This document shows, in pieces, positions 1-64,000 of a DNA stretch of 64,000 nucleotides (the first letter of the stretch is position 1; each line of letters begins with the position of its first letter). A program made the translations under genes and the position numbers. Origin of the DNA: Candidatus Marinacidobacterales bacterium. Lineage in GTDB: Bacteria > Acidobacteriota > Vicinamibacteria > Marinacidobacterales > DATDRI01. The stretch is taken from positions 4,512,001-4,576,000 of the forward strand of contig OZ245365.1 of the NCBI GenBank assembly GCA_965226495.1, in the 5' to 3' direction. A model generated the notes under the pieces. The model did no database searches, was not told where the DNA came from, and saw only the letters and a program-made list of their open reading frames with translations.

Positions 1-2
1 TG

Positions 3-2168
3 GATGGAGGAGCTAACTTCGAGCGCATCGACCAGTTTCACGTGGACAATATGGCGCTCTGGATCGATCCCCAGAACCCGAAGCGACTGATCAACGGTAA
101 CGATGGCGGCGCCAATATTTCGGTCAATGGGGGGCAGACATGGACCCGTTCCGACGACAACCAGCCGCTCGGACAGTTCTATCGCGTGATCACCGATAAC
201 CAATTCCCCTACCACATCTACGGTGGGCAACAAGATTGGGGAACCCTTGCCATCGCCAGCCGGGGAGTTGGCGCTGCAATCGCGCGAACCGATTGGTACG
301 CCGTCGGCGGATGCGAAATGGGATGGGCGGCGCCCGATCCGCGAAATGCCGACATCGTTTATGCCGGGTGCACCGATGGAGGCATCAGTCGCTTCGATCG
401 ACGCACCGGACGAAATCAGTCCATCGAACCCTGGCCCGAGACCAACATCGGTCATAGTGCCGCCGATGCCAAGTACCGATTTCAATGGACCGCGCCGATC
501 CTGATTTCGCCTCACGATCCCAGCGTGCTCTACATGACATCGAACGTCCTCCACCGGTCCACCGACGAAGGGATGAGTTGGGAGGTGATTAGTCCCGACC
601 TCAGCCGAAACGACAAGAGTAAACAAGGGCCCGCCGGCGGACCCATCACCAAGGACAACGTGGGCACCGAAGTCTACGGAACCATTTATGCTTTCGACGA
701 GTCACCGGTACAAAAGGGACTCCTCTGGGCGGGGACCGATGACGGCCTCGTACACCTGAGCCGGGACGCCGGAGAGAACTGGTCCGACGTGACGCCGGCG
801 AATCTACCCGAATGGAGCCGCGTCAACATGGTCGATGCCTCCCCGCACGAGCCGGGGGCAGCTTACCTCGCCATCGATCGCCACGAGCTCAACGACTACA
901 AACCCTACATCTATAAGACCACTGACTTCGGGGCGACCTGGGTGGTCGTCGGCAAAGGCATTCCGGATGGAACGTTCGTTCGCGTGGTGCGCGAAGACGA
1001 CGTCCGCCGTGGATTGCTCTACGCCGGCACCGAGACCGGGATCTACGTCTCGCTTGATGACGGAGCGAATTGGCAGTCTTTGCAGCTCAATCTGCCCGTG
1101 ACCCCGATCTGGGACCTAGCCGTCAAGGACAACGACCTGGTCATCGCGACCCACGGGCGTGCTTTTTGGGTTCTGGATGACGTGAGCCCGCTTCGCACCC
1201 TCAATGCCGACGTTGCGGCGGAGCCCGTTCATCTATTCTCGCCGAGCCCCGCACACAGAGTCCGCGATGAGTTCGGTCGAGAACGACTCCCTCACGGCGA
1301 CAACCCTCCTCCGGGCGCCATCATTTATTATAACTTGGGGACCGAGCCGAGCGGTGAAGTGAAGATCTCCATCTTGGATGGCGGGGGAAACTTGGTTCAG
1401 GCCTTCTCGAGCTCTGCGAGTACCAAAGAACCCTTCAGCAAGTCGACACCCGTCGGCACCGCAGCGGGCCTCAACCGTTTCGTCTGGGACCTGCGCTACC
1501 CGGGACCGGAGCTCATCCCGGATCACGTGCTCTTCATGCATCCACCCCCGACGCCACCGGTGGGTGCACTGGCCATGCCTGGAAGCTACACCGTCCGCAT
1601 CGAAGCCGATGGCGTCTCGTTGAGTGAGCCCCTCGAGGTCAAGCAAGACCCCCGCGTCTTGACCGGCACCGAGGAGATTCGCGCCCAGTTCGATTTCCAC
1701 CAACAGCTCGTGGACTCTCTATCTACCATCACACGAACCGTTCTCGAGCTACGGCGCTTGAAGGATGAGCTTGCGGCACTCCAACAGAGGGCAGACAATT
1801 TGGACGCCGACCGTGTCGCAGCAGCTAGCAAGAATCTCGAAAAGAAACTCGCCTCGATCGAAGAAACTCTCATCGAGCCTCGTATGCAGACCGGAGGCGA
1901 TGCCTCCGGAGCCGGAGGCGATGCGTTCCACTATCCCATCAAGCTCGACAACAAGCTCTCGTTACTTATCGGCGTCGTGGGTAACTCCGACCGCTCTCCG
2001 ACCAAACAGTCCTACGACGTCTACGACAGCTTGATGGACCGCATCCGCACTCAGTACGCGAACCTCGATGAGATGCTGTCCAATGAGATACCGGCTCTCA
2101 ATCGATTGGCCACCGAGAGCGGAGTGCCAGCCGTGGTCGCCGGAGAGGCCCCGGGCGAGACCCGATAG
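3..2168 (+). CDS. BNR/Asp-box (VPS10/sortilin-like) beta-propeller glycosyl-hydrolase-like protein, 5'-truncated by window edge
   Basis: Frame is open from base 3 (DGGANFERIDQFHVDN...). Repeated S/T-x-D-x-G-x-T/S/N-W Asp-boxes (SVNGGQTW, STDEGMSW, SRDAGENW, TTDFGATW, SLDDGANW) and a C-terminal coiled coil. Confidence 0.85.
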   Translation, partial: DGGANFERIDQFHVDNMALWIDPQNPKRLINGNDGGANISVNGGQTWTRSDDNQPLGQFYRVITDNQFPYHIYGGQQDWGTLAIASRGVGAAIARTDWYAVGGCEMGWAAPDPRNADIVYAGCTDGGISRFDRRTGRNQSIEPWPETNIGHSAADAKYRFQWTAPILISPHDPSVLYMTSNVLHRSTDEGMSWEVISPDLSRNDKSKQGPAGGPITKDNVGTEVYGTIYAFDESPVQKGLLWAGTDDGLVHLSRDAGENWSDVTPANLPEWSRVNMVDASPHEPGAAYLAIDRHELNDYKPYIYKTTDFGATWVVVGKGIPDGTFVRVVREDDVRRGLLYAGTETGIYVSLDDGANWQSLQLNLPVTPIWDLAVKDNDLVIATHGRAFWVLDDVSPLRTLNADVAAEPVHLFSPSPAHRVRDEFGRERLPHGDNPPPGAIIYYNLGTEPSGEVKISILDGGGNLVQAFSSSASTKEPFSKSTPVGTAAGLNRFVWDLRYPGPELIPDHVLFMHPPPTPPVGALAMPGSYTVRIEADGVSLSEPLEVKQDPRVLTGTEEIRAQFDFHQQLVDSLSTITRTVLELRRLKDELAALQQRADNLDADRVAAASKNLEKKLASIEETLIEPRMQTGGDASGAGGDAFHYPIKLDNKLSLLIGVVGNSDRSPTKQSYDVYDSLMDRIRTQYANLDEMLSNEIPALNRLATESGVPAVVAGEAPGETR

Positions 2169-2194
2169 CTCCGAGTCTAGTTAGATTTCAAGGA

Positions 2195-2564
2195 TCAGCG
2201 CCATGTTTTCCTCAAACGCTGACTAGTCGCCTCGAGCTCCCGAGCGGTTTTTTCGTCGAATTTCCCCAGGACGGATATCGCGTCTCGGACGCTGCGGTCG
2301 TGATCCTCGAGCTCATCGAAGTAATTCTCGAGCGCTTCTTGTACCAGCTTCGAAACGCCCTTCTCGCCCCGCCGGGCGGCGAGGTCGAGCAGTCTGGCGT
2401 GTTGTTCGTCCGTCTCGGACGCTGCGGTCGTGATCCTCGAGCTCATCGAAGTAATTCTCGAGCGCTTCTTGTACCAGCTTCGAAACGCCCTTCTCGCCCC
2501 GCCGGGCGGCGAGGTCGAGCAGTCTGGCGTGTTGTTCGTCCGTGATCTCGACCATCGTCCACAT
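2195..2564 (-). pseudogene. Ribbon-helix-helix (CopG/VapB-like) antitoxin-type gene disrupted by a 130-bp tandem duplication; no cognate toxin adjacent
   Basis: Removing one repeat copy gives MWTMVEITDEQHARLLDLAARRGEKGVSKLVQEALENYFDELEDHDRSVRDAISVLGKFDEKTARELEATSQRLRKTWR, a typical RHH antitoxin pattern. Confidence 0.65.
2281..2543. repeat. Perfect 130-bp tandem duplication (2281-2410 and 2411-2540)
   Basis: Both units begin cgtctcggacgctgcgg and end ggcgtgttgttcgtc. Confidence 0.95.
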
Positions 2565-2607
2565 TAGGCTGTTTAGTAGCCATGCCGATGCATGTCGAGC
2601 ACTGGGA

Positions 2608-2659
2608 CTGTTACCTTTCGTTACTAAACTTGTCCGGACGAGATTTCGCGAAATCTCGT
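2608..2659. repeat. Dispersed GTTAC-N5-GTTAC + GTCCGGAC motif with a 22-bp palindrome (copy left of kinase array)
   Basis: ctGTTACctttcGTTACtaaacttGTCCGGACg, overlapping the palindrome acgagatttcgcgaaatctcgt (2638-2659). Related copies at 19401-19429, 34758-34793 and 59517-59604. Confidence 0.7.
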
Positions 2660-2674
2660 TAACTTTCCCTCCTA

Positions 2675-2720
2675 CAGCGAGGGATTGACTTTTCGCCCTG
2701 TATACAGCTATTTTCACCAC
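2675..2720 (+). promoter_or_regulatory. Conserved sigma70-like promoter of kinase array (TTGACT-N18-TATTTT)
   Basis: TTGACT at 2685-2690, TATTTT at 2709-2714. Near-identical copies precede the kinase genes at 34417-34457 and 38781-38819 (minus strand). Confidence 0.65.
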
Positions 2721-2745
2721 TACTTGGTTTGCTTCCTTCCTTGAA

Positions 2746-2778
2746 ACCCTCTCCCTCTGGGAGAGGGTAGGGTGAGGG
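2746..2778. repeat. REP-like palindromic element (CCCTCTCCC...GGGAGAGGG-TAGGGTGAGGG)
   Basis: Hairpin accctctccc-tct-gggagagggt plus GGGTGAGGG tail. Other copies at 30122, 30184, 38721 and 55684. Confidence 0.8.
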
Positions 2779-2782
2779 CTAG

Positions 2783-5476
2783 ATGGCACTCTCGGCGGGT
2801 ACGAAGTTAGGACCCTACGAAATTCTTGCGCCGATCGGCGCCGGTGGGATGGGTGAAGTCTACAAAGCCACCGACACACGGCTTGAGCGCACCGTCGCCA
2901 TCAAAGTCCTCCCCTCGCACGTAGCCAGCAACCCCGACGTCCGCGCGCGCTTCGAGCGTGAAGCTCGCGCTGTCTCGAGCTTGAATCATCCCCATATCTG
3001 CACGCTCCATGACATCGGTCACCAAGACGGCGTCGACTTCATCGTCATGGAGCACATCGAGGGCGAAACGCTCGCCGATCGACTGAAGAAAGGCGCGCTT
3101 CCGTTCGACGATGCCCTGCAATACGGCATCGAGATCGCCGACGCGCTCGATAAAGCCCACCGTCAAGGCGTGGTGCACCGGGATCTGAAGCCCGGCAACA
3201 TCATGCTCACGAAGTCCGGAGCCAAGCTCCTCGACTTCGGACTCGCGAAGTTGTCAGTGGCCGGCTCCGGTCCCGATCTGTCGGCGCTCCCCACCGAGCA
3301 AAAATCTCTTACCCAACCAGGCGCCATTTTGGGCACGTTCCAATACATGGCCCCTGAGCAGTTGGAAGGGAAAGAGGCCGACGCCCGAACCGATGTCTTT
3401 GCCTTCGGCGCCGTCCTCTACGAGATGCTGACCGGGCACCGGGCTTTCGAGGGTAAGAGCCAGGCGAGCCTCATTGGAGCGATTCTCAAAGACGAACCCC
3501 CGCCCATCAGCACCGTCCAGACCATGACGCCGCCGGCGTTGGATCACGTGGTCCAACGCTGTCTCGCGAAAGATCCCGACGACCGCTGGCAAACGGCGTC
3601 CGACGTTCTCCACGAGTTGAAGTGGACATCGAAGGAGGGCTCACCGGCAGTAGGTGTAGCGCCAGCCGAGTCGGCGCGCGCGGGCCGCCGAGGCGTGACA
3701 CCGGTCCTCGCCGCATGGCTTGTCGGCGCCATCATGGCCGGCGTAGCCGTGTGGGCTCTGACCAGCCACGCTCCAGATGCTTCTTTGAAGCGTCTATCCG
3801 TCAGCTTGCCCGCGGAAGCACCTTACGCGGGGCCCGGCGGTCATGCTCTGTCTCCGGACGGGACACGTCTGGTTTACGGCGCGGTGGTTGGTGGCAGACG
3901 GCAGCTTTATACTCGCGCCCTCGACCGATTCGATCCCCAGCTGATGCCGGGTACGGAAGACGCTGCCACTGTTTTCTTCTCCCCGGATGGAGAGTGGGTG
4001 GGATTTGTTACACAGCCCGAAAACAAATTGAAGAAAGTGTCCGTGCACGGAGGCCCGCCGTTGACTCTATGCGACGCGATATTTCTTGGGGGTTCTTGGG
4101 GTGCCGAGGATGCCATCGTTTTCGTGGCCCAGTCGGGTGGCGGTCTGAGCTTGGCCCGTGTCTCGGCTTCCGGAGGCGAGCCCGAGGTACTCACGACGCC
4201 GGATATCGCGAAAGGCGAGCGCCATGGATGGCCGCAGATTCTGCCCGGGGGCGAGGCAGTGCTCTTCTCCATCACGAGCGGCAGCTTCAATGTGGGCCAG
4301 ATTGCGGTCCTCTCTCTGGAAACGGGCGAGTACCGTACCGTCGTGGAACCAGGATACAACGCCCAATATGTGCCTTCGGGTCACATCGTCTATACCGTTG
4401 GGGGAGCTCTGATGGCGGCGCCGTTCGACGTGGATGGGCTCGAAACCACGGGCGCGCCGGGCCCCGTCTTGGAGGGGATACTAACGAATCCGGGTTTGGG
4501 TGGAACCAGTTTCGCCTTTTCTCGAGATGGATCCCTCGCATACGTACCAGGAGGTAGTACCCCAGTAGCAGCGGCTACCTTGGCGTTGGTCGATCGTGAA
4601 GGAGTAGCCAGTCCCTTAGTCGAAGCGCCGCGGTTTTATACACTTCCTCGTTTCTCACCCGATGGCCAACGGGTAGCCGTCACGATACGAGTTGAGGGAG
4701 ATCGAGACATCTGGATTTATGAGTTGGCGCGAGGCACGTTGACCCGTCTGACGTTCGAGGGCGGCGCCTATGGCGTGTGGTCCCCTGACGGTCTACAAGT
4801 GGCCTTTGGTTTGGGGCGGGCAGCAGGCGGTCCCGTTTCCGATATTCTTGCAAAACCCGCCGATGGTAGTGGCGAAGCGGCCCAGCTGACACCGGCCGAA
4901 AACAACAATGGCCTGAGTCCTGCCTCCTGGTCCCCCGATGGCGAGGTCCTGGTCTTCGCGCACTTGACGGGAGGAGGGGCTGGGGACATCGGGGTACTTC
5001 CGCTGGGGGGAGAGCCTAAGCCAGAGCTTGTCCTTCAGGCGACCTTCCGGGAATCTCACCCGAAGCTGTCACCGGACGGGCGGTGGCTCGCCTACACCTC
5101 GGATGAGTCGGGTCAGCCGGAAGTTTATGTGCAACCCTTTCCCGACCTTGTTGGCAAGTGGCAGATTTCGACCGGAGGGGGGACGGAACCCGTGTGGTCA
5201 CCCAAAGGGGCAGAGCTTTTCTATCGGACCGGCGACCAGATGATGGTGGTCCAGTACGGAACGGAGCCGACATTCAGTCCGTCCAAACCGATTGTATTGT
5301 TCGAGGGAAGCTATGCGCCGCATTCTGTGAACCGAGCTGCCAATTACGACGTCTCTCCCGACGGCCAGCACTTCGTCATGGTCCAGCCCGTCCAGGGTAC
5401 GTCGGCCATGACCGAAATCAACGTCGTCCTCAATTGGTTCGAAGAGCTCGAACGGCTCGTTCCCACCGATAACTAA
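2783..5476 (+). CDS. Ser/Thr protein kinase-TM-TolB/PD40-like beta-propeller (array gene 1)
   Basis: [21 protein letters not shown] and APE motifs, a hydrophobic segment, multiple SPDG repeats, C-terminal VVLNWFEEL. Confidence 0.95.
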   Translation: MALSAGTKLGPYEILAPIGAGGMGEVYKATDTRLERTVAIKVLPSHVASNPDVRARFEREARAVSSLNHPHICTLHDIGHQDGVDFIVMEHIEGETLADRLKKGALPFDDALQYGIEIADALDKAHRQGVVHRDLKPGNIMLTKSGAKLLDFGLAKLSVAGSGPDLSALPTEQKSLTQPGAILGTFQYMAPEQLEGKEADARTDVFAFGAVLYEMLTGHRAFEGKSQASLIGAILKDEPPPISTVQTMTPPALDHVVQRCLAKDPDDRWQTASDVLHELKWTSKEGSPAVGVAPAESARAGRRGVTPVLAAWLVGAIMAGVAVWALTSHAPDASLKRLSVSLPAEAPYAGPGGHALSPDGTRLVYGAVVGGRRQLYTRALDRFDPQLMPGTEDAATVFFSPDGEWVGFVTQPENKLKKVSVHGGPPLTLCDAIFLGGSWGAEDAIVFVAQSGGGLSLARVSASGGEPEVLTTPDIAKGERHGWPQILPGGEAVLFSITSGSFNVGQIAVLSLETGEYRTVVEPGYNAQYVPSGHIVYTVGGALMAAPFDVDGLETTGAPGPVLEGILTNPGLGGTSFAFSRDGSLAYVPGGSTPVAAATLALVDREGVASPLVEAPRFYTLPRFSPDGQRVAVTIRVEGDRDIWIYELARGTLTRLTFEGGAYGVWSPDGLQVAFGLGRAAGGPVSDILAKPADGSGEAAQLTPAENNNGLSPASWSPDGEVLVFAHLTGGGAGDIGVLPLGGEPKPELVLQATFRESHPKLSPDGRWLAYTSDESGQPEVYVQPFPDLVGKWQISTGGGTEPVWSPKGAELFYRTGDQMMVVQYGTEPTFSPSKPIVLFEGSYAPHSVNRAANYDVSPDGQHFVMVQPVQGTSAMTEINVVLNWFEELERLVPTDN

Positions 5477-5477
5477 G

Positions 5478-8144
5478 ATGGCACTCGCCGCGGGCACGCA
5501 ATTAGGGCCTTACGAGATCCTCTCCCCCATCGGTGCGGGTGGGATGGGAGAAGTCTACCGCGCTCTCGATCCCAAGCTCGGTCGCGAAGTCGCGATCAAG
5601 ATCCTTCCCACCGAAGTCGTGCAAGCTCCTGAGCGTCTCGCCCGCTTTCGCAGGGAAGCTCGGGTGTTGGCATCGCTGAACCATCCCCACATCGCCGCCA
5701 TTCATGGTCTCGAGGAAGCCGGAGGCCGGCCTTTCCTCGTGCTCGAGTTGGTGGACGGCGAAGACCTCTCGGAGAGGATAAAGCGAGGCGCGGTACCGGT
5801 AGATGAAGCCCTCGAAATCGCACGCCAAGTCGCGCAAGCACTCGAAGAAGCGCACGAAAAAGGAATCGTGCACCGAGACCTGAAGCCTGCCAACATTGCC
5901 GTGACCCCCGATGGCAAAGTCAAAGTGTTGGACTTCGGATTGGCCAAGGCCTACGAAGGAGATACTGGGGAAGTATCCGCGGAGCTTTCGCAATCTCCAA
6001 CCCTCTCCCGCCCCGCGACGGCCACGGGAGTGATTCTCGGCACCGCCGCTTACATGTCCCCCGAGCAAGCGCGGGGCAAGAAGGTGGACCAACGCGCCGA
6101 CATTTGGGCTTTCGGGGTGGTCTTGTACGAGATGCTCTCGGGGCGTCCTCTCTTCATCGGCGAGACGGTGTCCGACGTTCTGGCCGGCGTCCTGCGCGCC
6201 GAGCCTGATTGGAGTGCGTTACCCGCCGAAATGCCGACCTCCATCCGACGGCTCCTGCAGCGCTGCTTGAAGCGGGATCCGAAAACACGACTTCGACACG
6301 CTGGCGATGTTTTGCTCGAGATCGATGATGCCCCAGAAACTGCAGCGAAAGTGGAAGACGCGGCCCCGCCCTCGGCGCTACGTCAGGCGCTGCCGTGGGT
6401 AGTAGCGCTGGCTTTGCTTCTCCTCGGCGTTGGGCTGGGGAAATTGGTAAGCGACCGTGTGCGGGGACAGGAACGCGTCGTGCGCGCGGAAATTCCTCCG
6501 CCGGAAGGAACGAATTTCCATTTGCACCACGGGAGTCCCGGTCCGGCCGTTCTCTCGCCGGACGGACGGAAGATAGCATTCTCGGCGATTGGCGCCGATG
6601 GCACGGTCCGTCTCTACGTCCGGCCGCTCGACTCCGACGATGCCAACGTACTCGAAGGAACCGAAGGTGCCGAGTATCCTTTTTGGTCGCCCGACAGCTT
6701 GTCGATCGCTTTCTTTGCGAACGGGAAGCTCAATCGAATCGACGTCACTGGGGGTGCCCCCGTGCCCCTTTGTGATGCACGGTGGGGCAACGGCGGAAGT
6801 TGGGGACCCGACGGGGTGATCGTTTTCGCCCCGGACATTCTGACACCTATTCACCGAGTTTCTGCGGACGGAGGTGACTCCGTCCCGATAACCAAGCTAA
6901 ATGTCGACCGCGGCGACAACTCCCATCGCCACCCGCGGTTCTTGCCCGATGGCCGGCACTTTCTGTACTTGGCAAGAGTCCCCGGCAAGAACTTCGAAGA
7001 CAGCTGGGTGATGGTGGGTTCCGTGGATGGCAGTGTAGAGAAACCATTGCTGAACTCATCGGCCGCGGCGGCGTATGCCTCTGGGCGCCTGCTTTTTATG
7101 CGCGGAAGTGTTCTCATGGCTCAACGATTCGATCCCGCGCGGCTCAAGCTCGAAGGAAATGCGGCACCGGTTGCGCGCGATGTTCGCACAATCGCAGGCA
7201 ACGCGTACGCCGTTTTTTCCGCCGACCATGGGTCAACACTTCTCTACCAAACAGGAACGGGGAGTATCGACCGCAACCTGGAATGGTTCACCCGAGATGG
7301 AAGTAAAGTCGCGTCGTTGGGTGATGGCGCCATTTACTTTTACGTCGCCCTCTCGCCGGACGCTGCGCTTGCCGCAGTGATGATCGGAGACCCCAGTACC
7401 GGAACCCCGGACCTCTGGGTGTACGAAATCGACCGCAATCTCAGAACGCCAATCACCTTGGACCCGGGTCAGGACATCGGACCCGTTTGGCATCCCGACG
7501 GACTGGCGCTAGCGTTCGGCTCCAATCGAAAGGGACCGTACAACCTTTACCGAACAACCGTTTTTGAATCGAGCGAACCAGAGCTTCTTTTCGAATCGGA
7601 GGAGAACAAACTACCGACGAGTTGGTCGCCCGATGGAAAGTTGCTTGCCTTCGGGCGCCAAGGTGCAGAAACCGGGTGGGATATTTGGATCTTGCCGTTG
7701 ACGGACGACGGCGAGCCCTATAGTTTTATCCAAACGCGCTTTCAAGAAACGTGGGGCATGTTCTCGCCGGATGGGCGCTGGATGGCCTACGTTAGTGACA
7801 AGTCCGGACAACAAGAAGTATACGTCACGCCCTTCCCGGGGCCGGGCCGCAAACGGCAGCTCTCGACCGACGGAGGAGCTTCGCCTGTGTGGCGTCAGGA
7901 TGGTCAGGAGATCTTTTATCAAGGTCTGGACGCCAAAATTCGGGCCGTGGCTGTCCGTCCCCAGGGTGACGTGCTCGAGCTTGGACAAGTAACGACGCTA
8001 TTTGAAACGATGCCATCTGGCCCCGCGCGTATCTTCTCACCAACCCCCGATGCAACGAAGTTTTTGGTCATCACTCAGGGTGAAGCACCACCCCCTGGCC
8101 CCCTCAAGCTAGTAACCAATTGGACCGCGGAGCTCGACCAATGA
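5478..8144 (+). CDS. Ser/Thr protein kinase-TM-beta-propeller (array gene 2; different kinase subtype)
   Basis: HRDLKPAN, DFG, SPE. Kinase subtype LGREVAIKILP...ERLARFRREARVLASLNHPHI. SPDG repeats. Confidence 0.95.
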   Translation: MALAAGTQLGPYEILSPIGAGGMGEVYRALDPKLGREVAIKILPTEVVQAPERLARFRREARVLASLNHPHIAAIHGLEEAGGRPFLVLELVDGEDLSERIKRGAVPVDEALEIARQVAQALEEAHEKGIVHRDLKPANIAVTPDGKVKVLDFGLAKAYEGDTGEVSAELSQSPTLSRPATATGVILGTAAYMSPEQARGKKVDQRADIWAFGVVLYEMLSGRPLFIGETVSDVLAGVLRAEPDWSALPAEMPTSIRRLLQRCLKRDPKTRLRHAGDVLLEIDDAPETAAKVEDAAPPSALRQALPWVVALALLLLGVGLGKLVSDRVRGQERVVRAEIPPPEGTNFHLHHGSPGPAVLSPDGRKIAFSAIGADGTVRLYVRPLDSDDANVLEGTEGAEYPFWSPDSLSIAFFANGKLNRIDVTGGAPVPLCDARWGNGGSWGPDGVIVFAPDILTPIHRVSADGGDSVPITKLNVDRGDNSHRHPRFLPDGRHFLYLARVPGKNFEDSWVMVGSVDGSVEKPLLNSSAAAAYASGRLLFMRGSVLMAQRFDPARLKLEGNAAPVARDVRTIAGNAYAVFSADHGSTLLYQTGTGSIDRNLEWFTRDGSKVASLGDGAIYFYVALSPDAALAAVMIGDPSTGTPDLWVYEIDRNLRTPITLDPGQDIGPVWHPDGLALAFGSNRKGPYNLYRTTVFESSEPELLFESEENKLPTSWSPDGKLLAFGRQGAETGWDIWILPLTDDGEPYSFIQTRFQETWGMFSPDGRWMAYVSDKSGQQEVYVTPFPGPGRKRQLSTDGGASPVWRQDGQEIFYQGLDAKIRAVAVRPQGDVLELGQVTTLFETMPSGPARIFSPTPDATKFLVITQGEAPPPGPLKLVTNWTAELDQ

Positions 8145-10836
8145 CCATCGCGTCGGGAACCAAGCTGGGTCCTTACGAAATCGTCGGGGCCATTGGCGCC
8201 GGCGGCATGGGCGAAGTCTACAAGGCCACCGACACGCGGCTCGAGCGCACGGTGGCCATCAAAGTTCTCCCCTCTCACGTTTCTAACAACCCTCAGGTTC
8301 GAGAGCGCTTCGACCGCGAAGCCCGCACGATCTCCAAGCTAAACCATCCCCACATCTGCACGTTGCACGACGTCGGCCGGGAAAACGGCGTGGACTTCCT
8401 AGTGATGGAGCATATCGAGGGGGAAACCCTCGCCGAGCGATTGGAGAAAGGTGCGCTTCCGCTCGAGCAAGCACTGCAGCACGGGATTGAAATCGCCGAC
8501 GCCCTCGACAAAGCGCACCGTCAAGGCGTCGTCCACCGGGACCTGAAACCCGGCAACATCATGCTCACGAAGTCCGGAGCGAAGCTGCTGGACTTTGGCC
8601 TTGCCAAGATGTCGGCCCCCGGCTCGGGACCGGATTTATCCTCGCTTCCTACAGAGCAGAAGTCTCTTACCCAGCCCGGAGCCATCTTAGGAACGTTTCA
8701 GTACATGGCGCCCGAGCAGCTCGAAGGCAAAGAGGCCGACGCGCGAACCGACATCTTCGCCTTCGGCGCAGTGGCCTACGAAATGGTAACCGGACGCCGG
8801 GCATTCGAAGGCAAGAGCCAGGCCAGCCTCATTGGAGCGATTCTCAAAGACAATCCTCCGCCTCTATCGACCCTTCAATCGATGTCTCCGCCGTTGCTGG
8901 ATCACGTGATCCGAAGATGTCTAGCCAAGGAGCCCGACGATCGCTGGCAAGCGGCTTCGGACGTGATGCGGGAGCTGAAGTGGATCGGCGAAGCCGGAGA
9001 GGCACCCGTAGAAACGACCGCCGTGACTCGGCCCTCGGCCCTACGTCGAATGCTGCCCTGGTTGGCGGCGCTCGGCTTGCTTTTTGTCGGTGCAGGACTA
9101 GGAAAATGGACGACGGACCCGTCGCGGAGGCCGGAGCGCGTTGTCCGTTCTGTCATTCCGCCGCCGGAAGGAGCGACGTTCCATTTACATCACACAGGCC
9201 CCGGCCCTGCCGTTCTCTCACCGGACGGCCGGAACGTCGCATTCTCGGCACGAGACGCCGGTGGTGCGGTGCGTCTCTATGTCCGCCCGCTCGACTCCGA
9301 CGACGCCCGGGTCCTCGTAGGGACGGAAGGCGCACAGTATCCTTTCTGGTCGCCCAACAGCGCGTCCATCGGCTTTTTTGCAAACGAACAGCTCATGAGA
9401 ATCGACGTCGCCGGGGGAGCGCCTATGACCGTTTCTAGAGCTTTCGACGGGAAGGGCGGAAGCTGGGGACCCGGCGGGCAGATCCTGTTTGCGCCTAACT
9501 CTCGGACACCGATTCATTACGTATCTGAGGTTGGAGGCGAATCCATCGCTATTACCGAGTTCAATGACGAGCGGGGAGAAGACTCCCATCGCCACCCTCG
9601 TTTCTTACCCGACGGCCGCCGGTTTTTGTATCTGGCGCGGATTCCCGGCAACAACTTTGAAAACAGTGCCGTCATGGTGGGCTCGTTGGACGATGGTGAA
9701 GATGAGCTGCTCCTTCGTTCAGCCGCCGCGGCGGCACACGTCTCTGGACATCTCCTCTTCGTGAGGGCCGGCACTCTCTTGGCTCAGCGGTTTGACCCGG
9801 CGCGGCTCGAGCTCACAGGAGATGCGGTTCCGATTGCGGAAGACGTTCGGCTAATCTCGGGCAATGCATACGCAGTCTACTCTGCGCAAGAGAAAACCCT
9901 TCTCTACCAAAGAGGCCAGGAGAGTATCGGTGGCAGGTTGGAATGGTTCGTCCGAGACGGGAGTAGTCTCGGCTACCTAGGGGATCGCGCTATTTATGGA
10001 CATGTTTCCATCTCGCCTGACGGTGAGCACGCCGCTGTCGTGATCGGCGACATGAATAGTGCATCCTTTGATGTATGGGTTTACGAAATCGCCCGCAATC
10101 TCCCAACCCGGGTTACCTTTGACCCGCGTGCAGAGCACGCACCCGTTTGGCACCCCGATGGTACATCCTTGGCGTTCGCCTCCAATCGAAAGGGGCCATT
10201 CAACCTCTACCGCAAGAGCGTTTTCGAATCGAGCGAATCAGAGCTTCTGCTGGAATCGGAGACGGCTAAGTTTCCGACGAGTTGGTCCCCCGACGGACAG
10301 TTGCTTGCCTTCGACCAATCAACCGACGAGACACGGGGCGATCTATGGGTCTTGCCGCTGGCGGGCGACCGTCAGCCTTATAGCTTTATCCAAACGCGTT
10401 TCCAAGAAACGACAGGCACGTTTTCACCGGATGGAAATTGGACGCAGGCACGTTTTCACCGGATGGAAATTGGATGGCCTACGTTAGTGACAAGTCCGGA
10501 CAACAGGAAGTGTACGTCACGTCATTCCCGGAGCCAGGACGAAGTTGGCGGATCTCGACCGATGGAGGAGACTGGCCTGCCTGGCGGCAAGATGGTCAGG
10601 AGATCCTCTATACAGACCACGACGGCCGGGTTCGGTCCGTGGCCGTTCGTCCACAGGACGGGACACTCGAGGTCGGAGAAGCAACTCCGCTGTTCGGAAT
10701 AACGCGAACGCGATTCGGCCGTGTCTTTTGGCCAACGTCTGACGCAACCAAGTTCTTGGTCATAACCCAGGGCGACGCGCCACCCCCTGGCCCACTCAAG
10801 CTAGTGACTAATTGGACCGCGGAGCTCGAGCAATGA
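8141..10836 (+). CDS. Ser/Thr protein kinase-TM-beta-propeller (array gene 3); apparent frameshift at ~10443 from a 32-bp duplication
   Basis: ATG overlaps the gene 2 stop (ATGA). ORF 10438-10836 supplies a C-terminus homologous to gene 2 ([18 protein letters not shown]). Confidence 0.9.
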
Positions 10837-13569
10837 CGATCGCCTCGGGAACCAAGCTCGGGCCGTACGAAGTTCTCGAACCCATTGGCGCCGGTGGAAT
10901 GGGCGAAGTCTACAAAGCCACCGACACGCGACTCGATCGCACCGTCGCCATCAAGGTCCTCCCCTCATGCCCGCTTCGCCATCAAGGTCCTCCCCTCACA
11001 TGTATCCGACCACCCGCAGGTCCGGGAGCGATTCGAGCGCGAGGCGCGCACGATTTCCCAATTGAACCATCCCCACATCTGTACTTTGCATGACGTCGGT
11101 CGGGAGAACGGCGTCGACTTCTTGGTGATGGAGCACATCGAGGGAGATACGCTCGCGGACCGCATCGGCAAGGGCGCGCTTCCTTTGGACCAAGCGCTCC
11201 AGTACGGGATCGAAATCGCTGACGCGTTAGACAAGGCCCATCGTCAAGGCGTTGTTCACCGGGACCTCAAACCCGGCAACGTCATGCTGACAAAATCGGG
11301 TGCTAAGCTCTTGGATTTCGGACTGGCCAAGACAGGTATGGCGGTCGCGGGATCCGATGTCTCGGAGTTGGCTACGGAGGCAAGGCCCCTCACCGAACAA
11401 GGAACCATTCTGGGAACCCTGCAGTACATGGCCCCCGAACAGCTAGAGGGAAAAGACGCCGACGCGCGCACCGACATCTTTGCCCTTGGTGGCGTGGTTT
11501 ACGAGATGGTGACAGGGCGCCGAGCATTCGAAGGAAAGAGCCCGGCTAGTGTCATCGGGGCGATTCTCAGAGACGACCCTCCACCTTTATCGACCGTTCA
11601 GCCGATGACTCCTCCGCTGTTAGACCACGTGATCCGAAGATGTCTGGCCAAGGCGCCCGACGATCGCTGGCAGACGGCATCGGATGTAATGCTGGAGTTG
11701 AAATGGCTCGCCGAAGGCGGGGTTTCTTCCGGAATCTCAGCTCCTGAGCCGGTACCGCGGACGCGCCATCAAAAAACGTTCGCGACGCTGGCTGCACTGT
11801 TCTTCGTCACGACCGTGGTTCTTGGGCTCGCCTACTACCGGAGCGTCCAGGAAACACCACCAGTGATTCGGGCCATCGTTCCTCCTCCTGACGGAACTCG
11901 CTATTTGTCCACCGCTCTAGCCGGATTCGTGGGTGCCGGTCCCGTGGCGCTCTCTCCGGATGGAAGCCAGTTGGCCTTCGTCGCAAGAGGAAAAGGCGAA
12001 GACGTCCTATGGGTACGCGCTCTTGATTCCTTGACCGCGCGACCCCTCCCCGGCACCGAGGGGGCTCGCTACCCATTCTGGTCGCCCGACGGGAGCATGA
12101 TCGGCTTCGATGCAGACGGCAAGCTAAAAAAAATTGATTTAGACGGCGGACCTCCAGTGACCATTTGTACGACCGATCAATCGCGCGGCGCAAGTTGGAG
12201 CCGAAAAGGCGTCATCGTCTTCACGCCATGGGTCCGAAATCCTTTGTTTCAGGTGTCGGAAAACGGAGGTGAGCCGGTTCAGCTCACGGAACTCGACTCG
12301 GCGCGGGGAGAAACCAGTCACCGTTGGCCTTATTTCCTTCCCAACGGTAACCACTTTCTGTATTTTGCCCGGATCGGCAGTGGAGAGGACGCAGTGGTCA
12401 GCAACGCCGTCATGCTGGGCTCACTGGATGGCAAGACGAGCAAATTGCTGCTGAACGCAGACGGTAACGCTGCGTACGGAGCGGGCCACCTACTATTCAT
12501 GAGAGAAAACATTCTCATGGGGCAACGCCTCGAACTCGACAATCTCCGGCTGACGGGCAGCCCCTTCCCTATCGTGCAAGAAGTCGAGTTCGATCCTCCC
12601 TACTCGAGGGGTGTCTTCTCTGTCTCAGAAAACGGTGTCTTGGCTTACCAGGCACGCGATGTCGCGGCGGAAACTTCGACCCTTGTTTGGTTCGACCGAG
12701 ACGGCAAGCAACTCGGGTCGCTTGGAGAGCCCGACCTCTATTTCGGACCTCAGATTTCGTCTGACGGAAAAAAGGTTGTGGCGGGCGTGGGAGTTGGTCT
12801 TTCGGACCTGTGGATCTTTGATGTGGCGCGGCCTGTTCCGACGCGGTTCACGCTTCATAGGGCGGCTAATAAAGAACCGGTTTGGTCGCCTGACGGAACT
12901 CGTATTGCATTCTCCTCCAACCAGAATCCAGAGGGGAAACCACCAACCGCCTCCAACATCTTTGTTAAGCCCGTGGCTGGCTCTGGTGATCTGGAACCGC
13001 TGATTGAGGGCGAATTCCCCAAGTATCCTCACAGCTGGTCGCCGGATGGTCGTTTTTTCGCCTACACGGCCCTTAGGGAGAACACAAAGTCGGACATTCT
13101 AATCCTACCGCTGTTCGGTGACAGAAAGACTTTTGACTACCTTGCGACCCCCGAGAGCGAGGGAGGAGGCGAATTCTCTCCCGACGGACGATGGTTCGCC
13201 TACAACGCCGAACACGCGGGACGGTGGGAAGTCTACGTCGCATCCTTCCCCAAGCCGGAGCTCAAAACCCGGATCTCGACGGGCGGGGGTTGGCAACCCA
13301 CTTGGAGAGGAGACGGGCGGGAGATTTTCTACATTGCCAACGATGGTCAATTGATGGCTGTGGCAATCGACCAGGATAGCGAGTCTCTAGAGGTTGGCCG
13401 CACGAAGGCTTTGTTCCCGACGCAAACGACCAGAACTTTTGAACCGAGGTTCGGAGCCTACGATGTCTCGAACGACGGTCAGAGATTTCTAGTGAACACG
13501 TTGGTCGAGACGCCAAGGGTGGCCGCGATTACTTTGGTGACTAATTGGACGGCGGAGTTTGAGCAATGA
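10833..13569 (+). CDS. Ser/Thr protein kinase-TM-beta-propeller (array gene 4); apparent frameshift at ~10968 from a 31-bp insertion/duplication
   Basis: N-terminus [14 protein letters not shown]...VAIKVLPS is in one frame and the remainder is in ORF 10885-13569. tcgccatcaaggtcctcccctca is duplicated. Confidence 0.9.
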
Positions 13570-16247
13570 CTCTTAGCGCCGGCGCCAAGCTGGGACCTTA
13601 CGAAATTCTCGAGCCCATCGGCGCGGGTGGAATGGGCGAAGTCTACAAAGCCACCGACACGCGGCTCGAGCGCACGGTCGCCATCAAGGTCCTTCCCTCT
13701 CACGTCTCCGACCACCCGCAGGTCCGGGAACGATTCGAGCGCGAGGCCCGCACGATCTCTCAATTGAACCATCCCCACATCTGCACGTTGCACGATGTCG
13801 GCCGAGAAAACGGCGTCGACTTCCTGGTGATGGAGCACATCGAGGGAGAGACCGTGGCGGAGCGATTACAGAAGGGTCCGTTGCCGGTCGAAGAGGCCTT
13901 GAAACACGCCATCGAGATTGCCGACGCACTCGACAAGGCGCATCGCCAGGGCGTGGTACACCGCGACCTCAAGCCCGGCAACATCATGCTCACGAAGTCC
14001 GGCGCGAAGCTCCTGGATTTTGGACTCGCCAAGACGGGAGTTGCTGGCTCCGGGCCGGACCTCTCCGGTGTGGCAACCGAGGCGCAGCCCCTCACCGAGC
14101 AAGGAGCCATCCTTGGGACCTTTCAATACATGGCGCCCGAGCAGCTCGAAGGCAAGGAGGCCGATGCACGGACCGACATCTTCGCCTTTGGTGCGGTTCT
14201 CTACGAAACGTTAACTGGCCAAAGAGCCTTCCACGGCAAGAGCCAGGCGAGTCTGATCACATCGATCATGGGAAGTGAGCCATCCGCCATCTCGTCTATC
14301 CAGTCCATGACGCCGCCGTTGCTGGATCACGTGGTGAAGCGTTGTCTCGCCAAGGATCCCGACGAGCGTTGGCAATCTGCGTCCGATGTGATGCGGGAGC
14401 TGAAGTGGATTACAGGGGAAGGCTCGAGCACGACGGTGCTGCCATCCGCAAAGGCTCGCTCGCGGCCCGCCCATTGGATTGCCATCGGCTTCGCCGCCGG
14501 CGCGATACTGGCGGGACTCGGGGTTTGGAGCCTTGTCGACCCGGACCCGCCGCCCGCCGTGCCTCGGCACCTGTCCATCAACCTGCCCGCCGAAGCCCCG
14601 TATCAATCCGATCGCCTTCACGCACTCTCACCCGACGGGACGCAGCTTGCGTACGTTGCTGCTACGGAAGATGGTTTGCGACTCTACATACGCTCCTTGG
14701 ACCAGCTCGATGTCACGCCTTTAGCCGGAACCGAGAATGCCGCTGGTCCTTTCTTCTCCCCGGACGGCGAGTGGGTGGGTTTTTTTGAATGGCCCGGCGG
14801 GAAGTTAAAAAAAATCAACGTCCGCGGAGGTCCTCCGATGACCCTGTCCGATACGCCGGCCCTATTGGGTGCGTCGTGGGCCGAGGACGATCACATCGTC
14901 TTCGCCGGAGCACCGAGTGAATCGGGAGTCGGCCTGTATCGGGTTCCTGCGAGGGGAGGCACTCCAGAGGTCCTTACGACGCCGGATCTCGCAAGCGGCG
15001 AGACCATGCATCGCTGGCCACAAGTTCTACCGGGTGAGAAGGCCATCCTCTTCACGGTCACGGGTGGTGGAAGCAACGCGGACCGCATTGCGGTTCTTTC
15101 GCTGGAAACGGGCGAGTACCGGACCGTGATCGAGGCGGGCTATTACGGGAAATACGTACCCACCGGCCACATCGTTTACGCTCTGGGCGGAACGTTAATG
15201 GCAGCCCCCTTCAATCTGGCGAAACTCCAAATAACGGGTCCTCCCGCCCCGGTGCTTCAGGGCGTCCGTGACAATTCCGGATTCGCCTTGGCCAATTTCG
15301 ATTTCTCGGAGGACGGATCCCTGGTCTACCTTCCTGACACGGCGGCCGGACGGGCGACTCTGGTCGCGGTCGACCGTACGGGAGGAGAGGTCCAGGCGCT
15401 CGTGGCAGAACCGCTCGAGAATCCTCGAGGCATCCGGGTTTCACCCGATGGTCGGCGGTTGGCGCTCATTACTGGTTCAGGGGGGGATGTTGGAGACCTC
15501 TGGGTCTATCCTCTCGATGGCCGTCCTCCGACTCGCTTGACATTCGCTGGAAGTGACGGCACGCCCGTTTGGGTGCAGGACGGCAGCCAAATCGCTTTTT
15601 CCTCGACGCGAGAGGACGGAAGAAACCTTTACAAGATCCCATCCGACGGAAGCAACCTCGAGCCGGAGCTACTGCTAAAGAGTCCACACGTCAAATATCT
15701 TCGGGCATGGTCCCAACAGACGGAGGAGCTGATCTTCGATCAGGGCGGCCCGGGCGACATTATGACGATTCCGATTGAAGGTGAGCACGAGCCGCGGGCT
15801 TTGGTAACGGGGAAGGATTCAGAGGGTTTGAGCTCGCTTTCATCCGATGGTCGATGGCTCGCCTACGTGTCGATGGTGACGGGTCGTTACGAGGTGTGGG
15901 TGCGGCCGTACCCGGGGCCAGGTGCGCCGACAAGAATCTCGCCCAACGGTGGGTTGGAGCCGGTATGGGGACCCGGCGATGAGGAGCTCTTTTACCTAGA
16001 GGGCGGTAACAAGATAATGGCCGTGAAAATCTTCCTTGAACCAGAGCTCCGGTTCGAGGCTCCCAAAATGTTGTTCGAGGGGCCGTACTCGCACAACGTC
16101 GCTGTTGCGCCCACGTACGACGTCGGACCCGACGGCCGGTTCATTATGGCCAAGCCCATCGGTGGTGACGAGTCAGAACGCCGCGAATTTGTCATGATCC
16201 TCAATTGGTTCGAGGAATTGAAGAAGCTCGTACCCACGGATAACTGA
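13566..16247 (+). CDS. Ser/Thr protein kinase-TM-beta-propeller (array gene 5)
   Basis: Intact kinase motifs, TM segment, SPDG repeats, ATGA overlap with gene 4. Confidence 0.95.
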   Translation: MTLSAGAKLGPYEILEPIGAGGMGEVYKATDTRLERTVAIKVLPSHVSDHPQVRERFEREARTISQLNHPHICTLHDVGRENGVDFLVMEHIEGETVAERLQKGPLPVEEALKHAIEIADALDKAHRQGVVHRDLKPGNIMLTKSGAKLLDFGLAKTGVAGSGPDLSGVATEAQPLTEQGAILGTFQYMAPEQLEGKEADARTDIFAFGAVLYETLTGQRAFHGKSQASLITSIMGSEPSAISSIQSMTPPLLDHVVKRCLAKDPDERWQSASDVMRELKWITGEGSSTTVLPSAKARSRPAHWIAIGFAAGAILAGLGVWSLVDPDPPPAVPRHLSINLPAEAPYQSDRLHALSPDGTQLAYVAATEDGLRLYIRSLDQLDVTPLAGTENAAGPFFSPDGEWVGFFEWPGGKLKKINVRGGPPMTLSDTPALLGASWAEDDHIVFAGAPSESGVGLYRVPARGGTPEVLTTPDLASGETMHRWPQVLPGEKAILFTVTGGGSNADRIAVLSLETGEYRTVIEAGYYGKYVPTGHIVYALGGTLMAAPFNLAKLQITGPPAPVLQGVRDNSGFALANFDFSEDGSLVYLPDTAAGRATLVAVDRTGGEVQALVAEPLENPRGIRVSPDGRRLALITGSGGDVGDLWVYPLDGRPPTRLTFAGSDGTPVWVQDGSQIAFSSTREDGRNLYKIPSDGSNLEPELLLKSPHVKYLRAWSQQTEELIFDQGGPGDIMTIPIEGEHEPRALVTGKDSEGLSSLSSDGRWLAYVSMVTGRYEVWVRPYPGPGAPTRISPNGGLEPVWGPGDEELFYLEGGNKIMAVKIFLEPELRFEAPKMLFEGPYSHNVAVAPTYDVGPDGRFIMAKPIGGDESERREFVMILNWFEELKKLVPTDN

Positions 16248-16248
16248 T

Positions 16249-18918
16249 ATGCCACTTGCCGCCGACACGCAGTTGGGGCCGTACAAGATCCTCTCGTCTA
16301 TCGGGGCAGGTGGCATGGGCGAAGTCTACAAAGCCACCGACACGCGACTCGATCGCATCGTCGCCATCAAGGTTCTCCCCTCTCACGTATCTGACCACCC
16401 ACAGGTCCGGGAGCGATTCGAGCGGGAGGCCCGCACCATCTCTCAACTAAACCATCCCCACATCTGTACGTTGCACGACGTCGGCCGAGAAAACGGCATC
16501 GATTTTCTGGTGATGGAGCACATCGAGGGCGAAACACTCGCCGACCGCATCGGCAAGGGCGCGCTGCCTCTGGATCAAGCACTGCAGTACGGGATCGAGA
16601 TCGCGGACGCGCTCGACAAGGCGCATCGTCAAGGCGTGGTGCATCGTGATCTAAAGCCCGGCAACATCATGCTCACGAAGTCGGGCGCGAAGCTCCTGGA
16701 TTTTGGGCTCGCCAAGACCGGAGTCGCCGGCTCCGGTCCGGACCTCTCCGGTGTGGCGACCGAGGCGCAGCCCCTCACCGCACAAGGAGCCATCCTCGGA
16801 ACATTTCAATACATGGCGCCCGAGCAGCTCGAAGGCAAGGAAGCCGACGCGCGGACCGACATCTTCGCGTTCGGTGCGGTCCTTTATGAAATGTTGACCG
16901 GGCAGAGGGCGTTTCACGGCAAGAGCCAGGCGAGTCTGATCGGCTCGATTCTCAAGGACGAACCCCCGCCCATCAGCACCGTCCAGGCGATGACGCCGCC
17001 GGCGCTGGATCACGTGATCCGCAGGTGCATGGCCAAGGAACCGGAAGAGCGTTGGCAGGCGGCGTCGGACGTCATGCGGGAGCTCAAATGGGTCACGGGG
17101 GAGGGCTCGAGCGCCGCGGTGCTCCCCGCGGGAAGAACACAGTCGCGGCTCGTTCCTGTACTGGCTATCGGGATCGTCGTCGGTGCGTTGGTGGCGGGTC
17201 TCGCTGTTTGGGCAATAGTGGGGTCCGACCCGGCCGAGCCAACTCGGCGATTGTCTATCAATCTGCCCGCTCCGCTTGGCTGGGGATTCGCCATGTCTCC
17301 CGACGGGACACGGCTTGTGTATGGGGCCTCGTCTGGCGGTGGCAGGCAACTCCACGTCCGCTCCCTCGACCAGCTCGATGTCACGCCGCTAGCCGGGACC
17401 GAAAATGCTGCCCAGCCATTCTTCTCTCCGGACGGAGAGTGGGTGGGGTTCATTGAATACCCCGAAGCCAAATTGAAAAAAGTCTCCGTCCACGGTGGCG
17501 CAGCACCCATGACTCTGTGCGAAACCTCCGCCCCGAGCGGCGCATCCTGGGCCACTGACGGTTACATTATCTTTGCGAAAGAGGCCGACGAGGGTTACGG
17601 GCTGTTTCGTGTTCCAGCACGAGGCGGCGTGCCTGAGGCCCTTACGACGCCCGACACCGCCAACAACGAGCTTTACCACAGGTACCCACAGGTTCTACCA
17701 AATGGCAACGATGTCCTTTTCACCATCACGGGCGGTGGCACCAACCCTGACCGGATCGCGGTTCTTTCGCTGGACTCCGGCGAATACCGCACCGTGGTTG
17801 AAACGGGTTACTACGGGAGGTATGTACCTAGCGGTCACATCATCTATGCCGTAGGCGGGACGCTCATGGCGGTTCCGTTCGATCTCGGAAGTCTCGAGGC
17901 GACCGGTTTTGCGGCCCCGGTGCTGGAGAACGTTTTCCACACTCGCGGGTTCAGCAGGGCATCTTTCGATTTCTCCCAGGACGGGACCCTAATCTACCTC
18001 TCGGGGTCGACGCCCGATCCGGCAACCCTGGTGTCGGTCGATCGTGACGGGAGAGAGCTTGGGGCGTTCGTTGAGGAACCGCTCGAGAATCCTCGCGGGA
18101 TTCGCCTTTCTCCGGATGGTCGGCGAGTCGTCCTGGTCTCGGGCCAGGGGAATGACGCCGGGGATCTATGGGTCTACGACCGAGACGGCCGTCCGCCCAT
18201 TCGTTTGACGTTCGATGGTAGCAACAGCCGACCCGTTTGGATTCTAGACGGCACACGAATCGCATTTTCATCGACGCGCACCGGCTCCCTCGATCTCTTC
18301 TCGATCCCCGCCGATGGCAGTAACTCCGACCCCGAGCTTCTCTTCACAAGTCAAGACGCTAAGCACGCACGAACCTGGTCGCCCCAGACCGGGGAGCTCC
18401 TCTTCGACCATGTCCTCCCCGATACCATCTCCGACATCTTCGCGATCCCGGTCGAAGGGGAGCGCGAACCCAAAGCTGTTGTCCAGGGGAAACCGATCGA
18501 AGGCCTGAGCTCGCTTTCCTCCGACGGTCGATGGCTCGCCTATGTGTCGACCCTGACAGGCGGCGGTTTCGAGGTGTGGGTGAGACCGTATCCCGGCCCG
18601 GGTACCGCTACGCGGGTTTCACGCGACGGAGGTGAGCAGCCGGTCTGGGGGCCGGGTGATGAGGAACTGTACTATCTTGAGGGGAACAAAATGATGGCGG
18701 CGAAGTTTCATACCGAACCGAATTTTCGGTTCGAAGCGCCGGCAGCGTTATTCGAAGGGGGGTACTCGCACATCCTTCAAGCTGCACCCACCTACGACGT
18801 AGGCCCCGACGGACTGTTCGTGATGGCGAAGCCCACCGGCGGGGAGGAATCAGGAAGGGAGCTCGTCGTCGTTCTCAACTGGTTCGAGGAGCTCGAACGG
18901 CTAGTCCCTACCAAGTAG
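16249..18918 (+). CDS. Ser/Thr protein kinase-TM-beta-propeller (array gene 6)
   Basis: Intact kinase motifs, TM segment, SPDG repeats. Propeller closely related to gene 5. Confidence 0.95.
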   Translation: MPLAADTQLGPYKILSSIGAGGMGEVYKATDTRLDRIVAIKVLPSHVSDHPQVRERFEREARTISQLNHPHICTLHDVGRENGIDFLVMEHIEGETLADRIGKGALPLDQALQYGIEIADALDKAHRQGVVHRDLKPGNIMLTKSGAKLLDFGLAKTGVAGSGPDLSGVATEAQPLTAQGAILGTFQYMAPEQLEGKEADARTDIFAFGAVLYEMLTGQRAFHGKSQASLIGSILKDEPPPISTVQAMTPPALDHVIRRCMAKEPEERWQAASDVMRELKWVTGEGSSAAVLPAGRTQSRLVPVLAIGIVVGALVAGLAVWAIVGSDPAEPTRRLSINLPAPLGWGFAMSPDGTRLVYGASSGGGRQLHVRSLDQLDVTPLAGTENAAQPFFSPDGEWVGFIEYPEAKLKKVSVHGGAAPMTLCETSAPSGASWATDGYIIFAKEADEGYGLFRVPARGGVPEALTTPDTANNELYHRYPQVLPNGNDVLFTITGGGTNPDRIAVLSLDSGEYRTVVETGYYGRYVPSGHIIYAVGGTLMAVPFDLGSLEATGFAAPVLENVFHTRGFSRASFDFSQDGTLIYLSGSTPDPATLVSVDRDGRELGAFVEEPLENPRGIRLSPDGRRVVLVSGQGNDAGDLWVYDRDGRPPIRLTFDGSNSRPVWILDGTRIAFSSTRTGSLDLFSIPADGSNSDPELLFTSQDAKHARTWSPQTGELLFDHVLPDTISDIFAIPVEGEREPKAVVQGKPIEGLSSLSSDGRWLAYVSTLTGGGFEVWVRPYPGPGTATRVSRDGGEQPVWGPGDEELYYLEGNKMMAAKFHTEPNFRFEAPAALFEGGYSHILQAAPTYDVGPDGLFVMAKPTGGEESGRELVVVLNWFEELERLVPTK

Positions 18919-18922
18919 AGCT

Positions 18923-19282
18923 CTACGACTTCTTCACTCCGTAGGCCTTCAGCAGTCTCCCGATCTGAGTACGGCTCACGGGAAGCACGCGGTTCACCGG
19001 AGGCTCAAGCTTGAGCTCCCAGTCCTCTCCTTTGCGTCGCCGCCGGATCTCTCGGATCCGTCCCAGGTTGACGCCATGGTTGTGGTGCACGCGGAGGAAT
19101 CCGTGAGGTGCAAAGAAAGGGAAAACCTCACCCAGAGAGCGAACGTCCCGGAGCCTTCGGGCGCGCCGGGTGCGTACCAGGGTCTCGTCTCCCACCGCCT
19201 CGAGAAAGTACACATCGGCGGGGTCGATGGGCACCCGTCGGTACTCGGAAAGGTGGAGGAGGACGCGCTCGATTCGAGCCAT
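18923..19282 (-). CDS. Stand-alone LytTR DNA-binding domain protein
   Basis: 119 aa with DVYFLEA...FLRVHHNHGVNL...LPVSR, matching the LytTR pattern (F.RvHrsyiVN...lpVSR). Confidence 0.85.
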   Translation of the reverse strand: MARIERVLLHLSEYRRVPIDPADVYFLEAVGDETLVRTRRARRLRDVRSLGEVFPFFAPHGFLRVHHNHGVNLGRIREIRRRRKGEDWELKLEPPVNRVLPVSRTQIGRLLKAYGVKKS

Positions 19283-19300
19283 CGGGAACTTCTAGCACAC

Positions 19301-19368
19301 GTTGCCGTTCCAGGGAACCCGTTGCGGCTCTGGGAGGATGAGCTGCGGTTATAAGGAACCGATTGCGG
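19301..19368. promoter_or_regulatory. Four imperfect direct repeats (TGC[C/G]G core, 20-21 bp period), candidate LytTR operator
   Basis: gttgccg (19301), gttgcgg (19321), gctgcgg (19342), attgcgg (19362), immediately upstream of the LytTR gene. Confidence 0.55.
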
Positions 19369-19400
19369 AGGTACGATGACTCGAGTTCGGAGTTGAACTG

Positions 19401-19429
19401 CGTCTGGACGGAGTAACCAAAAGTAACAG
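19401..19429. repeat. GTTAC-N5-GTTAC + GTCC(A)GAC motif, inverted relative to the 2608 copy
   Basis: Reverse complement ctGTTACttttgGTTACtccGTCCAGACg, compared with ctGTTACctttcGTTACtaaacttGTCCGGACg. Confidence 0.65.
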
Positions 19430-19508
19430 CTATGGGCTCCTCGATGCGTCAGGACGACCCGTCGATTGATATCTTGGAAGCCCAGCGATACCCTGTAATG
19501 CAGAAACC

Positions 19509-19742
19509 GTGAAGACCAAAGAGGCCGTGATCCAGAGTTCGAAGGACATCCTTGGGGGCACGCCTGTGTTCAAAGGCACACGGGTCCCTATCAGGACGCT
19601 GCTCGATTACCTTGAAGCAGGGGATCGGCTGAGCGACTTCTTGAGTGACTTTCCCACCGTGGGTCGCGAACAAGCTTTGGAGGTACTGCAGCTTGCGAAA
19701 GAAGCCCTTCTGAGCCACCCGAATGAAGCTGCTTCTGGATGA
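19509..19742 (+). CDS. DUF433-domain antitoxin
   Basis: ILGGTPVFKGTRVPI...FPTV signature; overlaps the downstream PIN-like gene. Confidence 0.9.
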   Translation: MKTKEAVIQSSKDILGGTPVFKGTRVPIRTLLDYLEAGDRLSDFLSDFPTVGREQALEVLQLAKEALLSHPNEAASG

Positions 19743-20043
19743 ATCTCTCCCGCGTCGCCTAAAAAACGAGCTTTCTCAACACGAAGTGACGACCGTCCCG
19801 GAACGGGGCTGGGCCGGAAAGACAAACGGCGAGCTGCTCAGACTGGCATCCGGTCTGTTTGACGTTTTCGTCACAGCGGATCAAGGGCTCGAGTACCAGC
19901 AAAATTTGGCGAATGTCCAGACCGCCGTGGTTGTACTTCTGGCGCCGACGAACCGTTTCCATGACCTGAAGCCGCTTGTGCCGCGGATTCTCGAGGTGCT
20001 CAACGAAGCTAGGCCGGGTATCCTGATCCGCGTCGGTGCGTGA
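19723..20043 (+). CDS. DUF5615 PIN-like toxin (VapC45/Mut7-C-like)
   Basis: MKLLLDESLP...FVTADQGLEYQQN, paired with DUF433. Confidence 0.85.
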   Translation: MKLLLDESLPRRLKNELSQHEVTTVPERGWAGKTNGELLRLASGLFDVFVTADQGLEYQQNLANVQTAVVVLLAPTNRFHDLKPLVPRILEVLNEARPGILIRVGA

Positions 20044-20077
20044 GGACGTCGTGATGATGTCGCGCTCCTCAACCCAA

Positions 20078-20662
20078 CTACGCGCTCTTCCCCCACGGAA
20101 AGTAGTAAAGCGCTTCTGCGGTTTTGTCGGCGGTCTCTTTCCCGGCAATCTTAGCGACAAGTGCGAGCGACGCGTCGTAGGTATGCAATTCCCCAATCGA
20201 GCTCATCATGTTGCCGTCGGTGACGATGTGCTCGTTGTCGACAACCTTCGCCTCGGGGAAACGCTTGGCCAGGTCTTCGGTCCCACCGATGTATGTGGTG
20301 ACTCTCCGGCCTTCGAGGAGGCACGCCTTGCCGAGTAGGAAGGCTCCGGCGCAATTGCTGGCGACGAACTTCGCTTTCTCGGCCCGGTCCTTGATGAATC
20401 CAATGAGCTTTTCGTTAGCCAGTAAGGGCTCCACGTCGAGGCCGCTCGGGACGACCAAGACATCTATCGGCGGGCAATTCGCGAAGTCGTAGTCGGGCTC
20501 GATACGTAGGCCCTCCTCGCTGACGATGATCCTCTTTTCTTCCGCGACCAGAAAGGGCTCGAACGGAACCGACCCCTTCTTCCCCGCTTTGGCGAAGATC
20601 TCGATGGGCGCTGTGACTTCACTCGTCAAGAATTTATCGAATACAACGATACCAACCTTCAT
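20078..20662 (-). CDS. DJ-1/PfpI family protein
   Basis: DVLVVPSG and ASNCAGAFLL (nucleophile Cys). GGAGG RBS precedes the ATG at 20662. Confidence 0.85.
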   Translation of the reverse strand: MKVGIVVFDKFLTSEVTAPIEIFAKAGKKGSVPFEPFLVAEEKRIIVSEEGLRIEPDYDFANCPPIDVLVVPSGLDVEPLLANEKLIGFIKDRAEKAKFVASNCAGAFLLGKACLLEGRRVTTYIGGTEDLAKRFPEAKVVDNEHIVTDGNMMSSIGELHTYDASLALVAKIAGKETADKTAEALYYFPWGKSA

Positions 20663-20666
20663 TCTT

Positions 20667-22142
20667 TCAACCTCCATTAGTTCCTTCCGGGAAAAAGCGC
20701 CGTAGGGACTCGCTCGAAACAGGTAGTCCCAACGGCGTTAAGGTAAACATCAGCAGCCCGGAAATAAATAGTCCGGGCAAAATCGGGTGGACGACCTTGA
20801 CCCAAGACACACCCGCCAGAGTCAGTACCGTCCAAACCGCCGTCGTGACCCCTCCCCAGACGCAAGACGCTACCGCCGCTTGCCGGGAAACGCGGCGGCT
20901 CGTCAAGCCAACGAGGAGCGGAAAAAAGAAGCTAGCTCCCACGATGCCCAGGGCGTAGGCGACGAGCTCCAGTATTAGCGCAACATCCGGCACCGAGCCG
21001 AGGAACGCCAACCCGCCGACGACGACGATGGCATAGCGAGAGATGCGCAGGTAGTAGCGCTCGTCCTTGGCGATCCCACGCGGTTCATGCACGCATTTCC
21101 TTACGATGTCGTGGGCGATAGCTGCCCCCGACATCAAGAGCAACGAATCGGTGGTCGACATGATCGCGCACGCGACGCCGGTGAGAGCGATCGCCGCCAG
21201 GGCCGGAGTGAGCGTTTGGGCCACGAGTGCCGGGAACGCCTGGTCTGGAGTCGCGATCGAGTCCCAAACCAAGACTCGCGCTGCGGCTCCCAAGTAGACA
21301 CCGGTGAAAACGAGCAAACCCATGACGATCAAGGCCGTCCAAGGGAGGGCGCTCCGGGCGACTTTGTCATCGCGTGCGGCGAAAACCTTCGTGACCAACT
21401 CGAGTCGAGTGCTGTAGGCCACGAAGACCAAGATGTACCAGGAGAGCACAAAGGTCCAAGACCAGGTCACCCCGGTGGGTGAGGTCCATCCGGGAGCTAC
21501 CTCTTCGACCTTTCTGAGAACCTCGAACCATCCTCCTGCGGCACTGGAGACGCCGACCGCCACGACGATGAGACCCATCCACATCATCAGGAACTGCGCC
21601 GCGTTCGTCCAGACGATGGCCAGGAGACCACCCATGGCGACGTAGGACACGAAAATAACGGTCCCCAGTAGCTGTCCCCAGAGCACGTCGATGCCCAACA
21701 GTCTTTCGAGAATGAATCCCATGCCTCGGATCTGCGCGACCAGGTAAATCACGCTCGTGAGAGCCACGACGAAGGCGCTCCAGGCCCGAAGAAACCGGCT
21801 ATCGAAGCGATCTCCCATGTAGTCGGGCAGCGTGAAGCCACCCGCCTTTCGGAGCTTCTTTGCGAAAAAGAACAAAATGATCGCAAATCCCAGGGCGTAG
21901 GCGAAATTGGTGGTAATGGCTACTCCACCAATGTGCGCGGCGAACGCCAAGTGACTCATGATCGTACCGCCGTGCACCATCGCCGCCACGTTGGCCATGA
22001 CCATCATCGGAACGCCGAAACGACGCCCCGCAACCCAGAAGTCTTCGGACGTCTTCTGAAAGCGGAGCGAAACCAGGCCAATGACGACCATCACCGCTAG
22101 GTAGACGGCGAACACAATGGGGCCGATGGTGCCGAGCGGCAT
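20667..22142 (-). CDS. Sodium:solute symporter (SSS family)
   Basis: 491 aa, many TM helices. EDFWVAGR, TLPDYMGDRF, AIMSTTDSLLL motifs. Confidence 0.9.
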   Translation of the reverse strand: MPLGTIGPIVFAVYLAVMVVIGLVSLRFQKTSEDFWVAGRRFGVPMMVMANVAAMVHGGTIMSHLAFAAHIGGVAITTNFAYALGFAIILFFFAKKLRKAGGFTLPDYMGDRFDSRFLRAWSAFVVALTSVIYLVAQIRGMGFILERLLGIDVLWGQLLGTVIFVSYVAMGGLLAIVWTNAAQFLMMWMGLIVVAVGVSSAAGGWFEVLRKVEEVAPGWTSPTGVTWSWTFVLSWYILVFVAYSTRLELVTKVFAARDDKVARSALPWTALIVMGLLVFTGVYLGAAARVLVWDSIATPDQAFPALVAQTLTPALAAIALTGVACAIMSTTDSLLLMSGAAIAHDIVRKCVHEPRGIAKDERYYLRISRYAIVVVGGLAFLGSVPDVALILELVAYALGIVGASFFFPLLVGLTSRRVSRQAAVASCVWGGVTTAVWTVLTLAGVSWVKVVHPILPGLFISGLLMFTLTPLGLPVSSESLRRFFPEGTNGG

Positions 22143-22190
22143 GGATGTCCTCTCACCCGCGGCGGTCGCGAAACCCGCGGAGTTCGGGGG

Positions 22191-22694
22191 TTACATCTGG
22201 ACGTCTTTGGGGTCGACGTTCCAGACCGACAGCTCGAGCGTGATCCCGTTGGGGTCGGTCAACGTAATCGTGTCTAGGATCTCGTGGGAGATCGTGGTGT
22301 AGGCGATGCTTCGCTCCTTGAGGCGCTTTTCGGCCGCTTCATACTGTTCTCGGGTAATCGTGAGGGCCGCATGATGATATCCGCCTATTCCGACCTTGGC
22401 CGGCTCATTGACGTTATTGATACGCAAGAAAGCCAAGAGCTCGCCGCGGCCCATATCGAAAAAAACCTGGGTGGATTGGGGGTCGTTGTCCATCGCTCGC
22501 ACGCGCAGCATCTTCAAGCGGATGACCTGGGTATAGAACTCGATGGTCTTATCCATATCTCTGGTGATGAAGGCCAAATGATTGACCCCGGCGGCCTCGC
22601 TCTCGAACCCGGTGTAAGTGCTGTCCTTGTCCTTGATGTAGCGGGCGATGAGGTCTTCCCGCTCCTTCTCTGCTTCCTGCACACTCATTGACAT
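22191..22694 (-). CDS. VOC (glyoxalase/bleomycin-resistance) family protein
   Basis: VNHLAF...FYTQV, GYHHAAL, DPNGITLEL. Confidence 0.85.
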   Translation of the reverse strand: MSMSVQEAEKEREDLIARYIKDKDSTYTGFESEAAGVNHLAFITRDMDKTIEFYTQVIRLKMLRVRAMDNDPQSTQVFFDMGRGELLAFLRINNVNEPAKVGIGGYHHAALTITREQYEAAEKRLKERSIAYTTISHEILDTITLTDPNGITLELSVWNVDPKDVQM

Positions 22695-22842
22695 CCCGAA
22701 CCTCCCTGTAAACTCTGGCTCCCTGTAGACGACCCCAAGAAATAACACTTTGGCGGCGGATTGTGCAAGCGATTTTACCGAGAAGATCGCCCCCTAATGT
22801 GTTAAACCTTTCACATTCAGTTACGTGGAGAAAGGAACTTAG

Positions 22843-23244
22843 ATGAGCACGGAAAGACGATGGATAGGCAGTGGGGTCAAATCAGAGGAGATGTTCGGCT
22901 ACTCGCGGGCAACCCGGGTGGGCGACCGGATTCTAGTGTCCGCTACGGCGGCCTCTGGGCCGGACGGCATTGTGGCACGAGGCGATGCGGGTGGCCAGGC
23001 CCGTCATATTCTTCAAAAGATTGAAGAGGCGGTGAAAGAGCTGGGGGGGACGCGGGAGGACATCGTCTTCACACGCGTCTATCTGAAGAAGAAGGAAGAC
23101 CTGATGGCGGTCGCCCCGGTCCATGCGGAGTACTTCGGGGAGACCCGGCCGGCAAGCACGCTGGTGCTGACCGGATTCGTCGACGACGACTTCCTGCTCG
23201 AAATAGACGCGGAAGCGGTGATTGGGTCCGGTAAGGGATCTTAG
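22843..23244 (+). CDS. RidA/YjgF family protein
   Basis: GYSRATRVG, RPASTLV, LEIDAEA. Confidence 0.9.
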   Translation: MSTERRWIGSGVKSEEMFGYSRATRVGDRILVSATAASGPDGIVARGDAGGQARHILQKIEEAVKELGGTREDIVFTRVYLKKKEDLMAVAPVHAEYFGETRPASTLVLTGFVDDDFLLEIDAEAVIGSGKGS

Positions 23245-23304
23245 TCGACAAACAGGGAACGCCCTGTCCGGGAGGTGATTGCACCAAGTGGTAAGAGGTG
23301 CCCA

Positions 23305-23745
23305 TCACGGCGCGAGAAAGATCAGAACGTCCTCCGGTTTGACGGTCGGTGGCACCACTTGAGCAACCCCTTTATCGAATGTCGCTAGCCGACCCTGCTG
23401 ACGAAGAGTGAGTGCGACAAGGTGAGCATCGGTGACTTGCCGATGTCCGATGATCCGCTGGGCGGAAATGAAGTCCGAGTCGAGCAAAGAGGTGTCGTCG
23501 GACCAGAAGAAGTGGCTCCCCACTTCCGTCATTCTTCGAAGCAATAAGATGGATTCCCCCGGGGACTTGGCCTCCGGAATGATCTGACGATTGGATGAGA
23601 CCCGTACGAACCCGCTTTGTGTCACGGGACAGGTCGCCCAGCCCTCGGGTTGGTTCCTCTCGAACCATTTGAGGGCCGCCTCGTGGTGTATGTGATTCGG
23701 CCAGGCCAGGGCGACCAGGACATTAACATCAAGGAGTGTGATCAT
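23305..23745 (-). CDS. vapC: VapC PIN-domain ribonuclease toxin
   Basis: LLDVNVLVAL...QVTDAHL...LATFD. Confidence 0.9.
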   Translation of the reverse strand: MITLLDVNVLVALAWPNHIHHEAALKWFERNQPEGWATCPVTQSGFVRVSSNRQIIPEAKSPGESILLLRRMTEVGSHFFWSDDTSLLDSDFISAQRIIGHRQVTDAHLVALTLRQQGRLATFDKGVAQVVPPTVKPEDVLIFLAP

Positions 23746-23969
23746 CCGGAATCATCGAGAGCTTCACGCACCACCTCGGGAGTTATGGGCGGCGCCTCCT
23801 CCGAGACGTCGAATACGGGGAATCCACGGTGCGAGCGGCGCGGCATGGTGGGCCGCAAACCCTTCCGGGCAAGTTCGGAAAGCACTTCCCCCAGGGTCTT
23901 GTTCTGAGCTTCCGCCAGTCTGCGCGCGGATTGGAGGATATCCTCGTCGATGTTGAGCGTTGTCCTCAT
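23742..23969 (-). CDS. vapB: VapB-type (RHH) antitoxin
   Basis: MRTTLNIDEDIL...GEVLSELARKGL...ITPEVV; 4-nt overlap with the toxin. Confidence 0.85.
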   Translation of the reverse strand: MRTTLNIDEDILQSARRLAEAQNKTLGEVLSELARKGLRPTMPRRSHRGFPVFDVSEEAPPITPEVVREALDDSG

Positions 23970-24025
23970 ATGAGGATGGTACACGATGAGATGCTTGATG
24001 TCAAGATGCAGTGATGCAGTGATGC
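23963..24025 (-). promoter_or_regulatory. sigma70 promoter of vapBC (TTGACA-17-TACCAT), probably leaderless, with GCATC repeats as likely operator
   Basis: Minus strand TTGACA (24004-23999), 17-nt spacer, TACCAT (23981-23976), ATG 6 nt later. Palindrome tcctcatatgagga spans the start codon. Confidence 0.7.
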
Positions 24026-24071
24026 TCGACCGGGAACGAGCGCCCCCGATTTTCCAATGGGGGCCGGCCGG

Positions 24072-24587
24072 CTACTTATTCTCGTTCTGGTAAAGCCCAG
24101 CGTAGGTCTTCTCGGCGGGAGCATCGAGGCCAAAGAATACGAGCTGGATGATGCGGGCGTCCTTTTGGAGTCGCAGGCCGGCGGGATTCTCGACCACCAG
24201 CAGCGATCCGCTTCGGCCGGAGTAGCCGGAATCCCAAAGTGCGGTCTTCACGCTGGCGCCACTCCGAAGAACACTGGAACGGGTACGTGCTAACGCGAAG
24301 GCGTCGGGTGGAATGTTCACTACCTCGTTATAGACCACCCAGTACAAGCCACGCTCTAGGTGCCACCACCCGTCCGCGTTGGGCTCGATGGCTTTCGTAT
24401 CGGGGGTGCGTCGATTCGAGTTGTCGAAATCGATGGCGCCCGGCTGATCATCGAATGCCGCAACCTCCCGAAGAGTGAAGTCGACGCCGTTCATTTGGAT
24501 TTGAGTCTCCGGATCCCGGAGATTCTCGATGAGCGGCGGGGACGCCTGAAGTCGATTGGTTAGTTCTTGACCGTGGATTAGTTTCAC
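24072..24587 (-). CDS. dut: Trimeric dUTPase / dCTP-deaminase-fold protein (archaeal-like dUTPase)
   Basis: QMNGVDFTL, RSSVLRSG, WDSGYSGR, YAGLYQ. Confidence 0.7.
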   Translation of the reverse strand: MKLIHGQELTNRLQASPPLIENLRDPETQIQMNGVDFTLREVAAFDDQPGAIDFDNSNRRTPDTKAIEPNADGWWHLERGLYWVVYNEVVNIPPDAFALARTRSSVLRSGASVKTALWDSGYSGRSGSLLVVENPAGLRLQKDARIIQLVFFGLDAPAEKTYAGLYQNENK

Positions 24588-24594
24588 GGGCCGC

Positions 24595-25149
24595 CTAAAG
24601 CCTCGGCAGCGTTATGTCCTGCTGCCCCTGATACTTCCCAATCTTATCCTTGTAGGAGCGCTCGCAGACTTCGTCGCTCTCGAAGAACAAGACCTGTGCA
24701 ATGCCCTCGTTGGCGTAGATGCGACACGGGAGCGGTGTGGTGTTGGAGATTTCGAGAGTCGCGTTCCCTTCCCATTCGGCGTCGAAACCGGTGACATTAA
24801 TAATGATCCCGCAGCGGGCGTAGGTGGACTTACCGATGGTGAGCCCGTACACGTTCCGCGGTATCCGAAAGTCCTCGACCGTGCGTGAAAGCGCAAACGA
24901 GTTGGGCGGAATGGTGCAGACATCTCCCTTGTAGTCCACAAAACTCTTGGGGTCGAAGTTCTTGGGATCGACGACGGCTGTGTTGACGTTGGTGAAGATC
25001 TTGAACTCGTCGGCCACACGGATGTCGTAACCATAGGCGGAGAGGCCGTAAGAGATGACTCCCTCACGCACCGAGTGATCGACGAACGGGTCGATCATCT
25101 TGTGCTCCAACGCCATTTTCCTGATCCAGTGATCGGGCTTGATAGCCAT
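24595..25149 (-). CDS. dcd: dCTP deaminase
   Basis: [35 protein letters not shown]. Confidence 0.95.
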
Positions 25150-25187
25150 GCCTTACCCCCGGGGGATTCTATCTCCTAAAGAGCCGA

Positions 25188-25607
25188 TTAACGAGGGTGG
25201 ATCTCCAACGCGTTGAAGAAGTATGGGATCTCGATGGCGGCCGACTCGGATGAGTCGGAACCGTGAATGATGTTGGCTTCGATCCCGGTCGCGAACTCCT
25301 TACGAATCGTACCCTCGTCCGCCTTAGCCGGATCGGTCGCGCCCATCACATCGCGAAGGTGAACGATGGCGTTGTCTCGTTCGAGAACCAGAACAATGGA
25401 AGGTCCCGAAGACATGAACTCTGTTAGGCTCGCAAAGAAGGGCCGTTCGCGATGAATGGCGTAGAATCCTTCCGCCTCCTTGTTGCTCATGTGGACGAGT
25501 TTCATGCCGAGGATAGTGAACCCCTCGGCTTCGAGCCTGGCGAGCACTTTTCCCGCCACGCCTTGGCGCACGCCGTCAGGTTTGATGATGGAAAATGTTC
25601 TTTGCAT
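25188..25607 (-). CDS. ndk: Nucleoside-diphosphate kinase
   Basis: [22 protein letters not shown]. Confidence 0.97.
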
Positions 25608-25609
25608 GA

Positions 25610-26478
25610 TTATTTGTTGAGCACGCGTTCTATGGTCTCGCCGATCGCGGCCGGGCTCTTGATAACGGCGACGCCGGCCTCCTCGAGCGCCGCCATCTTG
25701 TCGGCCGCGGTGCCCTTCCCTCCCATAATGATGGCTCCGGCGTGGCCCATGCGTCTGCCCGGCGGAGCGGTCTGTCCGGCAATGAACGATACGACCGGTT
25801 TCGTAACCGACTTCTTGATGTACTCGGCGGCGGTTTCTTCGGCGTTCCCCCCGATCTCACCGATCATCACCACCGCATCGGTCTCAGGGTCGTTCTCGAA
25901 GAGCTCCAGCGCGTCGACGAAGTTGGTGCCGTTCACCGGATCGCCACCGATGCCGATACAGGTCGACTGGCCGATGCCCCGCTCGGTCAGCTGATGCACG
26001 GCTTCGTAGGTCAGCGTTCCGCTGCGCGAGACACAACCGACGCGGCCTTCCTTGTGGATGTGCCCGGGCATGATCCCGATCTTCGCCTTTCCGGGTGAGA
26101 TGATTCCGGGGCAGTTGGGACCGATGAGCCGCGAGCCGCTTCCCGGGACGACGCGCATCACTTCGACCATGTCGAGCGTCGGGATGCCCTCGGTGATACA
26201 GATGACCAAGGCAATTCCAGCGTCTACCGCCTCCAGGATGGCGTCGGCGGCAAAGGGAGGAGGAACGAAGATGACCGAAGCATTGGCCCCGGTCTCGGAA
26301 ACGGCGTGGGCAACGGTGTTGAAGACCGGAACGCCCTCGGTGGTTGTCCCACCTTTTCCCGGCGTGACGCCGGCCACCACATTGGTCCCGTAGTCGATGG
26401 CACCGCGCGCGTGGAACTGGCCTTCCTTACCGGTGATGCCCTGGACGAGAAGTCGAGTGTCGCGATCGACGAGAACGC

Positions 26479-26482
<4 letters not shown>
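25610..26482 (-). CDS. sucD: Succinyl-CoA synthetase alpha subunit
   Basis: [28 protein letters not shown]. Confidence 0.97.
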
Positions 26483-29983
<3,501 letters not shown>

Positions 29984-30121
29984 AACACTCCTGTTCTGAT
30001 TGGTTTCGAGTTGGGCGCGGGGCGGAAAATCGGCCGAAATACCCCGTAAAACGCAGTGCTCAGCTCTTCAAAAGGGCTTTCAGTGAAACACATCCGGGAG
30101 GGGAAAATCAACCCAAGTTAT

Positions 30122-30218
30122 ACCCTCTCCCCTTTGGGGAGAGGGTAGGGTGAGGGGTTAATTGGAGACTCTTAGTCCTTTATCCCTCTCCCCTTTGGGG
30201 AGAGGGTAGGGTGAGGGG
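30122..30218. repeat. Two tandem REP-like elements
   Basis: ccctctcccctttggggagagggtagggtgagggg at 30123-30157 and 30184-30218. Confidence 0.85.
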
Positions 30219-30245
30219 CCAAGTGAAGCCTCTCAATCCCTTCTA

Positions 30246-31388
30246 CTACCGCCCCAGACGTAGGGGCGCCGACAGCCGATGGTTGCCCCACCAGGCGGCC
30301 AACATCGCTTGGCTACTGTCTTCCTCGTCGGGGTAGATCTCGATGGCCATGAGCTCGTTCGTGCTCTCGGTCAGCTCGTGCGTCAGTTTCACTCGCCTGC
30401 CACCGGTCGTCTCGAACGCCATGACCGGGTCGAGCTGCAGCGCCCGCACGGGGGCGGGATCCAGCACCAGTAAGTACCAATCGTCATTGTCAGGCGAGTC
30501 CGCGGGCCGTTCGACGACCAGGTAGTAGTCTCCCGGCTCGATGGCAACGTCGCCCAGGACCAAGGGAGTGTTCGTATCCAACGTCGTCCACCAGTTGCGG
30601 CCGAATCGCCACCTCTTCCCTTTCGTCATCGCGTCGAACTGCTCGACGTACTCTGGCTTCCATTCGGGCTGTCCGTAGGCGACGGTGACCAGGCCGTCGT
30701 CATGGATGAGGCGCGACATCTTTCTGGGCGCTTCGAGGCCGAGCGCTTCGACGTCTTTGCCCGTGGTCTCCGGTTCGGCGAGCAGATCGACCGTCCAGTC
30801 ATGAAGGCCCCAGCGGATCCGGAGATCGACTAATCCCGGAGGCGTGTCGGCGGTGGGAAACTGGATCATCAGCTTGTCAGCCGCTTCTTCCAGGGGCGCG
30901 TGTTTTAGGGCGGCACGATGCCCGCCCGTCGTTTCGTTGACCTGACTGATGTCGAGACCCGCGGCGCGAACTTCGGCCGACTCGAGAAGTATGAGGTCGA
31001 AGCCGTCGTCTGCAGATCGCTCCATGACCAAGTAGAACTTCCCGGGTGAAAGCTTCGCATCGCCCACCGTCAGATCAGAATTGATGTCGAGAGTCGTCCA
31101 GAAGTCGCGGCCGAGCGCCCATCGTTCGCCCGGATTGAGCGCGTCGAGCTCGGCTTGTGCCGCTTCACTCCATTCCGGCTGGCCGTACTGGACGGCGGGC
31201 TCGGCGAGGTCGCGATGCCGTGGGTCCCTGCCCTCCAACGCCTTATCGAAGTACCCGGCGCGAACGTCGAAACGCGGCACGGTGTCGGCTCGAGGCTTGG
31301 CGTCGGCGACTTCGTCTGCGGGTTCCGGCGGCGTGGTGCATGCAAACAAGAACAAGAGTCCGATGGCGAGTCCACTTTTTTTCTTCAA
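30246..31388 (-). CDS. Lipoprotein with two DUF2911-like domains
   Basis: Lipobox LFAC. Duplicated YGQPEW...W(A/R)(L/F)GR(D/N)(F/W)WTTLD.N module. Confidence 0.7.
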   Translation of the reverse strand: MKKKSGLAIGLLFLFACTTPPEPADEVADAKPRADTVPRFDVRAGYFDKALEGRDPRHRDLAEPAVQYGQPEWSEAAQAELDALNPGERWALGRDFWTTLDINSDLTVGDAKLSPGKFYLVMERSADDGFDLILLESAEVRAAGLDISQVNETTGGHRAALKHAPLEEAADKLMIQFPTADTPPGLVDLRIRWGLHDWTVDLLAEPETTGKDVEALGLEAPRKMSRLIHDDGLVTVAYGQPEWKPEYVEQFDAMTKGKRWRFGRNWWTTLDTNTPLVLGDVAIEPGDYYLVVERPADSPDNDDWYLLVLDPAPVRALQLDPVMAFETTGGRRVKLTHELTESTNELMAIEIYPDEEDSSQAMLAAWWGNHRLSAPLRLGR

Positions 31389-31413
31389 CGAGCCCTCCTG
31401 ACAGCAGGCCGGT

Positions 31414-34323
31414 CTATTCGGTGGGGACGAGGCGTTTCAACTCCTCGAACCAGTTCAGAATAACGACAAGCTCGGTAGGATCTGATTCTTCCCCGGCCAC
31501 GGGTTTGATCATCAAGAATCGCCCGTCGGTTCCGACGTCATAAGTCGGTGCAGAAACCTGGTAATCGTGTGAATAGGGCCCTTCAAGCACCACCTCCGGC
31601 GGCCCGAACGTAAGGGTGGGCTCGGTGGAAACCTTGACCGCCATCATCCTGTTGTCACCGTCTTCTACGTAATAGAGCTCCCGGTCCCCCGGCCCCCAAA
31701 CCGGCTCAAGTCCGCCCTTGGTCGAAACCCGCACCGGTGCGCCCGAGCCGGAAAATGGCCGCACAAAGACCTCGAACGGCCCCGACAAGTTCGAAACATG
31801 CGCCAACCAACGACCGTCTGACGAAACCGCACTCAACCCTTCGACAGCTTTCGTTTGAACCAGGATACGAGGTTCCCGCTCGCCGTTGATCGAGATAGCC
31901 ATCATGTCGGCGGTGGTGCCCGGACTAAACTGGTCGAATACAAGCTCTTCGGTTTGGGGCGCCCAAGCGCGGGTCCACTTACCGAGGGAGTTTGACAAAA
32001 GTAGCTCTGGTTCCAGGCGGCTTCCATCGGCGGGGATCGAATAGAGCTCCCGGGCGCCCGTCCTTTGCGAGGAAAACGCCAGCTCGGTGCCGTCCAAGAT
32101 CCAAACGGGTCGATCGTTGGTTCCATCGAACGTCAAACGCGTTGGAGGACGGTTATCCAAGTAGTACACCCAGAGGTCGCCGAGCTGAGGGTCATCCTGA
32201 CCGGCAACGAGAGCCAACCGCCGCCCGTCGGGTGAAAGTCGGATATGCCTCGGATTTTCGAGAGGCTCTTTCACTAGCGGGGTCTCTCGCCCGTCACGTT
32301 CGACCCACACCAACGTCGCCAGCGTTTTTGGGACTGGAAGATACGCGATGGATCCGTCCGTTGATAAGGCGAAACTCCCAGTTCCGCGAGGTCTTCGTGT
32401 CCGATTAAACCCGAGCAACGACGTGCCGCTGATCCCGTCAATCACCGGCGCGGAGGAACCCGTCGTCTTTAAGTTTTCAAGGTCGAATGGCGCTGCCATA
32501 AGGGTTTCCCCTACCAAATAGAGCAAATGACCGGAAGGCGCGTAGCGGGGAGAGTAACCTCCTTCGAGCACGGTGTGGTATTCGCCAGACTCCAGTGAGA
32601 GGACCGCGATGCGGTTAGGTGCGGCGCCCGTCGTGCCCCCAATCGAGAAGAGGAGCGCATTGCGATTGGGTAGTACCTCGGGCCAGGCGTGCCCCCCCTC
32701 ATCGTTTGCCGAGTCGGGGATGGTAAGCGCCTTTGGCGCCCCGCCGCTGGCGGGCACCTGGAATAGACCAAACTGACCACGTTCGCCAGGAGCAGCAAAG
32801 ATGATGGTATTGTCGGTGCTCCAGGACGCCCCCAAAACAACTCCTCCCGTTTGATATAAGGTCGTCACCTGACCCCCGAGGACAGGCACCTTTTTCAGCT
32901 TCCCTCCGGGCACTTCGAGAAACCCGACCCACTCGCCGTCGGGGGAGAAGAACGGGCTAGTAGCATTTGTCGTTCCCGGTAGCGGCGTGGCGTCGAGTTG
33001 ATCGAGGGGGCGGAGGTAGAGCTGGCGTTGATCGCCAGCCACCGCGGTGTAGACGAGACGTGATCCATCTGGCGACAATGCGAGGGTGCCGGGGTTGCCA
33101 AGCCACCCGGCAAGCGGTGCCTCGGCAGGCAAGGTGATCGATAGTCGACGGGTGGGCTCGGGAGAGTGCGGCTCCATTAGCGCCCAAACAGCGATTCCCG
33201 CTAGCAACGCAGCGGCGATCCCCGTCGCGATTGCCGGGATGAGCCGGGACTTCGTTTCTCCAGATGGGAGCACTGTCGGGCTCGAGGCTTCCCCAAAGAT
33301 CCATTTCAGCTGCGCCATCACATTGGATGCCGACTGCCAACGCTCGTCCGGGTCCTTCGCGAGACACATCCGGATCACGTGATCCACCGCAGGCGGTGCG
33401 CTAGATATGGACGGAGGTTCGTCTTTGAGAATCGCTCCAATCAGACTCGCCTGGCTCTTTCCTTCGAACGCTCGTTGCCCCGTCACCATCTCGTAAAGCA
33501 CGGAGCCGAAAGCGAAGATGTCGGTGCGAGCGTCGGCCTTCTTTCCCTCCACTTGCTCCGGGGCCATGTACTGTAACGTGCCGATAATCGCTCCTTCTCG
33601 CGTCATCTTCGTCACGGTGGCCGCGTCAGGATCGCGCTTGGAAGGCTCGGGCATCAGCTTTGCCAAGCCGAAATCCAGAAGTTTCGCTCCGGATTTCGTG
33701 AGCATGATGTTGCCGGGCTTTAGGTCTCGGTGCACCACGCCGTTACGGTGCGCCTTGTCGAGCGCGTCCGCGATCTCGATTCCATGTTGGAGTGCTTGGT
33801 CCAAGGGAAGCGCGCCTTTGCCAAGTCGTTCGGCCAGCGTCTCCCCCTCGATGTACTCCATCACCAAGAAGTCGACACCGTTTTCTTGGCCGACGTCGTA
33901 GAGTGTGCAGATGTGGGGGTGGTTCAGTTGGGAGATCGTGCGGGCCTCACGCTCGAAGCGTGCGCGGACGTCGCGATTACTGGCTACGTGTGAGGGAAGA
34001 ACTTTGATAGCAACACTGCGATCGAGTCGCGTGTCGGTGGCTTGGTAGACCTGACCCATCCCGCCCGCGCCAATGAGGCGAACGAGCTTGTAGTGGCCGA
34101 GCTCGGTTCCGGGAGAGAGTTCCATGCTATTCACCAACGGTGCGCGGTCGAGAAAGCCGTTCGCTTCTGCTTGTTCATGGTTCGCCAGCAACTCTTCCAC
34201 CCGCGCTCGCAGCGCATCTTGTCCTGAACACGCTTCGTCCAAGAATGCCGCTCGCTCCTCGGGAGCGAGCCCGAGCGCGGCCTCGAAAAGCTCTCCGATC
34301 CGCTCCCAGGAATCCGGCTTCAA
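31414..34323 (-). CDS. Ser/Thr kinase with N-terminal helical (ECF-partner-type) extension, TM and beta-propeller
   Basis: TTG start, WERIGELFEAAL...RAAFLDEAC...VEELL extension, intact kinase motifs, propeller related to array genes 5/6. Confidence 0.93.
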   Translation of the reverse strand: MKPDSWERIGELFEAALGLAPEERAAFLDEACSGQDALRARVEELLANHEQAEANGFLDRAPLVNSMELSPGTELGHYKLVRLIGAGGMGQVYQATDTRLDRSVAIKVLPSHVASNRDVRARFEREARTISQLNHPHICTLYDVGQENGVDFLVMEYIEGETLAERLGKGALPLDQALQHGIEIADALDKAHRNGVVHRDLKPGNIMLTKSGAKLLDFGLAKLMPEPSKRDPDAATVTKMTREGAIIGTLQYMAPEQVEGKKADARTDIFAFGSVLYEMVTGQRAFEGKSQASLIGAILKDEPPSISSAPPAVDHVIRMCLAKDPDERWQSASNVMAQLKWIFGEASSPTVLPSGETKSRLIPAIATGIAAALLAGIAVWALMEPHSPEPTRRLSITLPAEAPLAGWLGNPGTLALSPDGSRLVYTAVAGDQRQLYLRPLDQLDATPLPGTTNATSPFFSPDGEWVGFLEVPGGKLKKVPVLGGQVTTLYQTGGVVLGASWSTDNTIIFAAPGERGQFGLFQVPASGGAPKALTIPDSANDEGGHAWPEVLPNRNALLFSIGGTTGAAPNRIAVLSLESGEYHTVLEGGYSPRYAPSGHLLYLVGETLMAAPFDLENLKTTGSSAPVIDGISGTSLLGFNRTRRPRGTGSFALSTDGSIAYLPVPKTLATLVWVERDGRETPLVKEPLENPRHIRLSPDGRRLALVAGQDDPQLGDLWVYYLDNRPPTRLTFDGTNDRPVWILDGTELAFSSQRTGARELYSIPADGSRLEPELLLSNSLGKWTRAWAPQTEELVFDQFSPGTTADMMAISINGEREPRILVQTKAVEGLSAVSSDGRWLAHVSNLSGPFEVFVRPFSGSGAPVRVSTKGGLEPVWGPGDRELYYVEDGDNRMMAVKVSTEPTLTFGPPEVVLEGPYSHDYQVSAPTYDVGTDGRFLMIKPVAGEESDPTELVVILNWFEELKRLVPTE

Positions 34324-34362
34324 GTAATGTACCTCTCGACTTCAAGGTAGAACCAGACACGG
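34320..34362 (-). pseudogene. Vestigial 3' end of an ECF sigma gene
   Basis: RVWFYLEVERYIT* aligns with the end of the intact ECF ([13 protein letters not shown]) and has the same TTGA stop/start overlap with the kinase. Confidence 0.7.
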
Positions 34363-34416
34363 GGGAAAAGCGATTTCCATTTGGAGATGGAGCAACATGC
34401 CAGCCCTCCTGCCCGA

Positions 34417-34457
34417 GAAAATAGCGGTACACGAGCCGAAAAGTCAATCCGTCGCTG
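34417..34457 (-). promoter_or_regulatory. Copy of conserved kinase promoter
   Basis: Reverse complement cagcgacggaTTGACTtttcggctcgtgtaccgcTATTTTc. Confidence 0.65.
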
Positions 34458-34458
34458 G

Positions 34459-35554
34459 CTACGACGGGTCGCCGCGACCCTTTGGCGAGCGCCCCTGCTG
34501 AGAAGCATCGATCTTCCTTTGCATGAACGCCGCCCCGAACGTCCGCTCCGCCGTCAAGCGGTTGTGAGGCCCGCAGTGAAGCCGTAGATTCCTCTCGTCG
34601 TGGCTTCCATTCCGCGCATAGGACCGCAGGTGCTCGATTTGGAGACCGGTTCGCGCGCGACACCGGGTCCCGTCCGGGCCCCGGAATTCACATTGGTAGC
34701 CGGCCCGATCTTGAACGCGCTCCCGAACCTCGGAAGGGATGTAGCGGGACTTAACAGAAATCTCGTCCGGACGAGATTTTTTGTTACCTTTCGACACCCT
34801 CCGTAGTCGCCGTGCGTGCTTTCTCTTCAGATCTTTTTTGTCGAGTGCGATATCCAAAGCCTGGTCCATGATCTCGGCCATATGCTGCAAGGGGTTTTCT
34901 ACTCCGAGGACTTCCGCCAGACGCTCGAACTTCTCCTTGAACTCGCGGTTCGCGGCGAAGCGGAAGTTGAAACCTCCGGATATCCACCTCCGGCCTGGCG
35001 GGCTCGAGGATCGCCGGTGACACCCGGGGAGTGGGCCGCGGCGTGTGAGTTGGCGGCGTCTGAACTGGCGGCGGGGCCTGGACGCGCGGCGCGGTCGTGG
35101 GCGCCTTTCGAATCGAGGGTGCAAAGACGAGCTTGGGCCGAAGCGCGACCAGGTACTCCTCAGCCTCCCGCTTGGTCATTCCGACACAATCCCCAAGAAG
35201 CTTCTCGACATTGCTTTCAGTAAGAACGGGCGCGAGGAGACCCGCCACGGTGAGACTCAATCGGTTCTCAGCCAGCGCCACCAATAACTGGGGAAATCGT
35301 CTCGACACATTGGCCACCTGAATTCGCAAGGCAACCGACCCCTCACTCAAGCGAAGTCGTCTTACGCAGTAGTCGAAGAGATTCTTGTACCCCAGCTCCA
35401 GATAGCCCTTTCTTCTCGACATCTCTGCGACGTGAGCGATGACGAGCCCCACGCTTCGTTTCTCGGCGCGAACCAACTTGTCGACCGATCGGTCGAGTTT
35501 CTCCGTGGAAAGCTTTTCGAGCGCTTCGAAGTATGCCTTAACTTTTTCGATCAT
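34459..35554 (-). CDS. HNH endonuclease with long helical N-terminal domain (mobile-type); frameshifted at ~34980
   Basis: N-terminus AHVAEMSRRKGYLELGYKNLFDYCVRRLRLSEG. C-terminus RAGYQC...RC...IEH...NLRLHCGPHN lies in a second frame. Confidence 0.75.
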
Positions 35555-35770
35555 GGCCGTTGCCCCCTTCTCCCTAATATAGTCACGGGTTTTTTATGGG
35601 CCGGAGTGGCCCTGAGCGAAAAGCAAACGGACTTAGTTAAACAAAATGTTGAGATTGCGAAGAAGGGATGCGAGGGGGCGCGGTTGCGATTCCTGAGGGT
35701 ACTTGTACTAACGACTCTTTACTTTTTGATTTCGCCTCGCGAAAGTTGTCAAGTGATTTTAGACTTTTTT

Positions 35771-38680
35771 TTACTTTGTAGGAACCAGCCGTTCGAGCTC
35801 CTCGAACCAGTTGAGGATGACATGGATTTGCGGTGCTACTCGCTTGCTCTCACCCGTGCGCCGCACCATTACAAACTGTTGACCGTCCGGGGAAACGTCG
35901 TAGTTCGTGTGCCCACGACGGGCGTCGCTTCTGCTGGCCTCATACTTGCCCTCAAAGAGGACTGTCGCGGTCCGCGCGGAAAACGTCCCTTCGGTCTCGA
36001 CCTCTGCCACAAGCATCTGCTCTCCCTTCCGGTAGAACAACTCGGTGCCGTCCCGTGCCCAGATGGGCTCCGTTCCACCCCCGGTCGAGACGATCACCTC
36101 GCCGCCTGGGCCTGGGTGGGGCCGCACGTACACCTCGTCTTGGCCGGATTCATCGGATACATAGGCCATGAAGCGCCCGTCCGGAGAAAACGTTCCTGCT
36201 CGTTCGTCGAACGGGCCAACCAGAAAGGGTGAGGACGCTGGATCTCCCTCGAGCGAGAGCACCCATAGGTTTGCTCCCGTGTCTGGACCAGCCTCGGTGT
36301 AGGCGATGGCGCGCCCGTCACTCGTCCATGACGTGGCGGATTGGTACCCGTCGCGGACAAGCAGAGCCTCGAGAAAACCACTCCCATCAACAGGCGCCAT
36401 GTACAAGTCGGTTCTGCCAGGTTTGGACACCGAGAATGCCACCCGGCTGCCATCCGGTGACCAGGTCGGAAAGAGGTTGTTCCCCTCGAGCGTGACTCTG
36501 GTTCGCGATCCGCGCTCGACCTCGATGGTCCAGACGTCGACGTCGAGTTGCCAATCTGAGATGGAGCCTTCGGTCTCGGCGACGGAAAAAGCCAGGTGGC
36601 GGCCGTCGGGCGAGAAACGAGGGAAAAGGTAGTCGGCTGTGATCTCCGTCACTGGCGCCTCGCGACCGCTCCGGTCAACAAGTACCAGCACGGATCGTGT
36701 TGTCGATCCGGTTGTGCCGGAAACATACACCAGCGATCCGTCCCCCGAAAAGCTGAAGTTCACGGCGCCGCTGGCCTTGGTGATCACACCCTCCAGAACT
36801 GGAACGGGATCGGCGGTAACGGCAAGCCTGTCAAGATCGAACGGTACCGCCCACAACCTCCCGTCCACGCCGTATACGACGTGTCCAGTGGGCACGTAGT
36901 GAGGATTGCTGCCATTCTCAATGACGACTTTAGGATCACCATTTTCAAGCGACAGTACGGCAATCCGGTTGCTTTCGGGCGTTAGGATGTTGAAGAGGAT
37001 GGCATCTCCGCCCGGCAGGAACTCCGGCCAAGTATGGTTCACTTCTCCTTGCTCCGTATCCACGGTCGTCAACTCGTCCGGCTGGCCCCCGGCTGCCGCG
37101 ACCCGTAGCAACCCCTTGCTCGCAGAGGTCGAGAAAACGATCGTGTCATCAGGCCCCCAACTCACGCCACGCAGCGACGAGGTCCACTGACAAATCGTCA
37201 CAGATCGCCCGCCAAGGACGGAGACCTTTTTGAGCTTGTTGTTGTCCCTCCCGCCACTCACCTCGAATCCCACCCATTCCCCGTCGGGTGAGAAGAATGG
37301 GCTGCGAGCACGCTCGCTTCCTAGGAGAGGTGTGGCTACGAGCTGATCGAGTTCGCGGACATAGAGGTGCCGACTCTCGTGGCTACCAGTGCTAGTCATA
37401 TAGACGATGCGCATACCGTCAGGGGAGAAGGCCACGTCTGTTTGAGACCCAGTAAGTCGCAACGATCCTTCCGGTGGCGTTGCGACCGTAAACTGTGCGG
37501 GCGCGGGAGGTGGCGCGACCGGCTCCGGCAACACGAGTGCCCATACAACGAGACCAACGAGCAGCGTGCCGAGGACTCCGACAGCGATTCCAGGGACGAG
37601 CCGCGACTGCGTTTGCCCAGTGGGAAGCACGGCCGGGCTCGAACCTTCGCCAGAGATCCATCTCAGGTCCTGCATTAGATCCGAGGCGGTTTGCCAGCGC
37701 CGATCCGGTTCTTTTGCCAAGCACCGCCGGATCACGTGATCCAGCAACGGCGGTGCGGCAGAGATGGTTGGGGGCTCGCGTTCTAGAATCGCCGCGATCA
37801 GACTCGCCTGACTCTCTCCTTTGAAAGCTCTCCGCCCCGTCACCATCTCGTAGAGCACGGAGCCGAAAGCGAAGATGTCCGTGCGCGCGTCGGCTTTCTT
37901 ACCCTCTACCTGCTCCGGGGCCATGTACTGCAACGTCCCGACTATCGTTCCCTCTCGTGTCATCTTCGTCGCGGTGGCCGCGTCAGGATCGAGCTTGGAA
38001 GGCTCGGGCGCCAACTTCGCCAAGCCAAAGTCCAAAAGCTTGGCGCCCGATTTCGTGAGCATGACGTTGCCGGGCTTGAGATCCCGGTGCACGATGCCGT
38101 GACGGTGCGCCTTGTCGAGCGCGTCGGCGATCTCGATTCCGTGCTGCAACGCCAGTTCGAGTGGAAGTGCCCCTTTCTCCAATCGCTCCGCCAGCGTCTC
38201 CCCCTCGATGTACTCCATCACCAGGAAGTCGACATCGTTTTCTTGGCCGACGTCGTAGAGTGTGCAGATGTGAGGGTGGTTCAGTTGGGAGATCGTACGG
38301 GCCTCACGCTCGAAGCGTACGCGGACGTCGGGGTTACTGGCTACGTCTGAGGGGAGGACTTTGATGGCAACGGTGCGATCGAGCCGCGTGTCGGTGGCTT
38401 GGTAGACCTGGCCCATCCCGCCCGCACCAATGAGGCGAACGAGCTTGTAGCGACCAAGCTCGGTTCCGGGCGCGAGCTCCATGCTTTCTACCTCGGTCGC
38501 TCGCTCGAGAAAGCCATTGGCTTCCGCCTCTTCATGATTGGCTAGTAGCTCCTCGACCCGTTCTCTGAGCGCATCCTGTCTCGAGCACGCTTCGTCCAAG
38601 AAAGCCGCCCGCTCCTTGGGAGCAAGACTGAGCGCGGTGTCGAACAGTTCTGCGGCACGCTCCCAGGAGTCCGGGTTCAA
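35771..38680 (-). CDS. Ser/Thr kinase with N-terminal helical extension, TM and beta-propeller
   Basis: N-terminal and kinase region nearly identical to 31414-34323, but the propeller is a different subtype. Confidence 0.93.
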   Translation of the reverse strand: MNPDSWERAAELFDTALSLAPKERAAFLDEACSRQDALRERVEELLANHEEAEANGFLERATEVESMELAPGTELGRYKLVRLIGAGGMGQVYQATDTRLDRTVAIKVLPSDVASNPDVRVRFEREARTISQLNHPHICTLYDVGQENDVDFLVMEYIEGETLAERLEKGALPLELALQHGIEIADALDKAHRHGIVHRDLKPGNVMLTKSGAKLLDFGLAKLAPEPSKLDPDAATATKMTREGTIVGTLQYMAPEQVEGKKADARTDIFAFGSVLYEMVTGRRAFKGESQASLIAAILEREPPTISAAPPLLDHVIRRCLAKEPDRRWQTASDLMQDLRWISGEGSSPAVLPTGQTQSRLVPGIAVGVLGTLLVGLVVWALVLPEPVAPPPAPAQFTVATPPEGSLRLTGSQTDVAFSPDGMRIVYMTSTGSHESRHLYVRELDQLVATPLLGSERARSPFFSPDGEWVGFEVSGGRDNNKLKKVSVLGGRSVTICQWTSSLRGVSWGPDDTIVFSTSASKGLLRVAAAGGQPDELTTVDTEQGEVNHTWPEFLPGGDAILFNILTPESNRIAVLSLENGDPKVVIENGSNPHYVPTGHVVYGVDGRLWAVPFDLDRLAVTADPVPVLEGVITKASGAVNFSFSGDGSLVYVSGTTGSTTRSVLVLVDRSGREAPVTEITADYLFPRFSPDGRHLAFSVAETEGSISDWQLDVDVWTIEVERGSRTRVTLEGNNLFPTWSPDGSRVAFSVSKPGRTDLYMAPVDGSGFLEALLVRDGYQSATSWTSDGRAIAYTEAGPDTGANLWVLSLEGDPASSPFLVGPFDERAGTFSPDGRFMAYVSDESGQDEVYVRPHPGPGGEVIVSTGGGTEPIWARDGTELFYRKGEQMLVAEVETEGTFSARTATVLFEGKYEASRSDARRGHTNYDVSPDGQQFVMVRRTGESKRVAPQIHVILNWFEELERLVPTK

Positions 38681-38698
38681 GTGATCCGCTCACGAGTA

Positions 38699-38819
38699 AA
38701 GGAAGGAAACCATCGGTCCACCCTCACCCTGCCCTCTCCCCAGAGGGGAGAGGGTTTCAAGGAAGGAAGCCATCATTGTTGTGGTGAAAATAGCTGTACA
38801 CGAGGCGAAAAGTCAATCC
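38699..38819 (-). promoter_or_regulatory. Conserved promoter + REP-like leader cassette homologous to 2682-2778
   Basis: Reverse complement ggaTTGACTtttcgcctcgtgtacagcTATTTTcaccac...gcttccttccttgaaaccctctcccctctggggagagggcagggtgaggg. Confidence 0.75.
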
Positions 38820-39680
38820 GGCTTCACTTCCTGGCGGCCCTGCCCTCGTGGAAGGATCGATCATCGTTGCTGAGAAAGCTGGCCGGCGGACAGCACGAGG
38901 ACGCTCTTCACCGTGAAAGCCCCCCCCTGCGCCTTCTTCCTTGATGGGTGATGACAATAAGGCTGCGAGATTTCCGGTGAAGGCCTGTGCGGCGCGCGCG
39001 TCAACTGGAAGCTCCAACTTGAGCAGGGAAACTTCCTTGAGCTTGGCACTCATCAAGCCTTCCGCGGCGTGTTCCGCCGTTTCCGGAGCGACGGCGTGGA
39101 TCACTTCGTGGACCACCACCGAGCTCATCGCCCGCGCAACCCGATCGCGCTCGAGCCACGCGAGCTTCTTCAACCGTTCGAGCTCGGGAGTTTCGAACGC
39201 CGGGCCGCGCCGGGTCGATCCGCCGACCTTCCGGGGCTGCTTGCGCGGATCCACGGCTCGCACGATGGTGGGGAAGAAAATCCAGATATTGTTCAGGTGC
39301 CCGTCAACGCCGAAAACGACGCCCATCGTCTGTACGGGGAAACCGAGTTTGCCGGGCTCGGACGGTCTCAAATAAACGACGAACTCTCGCCCTTCGCGAG
39401 TTGACGCCAGCGTTGGATCGTCCTTCCAGAGAAGGCGAGCACCGAGTCTCTCGAAGGAAGCCCGTACTTGGGCCGCAAGGGTCTCGGAGCCGACATCGAA
39501 GAGCCCGTAGCTGTCCACCCATCGGATGGTGAGGTCGGGTGCTCGATCCTGGGCTTGCGAAGGCGTTGTGAGAGCCAGCGTCAAGAGGACCAACTCTATG
39601 CACCTGGCGTGAAGACGAATCCCTCCTGTCATCTCGGAACCGGTGTTTTGTGCTTTAGGAAGGCGAGTGTGATTTTCCAT
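38757..39680 (-). CDS. Secreted hypothetical protein with HEXXH zinc-peptidase-like motif
   Basis: Signal-like LVLLTLALTTPSQA and VVHEVIHAV...HAAEGLM. The C-terminus may be frameshifted at the C-run near 38920-38927. Confidence 0.6.
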   Translation of the reverse strand: MENHTRLPKAQNTGSEMTGGIRLHARCIELVLLTLALTTPSQAQDRAPDLTIRWVDSYGLFDVGSETLAAQVRASFERLGARLLWKDDPTLASTREGREFVVYLRPSEPGKLGFPVQTMGVVFGVDGHLNNIWIFFPTIVRAVDPRKQPRKVGGSTRRGPAFETPELERLKKLAWLERDRVARAMSSVVVHEVIHAVAPETAEHAAEGLMSAKLKEVSLLKLELPVDARAAQAFTGNLAALLSSPIKEEGAGGGFHGEERPRAVRRPAFSATMIDPSTRAGPPGSEAGLTFRLVYSYFHHNNDGFLP

Positions 39681-39808
39681 CGTTTTCCCCCTTCGCCTTG
39701 AGTCGCGCAAATCAGCGGCCGAAAGGGCCACGCTTTCAGAAATAAAAGTAGGTTTGCGGTTCAGTGAGGCGGGGGCGTAGGATGGGCTCGATTCAACGAG
39801 GGCCAGCG

Positions 39809-40405
39809 TTGAAACCAACTGAACCCGTCACAGGGGACCCCGAGCAGCACAGGATTACCCAGCTTCTGAGAGATTGGGACAAAGGCAGTCCCGGCGCAGA
39901 GACGGAGCTTATGGAGGCGGTCTATCCAAGGCTACGCCGTCTGGCTCGGAAACACATGGCCGGCGAGCGCCGGGAACACTCGCTGCAGGCGACCGCCCTC
40001 GTCCACGAGGCTTACGAGAAGCTCGTCGACCAACGTCACAAATCTTGGGAGAACCGACTGCATTTTTTCGCGGCCGCTTCCGAGCTGATGCGACGGATCC
40101 TCGTTGACCACGCCCGCCGGCGAAAAGCGGAAAAACGCGGAGGCGGCCGACCCCACCTCACCTTCGATGATGCTTCGATTTTGTTGAACGAGCAGTCGGA
40201 CACCGTGTTGGCACTCAACGACGCGCTCGCCGGCTTGAGCAAACTATCTCCCCGCCAGGAACGGATCGTCGTGCTTCAGTTTTTCGGAGGTCTGGAACAA
40301 AAGGAGATCGCAAAGCTCATGGGCATCAGCCTCCGAACCGTGAAAAGAGAATGGTGTGCCGCCCGAGCTTGGCTCTACGGTGAAGTCAAGAGGCAAGTTA
40401 CTTGA
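39809..40405 (+). CDS. ECF sigma factor, Ser/Thr-kinase-associated type (ECF43-like); start codon uncertain
   Basis: ITQLL..W, SLQATALVHEAY, MRRILVDHARRRKAEKRGG, TVKREW. Stop overlaps the kinase start. Confidence 0.92.
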   Translation: MKPTEPVTGDPEQHRITQLLRDWDKGSPGAETELMEAVYPRLRRLARKHMAGERREHSLQATALVHEAYEKLVDQRHKSWENRLHFFAAASELMRRILVDHARRRKAEKRGGGRPHLTFDDASILLNEQSDTVLALNDALAGLSKLSPRQERIVVLQFFGGLEQKEIAKLMGISLRTVKREWCAARAWLYGEVKRQVT

Positions 40406-42982
40406 AGCCTGATTCTTGGAAGCGTGTTGCAGCCCTGCTCGAAGCGGCACTCGAGCGCCCTTCCGACGCGCGGACTGCGTTCTTGGACGAGGCTTGTTCC
40501 GGGCACGATGCGCTGCGAGAGAAGGTCGAAAAGCTCTTGGCCAATCATGAAGAGGCGGAAGAGAACCGGTTTCTCGCCCAGGCTCCCGCTTCCTTACTCG
40601 CAAAGCAAAAAAGCACCGAGATCACACCTGGCGCTCGTTTCGGCTCCTACGAGATCACTTCCCTGCTCGGCGTGGGTGGGATGGGTGAGGTTTACCGAGC
40701 GAAGGATCTCGAGCTCGGGCGCGACGTGGCGATCAAGGTGCTCCGCAAGGAGCTCGCTTCGGAGCCAGAGGGCCTGAAGCGCTTCGAACGAGAGGCCCGG
40801 ACCGCATCCGCGCTCAACCACCCGAATATCACCACCATTTACCACATCGGTGAACACGAGGGCACCCGCTACATCGTAATGGAGTACGTCGAGGGCAAGA
40901 CACTTCGGGAACTTCTTGGCGAGGGTCCGCTCCCCTCTAAGACCTTGCTCCGACTCGCCACCCAAATCGCCGAGGGCCTGGACAAGGCTCACTCCGCGAG
41001 GATCGTCCATCGGGATCTCAAACCGGAGAATCTGATGGTCACCGGCGACGGCTTGGTGAAGATTCTGGACTTTGGGCTGGCCAAGCTGACGGGTCCGCCG
41101 GTGAAATTAAATTCCGACATGGACACCGTGACCAAGGTGGGCACGCGGCAAGGCACGATTCTAGGAACGGTGCAATACATGTCACCGGAACAGGCGAGCG
41201 GACGCGCTGTGGACTATCGCTCCGATCAGTTTTCCTTGGGATTGATTCTGTATGAAATGGCGACGGGGAAGGTGGCGTTTCAGCGGGACACCGCGGCCGC
41301 GACGCTGGCGGCCATCATCGAGGGGAAACTCGAAACCGATGACGCCACTCGAACCGAGCCTTGCGGGGAGTTTCCGACGGACGGTGGAGCGGTGTCTGGT
41401 GAAGGAGCCGGAAGGTCGTTACGCCTCGACGGGTGAATTAGCGAAGGAGCTGGAGCAGGCACGGGATGGTGTCCGCGGGGTCGGTGTGTGGCTGCGACGG
41501 AGCGCGATGCTCGCCATGGTGGGCTTGTTTGCAGCGCTTGTCGCCATAGTGGGTCTGAATGTGGGTGAGATCCGAGACCGACTTCTGGGTGGGACGGGTG
41601 GAATTCAGTCGGTCGCGGTTCTACCTCTGAGGAACGTCTCGGGGGATCCGGAGCAGGAGTATTTTTCCGACGGGATGACCGAGGCACTGATTTCCGATCT
41701 CGCAAAGATCGGAGCACTGAAGGTCATCTCGAGAACCTCGGCGATGCGCTACAAAGGCACGGAAAAGACTCTGCCGGAGATTGCCCGTGAGCTGAATGTG
41801 GACGCCGTGCTGGAGGGCTCGGTTTTATTGGAAGGAGAACGGGTGCGGATCACGGCGCAGCTCATCGAGGCAGAAACGGACCAGAATCTGTGGGCGGATA
41901 ATTACGAACGTGACCTCCGCGACATCATGTCGGTGCAAGGCGAGGTGGCGCGGGCCATCGCTCAGGCGATCCAAATCCAACTGACGCCGGAGGAGACCGC
42001 TCGCTTGGCGAGCGCCCGTCCGGTGGACCCCGAGGCTCACGAGAACTATCTCAAGGGCGTTTTTCACTATCAAAAACTCACTCCCCCGGACCTCGATGCC
42101 GCGCTTTCCTACTTCGAGCTCGCCTTGGAGAAAGACCCGGACTACGCCCTGGCCTATGTGGGTATCGCCCGTGTCTGGGGTGGACGCCAGCAGATGGGCT
42201 TCGTGCCGGCCAGTGAGGCGACGCCACTCCAGAAGGTAGCCGTTCTCAAAGCCCTGGAGCTGGATGACTCCCTCGCCGAAGCTCATAGCGCGTTAGCGTC
42301 ACTGAAGACGTGGAGCGAGTGGGATTGGTCAACTGCCGAGAGCGAGTTCCGGCGCGCCATCGAACTCAACCCCAGCTATCCGGAAGTGCGCGTGTGGTAC
42401 TGGGAGCTCTTGGATTCAACGGGGCGTTGGGAGGAAGGGATGGCGCAGATGGAGCGACTTCTGGAATTGGACCCGCACAATTCCTTGTTCCAGGGTTTCT
42501 TTGGTCAGAGCTTGGTATTTCGGCGCCGGTATGATGACGCCATCGCGCAGTTGCAGAAGGTCATCAGAACGGAACCCAACTTGCAGTTAGCGCACGCCCT
42601 CCTCTGGCGCGCCTTCCACCAAAAGCGAATGTATGAGGAGGCTCTAGCAGAAGCGAAGAAGGTTTTTGCCCTGCTGGGCTATAGTGAAGTCGCGGAAGCC
42701 CTGGATCGCGGCTACGCGCAGGGTGGGTATGCAGGGGCAATGCGCCTTGCGGCGGAGACGCTGGCGGCGCGTTCGAAGCGAACCTATGTTCAGGCTATGC
42801 AGATTGCAAAACTCTATGCGCACGCCGGGGAGAAAGACCGAGCCCTGGATTGGCTGGAGAAAGCCTACCAGGAGCGCGAGAGCCGACTGGTTTATCTCGG
42901 TGTGGTTCCGGAATGGGACCCCCTGCGGGACGACCCGCGCTTCCAGGATCTGCTGCGGCGCATGAACCTCCCGGAGGGATGA
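40402..42982 (+). CDS. Ser/Thr kinase (helical N-extension)-TM-TolB-N-like-TPR; apparent +1 frameshift at ~41333
   Basis: Kinase motifs in ORF 40402-41436. [22 protein letters not shown] and TPRs in ORF 41252-42982. One extra A relative to the paralogue at ~43710. Confidence 0.88.
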
Positions 42983-42993
42983 GAAGGTAGCGG

Positions 42994-45597
42994 ATGGGGT
43001 TCAGTCGTGGTACCAGGCTCGGCTCCTACGAGATCACTTCCCTGCTCGGCGCGGGCGGGATGGGTGAGGTGTACCGGGCGAAGGATCTCGAGCTCGGGCG
43101 CGACGTAGCGATCAAAGTGCTCCGCAAGGAGCTCGCTTCCGAACCGGCGGGCCTGAAGCGCTTCGAACAAGAGGCCCGCACCGCATCCGCGCTCAACCAC
43201 CCGAACATCACCACCATCTACCACATCGGTGAACACCAGGGCATGCGCTACATCGTGATGGAGTACGTCGACGGGAAGACGCTTCGGGAGATGCTTCGTG
43301 ACGGACCGCTTCCCTCGGAAACCCTACTCGAGTTCTCCACCCAAATCGCCGGGGGTTTGGCCAAGGCTCACTCCGCAGGGATCGTCCATCGGGATCTCAA
43401 GCCTGAGAATCTGATGGTCACCGACGATGGCTTCGTGAAGATTCTGGACTTTGGTCTGGCAAAGCTGACCGGTCCTCCGGTGAAGATGGATTCCGGCATG
43501 GCCACCATGACCAAGGTCGGCACGAGGGAAGGGACGATCTTGGGAACGGTGCAATACATGTCGCCGGAACAGGCGAGCGGACGGTCGCTAGATTATCGAT
43601 CCGATCAATTTTCGCTTGGGTTGGTCTTGCAGGAAATGGCGACCGGCGAGGCGGCGTTCAAGCGGGACACCGCTGCCGCGACGCTGGCGGCTATCATCGA
43701 GGGGAAAGCCGAGCCGATGACCGGGCTCGATCCAAAACTCCCCGAGAGTTTCCGGAGTGCGGTCTGGCGGTGCCTGATCAAGGATCCCGAAGGTCGTTAC
43801 GCCTCGACCACGGACTTGGTAAAGGAGCTGGAGCAGGTTCGGGCCGCGTTCTCTTTCGGCGATCCGCTGTCGGCTGCCATTGCTCGCGGGGAAACACCGG
43901 CGCCCGAGATCGTTGCCGCGGCGGGGACGTTCTCGGGTCTGTCACCCGCAGTGGCTTGGACATGTTTGTCTTCGGTCGTGCTGTCGCTCGCGGGCGCCCT
44001 ATGGATCTCGAGTCAGACGCGACTGAGTCAGATTACTCCTCTTCCTAAATCTCCTGAGCTTCTCATTGCCGATGCTCGAACGATACTCGAAGACTTGGGA
44101 TTCCCAACGCCGCAACGGGACAGCACCTACGGTTTCTCCCGGCGAGTCGACTACATCGACGAACTGATGTCCTCCGATCGTTCCAACGATTGGTGGGAGC
44201 TTCTAGCGCGAGGCGAGCCGAGCGTGGTTCGATTCTGGTACCGCGAAAGCCCCCAGTATCTCGTACCGCACCGCGTCACCGAATTCTTTCCCGCTGAGCG
44301 CGATCCACCCGACTCGCTCCCTGGCATGGTCAGCCTCCAGCTCGACACCTTCGGGCGGTTGCGCCGGTTGGAAGCCTTTCCTCCCGATCTCACCGACTCC
44401 GCCGATGAGACGAAGGAGCCCGATTGGACCGCGCTCTTTGCCGCCGCGGGTCTCGACCAGGAAGACTTCACGTCCGCCGAGCCACGGTGGTCCCCCCCCA
44501 GGTTCGCGAGTCGCCGCGCTGCGTGGGAGGGTACCTATCCCGACGCTCCCGAGATTCCGGTTCGCATCGAGACGGCCTCCTTCGCTGGGCGACCCACCTC
44601 CTTCCGCGTGGTTGAGCCGTGGAGTGAGCCTGCCGGCGAACGGGAAAACCCTTGGGTGCGTCCTTCGGACGTGGTGCCCAATCGATGGGCTAGCGCCGCT
44701 CACGTGGGCTTACATTTACTCTTCATGTTCACCCTCGCGATTTTGGCGCGGCGCAATCTCAAACTGGGTCGGGGGGATCGTAAGATTGCCTTCCGACTGG
44801 GCAGCGTCTTATTCGCCTCGGTGATGCTGCACTGGATCTTTGCGGCGCACCATGTGCCGGAGCGCTCCCAGCTCCAGATCTTCTTTGGCGCGCTTTATCG
44901 TTCCTTCTTTTCGTTTGGATTAGCCTGGCTCTTCTATATCTCGCTCGAGCCCTACGCTAGAAAGCTCTGGCCAAGGAGCATGATCTCCTGGGTTCGCCTC
45001 TTGTACGGGCGATTTCGGGATCCTTTGGTCGGACGGGACGTTTTGGTGGGCTGCGTCTATGGAATCGGGTTCGGCTTCTTGAATCGCGTCCTATGGTTGG
45101 CACCCACCTGGCTAGGAGACGCCCCACCGCCTCGGCCGGACCTTCCTCGCCACCCCGCCGAGTTTATCGCCTTACGTGGCGTGAGCGAGTCGCTTTCCCA
45201 GATCTTCGCGAATTTCGTAAACATCTCGACCCACATCCTGTTTCTTATTGTTGCGCTTCTGCTACTGCGGTTCATCTTCCGTAAGACCTGGCTCGCGGTG
45301 AGCATCCACGGGGCGTTGTACGTGTTCATCTACGCGTCTGGCTTCGGGCTTACCGGCATCACTCTTTGGATCTGTCTCTGGTATGTGGTTTTCTTCCGGT
45401 TCGGGTGGATTTCAATCCTGGTGGGGACTTTTACAAACGACCTCCTGAACGGTTTTCCGCTGACTACCGATCCAACGGTGTGGTACGCGCATGCCCCGAT
45501 TCTCGCGGTCCTCGTGTGCATGAGTCTCGCGCTGTACGGTTTCAAGGTGTCGCTCGCGGGACGCCCTCTCTTCAAGGACTTGCTGCCGGAAGCGTGA
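42994..45597 (+). CDS. Ser/Thr kinase with extracytoplasmic domain and multi-pass membrane C-terminus
   Basis: Kinase nearly identical to the preceding gene, followed by many hydrophobic C-terminal helices. Confidence 0.9.
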   Translation: MGFSRGTRLGSYEITSLLGAGGMGEVYRAKDLELGRDVAIKVLRKELASEPAGLKRFEQEARTASALNHPNITTIYHIGEHQGMRYIVMEYVDGKTLREMLRDGPLPSETLLEFSTQIAGGLAKAHSAGIVHRDLKPENLMVTDDGFVKILDFGLAKLTGPPVKMDSGMATMTKVGTREGTILGTVQYMSPEQASGRSLDYRSDQFSLGLVLQEMATGEAAFKRDTAAATLAAIIEGKAEPMTGLDPKLPESFRSAVWRCLIKDPEGRYASTTDLVKELEQVRAAFSFGDPLSAAIARGETPAPEIVAAAGTFSGLSPAVAWTCLSSVVLSLAGALWISSQTRLSQITPLPKSPELLIADARTILEDLGFPTPQRDSTYGFSRRVDYIDELMSSDRSNDWWELLARGEPSVVRFWYRESPQYLVPHRVTEFFPAERDPPDSLPGMVSLQLDTFGRLRRLEAFPPDLTDSADETKEPDWTALFAAAGLDQEDFTSAEPRWSPPRFASRRAAWEGTYPDAPEIPVRIETASFAGRPTSFRVVEPWSEPAGERENPWVRPSDVVPNRWASAAHVGLHLLFMFTLAILARRNLKLGRGDRKIAFRLGSVLFASVMLHWIFAAHHVPERSQLQIFFGALYRSFFSFGLAWLFYISLEPYARKLWPRSMISWVRLLYGRFRDPLVGRDVLVGCVYGIGFGFLNRVLWLAPTWLGDAPPPRPDLPRHPAEFIALRGVSESLSQIFANFVNISTHILFLIVALLLLRFIFRKTWLAVSIHGALYVFIYASGFGLTGITLWICLWYVVFFRFGWISILVGTFTNDLLNGFPLTTDPTVWYAHAPILAVLVCMSLALYGFKVSLAGRPLFKDLLPEA

Positions 45598-45725
45598 GTC
45601 CATCATCGCTGCCGAGAAAGCTGGCTGGCGGACAACACTAAAATATCGCCTAGCTATTGGGAAATCAGCGGGTTCGGGGAGCCGGTTTGAATCTGGGGAG
45701 GCAACCTGCTACCTATGTCCGGGTG

Positions 45726-46667
45726 ATGATAGTCAAGAAACTCCTTTGGCTTTGCATTCTGGGCGTGGCCGTTGGCTGCTCCCCCACCGTCCAGGCGCCG
45801 ATCGAAGAGGAGGCGCCCGCACCCGCCTCCGAGTCCCGCGACAAATCCTTCGACTCGGACGGCGTTCAGATCCGCTATGCGGAGCAGGGAGAAGGGGATC
45901 CACTCATCCTGATCCATGGTTTCGCCATGAGCCACGACCGGTGGGAAGCGGCGGGGATCCTTGATGCGTTCGCCGCGCGGGGGTATCGGGTGCTCGCCAT
46001 CGATGCTCGCGGCCACGGCGGAAGTGGCAAGCCCCACGACCCGATAGCCTACGGCGAACAGATATCGCTCGACGTGGTGCGGCTCATCGAGCATCTCGGG
46101 TTGGAGCAAGCCTACGTTGCCGGTCATTCCATGGGGGCCATCGTGACCAACAAGGTGCGATCGCTGGCTCCGGAGAAGGTTCGGGCCGCGGTCTTGGGTG
46201 GTGCGGGATGGCAGAAGAAAGGTGACACGGTGCTGCCCGGGATCACCGCTCTCGAGCTCGCCGAGGCGCTCGAGGAGACCGGCAACTTCAAATGGATGCT
46301 GAGGGAGTTCACCAAGGATCAGCAACCACCTGCCACGGAAGAAGAGATCGAGGGGCACAACAAGAGGATGATGTATGGCAACGACACCTTGGCGCTGGCC
46401 GCCGTGCTGCGAGGATGGGACGGGCTGGCGGTAACCGAGGAAGACCTTCGCGCGAACGAAGTGCCGACTCTCGCTTTGGTCGGCGGAGACGATCCTTTGA
46501 AGGAAAAAGTGGATGATCTGGACGGGGTCATGAGTAACCTGCAGATTGTCGTGATCCCGGATGCCGATCACTTCGAGTCACTCACCGATCCGGCATTTGT
46601 GGAGAATATAGATGCGTTCTTGGGCGAGCACCCCTTGGCGGGGAGTGAGCCGGAGACCGAGGAGTAG
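45726..46667 (+). CDS. Alpha/beta hydrolase lipoprotein
   Basis: Lipobox AVGC, HGF, GHSMG nucleophile motif. Confidence 0.88.
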   Translation: MIVKKLLWLCILGVAVGCSPTVQAPIEEEAPAPASESRDKSFDSDGVQIRYAEQGEGDPLILIHGFAMSHDRWEAAGILDAFAARGYRVLAIDARGHGGSGKPHDPIAYGEQISLDVVRLIEHLGLEQAYVAGHSMGAIVTNKVRSLAPEKVRAAVLGGAGWQKKGDTVLPGITALELAEALEETGNFKWMLREFTKDQQPPATEEEIEGHNKRMMYGNDTLALAAVLRGWDGLAVTEEDLRANEVPTLALVGGDDPLKEKVDDLDGVMSNLQIVVIPDADHFESLTDPAFVENIDAFLGEHPLAGSEPETEE

Positions 46668-46671
46668 ACAA

Positions 46672-47631
46672 ATGGTCATTATGAAGAGCTCCTGGTTGGG
46701 GGCGGTTGCTTGGTTAGGGTTAGCGCTGGTCGGTTGCTCGCCGCCGGTCGAGGCGCCTGTTGATGATGTTGATGTTGTCGCGACCGAGGAAGCCCCGGAG
46801 TCGGTCGACAAGTTCTTCGACTCCGATGGAGTCCAGATCCACTACACCGACACCGGGGAAGGGGATCCGCTCGTTCTGATTCACGGCTTTGCCATGAACT
46901 GGAAGCGGATGAAGAGCGCGGGTGCTGTCGACGGACTGGCGGAGCGTGGATACAGGGTCCTCGCCATCGATGCGCGAGGCCATGGCGAGAGTGGCCGGCC
47001 CCACGACCCTGGCGCCTACGGTGAGGAGATTCCTCTCGATGTGGTTCGGCTCATCGAGCACCTGGGTTTGGAACAAGCGTACGTGGTCGGCTATTCGATG
47101 GGGGCCATCGTTACGAACAAGGTTCGGGCGCTGGCTCCGGAGAAGCTTCGCGCCGTGGTGATGGGTGGTGCAGGCTGGCAGAAGGAAGGCGGCACGGCGC
47201 TTCCGGGTATCACCTCGCTCAAGCTAGCGGAGAAGCTCGAGGAGACCGGTGACTTCAAGTGGATGCTCGAGGAATTCGTGAAGGACCGGCAGCCGCCCGC
47301 CACTGAAGAAGAGATCGAAGAGCGCAATAACAGGATGATGGAGGGTAACGATCCCATCGCGCTAGCCGCCGTGCTGCGAGGATGGGATGGCTTCGCGGTG
47401 TCCGAAGAAAACCTCCGGGCGAACGAAGTACCCACCCTCGTGGTCGTGGGTGCCAACGATCCGCTGAAGGTCAAAGTGGACGACTTGGACGGGGTCATGA
47501 GCAACCTGGAAATCGTCGTTATTCCGGACCAGGATCACGGGGCGCTCTCGCATCCGGATTTCGTGAAGCACGTGGATGAGTTCCTTAGTAAACACCCACT
47601 GGGCTCGGATGAGCCGGAAACGGATGAATAA
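46672..47631 (+). CDS. Alpha/beta hydrolase lipoprotein (tandem paralogue)
   Basis: Lipobox LVGC, HGF, GYSMG; highly similar to the preceding gene. Confidence 0.88.
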   Translation: MVIMKSSWLGAVAWLGLALVGCSPPVEAPVDDVDVVATEEAPESVDKFFDSDGVQIHYTDTGEGDPLVLIHGFAMNWKRMKSAGAVDGLAERGYRVLAIDARGHGESGRPHDPGAYGEEIPLDVVRLIEHLGLEQAYVVGYSMGAIVTNKVRALAPEKLRAVVMGGAGWQKEGGTALPGITSLKLAEKLEETGDFKWMLEEFVKDRQPPATEEEIEERNNRMMEGNDPIALAAVLRGWDGFAVSEENLRANEVPTLVVVGANDPLKVKVDDLDGVMSNLEIVVIPDQDHGALSHPDFVKHVDEFLSKHPLGSDEPETDE

Positions 47632-47645
47632 GGGGCGGCTTCAGG

Positions 47646-48617
47646 ATGAAGGCGATCGTCTGCCACGAGTACGGCTCGCCTGATGTTCTCGAGCTCCAAG
47701 AAATCGACAAGCCGGTCGTCAAAGACGATGACGTGCTGGTACGAGTTCACGCTGCTTCGGTAAATCCAGCGGACTGGTACCTTCTCAAGGGCACGCCATA
47801 CCTCGTGCGCCTGATGACCGGTGGGCTGCTCAAACCCAAACACAACATCCCGGGAATCGATGTGGCCGGGCGGGTCGAAGCGGTCGGCGGAAACGTGAAG
47901 CAGTTTGAGCCGGGCGATGAGGTATTCGGCGGGGGCGGCGGGGCCTTTGCTGAGTACGTCTGTCTTCCTGAAGATGGCCTAGTCCTGAAACCGGCCAACC
48001 TGACGTTTGAACAAGCGGCGGCCGTACCTGTGGCGGCATACACCGCCCTCCAGGGTATTCGCGACAAAGGACAGGTTCAGCCAGGGCAAAAGGTTCTGAT
48101 CAACGGTGCGTCGGGAGGGGTCGGCACGTTTGCCGTCCAGATTGCCAAATCGTACGGGGCGGAAGTGACCGGCGTTTGCAGCACGAGGAACGTCGACATG
48201 GTCCGATCGATCGGCGCAGACCACGTCATCGACTACACCCAAGAAGACTTCACCCAGAGTGGCCGGCGATACGACGTAATACTAGATGCTGTGGGAAACC
48301 GTTCGTTGTCAGATTACCGGCGCGTGTTGAACCCTACGGGTGTTTATGTAGCAGCCTCCGGAGGGCTGGTGGGTGATTGGCTCGGACCCATGATTTGGAT
48401 GTTCAAAATACTCCTGGCTTCACTGGTCGGGAGTCAGAAGATGGTTGTGCTGATGGCGGAACAAACCAAGAGCGATCTTGTTGCCCTGAAGGAGCTTCTC
48501 GAATCCGGAAAAGTCACACCGGTCATAGACAGACGGTACAAGTTGAGTGAGGTCCCTGAAGCTCTCCGCTATCAGGGAGAAGGTCACGCCCAAGGAAAAA
48601 CCGTCATCACCGTGTGA
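47646..48617 (+). CDS. NAD(P)-dependent MDR oxidoreductase (quinone-reductase/alcohol-dehydrogenase-like)
   Basis: AASVNPADW, NGASGGVG, VTPVIDRRY, GKTVI. Confidence 0.9.
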   Translation: MKAIVCHEYGSPDVLELQEIDKPVVKDDDVLVRVHAASVNPADWYLLKGTPYLVRLMTGGLLKPKHNIPGIDVAGRVEAVGGNVKQFEPGDEVFGGGGGAFAEYVCLPEDGLVLKPANLTFEQAAAVPVAAYTALQGIRDKGQVQPGQKVLINGASGGVGTFAVQIAKSYGAEVTGVCSTRNVDMVRSIGADHVIDYTQEDFTQSGRRYDVILDAVGNRSLSDYRRVLNPTGVYVAASGGLVGDWLGPMIWMFKILLASLVGSQKMVVLMAEQTKSDLVALKELLESGKVTPVIDRRYKLSEVPEALRYQGEGHAQGKTVITV

Positions 48618-48774
48618 AGGCGTGTAGCCAGGTGCCCTCTGCACTCGGATGAGCCGGAAACAGACGACTGGCACTCGCTCCGTCTGTGACCTCCGGTAAC
48701 GGGCCCTGTGGAAAACTTGGATCACGTGATCCCTCGAGCGTGTTGTTTGGCCGGGGTGCGAGTGTCCCTTTTCT

Positions 48775-48890
48775 GGATCAGACTAAACTCCCATTCAGAG
48801 AGCTGACACCTGTCCCATTTGCTTGTTACTTTTGGTGTCAAAATGCACATTTTCGGATCAGACCCCTGCGATAAAACGGGATCAGACCCC
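48775..48890. repeat. Cluster of short GGATCAGACCCC-type REP-like palindromes
   Basis: ggatcagact (48775), ggatcagacccc (48855), gggatcagacccc (48878). Confidence 0.55.
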
Positions 48891-48893
48891 CGG

Positions 48894-49889
48894 TTATGTG
48901 AGGTGGCGAGCGGTTTCGGCGGGGGTCAACTCGAGGCTACCCTCGTGGGCTTTCAAGGCATGATGGGGCATCTCGTCCACGAGGCATGTCTCTCTTTTTT
49001 GCACAATGACGGTTCCGCCCTCACGTGCCAGGAGCCTGACGCCCTCGACGCCATCTCCTCCTTCGCCTGACAGAACCACCGCGCAGGAAGTCTCGGGTCG
49101 CACGGCCGCGGCAGACCGAAACAGCGTCGTGATCGACGGTCGGTGCCCGCCAACCAGCCGACCTCGCTGTGGCGCGACGGAATCGCGGCTATCGACGACC
49201 AGGTGGGCATCTTCCGGCGCGAGGTAGATGGCTCGTGGAGCCAGCTTCTGTCCCTGCTCACAGACCTCGACGCGAAATCCTGTTTCCGCCGTCAACCAGC
49301 GTACGTATCCTTTCAAGAAGCCGGGTGCCAGGTGCTGCACCACACAGATCGATCCGGTGAACGACTCAGGTAGGCGACGAAGGATCTCAGTCGTTGCCTG
49401 AATTCCTCCCACCGCGCCACCGATGAGAATCAAGGATGGCGTGACGCGAGCCGGTTGGTTGGCCGCGAGTGGCGTCGGGCGAGCGCTCACTCCCATGGCG
49501 AGACACGACCGCGCAGCGAGCTCGACCCGCTTGACCAAGGTTCGGACCACGCTTTCTTGGGCTTCGGGCGACGCCCGTTTCACGAGATCCACGGCTCCCT
49601 CGTCCAGGGCGATGAATGCCAAATCTTCTTCGTCCGAACTCGGCTGCGTGGTAATCAGAATCCGGGACGGAGCATGCTCCATGATCTGACGGGTGGCCAA
49701 AGCCGCACGCAATACGGGAAGGCCGGCGTCCATCAAGATGACGTCGGGCTTCAAGCGATGGGCGAGTACGATCGCCTCTTCGCCGTTGCGAGCCACTCCC
49801 ACCGACTCGGCGACGCCCGATTGCTTGAGCGCGAGCGATAGGAAATTGGCTTGGAAGGGTGAACCCTCAGCGATCAGCACGCGTATCAT
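48894..49889 (-). CDS. CheB-like REC + methylesterase-fold protein (catalytic Ser absent)
   Basis: REC domain (PDVILMD) and CheB motifs VQHL, HRPSI, LSGEGGDG. IGGAVGG replaces IGASTGG. Confidence 0.8.
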   Translation of the reverse strand: MIRVLIAEGSPFQANFLSLALKQSGVAESVGVARNGEEAIVLAHRLKPDVILMDAGLPVLRAALATRQIMEHAPSRILITTQPSSDEEDLAFIALDEGAVDLVKRASPEAQESVVRTLVKRVELAARSCLAMGVSARPTPLAANQPARVTPSLILIGGAVGGIQATTEILRRLPESFTGSICVVQHLAPGFLKGYVRWLTAETGFRVEVCEQGQKLAPRAIYLAPEDAHLVVDSRDSVAPQRGRLVGGHRPSITTLFRSAAAVRPETSCAVVLSGEGGDGVEGVRLLAREGGTVIVQKRETCLVDEMPHHALKAHEGSLELTPAETARHLT

Positions 49890-49946
49890 TGGGGGTGCCG
49901 ATAGTAGGCAAGGTCGGCCCCCGAGTCAAGGACGTCTCAAGAACCG

Positions 49947-50267
49947 TTATTCAGATTCTTCTGGCTTGGACAGGCCGAGGTGAGTCCAAACGTCGGTGCC
50001 CACCCGAGACTCGAAAACCTGCGCCTGAGACTTGATTTCCCCAACGCTTTCGTCGAGGCCGATTCGTTCGACGCGATGCATGGGAAAGAAGATCGTCGAC
50101 AAACCCATCGTGTCTTCACCCTTCGCCGTCTCCCGCATCCAATCCTCGAACGAGTTCAGATCTATTCCTCTAACGTTCACGCCGGCGTCGGCGATGGAGA
50201 GCAGGATGCACCAATACTTCTCGCGCGGGTTCTGGAGATAGACAACGACCGGCGAGTGTTTCTTCAC
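49947..50267 (-). CDS. Hypothetical protein
   Basis: GTG start overlaps the aminotransferase stop. 106 aa, VYLQNPREKYW...GIDLNSFEDW...FFPMHRVER. Confidence 0.65.
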   Translation of the reverse strand: MKKHSPVVVYLQNPREKYWCILLSIADAGVNVRGIDLNSFEDWMRETAKGEDTMGLSTIFFPMHRVERIGLDESVGEIKSQAQVFESRVGTDVWTHLGLSKPEESE

Positions 50268-51481
50268 GAACGGCGTCCCTCCCCGCGTTTCTCGAAGAAC
50301 CGATGCATACGCTGGAGACCTTCTTCGATCTGCTCCCGTGAAGTGGAAAACGAGACGCGAAAGTGCCCTTCGCAATCGAAGGCCAATCCCGGCACGACCG
50401 CGACGTGTTCCTCCTTCAGGAGAAGCGTTGCGAGGTCGGTGGCGCTCTTGACCTCTCCGGTCAAGTACGCCTTGAACGAAGGAAAGAGATAAAAGCTCCC
50501 TTTCGGCTCGACGCAGGTGACCCCGGGGATCTCGAGGAGCCCGGAGCGTAGGCGATCTCGCCGCCATCGGTACTCGTCCAACATCGCCTGTAGCGGGGAT
50601 TGATCCCCGAGGAGTGCTTCCAGTGCCGCTCGTTGCGAGATAGACGAAGCGTTCGAGGTCATATGGCTTTGGAGCTTGGCGCAACCGGAGATGACGTCTT
50701 TGGGACCGATCGCCCAGCCTAGGCGCCAGCCGGTCATAGCGTACGTTTTCGAAGCCGTGCCAGCGATGACGAAACGGTCCCCCACCTTCTCCCGCAACGT
50801 CCGGAGTGCCGCCGACGGCATGGGCTCGTAGCTGAGCTTTCCATAGGTGTCGTCCCAAAGAATGTAGAAGCCACGCTCGGCGGCGAGCTCGCCCAGTGCC
50901 AGGAAGTCTTCCGCTTCCACAACGGCGCCAGCCGGGTTCGAGGGGGAGTTCAAAAGAACAACCTTGGTCCGTGGAGTCACCGCCCCACCGACCAACTCCG
51001 CAGAGATCCGAAAGTCTTCCGACTCTTTCGTCTCTACGAATACCGGCTTGGCCTCGACCAGCCGAACCTGCTCGGAGAACGTCTTCCAATGAGGATTGGG
51101 GATAACGACTTCGTCTCCCGGATCGAGGAGCGTCATCATCAAACCGAAGAGCGCGTGTTTCCCACCGTGGGTGACGATGGCTTCCGACGGCTCGAACTCG
51201 AGCCCGTAGTCACTCCGGTAGCGTTCGCAGATGGCGTTCCGAAGCTCCGGGATGCCGGGGTTAACGGTGTAGCGGGTGAAATTCTCTCGAATAGCTTGAT
51301 GCGCGGCTTCTTTGATGGGCTCCGGGGTTGGGAAATCCGGCTCGCCGGCTCCGAAGTCGACGACCTCGGCGCCTTCGGCACGAAGCCGGGTGGCCTCCGC
51401 CATCACCGCCATCGTGGGCGAGGGCGAGAGTCGAGAGAGGCGACGAGCCAGGCTGGGCGCCCCCGGCTCCGTCTCTTTCAT
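50264..51481 (-). CDS. PLP-dependent class I/II (aspartate) aminotransferase
   Basis: GEPDF, NSPSNPAG, SKTYAMTGWRLG. Confidence 0.92.
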   Translation of the reverse strand: MKETEPGAPSLARRLSRLSPSPTMAVMAEATRLRAEGAEVVDFGAGEPDFPTPEPIKEAAHQAIRENFTRYTVNPGIPELRNAICERYRSDYGLEFEPSEAIVTHGGKHALFGLMMTLLDPGDEVVIPNPHWKTFSEQVRLVEAKPVFVETKESEDFRISAELVGGAVTPRTKVVLLNSPSNPAGAVVEAEDFLALGELAAERGFYILWDDTYGKLSYEPMPSAALRTLREKVGDRFVIAGTASKTYAMTGWRLGWAIGPKDVISGCAKLQSHMTSNASSISQRAALEALLGDQSPLQAMLDEYRWRRDRLRSGLLEIPGVTCVEPKGSFYLFPSFKAYLTGEVKSATDLATLLLKEEHVAVVPGLAFDCEGHFRVSFSTSREQIEEGLQRMHRFFEKRGEGRRS

Positions 51482-51485
51482 GGTC

Positions 51486-51974
51486 CTACCGCTTACCCAG
51501 CTCGTCGATGAGGCGGCGTTCGACACCGGGAGGGACCAAACCCGTGACGGTACCGCCCAGACTGACCACTTCTTTGATGAGACGCGAGCTCACGTAGGAG
51601 TACTCCTCGGCCGGCATCATGAACACCGTCTCGATCGTGGGTGCGAGTCGCCGATTCATGAGCGCCATCTGGAACTCGTACTCGAAATCCGAGATCGCCC
51701 GGATGCCTCGGACGATGGCGGTCGCACCTTTGTCTTTCGTGTAGTCGACCAGCAAACCGCTAAACGCATCGGCTTCGACATTGGGCCGGTCGGCAAAGGT
51801 TTCTTCGATCATCTCGATCCGCTCCGGGACCGAGAAAACCGGCTCCTTCTCTGCGTTCTCCAAGACCGCAACCACGATCTTGTCGAAGAGCGAGCTGCCT
51901 CGGGCGATGATGTCCACGTGCCCCATCGTAAGTGGATCGAAGGAGCCCGGGTATATCGCGGTTCGAATCGCCAT
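51486..51974 (-). CDS. coaD: Phosphopantetheine adenylyltransferase
   Basis: IYPGSFDPLTMGH, RGIRAISDFEYE, SSRLIKE. Confidence 0.97.
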   Translation of the reverse strand: MAIRTAIYPGSFDPLTMGHVDIIARGSSLFDKIVVAVLENAEKEPVFSVPERIEMIEETFADRPNVEADAFSGLLVDYTKDKGATAIVRGIRAISDFEYEFQMALMNRRLAPTIETVFMMPAEEYSYVSSRLIKEVVSLGGTVTGLVPPGVERRLIDELGKR

Positions 51975-52023
51975 GTGTGGAAACTCGGCGCAGTCTAACA
52001 TAGGCCCCGCGGCCCGGACAAAT

Positions 52024-52186
52024 TAGTGTCCTGTATCAGTAGATCGTTGCCTAAAGCTCGTGGCCATTTTGTGTGCTGGCGAGGCGTGACGACGACGTCA
52101 TATCTGGATATTTCGAGGAGTCACAACAAAGCCAGCGCGCAAAAGGGGCCGAGACTTAGGTGACGAATTACTGATACAGGGCACTA
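52024..52186. mobile_element. MITE-like ~163-bp long imperfect hairpin between rsmD and coaD
   Basis: 18-bp terminal inverted repeats TAGTGTCCTGTATCAGTA / TACTGATACAGGGCACTA (1 mismatch). Arms pair imperfectly over ~55-60 bp; no ORF. Confidence 0.75.
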
Positions 52187-52188
52187 GT

Positions 52189-52743
52189 TCAAACCGCGGC
52201 TTCAAAAAACGTCAGGCAGCTTTCGCCGGCCCTCACTTCCCGGACCTTGGCAAGGCCTGCATAGGAATCGGCTAGCGGCGTCTTATGATGATGCTCCAGA
52301 ATGACGAGCCCTCCCGGTTTCGCAAGAGACGCGGCGCCGATCTTCTGTAAGAGCGTGTCGTGGATGTCGACCTGGTACGGAGGATCTAGGAGTACGAGCT
52401 CGAACGCCTCCTGACCGTCGGCGAGGAAGTTGATCGCCGACTCGGCGTCCCGCTGCAGGAGCTCCGTCTGCTCTGTGAGCTGGAGCCGTTCGAGATTTTT
52501 CCGGATAGCATTGGCGGCGGCTCGATTCCGCTCCACGAACGTGACGTGAGACGCTCCGCGAGAGAGCGCCTCCAGACCGAGCGCCCCCGCCCCCGCAAAG
52601 AGGTCCAAAACCCGCACCTCGGGAAGCCGTGGCGCCAAGATATCGAACAGTGACTTCTTGAGTCGCCCGCCGGTGGGTCTCGTCTTCCTGCCGGAGGGAG
52701 CCTCGATGTGCATCCCCCGAAATTTCCCGCCCCCGATCTTCAT
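52189..52743 (-). CDS. rsmD: 16S rRNA m2G966 methyltransferase
   Basis: TRPT, LDLFAGAGALGLEALSRGA, LDPPY. Confidence 0.93.
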   Translation of the reverse strand: MKIGGGKFRGMHIEAPSGRKTRPTGGRLKKSLFDILAPRLPEVRVLDLFAGAGALGLEALSRGASHVTFVERNRAAANAIRKNLERLQLTEQTELLQRDAESAINFLADGQEAFELVLLDPPYQVDIHDTLLQKIGAASLAKPGGLVILEHHHKTPLADSYAGLAKVREVRAGESCLTFFEAAV

Positions 52744-52753
52744 GACCTTTATG

Positions 52754-54850
52754 TCAGCCGGCGGTAGCGAGCCCGAATTTTTCGCCCCAGGCCGCGATCA
52801 CATGATTCACGATCCGATCGGTTTCCTCGGTGCGTGGGGAAGATAGCAACGCTTCCGCTTCCTCCCGCGCCACCTCGAGAAACTCTCGATCGCGAACCAC
52901 GTCCGCGACTCGAAACAAGGGAGCACCCCACTGGCGGGTGCCGAAGTAGTCCCCCGGCCCTCGAATATCCAGGTCGCGCTCGGCGATCACAAAACCGTCG
53001 TTCGTCTCAGCCATCGCCTCGAGACGGCGCTCGCCTTCTGGAGTCAGCGGCGGGTGGTAGACGAGGACGGCGGCCGATGGAGCCGTCCCCCGGCCAACGC
53101 GACCCCTGAGTTGATGCAATTGAGACAGGCCGAAGCGTTCCGCTTGTTCCACGACAACGAGCGTCGCATTGGGAACGTCGACACCGACCTCGACGACGGT
53201 GGTCGCCACAAGGATGTCGACTTCGCCCGCAGTAAAAGCCGACATGGCTTGCGCCCGCTCGGCGGAGCTCAGTTTTCCATGGGCCAGAGCCACCCGGCGA
53301 TGGGAGAAAGGGCCTTTCTGGAGGAGGCGCTGGGTCTCGACGGCAGCCTTGAGATCCATCTTCTCGGACTCTTCCACCATCGGACAGACGAAGTAGACCT
53401 GATGACCGGCGGCGACCTGCTCCTCCATGAGGCGGTGGACCTCCGACAGCTGCCCCTTCTTCATTAATAATGTACGCACTGGAGGCCGACCCGGGGGGAG
53501 CTCGTTCAAAACCGAGTGGTCGAGATCCCCGTAGAGCGCCATGGCCAAAGAGCGAGGAATGGGAGTCGCCGTCATAACCAACAGGTCAGGCGCGTAGCCT
53601 TTGGCACGTAGCTCCGCCCGTTGCAGCACCCCGAACCGATGCTGCTCGTCGACAATGGCCAGACCCAGCTCCTTGAACCGGACACTTTGCTGAATCAAGG
53701 CGTGCGTCCCCACGACCAGGTTCACCTCGCCGCTCGCGATTTCGGCCAGGAGCCCGTCGCGCTCCGCCCGATTGAGAGCCGACGTCAAGAGCGCAACGCG
53801 GTATCCACTTTGGGCCAGGATGCGCTGGATATTAGAGAAGTGTTGCTCCGCCAAGACTTCGGTGGGAACCATCAGAGCGACCTGCGCGCCGTTCTCGATC
53901 ACGATGACCGAGGCGATGACGGCTACTATCGTCTTCCCCGAGCCCACGTCGCCCTGAAGCAAACGCTGCATGGATCGTTCCGACGAAAGCTCGTCGGCGA
54001 GCGTCTTCGACACTTTCTTTTGCGCTTCGGTCAGGCGAAACGGCAAGATCTGCCGAACCCTCTCCCGAATGCGGTCGTCTACTGGAAAGGGGCGCGGTTT
54101 GGTGAGACCGGATGCGGCTCGCCGACGGAGTCCCAAGCCCAAGGAAAACAGGAAGAGCTCTTCGAAGATGAGCCGCCGCTGCGCGGGCGCGCGGAACTCG
54201 TTGTAGAGCTCGAGCGAGGCGCCTTCTTCGGGAAAGTGCGCCCGTGCCAATGCCTCCCGCCGCGGCGGAAGTTTGTGACGCTCACGCGACGAGTCGGGCA
54301 AGAGCCCGGCTACTTCGGAAGGCAGGCTTTCGACGAGTGAATGGCAGATCCGACGAAGCATCCGCGGGCTGAGCGGCCCGATGCGCTCGTAGACCGGCAC
54401 GATGCGACCGGTGTGGGTCGGTTCGAAATCACCTTCCTCGACGAGCTCGTATTGAGGACCCTTGAGCTCGAGTCCGCCGCCCCGGCGAGAGAGCTCCACC
54501 TTGCCGTAAAGGAGAACCTGCCGGCCCGCCTGAAGAATGTCCTTGAGGTATTCCTGATTGAACCAAATCGCTCGTATCGGACCGGTCTCGTCTTCGACCA
54601 TGACCTCCAACACCTTGAAGCGAGGACGGCGGGTCCGCTTCACGTGCGCGCCGACCACCGTCGCCAACACGGTGGCGTCTTCGCCGGGCCGCAAGTCGCC
54701 GATCGATCGGACACGGCTGCGGTCCTCGTAACGGAAGGGCAAATACAGCAGGAGATCGGAAACCGTCGTGATCCCGACCTCGGCCAGCGCCTCTGCCTTG
54801 CGAGGGCCGACGCCTTTTACGAACTGAACTTTGGAGGAAAGCTCAAGCAT
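52754..54850 (-). CDS. recG: ATP-dependent DNA helicase RecG
   Basis: QGDVGSGKT, DEQHRFG, TATPIPR, LHQLRGRVGRG. Confidence 0.97.
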   Translation of the reverse strand: MLELSSKVQFVKGVGPRKAEALAEVGITTVSDLLLYLPFRYEDRSRVRSIGDLRPGEDATVLATVVGAHVKRTRRPRFKVLEVMVEDETGPIRAIWFNQEYLKDILQAGRQVLLYGKVELSRRGGGLELKGPQYELVEEGDFEPTHTGRIVPVYERIGPLSPRMLRRICHSLVESLPSEVAGLLPDSSRERHKLPPRREALARAHFPEEGASLELYNEFRAPAQRRLIFEELFLFSLGLGLRRRAASGLTKPRPFPVDDRIRERVRQILPFRLTEAQKKVSKTLADELSSERSMQRLLQGDVGSGKTIVAVIASVIVIENGAQVALMVPTEVLAEQHFSNIQRILAQSGYRVALLTSALNRAERDGLLAEIASGEVNLVVGTHALIQQSVRFKELGLAIVDEQHRFGVLQRAELRAKGYAPDLLVMTATPIPRSLAMALYGDLDHSVLNELPPGRPPVRTLLMKKGQLSEVHRLMEEQVAAGHQVYFVCPMVEESEKMDLKAAVETQRLLQKGPFSHRRVALAHGKLSSAERAQAMSAFTAGEVDILVATTVVEVGVDVPNATLVVVEQAERFGLSQLHQLRGRVGRGTAPSAAVLVYHPPLTPEGERRLEAMAETNDGFVIAERDLDIRGPGDYFGTRQWGAPLFRVADVVRDREFLEVAREEAEALLSSPRTEETDRIVNHVIAAWGEKFGLATAG

Positions 54851-54920
54851 TCTTTCGAGCTCCCAATTCTGGGAGCGATGATTCTCGTGGCAACGTCTTG
54901 GTGGGCGAGTCCGTTCGACT

Positions 54921-55628
54921 TCAATGAGCGGACGAACCAGATTGTGTCCCCTCGTCTCCCCGTACCGGCCCCTGTCTCAGGATAAGCTTACCCGTTCGAA
55001 CCCTGGCACTGACGATTCCGTACGGCAAGGGGAAGGGTTCGTCGAGACGAACACCCTCGGGCAGCGCTGGATTCTTGGAGTTGGCGGCAACGAGACTCTT
55101 CACCAACTCCCTGGGGACGGGAAACCCGGCTAGCGTCACGCTCTCCAACTCCACTTGCCCAACGCCATCCTGGGCGAGGACTTGCGCCAGCACCTCGACC
55201 TGGACCGGCCCCTCGAGAAAACTCGCGAAGTACCAATCTTTCAGGTACGCACCCAAGAGGCTTGCGTCGAGCAGGGCTCCCGCCTGGATCTGATCGACAC
55301 CGAACCGGACCCAGGGCTTGGTCACCTCCGGGGGTAGTTGCTCGACTACCCGATAGACCAGGTAGGCGTTCGCTTCTTCGTCGCTGACGTGGAAGCGCTT
55401 CGAGGTCTCCGCGCCATTGGCATGCCGGTCACGAATCTGCTGGAGCTTTCGGTTGAGGGACTCGGTCGGAGAGGGATCCGGTTTTTTGGCCTCTTCCGTC
55501 GCCGTCTGGTTGGTTGCCGCCTGTTCCATCGATGGCCGAGACAGGCTCGAGGCCCCCGTCAGGCTGATAGCCGCGACGATAGCGAGTGGCGCGAGCGGCA
55601 TCCCCCAAGTCCTCCCGCAAGTCCTCAT
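54921..55628 (-). CDS. Secreted hypothetical protein
   Basis: 235-aa ORF with hydrophobic N-terminal segment, co-oriented with recG. Confidence 0.6.
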   Translation of the reverse strand: MRTCGRTWGMPLAPLAIVAAISLTGASSLSRPSMEQAATNQTATEEAKKPDPSPTESLNRKLQQIRDRHANGAETSKRFHVSDEEANAYLVYRVVEQLPPEVTKPWVRFGVDQIQAGALLDASLLGAYLKDWYFASFLEGPVQVEVLAQVLAQDGVGQVELESVTLAGFPVPRELVKSLVAANSKNPALPEGVRLDEPFPLPYGIVSARVRTGKLILRQGPVRGDEGTQSGSSAH

Positions 55629-55683
55629 GCCGCCATACTACTCAAGGCTTTCCAAGATGAGCAAATCGCTGGGGGAGGGGGCG

Positions 55684-55740
55684 CCCCCTCACCCGCCCGC
55701 CTTCAGCGGGCGACCTCTCCCCCGCGGTCGGGGGAGAGGT
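55684..55740. repeat. REP-like element (CCCTCACCC...CCTCTCCC...GGGAGAGG variant)
   Basis: Hairpin acctctcccccg-cggt-cgggggagaggt, preceded by cccctcaccc and a second small hairpin. Confidence 0.65.
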
Positions 55741-55775
55741 ACCAGAGGTGGTACCAACTTCGTTGGTACAGCCTA

Positions 55776-57440
55776 TTAGGGCTGCGTCGCCTTCAGCCTT
55801 TCGAGAAACTCCTGAGTATTCTGGTCCTCTTGGTCCAGCGAGGCCGCTTTTTCCGCGTGGATGAGAGCCATATCGTACTGGCCCTTGGCTTCGTAGACTT
55901 CGGCGAGCCGCAGATGGGTCGGTGCATCCTCGCGGTTCCACAACACGACATGGAGCTCGGAAGCGGCCTTATCGAGCTCACCGACCTCTTGGTACACCTC
56001 GGCGAGCTCCAACCGGACACCTACCGAGTGGGGGGCGACGTAGACGGCCCGCTCGAGCTCACGGGCGGCCGCAGGGAGATCGCCCGACTCTCGAAGCGAC
56101 CTCGCTTTCTCCAGCATCTTTTCCGGATTGGCATCCTCCAGATCCAGGGGCTCTTTTGGCTCGGGGGCTTTCGCGTCGGCGGCCGCCACCGGCGCCGCGG
56201 CGACCTCCGGGGCATTTTCAGCAGGCTCCATAGGCGCGACCGGCAGAGACGCCGGGAAACGGTAGTTTGCCCGTGCGTGCGGCAGCCGCTCGACGACGCG
56301 CTCCACGCTTCCAACCGAATCCTCGGCGATTTCGGCAAGCTCGGGAGACAGAGAAAGCGCCATACCGCGTTGTCTCGCGGCCTCCTCCGGGTCGTCAGCG
56401 TCAGCGGCTATGAGTGAGAGAAGGAAAAAAGCCTCTGCGTCCTTGGGCTCGATCTGCGTCGCCGTCGTCAACCAATGACGCGCCTCGTGCTTGCGCTCGG
56501 ACCGCCAGGCGCTCCACCCCATATTAAAAGGATAGGGTTCCGTGTCTGGCTCGAGCTCCGCCGCTTCACGAAAGGTGTCCACGGCCTCTTCAAGCTCCCC
56601 CCTTCGGAAATAGGCGACCGCGAGGTTGTTCAGAAAACAAGCCACTTTTTCTTGCTCGGACAAGCGGCTAAAGATCTCGACCGCCAGCCGCGTTTGATCC
56701 GCTTCCAAATAGGCAACCCCCATTGTGAAATAGGCCTCTCGATAGACAGGATCTTCAGGAGATATCGTCGAGAGTACCTCGAGGGCTCGTTCGAGGTCAT
56801 TTTGTTCGACAAGCGTCTGGCCCAAGAGAAGCGCCGCGTCGGCGAAGTCTGGAGAGGTTGCGAGTGCTCTCTCCAGGAGCTCCCGGCGCTTCGTCGGGGA
56901 GTTGACTATTTTCGCGCGGGCATAATCCTCGTACGCCTTGACGGAAAGCGTTTCCCTCCGTTCGACCGCTAAACCGTGAGCCTCGGGAATCCGCCCTTCT
57001 TCCAAACGCAGGAGATTCTTCGCGAGCTGGTTCTCGATCCCGATTAAGTTCTCGAGCTTCCCGTAGTCTTCGAGGACGCCGAGCTTGTCGCCCGTCGCGA
57101 CATCGATGACCTGCGCGGTGACCTCGAGCCGTCCGTCCTTGCCCCGGAAACTTCCCATGACCACGCGGTCGGCGCCTAACTCTCCCCCGTTCTCCATCAG
57201 TTCCACCAAAGTCAGCGGCGCACCGTTTTTAATTCCCTTTTGGCGCAGGAGTTCCCGCCGGTCTTCGGAGCTGACAACGTCGTGCCCTACCAAACGCAGA
57301 TGAGACGACAAGGATTCGGCGATCGCGTCTCCGACCCAGCCATGGGTTCCTTCGGGAGAAAGGTTGTCGAAAGGCACCACCATCGTACGGATGGGTGCGG
57401 CCAAGATAAGAGCAAGGGTTAGCGGAAGAGCGAGCGAGAT
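55776..57440 (-). CDS. Secreted TolB-N/FlgO-like + TPR protein; start codon uncertain
   Basis: MVVPFDNLS...W.G.AIAESL domain followed by many TPRs. An in-frame signal-like peptide lies upstream of the TTG at 57404. Confidence 0.75.
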   Translation of the reverse strand: MSLALPLTLALILAAPIRTMVVPFDNLSPEGTHGWVGDAIAESLSSHLRLVGHDVVSSEDRRELLRQKGIKNGAPLTLVELMENGGELGADRVVMGSFRGKDGRLEVTAQVIDVATGDKLGVLEDYGKLENLIGIENQLAKNLLRLEEGRIPEAHGLAVERRETLSVKAYEDYARAKIVNSPTKRRELLERALATSPDFADAALLLGQTLVEQNDLERALEVLSTISPEDPVYREAYFTMGVAYLEADQTRLAVEIFSRLSEQEKVACFLNNLAVAYFRRGELEEAVDTFREAAELEPDTEPYPFNMGWSAWRSERKHEARHWLTTATQIEPKDAEAFFLLSLIAADADDPEEAARQRGMALSLSPELAEIAEDSVGSVERVVERLPHARANYRFPASLPVAPMEPAENAPEVAAAPVAAADAKAPEPKEPLDLEDANPEKMLEKARSLRESGDLPAAARELERAVYVAPHSVGVRLELAEVYQEVGELDKAASELHVVLWNREDAPTHLRLAEVYEAKGQYDMALIHAEKAASLDQEDQNTQEFLERLKATQP

Positions 57441-57558
57441 GGACCTCCTCGTATCTTCAATTCAGCCTCTGTCTTCGGGTCCCTTCATTATACATGTTGG
57501 TCCCTGCGGGGCGAGGCGCGTGCCTGCTAGCCAGATCCCGAACGGGGTCCTATAATAA

Positions 57559-58011
57559 ATGAACGCACTCATGTCCGAAGAGCATTCCGCTGAGCAACCG
57601 GTTGGTGTCTACTTTGTCTCTCTTTATTTCGTGGTCTCGGGTTTCCTCGAGTCCATCCAGAAATTCAGGGAATGGGAGACGCCGATCGTTTTCAATCCCC
57701 TCTCCGAGCACTCCGTCTGGCATCTCGCGACTCACATCGCAATCTACCTAGTGGTTGCGTACCTGCTCTGGGAGCTGACCTGGCTGGGGAGACTAGCGGG
57801 GCTGGTCTACGGGTATCTGACCCTGGCCACCTATGCCAGCGCGACGATTCTGTTCCTCAAGGGAACCGAGTTATCCTCGACTCCACTCTTCTTGATCCTG
57901 GGCATCTACCACGTGGTGGCCCTTGTTCCCCTGGTCGTTTACCTGCAGCCCAAACGCCAGAAAAAGCTTTTCCGAGTAGAACTTCTGGAGATTCTCCTCC
58001 CCCCGAAGTGA
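57559..58011 (+). CDS. Membrane protein (4 TM), hypothetical
   Basis: 150 aa with four hydrophobic segments. Confidence 0.65.
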   Translation: MNALMSEEHSAEQPVGVYFVSLYFVVSGFLESIQKFREWETPIVFNPLSEHSVWHLATHIAIYLVVAYLLWELTWLGRLAGLVYGYLTLATYASATILFLKGTELSSTPLFLILGIYHVVALVPLVVYLQPKRQKKLFRVELLEILLPPK

Positions 58012-58174
58012 GCGGCTCGGGTCCCCGAAGGGGCCCGAAAATACCCGGTTGATGCCCGGGGCCGATCTCTGCTACCATCGGCCTTTCTACGCCGGCTCGC
58101 CATTATTGGCGTTGCTTCGTCGGGTCCCCAACCCCCCAAGAAACTTGCCGGCCTCTTGCACTCTGGAGGGGCGC

Positions 58175-59351
58175 ATGGAGAAGTTACAGGATCGCGGGGA
58201 TTTTTGGCAGAACCTCATCAGGCTCATCGAGCAAAGTAATTCACCGGATACCTGGAATTCTTGCTTTCAACGACTACTAGAGCAGGACAACGAGCCTTAC
58301 TCTTCTATCCTCCGACTCCTCACTCACCTCGAGTTTGAGGAGGAAGAGGCCCGTGGCCACTGGCAGGGCATCGAGGCTCATCAGAAAGAGCTCGCGCGAC
58401 AGCTAGCCCGGGACGTGGGCCTCCAGGTCACCGCCCTCGATTACTTCCACAATCTTCACGACGAGCTCCATAACCCGAAGCTCATCGAGATCGGTTCGTT
58501 CCTCGCTACCGAAAAGAACGCGGTCACCGACGGGCTCACGGGCCTCTACAACCGCCAGTTCTTCGACGCCAGCATGAGACGCGAGATCAAGCGCGCCGAC
58601 CGATACGGACTGACCTTTTCGCTGGTCTTGCTGGACCTTGATAACTTCAAGCAAGTTAACGACCGTCACGGACACCAAGTCGGTGACGAGGGCACTTTCC
58701 GCCTGCTCCGAGATCATCCGCGAAAGCGTCCGTGAGATCGATGTCCCCTGCCGCTATGGAGGCGAAGAGTTCGCGCTCATCCTCCCCGAAACAGATCGGA
58801 CCGGGGCCTTCATCGTGTCTGAACGGATCCGGAGTGACGTCGAGGAACGCTTTCGCACACGTGCCGTCCGAAACCACCGGTTCGACTTGAGCGTAAGCGG
58901 CGGCCTCTCTATCTACCCCATCGACTCTTCGACCGAAGAGGAGCTCGTCAATATGGCCGACAAGGCCCTCTATCGATCCAAACGGGAGGGAAAGAATCGC
59001 ATCACCCTCCATCCGGATGAGAAGAGGAACTTCCCCCGCTTCGAAGCCAAGAAGACCCTCGTCTTCCGGATCGCTGAAGCAGGAGAGCTGGAAAGCCACA
59101 CCAAGAACTTGTCTCAAAGCGGAGCCTTGGTCGAAAGCCAGATACCGATGAGCGTCGGCATGGAGCTCGAGGTCGTCATACGTCGATCCGACAAAACCTC
59201 CACCTTCAAGGGCAGGGTGGTCCGTATCGAGGAGGTCGAACAGGAAAAGGACAAACGCTACGAGGTGGGAATCGCCTTCCTTGCGGAAGGCGAAGAGCAA
59301 GCACGCCAGCTCGAGAGCCTCACCCAGGAGCTCTACCCCGCGCTAAATTAG
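58175..59351 (+). CDS. Diguanylate cyclase (GGEEF) with C-terminal PilZ; apparent +1 frameshift at ~58690
   Basis: TDGLTGLYNR, DLDNFKQVND..GH..GD, then in the second frame REID..RYGGEEF and ADKALYRSK. PilZ motifs RNFPR and NLSQSG. Confidence 0.88.
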
Positions 59352-59367
59352 CAGGAGCCTCGTCCGC

Positions 59368-59396
59368 TTGACACAGCCCAGGGAGATGGCTACACT
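59368..59396 (+). promoter_or_regulatory. sigma70 promoter of tRNA-fMet
   Basis: TTGACA-17 nt-TACACT, 17 nt upstream of the tRNA. Confidence 0.8.
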
Positions 59397-59413
59397 ACGT
59401 TTCTTCGATTTGA

Positions 59414-59490
<77 letters not shown>

Positions 59491-59603
59491 ACTTTTTCCG
59501 CACTCCCGAAAAAAATCTTATCCGGGCGAGTTTTCGCGACATCTCGCGACATTCCGGCTCCTACGAGGAAACTCGTTACCTTTGGTTACTTGGTCCGGAC
59601 CAA

Positions 59604-61441
59604 GGACGTGAGAAAAAATTGGGCTTTACTCACGTTGCAGCTATGTTGCAAGATTGCGGTCATGGGATACGTGACGAATCGTAGGAGGAAGTGGGGTAAG
59701 CGTGGGCGATAAGCAAGCGTCGTTGCCGGGCTTGCCCGTGCCTGGCGATGGTGGTGACGGCGATGAGTGCGAGCGGGCGGGAGAGGCTCGGTTGAAGGTG
59801 GTCGATCGCACGCAGATGCTGCTGCGGACGGTCGACGTGGAGCGGTTGATCCCCAGGGATCACCCAGCGCGTGCGATCTGGGAGTTCGTGGGGCAGCTGG
59901 ATCTTAGTCGCTATAGGGAGCAGGTCCGCTCGGTCGCCGGTGCCGCAGGCCGGCCTGCGTTTGACCCGCAGCTTCTGGTGAGCCTTTGGGTCTACAGCTA
60001 CAGCCGGGGAGAGAGTTCGGCCCGCGCGATTGAGCGACTGTGCGAGCATGAGCCGGGGTATCAATGGCTGACGGGGATGGAAGGCATCAGTGCGCACACG
60101 CTGTCGGACTTTCGGGTCGCGCATGCGGACGCCTTGCACGAGTTGTTTGTGCAAACGTTAGGGCTGCTGAGTGCGGAAGGATTGATCCCACTCGAGCGGG
60201 TCATGCAGGATGGGACGAAGGTGCGCGCGAACGCATCGTCGAATAGATTTCGCCGTAAGCCTCGAGTCGAGGCGTATCTGGAGCAGGCGCGTGAGGCGGT
60301 CGAGGCCCTCGAGGCACAGACGGAGGAGGAATCGAGCCGGCAGATGCAGGCAGCGCAGCAACGCGCCAAGCGTGAGAGACGCCAGCGGCTAGAATCAGCG
60401 TTGAAGGAATTCGACAAGCTGAAAGCGGCGAAAAGCCGCATGGAGCGCGTGAGCACGACCGACCCCGACGCGCGGGTGATGAAGCAAGCCGAGGGCGGTT
60501 CCGCGCCCAGCTACAACGTCCAGATCTTAACGGATGCCGCGCACGGCTTGATTGTCGACATCGATGCCACGCAGGCCGGCAGCGATTATCAGCAGCTGAC
60601 GCCGGCGATGGAACGGATCGAACAGACGCTGCAGCGCACGCCCGATCAGGTGGTCGTAGATGGGGGCTACATCAGTAGCCACAACATCGTGGAGATGGCG
60701 AAGCGCGGCATCGACCTCGTCGGCCCTGAGCCCCGGGGCAAGTCGGCAGAGGCCAATCGGCGCAAGTCCTATCAGCGCTACGGCATTATTTCGGCTTTCG
60801 AAGCATCGAGCTTTGTGCACGATGAGGCGAGCAACACGTACGTATGCCCGCAGGGCAAGCGTTTACGCTACGACGCAAAGTTCGAACGCGATGGCATGAT
60901 GCGCTATCGATACAAGGCCTCGGCGAAAGATTGCGACACGTGCTCGGTCAAGGAGTTCTGCTGTCCTCGCGCGTCGAGCGGTCGGTCGATCGAAAGGCTC
61001 GAACCCTTGCCGGAGATAGCCGCATTCCGGCAGAAGATGCAGACCGACGAAGCCAAGGCCATCTATAAGACACGCTCGCAGGTGGCCGAGTTTCCGAATC
61101 TTTGGATCAAAGCCAAGTTCGGCCTGCGGCAGTTTAGCGTGCGCGGAATCGCCAAAGTGCGCACCGAATCTCTCTGGGCCGCCCTCACCTACGATATCCA
61201 GCAGTGGATTCGCCTCCGATGGAGGCCGAACTTGGTATCGGAGCCCGTGCCGGCGTGAGCGCCACCCGACCGGCGATTGTGCACACGCAGCCGGGCGAGT
61301 TTCAGCGTGTCAGAAGGCATCATCGAAACTCCAGCGCCGATAACGGCGTGAATCCGCGGGATGCCGGCCCGATCGCCGTGATCGTCAGAACTGTGGACCA
61401 ACCATCCCCATCTCCCCGCAATCCGAATTTTTCTCACGTCC
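59604..61441 (+). mobile_element. IS1182-family insertion sequence
   Basis: TIRs GGACGTGAGAAAAA(A)TT / AATTTTTCTCACGTCC, flanked by a CAA direct repeat (59601-59603, 61442-61444). Confidence 0.85.
59702..61258 (+). CDS. IS1182-family DDE transposase
   Basis: GRPAFDP..LV.LWVY.Y, SARAIER, TLSDFR, DGTKVRANAS, TDPDARVMK, YNVQ, DGGY, Cys-rich insertion. Confidence 0.9.
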   Translation: MGDKQASLPGLPVPGDGGDGDECERAGEARLKVVDRTQMLLRTVDVERLIPRDHPARAIWEFVGQLDLSRYREQVRSVAGAAGRPAFDPQLLVSLWVYSYSRGESSARAIERLCEHEPGYQWLTGMEGISAHTLSDFRVAHADALHELFVQTLGLLSAEGLIPLERVMQDGTKVRANASSNRFRRKPRVEAYLEQAREAVEALEAQTEEESSRQMQAAQQRAKRERRQRLESALKEFDKLKAAKSRMERVSTTDPDARVMKQAEGGSAPSYNVQILTDAAHGLIVDIDATQAGSDYQQLTPAMERIEQTLQRTPDQVVVDGGYISSHNIVEMAKRGIDLVGPEPRGKSAEANRRKSYQRYGIISAFEASSFVHDEASNTYVCPQGKRLRYDAKFERDGMMRYRYKASAKDCDTCSVKEFCCPRASSGRSIERLEPLPEIAAFRQKMQTDEAKAIYKTRSQVAEFPNLWIKAKFGLRQFSVRGIAKVRTESLWAALTYDIQQWIRLRWRPNLVSEPVPA

Positions 61442-61461
61442 CAAGCAGGTGGACTCGAGTA

Positions 61462-63999
61462 CTAGTTGGTGGGGACGAGCCGCTTGAGCTCCTCGAACCA
61501 GTTCAATACGACGTTGATCTGTGTGGCACCGCCCGTTTGCGACTCGACTGGCTCCAGCATCAGGAACCGCTGACCGTCCGGACTGACATCGTAAAATGGA
61601 TAGCTGAAACCGGTTGGCAAATACGGTCCTTCAAAAAGCATCTGAGGCTTTCCCGGCCTAAAGCCGGATTCCATGTCGATTGGCACAGCCATCATGCTAA
61701 TCCCACTGCGGTAAAACAATTCTCCTCCTTCGGGGTTCCAGACCGGCTCCTGGCCTCCATTCGTCGAAATCTGCCACTTCCCGCCGGGGCCGGGATACGG
61801 CTGCGCGTAAACCTCTCTCCGGCCCGACTCGTCCGAGGAATAGGCGATCCATTTCCCGTCCGGCGAAAACTTCGGTGCAGTTTCTTCGTAGCGGGTCGAA
61901 AGGAACGGGTGCGCCTCCCGATCCGCCAGATTCAGTACCCAGATGTCGCGCGCAGTCTCCGGGTTGGATACGGTAAACGCCAGCAGTTGCCCGTCCGGGG
62001 AAAACGACGCCGGGGGAGTTTGACGATCATTCGTCGTCAGCCGTTCCGTGCCACCGCTACCATCGGCCATTTGCCAGAACATGTTGAGTGGGCCTTCACG
62101 GCTTGAAAGGAACGCGATCCGCCTCGCGTCGGGCGACCAGGCGGGAACGTTGTTGTTAGGTCCCTCAAAAGTCAGTCGGGTAAGGGCGTCTCGGAAAACG
62201 TCGTAAACCCAAACATGAATCTCACCCCTCTCTGCGATTCCGACGGCTACACGCTGGCCGTCGGGAGAGACCTGGGGGTACTCGTACTGCCGAGGGGGCG
62301 CGGACAAGGATTCAGCCACACCCTGGCGATCCACCCAAACCAGAGTGCTCGTTAATCTCTCCACAGTGCCGGGAACGTAGGCGAGTGTCCCCGTTCGGGA
62401 GACGGCAAACTGCGCACCGCCACGGCGTGTACCGGGAGAGCGAATACCTTCTATGACAGGCACCGGAGAGCCAGAGATTTCCAGCCGACCGGGATCAAAT
62501 GGAACGGCCATCAAGGTTCCCGCCTGGTAATAGACCAGATGCCCCGTGGAAAGGTAATGGGGGAAGGTGCCGCCTTGCACGAGGACCTTGCGCTCACCCG
62601 TATCGAGACGCTGAGTCATGATCGCCTGAGCCATGCTCGCGGCTCTCAACCCGAAGAGCATCGCTTGCCCTCCGGGCAGAATCTGCGGCCAGAAAGGAAT
62701 GCCATGGGCCCTCGCATCCGAGGACGTGAGGACCTCGGGCGTCCCACCGTCTGCCGATATCCGATGGAGGTCCTCAGCACTGAACGCGCCAAAGATGATT
62801 CTGTCATCGGCTCCCCAAGTTGCCCCCTGGGGACGCTCACTCGTCGACGTGATCGTCACGACTTCTCTGCCGGTGAGCGAAACCTTCTTCAGTTCTCCTC
62901 CCGCATGAAAGCCCACCCACCGCCCGTCGGGGGAAAAAAATGGGCTGTCGCCACCTTCAGTACCCAAAAGGGCCTCGTCTTCGAGGCGATTCATGGAACG
63001 TACGTAGAGTTGCGGTGGATCGTTTCCCTTTTGCGCCGAGTACACCATGTGGGAACCATCCGGTGAAAGAGCCAGGGGCGCCATGGTGGTCGGCGGAATG
63101 ACTTCGTCAGCTTGCAAGGCGACCACCATGCGCGTCACCGGCAGGGACGGTACGGGCCGCAGATTCCATCCGGCAACGCTCGCAATGATGGCTCCGACTC
63201 CAAGGCCGAGGGCCAACGGAATCGCACCTCGCCAGCTGGTACGGGAAAAGACCCCTGCAGCGTCTGTTGCCACGCCTACTTCTGACCCACCGTCGGCAAT
63301 CCACCTCAATTCGTCATGCAAGTCCTTCGCGGATTGCCATCTGTCCTCTTGCGCTTTCGCCAGGCATTTCTTCACCACGCGGTCCAGAGCCGGGGGCGTC
63401 ATCGTCTTAACTTCAGTCATCGGTTGCGGCTCGGAGTTCATGATCGCGCCGATCAAACTGGCCTGACTCGTCCCTTCAAATGCCTTCTTCCCCGTGGCCA
63501 TCTCATAGACCACGGCACCAAAGGCGAAGAGGTCCGTCCTCGCATCGGCCTCTTTGCCTTCCAACTGCTCGGGAGCCATGTACTGGAACGTTCCGAGGAT
63601 CGAACCCTCCTGAGTGAGAGGTTTCGCCTCCGTGAGCAAGGCCGATACGCCATCGGCATTCGTTTCCGCCGCCGTCATCTTCGCAAGCCCAAAGTCGAGA
63701 AGCTTCGCTCCAGACTTCGTGAGCATGATGTTCCCGGGCTTCAAGTCCCGATGCACGACGCCTTGGCGATGGGCTTTGTCTAATGCGTCCGCGATTTCGA
63801 TTCCACGCTGCAGAGCCTGGTCAAGAGGGAGAGCGCCCTTCTTCAATCGGTCGGCGAGCGTGTCTCCTTCGATGTGTTCCATGACCATGAAGTCGATGCC
63901 ATTCTCGCTGCCGATGTCGTAAAGCGTGCAGATGTGTGGATGGTTGAGGCTGGAGACGGCGCGGGCTTCTCGCTCGAATCGTTCTTTGAGCCGGGCGTT
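61462..63999 (-). CDS. Ser/Thr kinase-TM-beta-propeller, 5'-truncated by window edge
   Basis: Frame is open to the window end. [18 protein letters not shown] repeats, VVLNWFEELKRLVPTN. Confidence 0.93.
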   Translation of the reverse strand, partial: NARLKERFEREARAVSSLNHPHICTLYDIGSENGIDFMVMEHIEGDTLADRLKKGALPLDQALQRGIEIADALDKAHRQGVVHRDLKPGNIMLTKSGAKLLDFGLAKMTAAETNADGVSALLTEAKPLTQEGSILGTFQYMAPEQLEGKEADARTDLFAFGAVVYEMATGKKAFEGTSQASLIGAIMNSEPQPMTEVKTMTPPALDRVVKKCLAKAQEDRWQSAKDLHDELRWIADGGSEVGVATDAAGVFSRTSWRGAIPLALGLGVGAIIASVAGWNLRPVPSLPVTRMVVALQADEVIPPTTMAPLALSPDGSHMVYSAQKGNDPPQLYVRSMNRLEDEALLGTEGGDSPFFSPDGRWVGFHAGGELKKVSLTGREVVTITSTSERPQGATWGADDRIIFGAFSAEDLHRISADGGTPEVLTSSDARAHGIPFWPQILPGGQAMLFGLRAASMAQAIMTQRLDTGERKVLVQGGTFPHYLSTGHLVYYQAGTLMAVPFDPGRLEISGSPVPVIEGIRSPGTRRGGAQFAVSRTGTLAYVPGTVERLTSTLVWVDRQGVAESLSAPPRQYEYPQVSPDGQRVAVGIAERGEIHVWVYDVFRDALTRLTFEGPNNNVPAWSPDARRIAFLSSREGPLNMFWQMADGSGGTERLTTNDRQTPPASFSPDGQLLAFTVSNPETARDIWVLNLADREAHPFLSTRYEETAPKFSPDGKWIAYSSDESGRREVYAQPYPGPGGKWQISTNGGQEPVWNPEGGELFYRSGISMMAVPIDMESGFRPGKPQMLFEGPYLPTGFSYPFYDVSPDGQRFLMLEPVESQTGGATQINVVLNWFEELKRLVPTN

Positions 64000-64000
64000 A

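Follow-up and report, generated by a model that had tools for sequence, protein, structure and literature searches.

A row of six adjacent genes in the 64,000-nucleotide stretch of acidobacterial DNA analyzed here (hereafter, the window) encodes an ordinary family of receptor kinases whose layout is closest to that of PknD. We propose that these receptor Hanks kinases are probably distinct paralogs of old origin, within a family of about 40 in which kinase heads and sensors have had separate histories, with the conserved head providing the homology for exchange. The same locus holds six genes in this genome, one in a congener, and none in another.

Layout and architecture of the array

The six genes, K1–K6, lie head to tail on the + strand at positions 2783–18918, with spacings of −4 to +1 nt:

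2783..5476, + strand: K1, receptor Ser/Thr kinase of 897 aa (kinase 1–290, transmembrane (TM) segment ~308–326, double propeller ~333–896)
5478..8144, + strand: K2, architecture as K1, 888 aa; kinase head from another major clade, propeller 67% identical to that of K3
8141..10836, + strand: K3, architecture as K1, 887 aa, open once a 32-bp tandem duplication (10413–10444) is removed
10833..13569, + strand: K4, architecture as K1, 901 aa, open once a 31-bp tandem duplication (10945–10975) is removed
13566..16247, + strand: K5, architecture as K1, 893 aa; ectodomain modeled as two six-bladed propellers
16249..18918, + strand: K6, architecture as K1, 889 aa; the one array gene matched by position in a congener (G002)

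K1/K2 and K5/K6 are separated by 1-nt gaps, and K2/K3, K3/K4, and K4/K5 are joined by ATGA overlaps. A preliminary description of this DNA had the six co-directional genes and both types of junction right, but K3 and K4 are not open as deposited. Their frames are shifted by the two tandem duplications, the second of which falls at the VAIK motif of K4 and splits its Gly loop from the remaining kinase motifs; because of these shifts, the list of open reading frames gives 8120–10702 and 10885–13569.

The architecture first ascribed to all six genes, a Hanks kinase followed by a TM segment and a TolB/PD40 propeller, was confirmed. Matches to Pkinase (PF00069; E = 4e-38 to 4e-52, 132–178 bits against a cut-off of 31.7) and to PD40 (E = 1e-16 to 4e-30) exceeded the Pfam cut-offs in 6 of 6 genes, and each of the four intact genes tested (K1, K2, K5, and K6) has a single hydrophobic segment at about residues 302–326. 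The Hanks-type catalytic motif set is complete in K1–K8, where the Gly-rich loop, VAIK Lys, HRD, DFG, and APE were all found (K3 and K4 being read without their private duplications), and the nearest solved kinase is Mycobacterium tuberculosis PknB (E = 6e-51). Because the proteins have no signal peptide and basic residues precede the TM helix, the kinase is predicted to lie on the cytoplasmic side.

The head-to-tail order and the overlap of stop with start codons make joint transcription and translation of the genes probable. Two elements were found upstream of K1:

2685..2714, + strand: candidate sigma-70-like promoter (TTGACT, 18 nt, TATTTT; 9 of 12 positions) in the sole intergenic gap before the array
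2748..2778, + strand: dispersed 31-nt hairpin/G-rich element, its end 4 nt upstream of the K1 start codon

The single promoter originally proposed is only putative: the one intergenic gap holds one sigma-70-like match, and the site itself stays a candidate, as the scan of the region returned 4 such sites compared with 3.4 in shuffled sequence, which is not above chance. A terminator scan of the region was also at chance level, and Rfam yielded 0 matches at gathering score over positions 1–20700. The 31-nt element has 31 copies in the genome at up to 4 mismatches, 3 of which sit 3–15 nt 5′ of kinase-propeller genes.

Kinase genes are concentrated in the window: it has 11 kinase loci, whereas the genome-wide count of 97 kinase ORFs over 6.34 Mb predicts 0.98 (Poisson P = 8e-9). 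The five related kinases reported outside the array were recovered:

31414..34323, − strand: K7, dispersed paralog, architecture as K1 plus an N-terminal extension of ~66 aa
35771..38680, − strand: K8, dispersed paralog; kinase 86% but propeller only 40% identical to K7
40621..42982, + strand: kinase-TPR gene whose reading frame changes between 41283 and 41378
42994..45597, + strand: K9, kinase lacking PD40, its C-terminal half multi-TM
61462..64000, − strand: K10, kinase-propeller gene truncated by the window end

Genome-wide, 39 of the 97 ORFs matching the kinase HMM have both kinase and propeller domains, making up the family of about 40, and further arrays of 2–4 kinase genes are present. 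The genome also has 19 FHA and 4 PP2C matches; none of either falls in the window, where we found no gene for a ligand, substrate, or phosphatase. Same-strand kinase arrays are common in Acidobacteriota: at least two kinases occur in 45 of 77 related loci, with a maximum of 8 in 22.7 kb, and all kinases share a strand in 42 of these 45. The earlier statement that this architecture is expanded in the phylum is supported.

Histories of kinase heads and sensors

The kinase heads of K1, K3, K4, K5, and K6 are 76–85% identical to one another at the amino acid level, whereas that of K2 is 46–48% identical to the other five and falls in another major clade. Array propellers are 31–67% identical, most pairs lying at 31–48%. 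The pattern of conserved kinases and diverged propellers noted at the outset therefore holds for five genes and breaks down at K2, and the proposed shared signaling output is not supported, because with a kinase head from another clade the output of the array would not be uniform. K2 and K3 have propellers that are 67% identical and kinases that are 46% identical. In AU tests, a K2+K3 clade was rejected by the kinase data (p = 1e-36), and kinase clades were rejected by the propeller data (p = 4e-70 and 6e-66), where the trees were quick LG+G4 searches and the tested clades were named after the trees had been seen. The strong conflict between kinase and propeller trees indicates module exchange and separate histories of head and sensor. 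Recent gene conversion between array members was considered and rejected, as their longest exact DNA match is at most 43 nt and kinase dS is at least 0.8.

The locus was compared with two congeners, G001 and G002, in which the flanking proteins are 90–94% identical. G001 has no kinase at the locus, where 177 bp separates the DJ-1 gene from the BNR gene. The single gene of G002 combines a K1-like head (92% amino acid identity, SH-aLRT 96) with a K6 tail, and the sequence upstream of it is as in K1, with the same 47 nt kept, while the downstream sequence is as in K6. Part of the K6 sensor is nearly identical to this gene:

17308..18416, + strand: 1.1-kb tract of the K6 sensor, ~99% identical to the G002 gene (dS 0.014, compared with 0.48–0.64 in the flanks)

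This tract could be a chimeric or polishing artifact, because the G002 genome has 9% contamination and its gene shows 10 gap openings against K6. The G002 head differs from K1 with a dS of 0.99, above the species background, and is not a clean ortholog. The ectodomains of K1, K2, K4, and K5 had no match above ~50% identity in five genomes of the genus and family, and five of the six array sensors lack an ortholog in the congeners examined. Judged by these comparisons, the locus appears to be recombination-prone, with the direction of gene gain or loss inferred. A LytTR gene lies beside K6 (18923–19282) and also beside the G002 gene; it was rejected as a general partner of such arrays, being absent beside the other loci compared.

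It had been suggested that the array is a diversifying repertoire, that is, a co-expressed sensor bank with propellers under diversifying (positive) selection and one shared kinase output, like the receptor-like kinase clusters of plants. The ATGA overlaps and 1-nt gaps fit such a bank, as do the greater identity of five of the six kinase heads than of the propellers, the loops of one propeller face that hold most of the variation (see below), and the five sensors without congeneric orthologs. In three ortholog pairs, moreover, ectodomain omega (0.20–0.59) was 3–8 times kinase omega (0.07–0.10), a comparison covering 408–451 ectodomain codons and a draft genome with indels; the pair g2304/G2i was left out, its ectodomains being only 47% identical. 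Against this reading, pairwise omega is below 1 wherever measurable (kinase 0.07–0.15, ectodomain 0.14–0.59). The proposed per-domain comparison of identity and dN/dS bears out greater kinase conservation in five genes. Pairwise NG86 estimates for the array kinases gave dS 0.8–1.6 and omega 0.08–0.15; for the propellers, the majority of pairs gave a saturated or undefined dS, which makes propeller omega unreliable in most paralog comparisons. Because orthologs of the flanking genes differ from those of the congeners by a dS of 0.48–0.64 and the paralogs by at least 0.8, the paralogs predate the species split, and in-place duplication after speciation was rejected on the same grounds. Together with the foreign clade of the K2 head, these values make a diversifying sensor bank unlikely, and the plant analogy extends to genome organization and to nothing beyond that. 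The sensors instead are old types, not recent variants, and the array does not appear to stem from recent in-place duplication with diversifying selection. Targeted hypervariation, for example by diversity-generating retroelements, was also rejected, as there was no reverse transcriptase among the ORFs scanned, exact DNA sharing within the array is limited to 43 nt, and the paralogs are old.

Sensor structure and comparison with known receptors

The AlphaFold2 model of the K5 ectodomain (pLDDT 93.2, pTM 0.90) is all-beta, with 12 four-stranded blades forming two six-bladed propellers. Combined with the single TM segment, this double propeller answers the earlier call for a prediction of structure and topology. 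In the ectodomain profile search, the second, C-terminal propeller matched that of TolB (E = 3e-27), and the best Foldseek matches (E ~1e-14) are tandem double propellers, among them LRP6, LRP2, and Aip1. Variation is not uniform over the propellers and is in excess on one face, as had been anticipated: mean loop entropy is 2.78 for BC+DA and 1.71 for AB+CD (p = 3e-17), a bias seen in both propellers, with faces assigned by strand order in the DSSP string rather than by coordinates and the contrast inflated by a conserved SPDG turn. Across 98 homologs, the structural core and one propeller face are conserved.

The order of kinase, single TM helix, and beta-propeller is that of PknD-type receptor kinases, with the propeller side predicted to be extracytoplasmic. 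PknD of M. tuberculosis is likewise built from a Hanks kinase at the N terminus, a single TM helix, and a beta-propeller outside the cytoplasm. The kinase domains of the array are homologs of the PknB/PknD group, and the NCBIfam PknD model matches their kinase part with E = 1e-47. The PknD equivalog NF009651, whose cut-off is 839 bits, scored 162 and 141 bits in a match confined to the kinase part. The PknD sensor is reportedly a single six-bladed NHL propeller, whereas that of the array genes consists of two six-bladed PD40/TolB-like propellers; PknD is also a single gene, whereas the array genes belong to a family of about 40 members that occurs in arrays. One study (PMC1847690) describes dimerization-driven activation of PknD and phosphorylation of a cytoplasmic regulator. 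The model for the PASTA kinases PknB/Stk1 (NF033483; cut-off 450 bits) scored 279–305 bits and matched the kinase domain alone, and the Pfam search of the array genes found no PASTA repeats.

TolB of the Tol-Pal system resembles the array sensors in having a six-bladed PD40 propeller in the periplasm, a location that is predicted for the array. TIGR02800 matched with E = 7e-23 to 1e-33, in the propeller only and at 81–117 bits against a cut-off of 343. The C-terminal TolB match and the conservation of the core and one face in 98 homologs could mean that the propellers act as TolB-like anchors, docking the kinases onto one constant partner in the envelope (peptidoglycan, Pal-like, or outer-membrane proteins), with paralogs serving localization rather than signal diversity. 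We find this doubtful, as one face is highly variable between paralogs, the 31–48% identity of most sensor pairs is unexpected for a constant partner, and the array genes fall below the equivalog cut-offs and lack the N-terminal domain of TolB. They also differ from TolB in having no signal peptide and in having two propellers, joined to a kinase via a TM helix.

Two tandem propellers, as in the K5 model, are also found in LRP6 E1E2 and LRP2, where they are extracellular ligand-binding modules, but these have YWTD blades and EGF linkers; at 10–12% identity and TM-scores of ~0.3, the modeled resemblance is one of fold rather than of demonstrated homology. For Planctomycetota, passages of PMC11032199 describe an expansion of membrane Ser/Thr kinases whose periplasmic parts are WD40 or TPR arrays and, citing Perez et al. 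2008, tandem kinase duplicates in myxobacteria. As presented there, the Planctomycetota kinases share with the array a lineage-specific kinome expansion and a cytoplasmic kinase with a single TM segment and periplasmic repeats or propellers, and some duplicates are adjacent; they differ in phylum and in having WD40/TPR rather than a PD40 double propeller, and those passages describe no head-to-tail overlapping arrays or mosaicism of heads and sensors. Our literature search turned up no account of ligands, substrates, or regulatory logic for acidobacterial propeller receptor kinases.

Integrity of the array and its possible role

The array is real. In 4 runs belonging to 4 studies, contigs with ≥95% identity cover it, and independent contigs bridge K1/K2, K2/K3, K4/K5, and K5/K6 in the same order (at least 4 of 5 junctions), with the K3/K4 junction spanned by none of the contig matches listed. 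Among those matches, the 32 bases duplicated in K3 are skipped in 4 of 4 runs and the 31 bases duplicated in K4 in 1 of 4 (run X2 only). Three tandem duplications of 130, 32, and 31 bp that are private to this assembly, all skipped by independent contigs among the matches listed, fall within 9 kb, and the 75 such short exact tandem duplications counted genome-wide suggest an assembly habit. In practical terms, short tandem duplications in this assembly break real genes.

The array might instead be decaying, with K3 and K4 as true pseudogenes of this strain and loss of the locus under way, as in the congeners. The frameshifts as deposited would agree with decay, as would a 4-bp deletion in K1 (4723) in the contig of one run, one additional A where K4 and K5 overlap (13568) in another contig, the kinase-free locus of G001, and the indels of the G002 gene. 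Such decay is improbable, however, given the duplications missing from independent contigs in the runs stated above, the assembly habit, the long-term constraint expressed in kinase omega values of 0.08–0.15, and the depth of 5–8 at both single-contig variants. An assembly artifact, in which dispersed paralogs were collapsed or wrongly chained in this metagenome-assembled genome, is hardly credible and already largely refuted: the private duplications within 9 kb, further window genes with broken frames, and the state of the genome (94.8% complete, 3% contamination) would allow it, but among the contig matches listed, from 4 runs and 4 studies, 4 of 5 junctions are bridged with the gene order preserved, array members are not easily confused in assembly because they share so little exact sequence, and multi-kinase loci recur across many other assemblies (45 of 77 related loci).

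For the old, modular receptor family that we favor, the analogy with PknB and PknD suggests how signaling may proceed. A periplasmic ligand would bind the variable face of the propellers and drive receptor dimerization or clustering, which would be followed by autophosphorylation of the Thr-rich activation loop and then by phosphorylation of cytoplasmic targets encoded elsewhere in the genome. The conserved kinase head apparently serves as the homology for gain, loss, and exchange of sensor modules or whole genes, both between paralogs and between related species.

More tentatively, we hypothesize that the kinase head is a portable recombination handle by which whole cassettes of TM segment and double propeller are inserted, removed, and swapped among the ~40 paralogs and even among related species. 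If so, each species would assemble its own row of co-translated receptors; the six/one/none difference, the K1-head/K6-tail gene of G002, and the ~99% tract in K6 would be snapshots of exchange; and such arrays would form a system that shuffles sensors by recombination, as opposed to a gene family that stays static. In Acidobacteriota, a phylum abundant in soil and sediment, propeller-sensor receptor Ser/Thr kinases account for a large part of the signaling genes. With its six distinct sensors, two kinds of kinase head, and natural variation among close relatives from six genes to one or none, this locus is a compact system in which to ask what each sensor binds and whether cassettes are exchanged by way of the kinase head.

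Gene structure and assembly of the array

The ORF listing shows six long forward-strand frames at 2783-18918 (K1-K6), and all six carry Pkinase and PD40 repeats above the Pfam cut-offs. As given, two of the six (K3 and K4) have a wrong start or end. Three-frame reading located a frameshift in each, at a short tandem duplication, and we found a third duplication just upstream of K1:

2281-2410: 130-bp exact tandem duplication within a small ORF on the minus strand, upstream of K1
10413-10444, +: 32-bp tandem duplication, frameshift in K3, within a PD40 blade
10945-10975, +: 31-bp tandem duplication, frameshift in K4, exactly at the VAIK motif

Once the duplicated bases are removed, the frames of K3 (8141-10836; 887 aa) and K4 (10833-13569; 901 aa) are intact over their whole length. 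With K3 and K4 read in this way, the K2/K3, K3/K4 and K4/K5 junctions are ATGA overlaps, and the K1/K2 and K5/K6 junctions are 1-nt gaps. The six-gene array of the preliminary description therefore stands as six co-directional genes with kinase and PD40 in all, but K3 and K4 are broken in this assembly; the single promoter it proposed for the array is unproven.

The stretch 7000-14500 is present in 20 public runs from 7 studies, with at least half of the sampled words in 15 of them. We aligned contigs of four metagenome runs (X1-X4, four studies) to 2000-19500, taking contigs as evidence of presence, not of absence. The 32-bp K3 duplication was skipped by contigs of all four runs, the 130-bp upstream duplication by those of three and, among the contig matches listed, the 31-bp K4 duplication by those of one (X2); among the same matches, none of the four runs carried any of the three. 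Across the genome, near-complete exact tandem duplications (period 20-400 bp) number 75, and 3 of these lie in the 9 kb considered here. The three duplications are most likely artefacts private to this assembly, for which short tandem duplications look like a gene-breaking habit. Two further genes are frame-split in it, a kinase-TPR gene (frame change between 41283 and 41378) and a GGDEF-PilZ gene (at 58049-59351).

Exact DNA matches between array members extend to no more than 43 nt, so the array is very unlikely to be the product of paralogues collapsed during assembly. The K1/K2, K2/K3, K4/K5 and K5/K6 junctions are bridged by the same contigs in the window order, and no contig among the matches listed spans K3/K4. 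Low-depth contigs lack 4 bp of K1 at 4723 (X2) or have an extra A in the K4/K5 ATGA overlap at 13568 (X3), and within the K2 propeller, at 7430, X1 and X4 contigs depart from the window sequence; all three are possible strain-level structural variants.

Receptor architecture and the variable propeller face

The array is real, and consists of six ordinary, uncharacterised receptor Ser/Thr kinases. The kinase parts contain all canonical Hanks motifs, their closest solved structures being PknB, PknE and PknA of M. tuberculosis and StkP, and one hydrophobic segment (around residues 302-326) follows the kinase in K1, K2, K5 and K6. A profile of 98 ectodomains matches S9-peptidase propellers in its first half and the TolB propeller in its second (E 3e-27). 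The AlphaFold2 model of the K5 ectodomain, built on the 98-sequence alignment, is all-beta (pLDDT 93.2, pTM 0.90), with strands forming 12 four-stranded blades, six per propeller; its top Foldseek matches are tandem double propellers such as LRP6 E1E2, LRP2 and Aip1 (E ~1e-14, TM ~0.3). None of the NCBIfam equivalogs PknB-PASTA, PknD and TolB was found at cut-off: PknD is nearest in layout and TolB in sensor sequence, but the array kinases are members of neither family. The dispersed paralogues K7 and K8 (both minus strand) have in common an extension of ~66-70 aa N-terminal to the kinase (at 34126-34323 in K7 and 38483-38680 in K8), found also in g4667 and g206, kinase paralogues elsewhere in the genome, and absent from the array genes.

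We classed loops by their place in the blade, using DSSP strands of the K5 model, and took column entropy from the 98-sequence alignment.

Mean column entropy by blade element
AB loops (including the SPDG turn): 1.24
CD loops: 2.06
DA loops: 2.68
BC loops: 2.91
Strands: 1.9-2.3

As the preliminary description required, variation is not uniform and is much greater on one face (BC+DA 2.78 vs AB+CD 1.71; Mann–Whitney p 3e-17), with the bias present in both propellers. Propellers usually bind ligands on a "top" face formed by the BC and DA loops, and loop variability on one face is a common pattern across propeller families. The bias, as placed on the model, is compatible with different specificities and is no demonstration of positive selection.

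Surroundings and family distribution

The array is surrounded by housekeeping genes (sucCD, mdh, icd, a dcd-like gene, a symporter and DJ-1). The window contains neither FHA nor PP2C genes; the rest of the genome has 19 FHA and 4 PP2C_2 matches. Several small elements adjoin kinase genes or lie near the array:

2748-2778: 31-nt hairpin plus G-rich element, ending 4 nt before the K1 start
18923-19282, -: stand-alone LytTR DNA-binding protein (119 aa), convergent with K6 and 4 nt from its stop codon
19509-20043, +: DUF433 and DUF5615/PIN-like genes, a toxin-antitoxin-type pair located between LytTR and DJ-1
59702-61258, +: DDE transposase (IS element), adjoining the kinase-propeller gene K10

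The 31-nt element has 31 genome copies, three of them directly 5' of kinase-propeller genes, and is a widespread repeat in other organisms too, since many metagenome contigs stop at it, with a depth spike. A LytTR gene 96 % identical to that beside K6 accompanies the K6-type gene of the congener G002, and a 71 % paralogue occurs elsewhere in the source genome; the gene was not found near kinase arrays at the other related loci examined. The DUF433/DUF5615 stretch is absent from the equivalent place in both congeners, G001 and G002.

Custom HMMs on stop-to-stop ORFs, with fragments counted separately, identified 97 kinase ORFs across the genome (6.34 Mb), 39 with both domains. Kinase loci in the window number 11, where 0.98 would be expected, and K1-K6 is the largest array, the other same-strand arrays having 2-4 genes. 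Among 20 relatives (a tally including the unpublished G007), two families have at least 45-57 matches per genome and a third, with small genomes, has 5-8. Named relatives are MAGs of Acidobacteriota (titles including Ca. Marinacidobacterales, Thermoanaerobaculia, Vicinamibacteria and Terriglobia) and Ca. Eisenbacteria, and a few titles give other phyla. Counting ORFs, so that frameshifted genes may be counted twice, 45 of 77 related loci have two or more kinase ORFs, 19 have four or more and nine have six or more, up to 8 in 22.7 kb; in 42 of the 45 multi-kinase loci the kinase ORFs all share a strand. Our literature search found no paper on such acidobacterial kinase-propeller arrays; for Planctomycetota, PMC11032199 describes similar expansions of the kinome, with WD40/TPR domains in the periplasm.

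Head and sensor histories within the genome and among congeners

The kinase halves, described initially as highly conserved, are so in K1 and K3-K6 (76-85 % identity) but not in K2, whose divergent head is 46-48 % identical to all five others. The propellers are divergent, as had been claimed, at 31-67 % identity (K2-K3 67 %, K5-K6 65 %, other pairs 31-48 %).

Nei–Gojobori estimates of dS and omega
Array kinases excluding K2: dS 0.8-1.6, omega 0.08-0.15
Propellers, most pairs: dS saturated, omega not usable
K2-K3 propellers: dS 0.94, omega 0.23
K5-K6 propellers: dS 1.4, omega 0.18
K7-K8 kinases: dS 0.54, omega 0.16
K7-K8 propellers: dS saturated, omega not usable

Omega in three orthologue pairs of dispersed kinases with G002
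Kinase: 0.07-0.10
Ectodomain (partly covered): 0.20-0.59

These paralogue ages and omegas do not support the earlier reading of the repertoire as diversifying.

Kinase and propeller trees of 32 paralogues are in conflict. K2 falls within the other major clade of the kinase tree and joins K3 in the propeller tree (support 100), with K4 next; K7, K8, g4667 and g206 form one kinase clade, and their propellers are divided into K7+g4667 (with K5+K6) and K8+g206. In AU tests each domain's data reject the other domain's groups (p 1e-36, 3e-4, 4e-70 and 6e-66), the groups having been picked after the trees, themselves quick searches, were seen. In the alignment, the K2/K3 switch point lies at the kinase domain end, and the juxtamembrane and TM parts are already similar. 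Opposite-clade kinase heads are often adjacent in arrays, as in g2707/g2710 (genome 2707503-2712932), g3421/g3424 (3421586-3426967) and K2 beside K1 and K3.

The flanking BNR-repeat protein, DJ-1 and SSF symporter are 90-94 % identical in the two congeners, and because their dS is 0.48-0.64, against 0.8-1.6 for the paralogue kinases, all array duplications predate the split from G001 and G002. G001 has 177 bp from the DJ-1 gene to the BNR gene and no kinase between. G002 has one kinase gene, flanked 5' by 47 nt matching the K1 upstream region and 3' by 515 nt matching the K6 downstream region (94.6 %), then DJ-1 and SSF. Its head clusters with K1 (SH-aLRT 96; 92 % aa identity, 271 codons), at a dS of 0.99, above the species background, and the rest is K6 (89.3 % DNA over 3.2 kb, 10 gap openings). 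If the K1 and K6 heads had crossed over with loss of 13.5 kb, exactly such a gene would result; the array could also have formed by the reverse event, insertion.

A 1.1-kb tract of K6 (codons 354-722, 17308-18416) is ~99 % identical to G002, with 13 substitutions and two one-base insertions; dS is 0.014 in the tract, against 1.14 for the head, 0.35 for the tail and 0.5-0.6 for flanking genes. Either the two lineages exchanged this tract recently, or it is an artefact of the 9 %-contaminated G002 draft.

Clear orthologues of dispersed kinases are still present in G002. Compared with five genomes from the genus and family, the K1, K2, K4 and K5 ectodomains have no counterpart above ~50 % identity, and those of K2 and K4 no match at E 1e-120; across 301 genomes of the class (a tally that takes in the unpublished G244 and G007), the closest sensor of K2 type beyond the source genome is 52 % identical and comes from another family. 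What exceeds the routine in these receptors is the evidence for head/sensor recombination, together with a locus that differs among congeners in holding six, one or no kinase genes.
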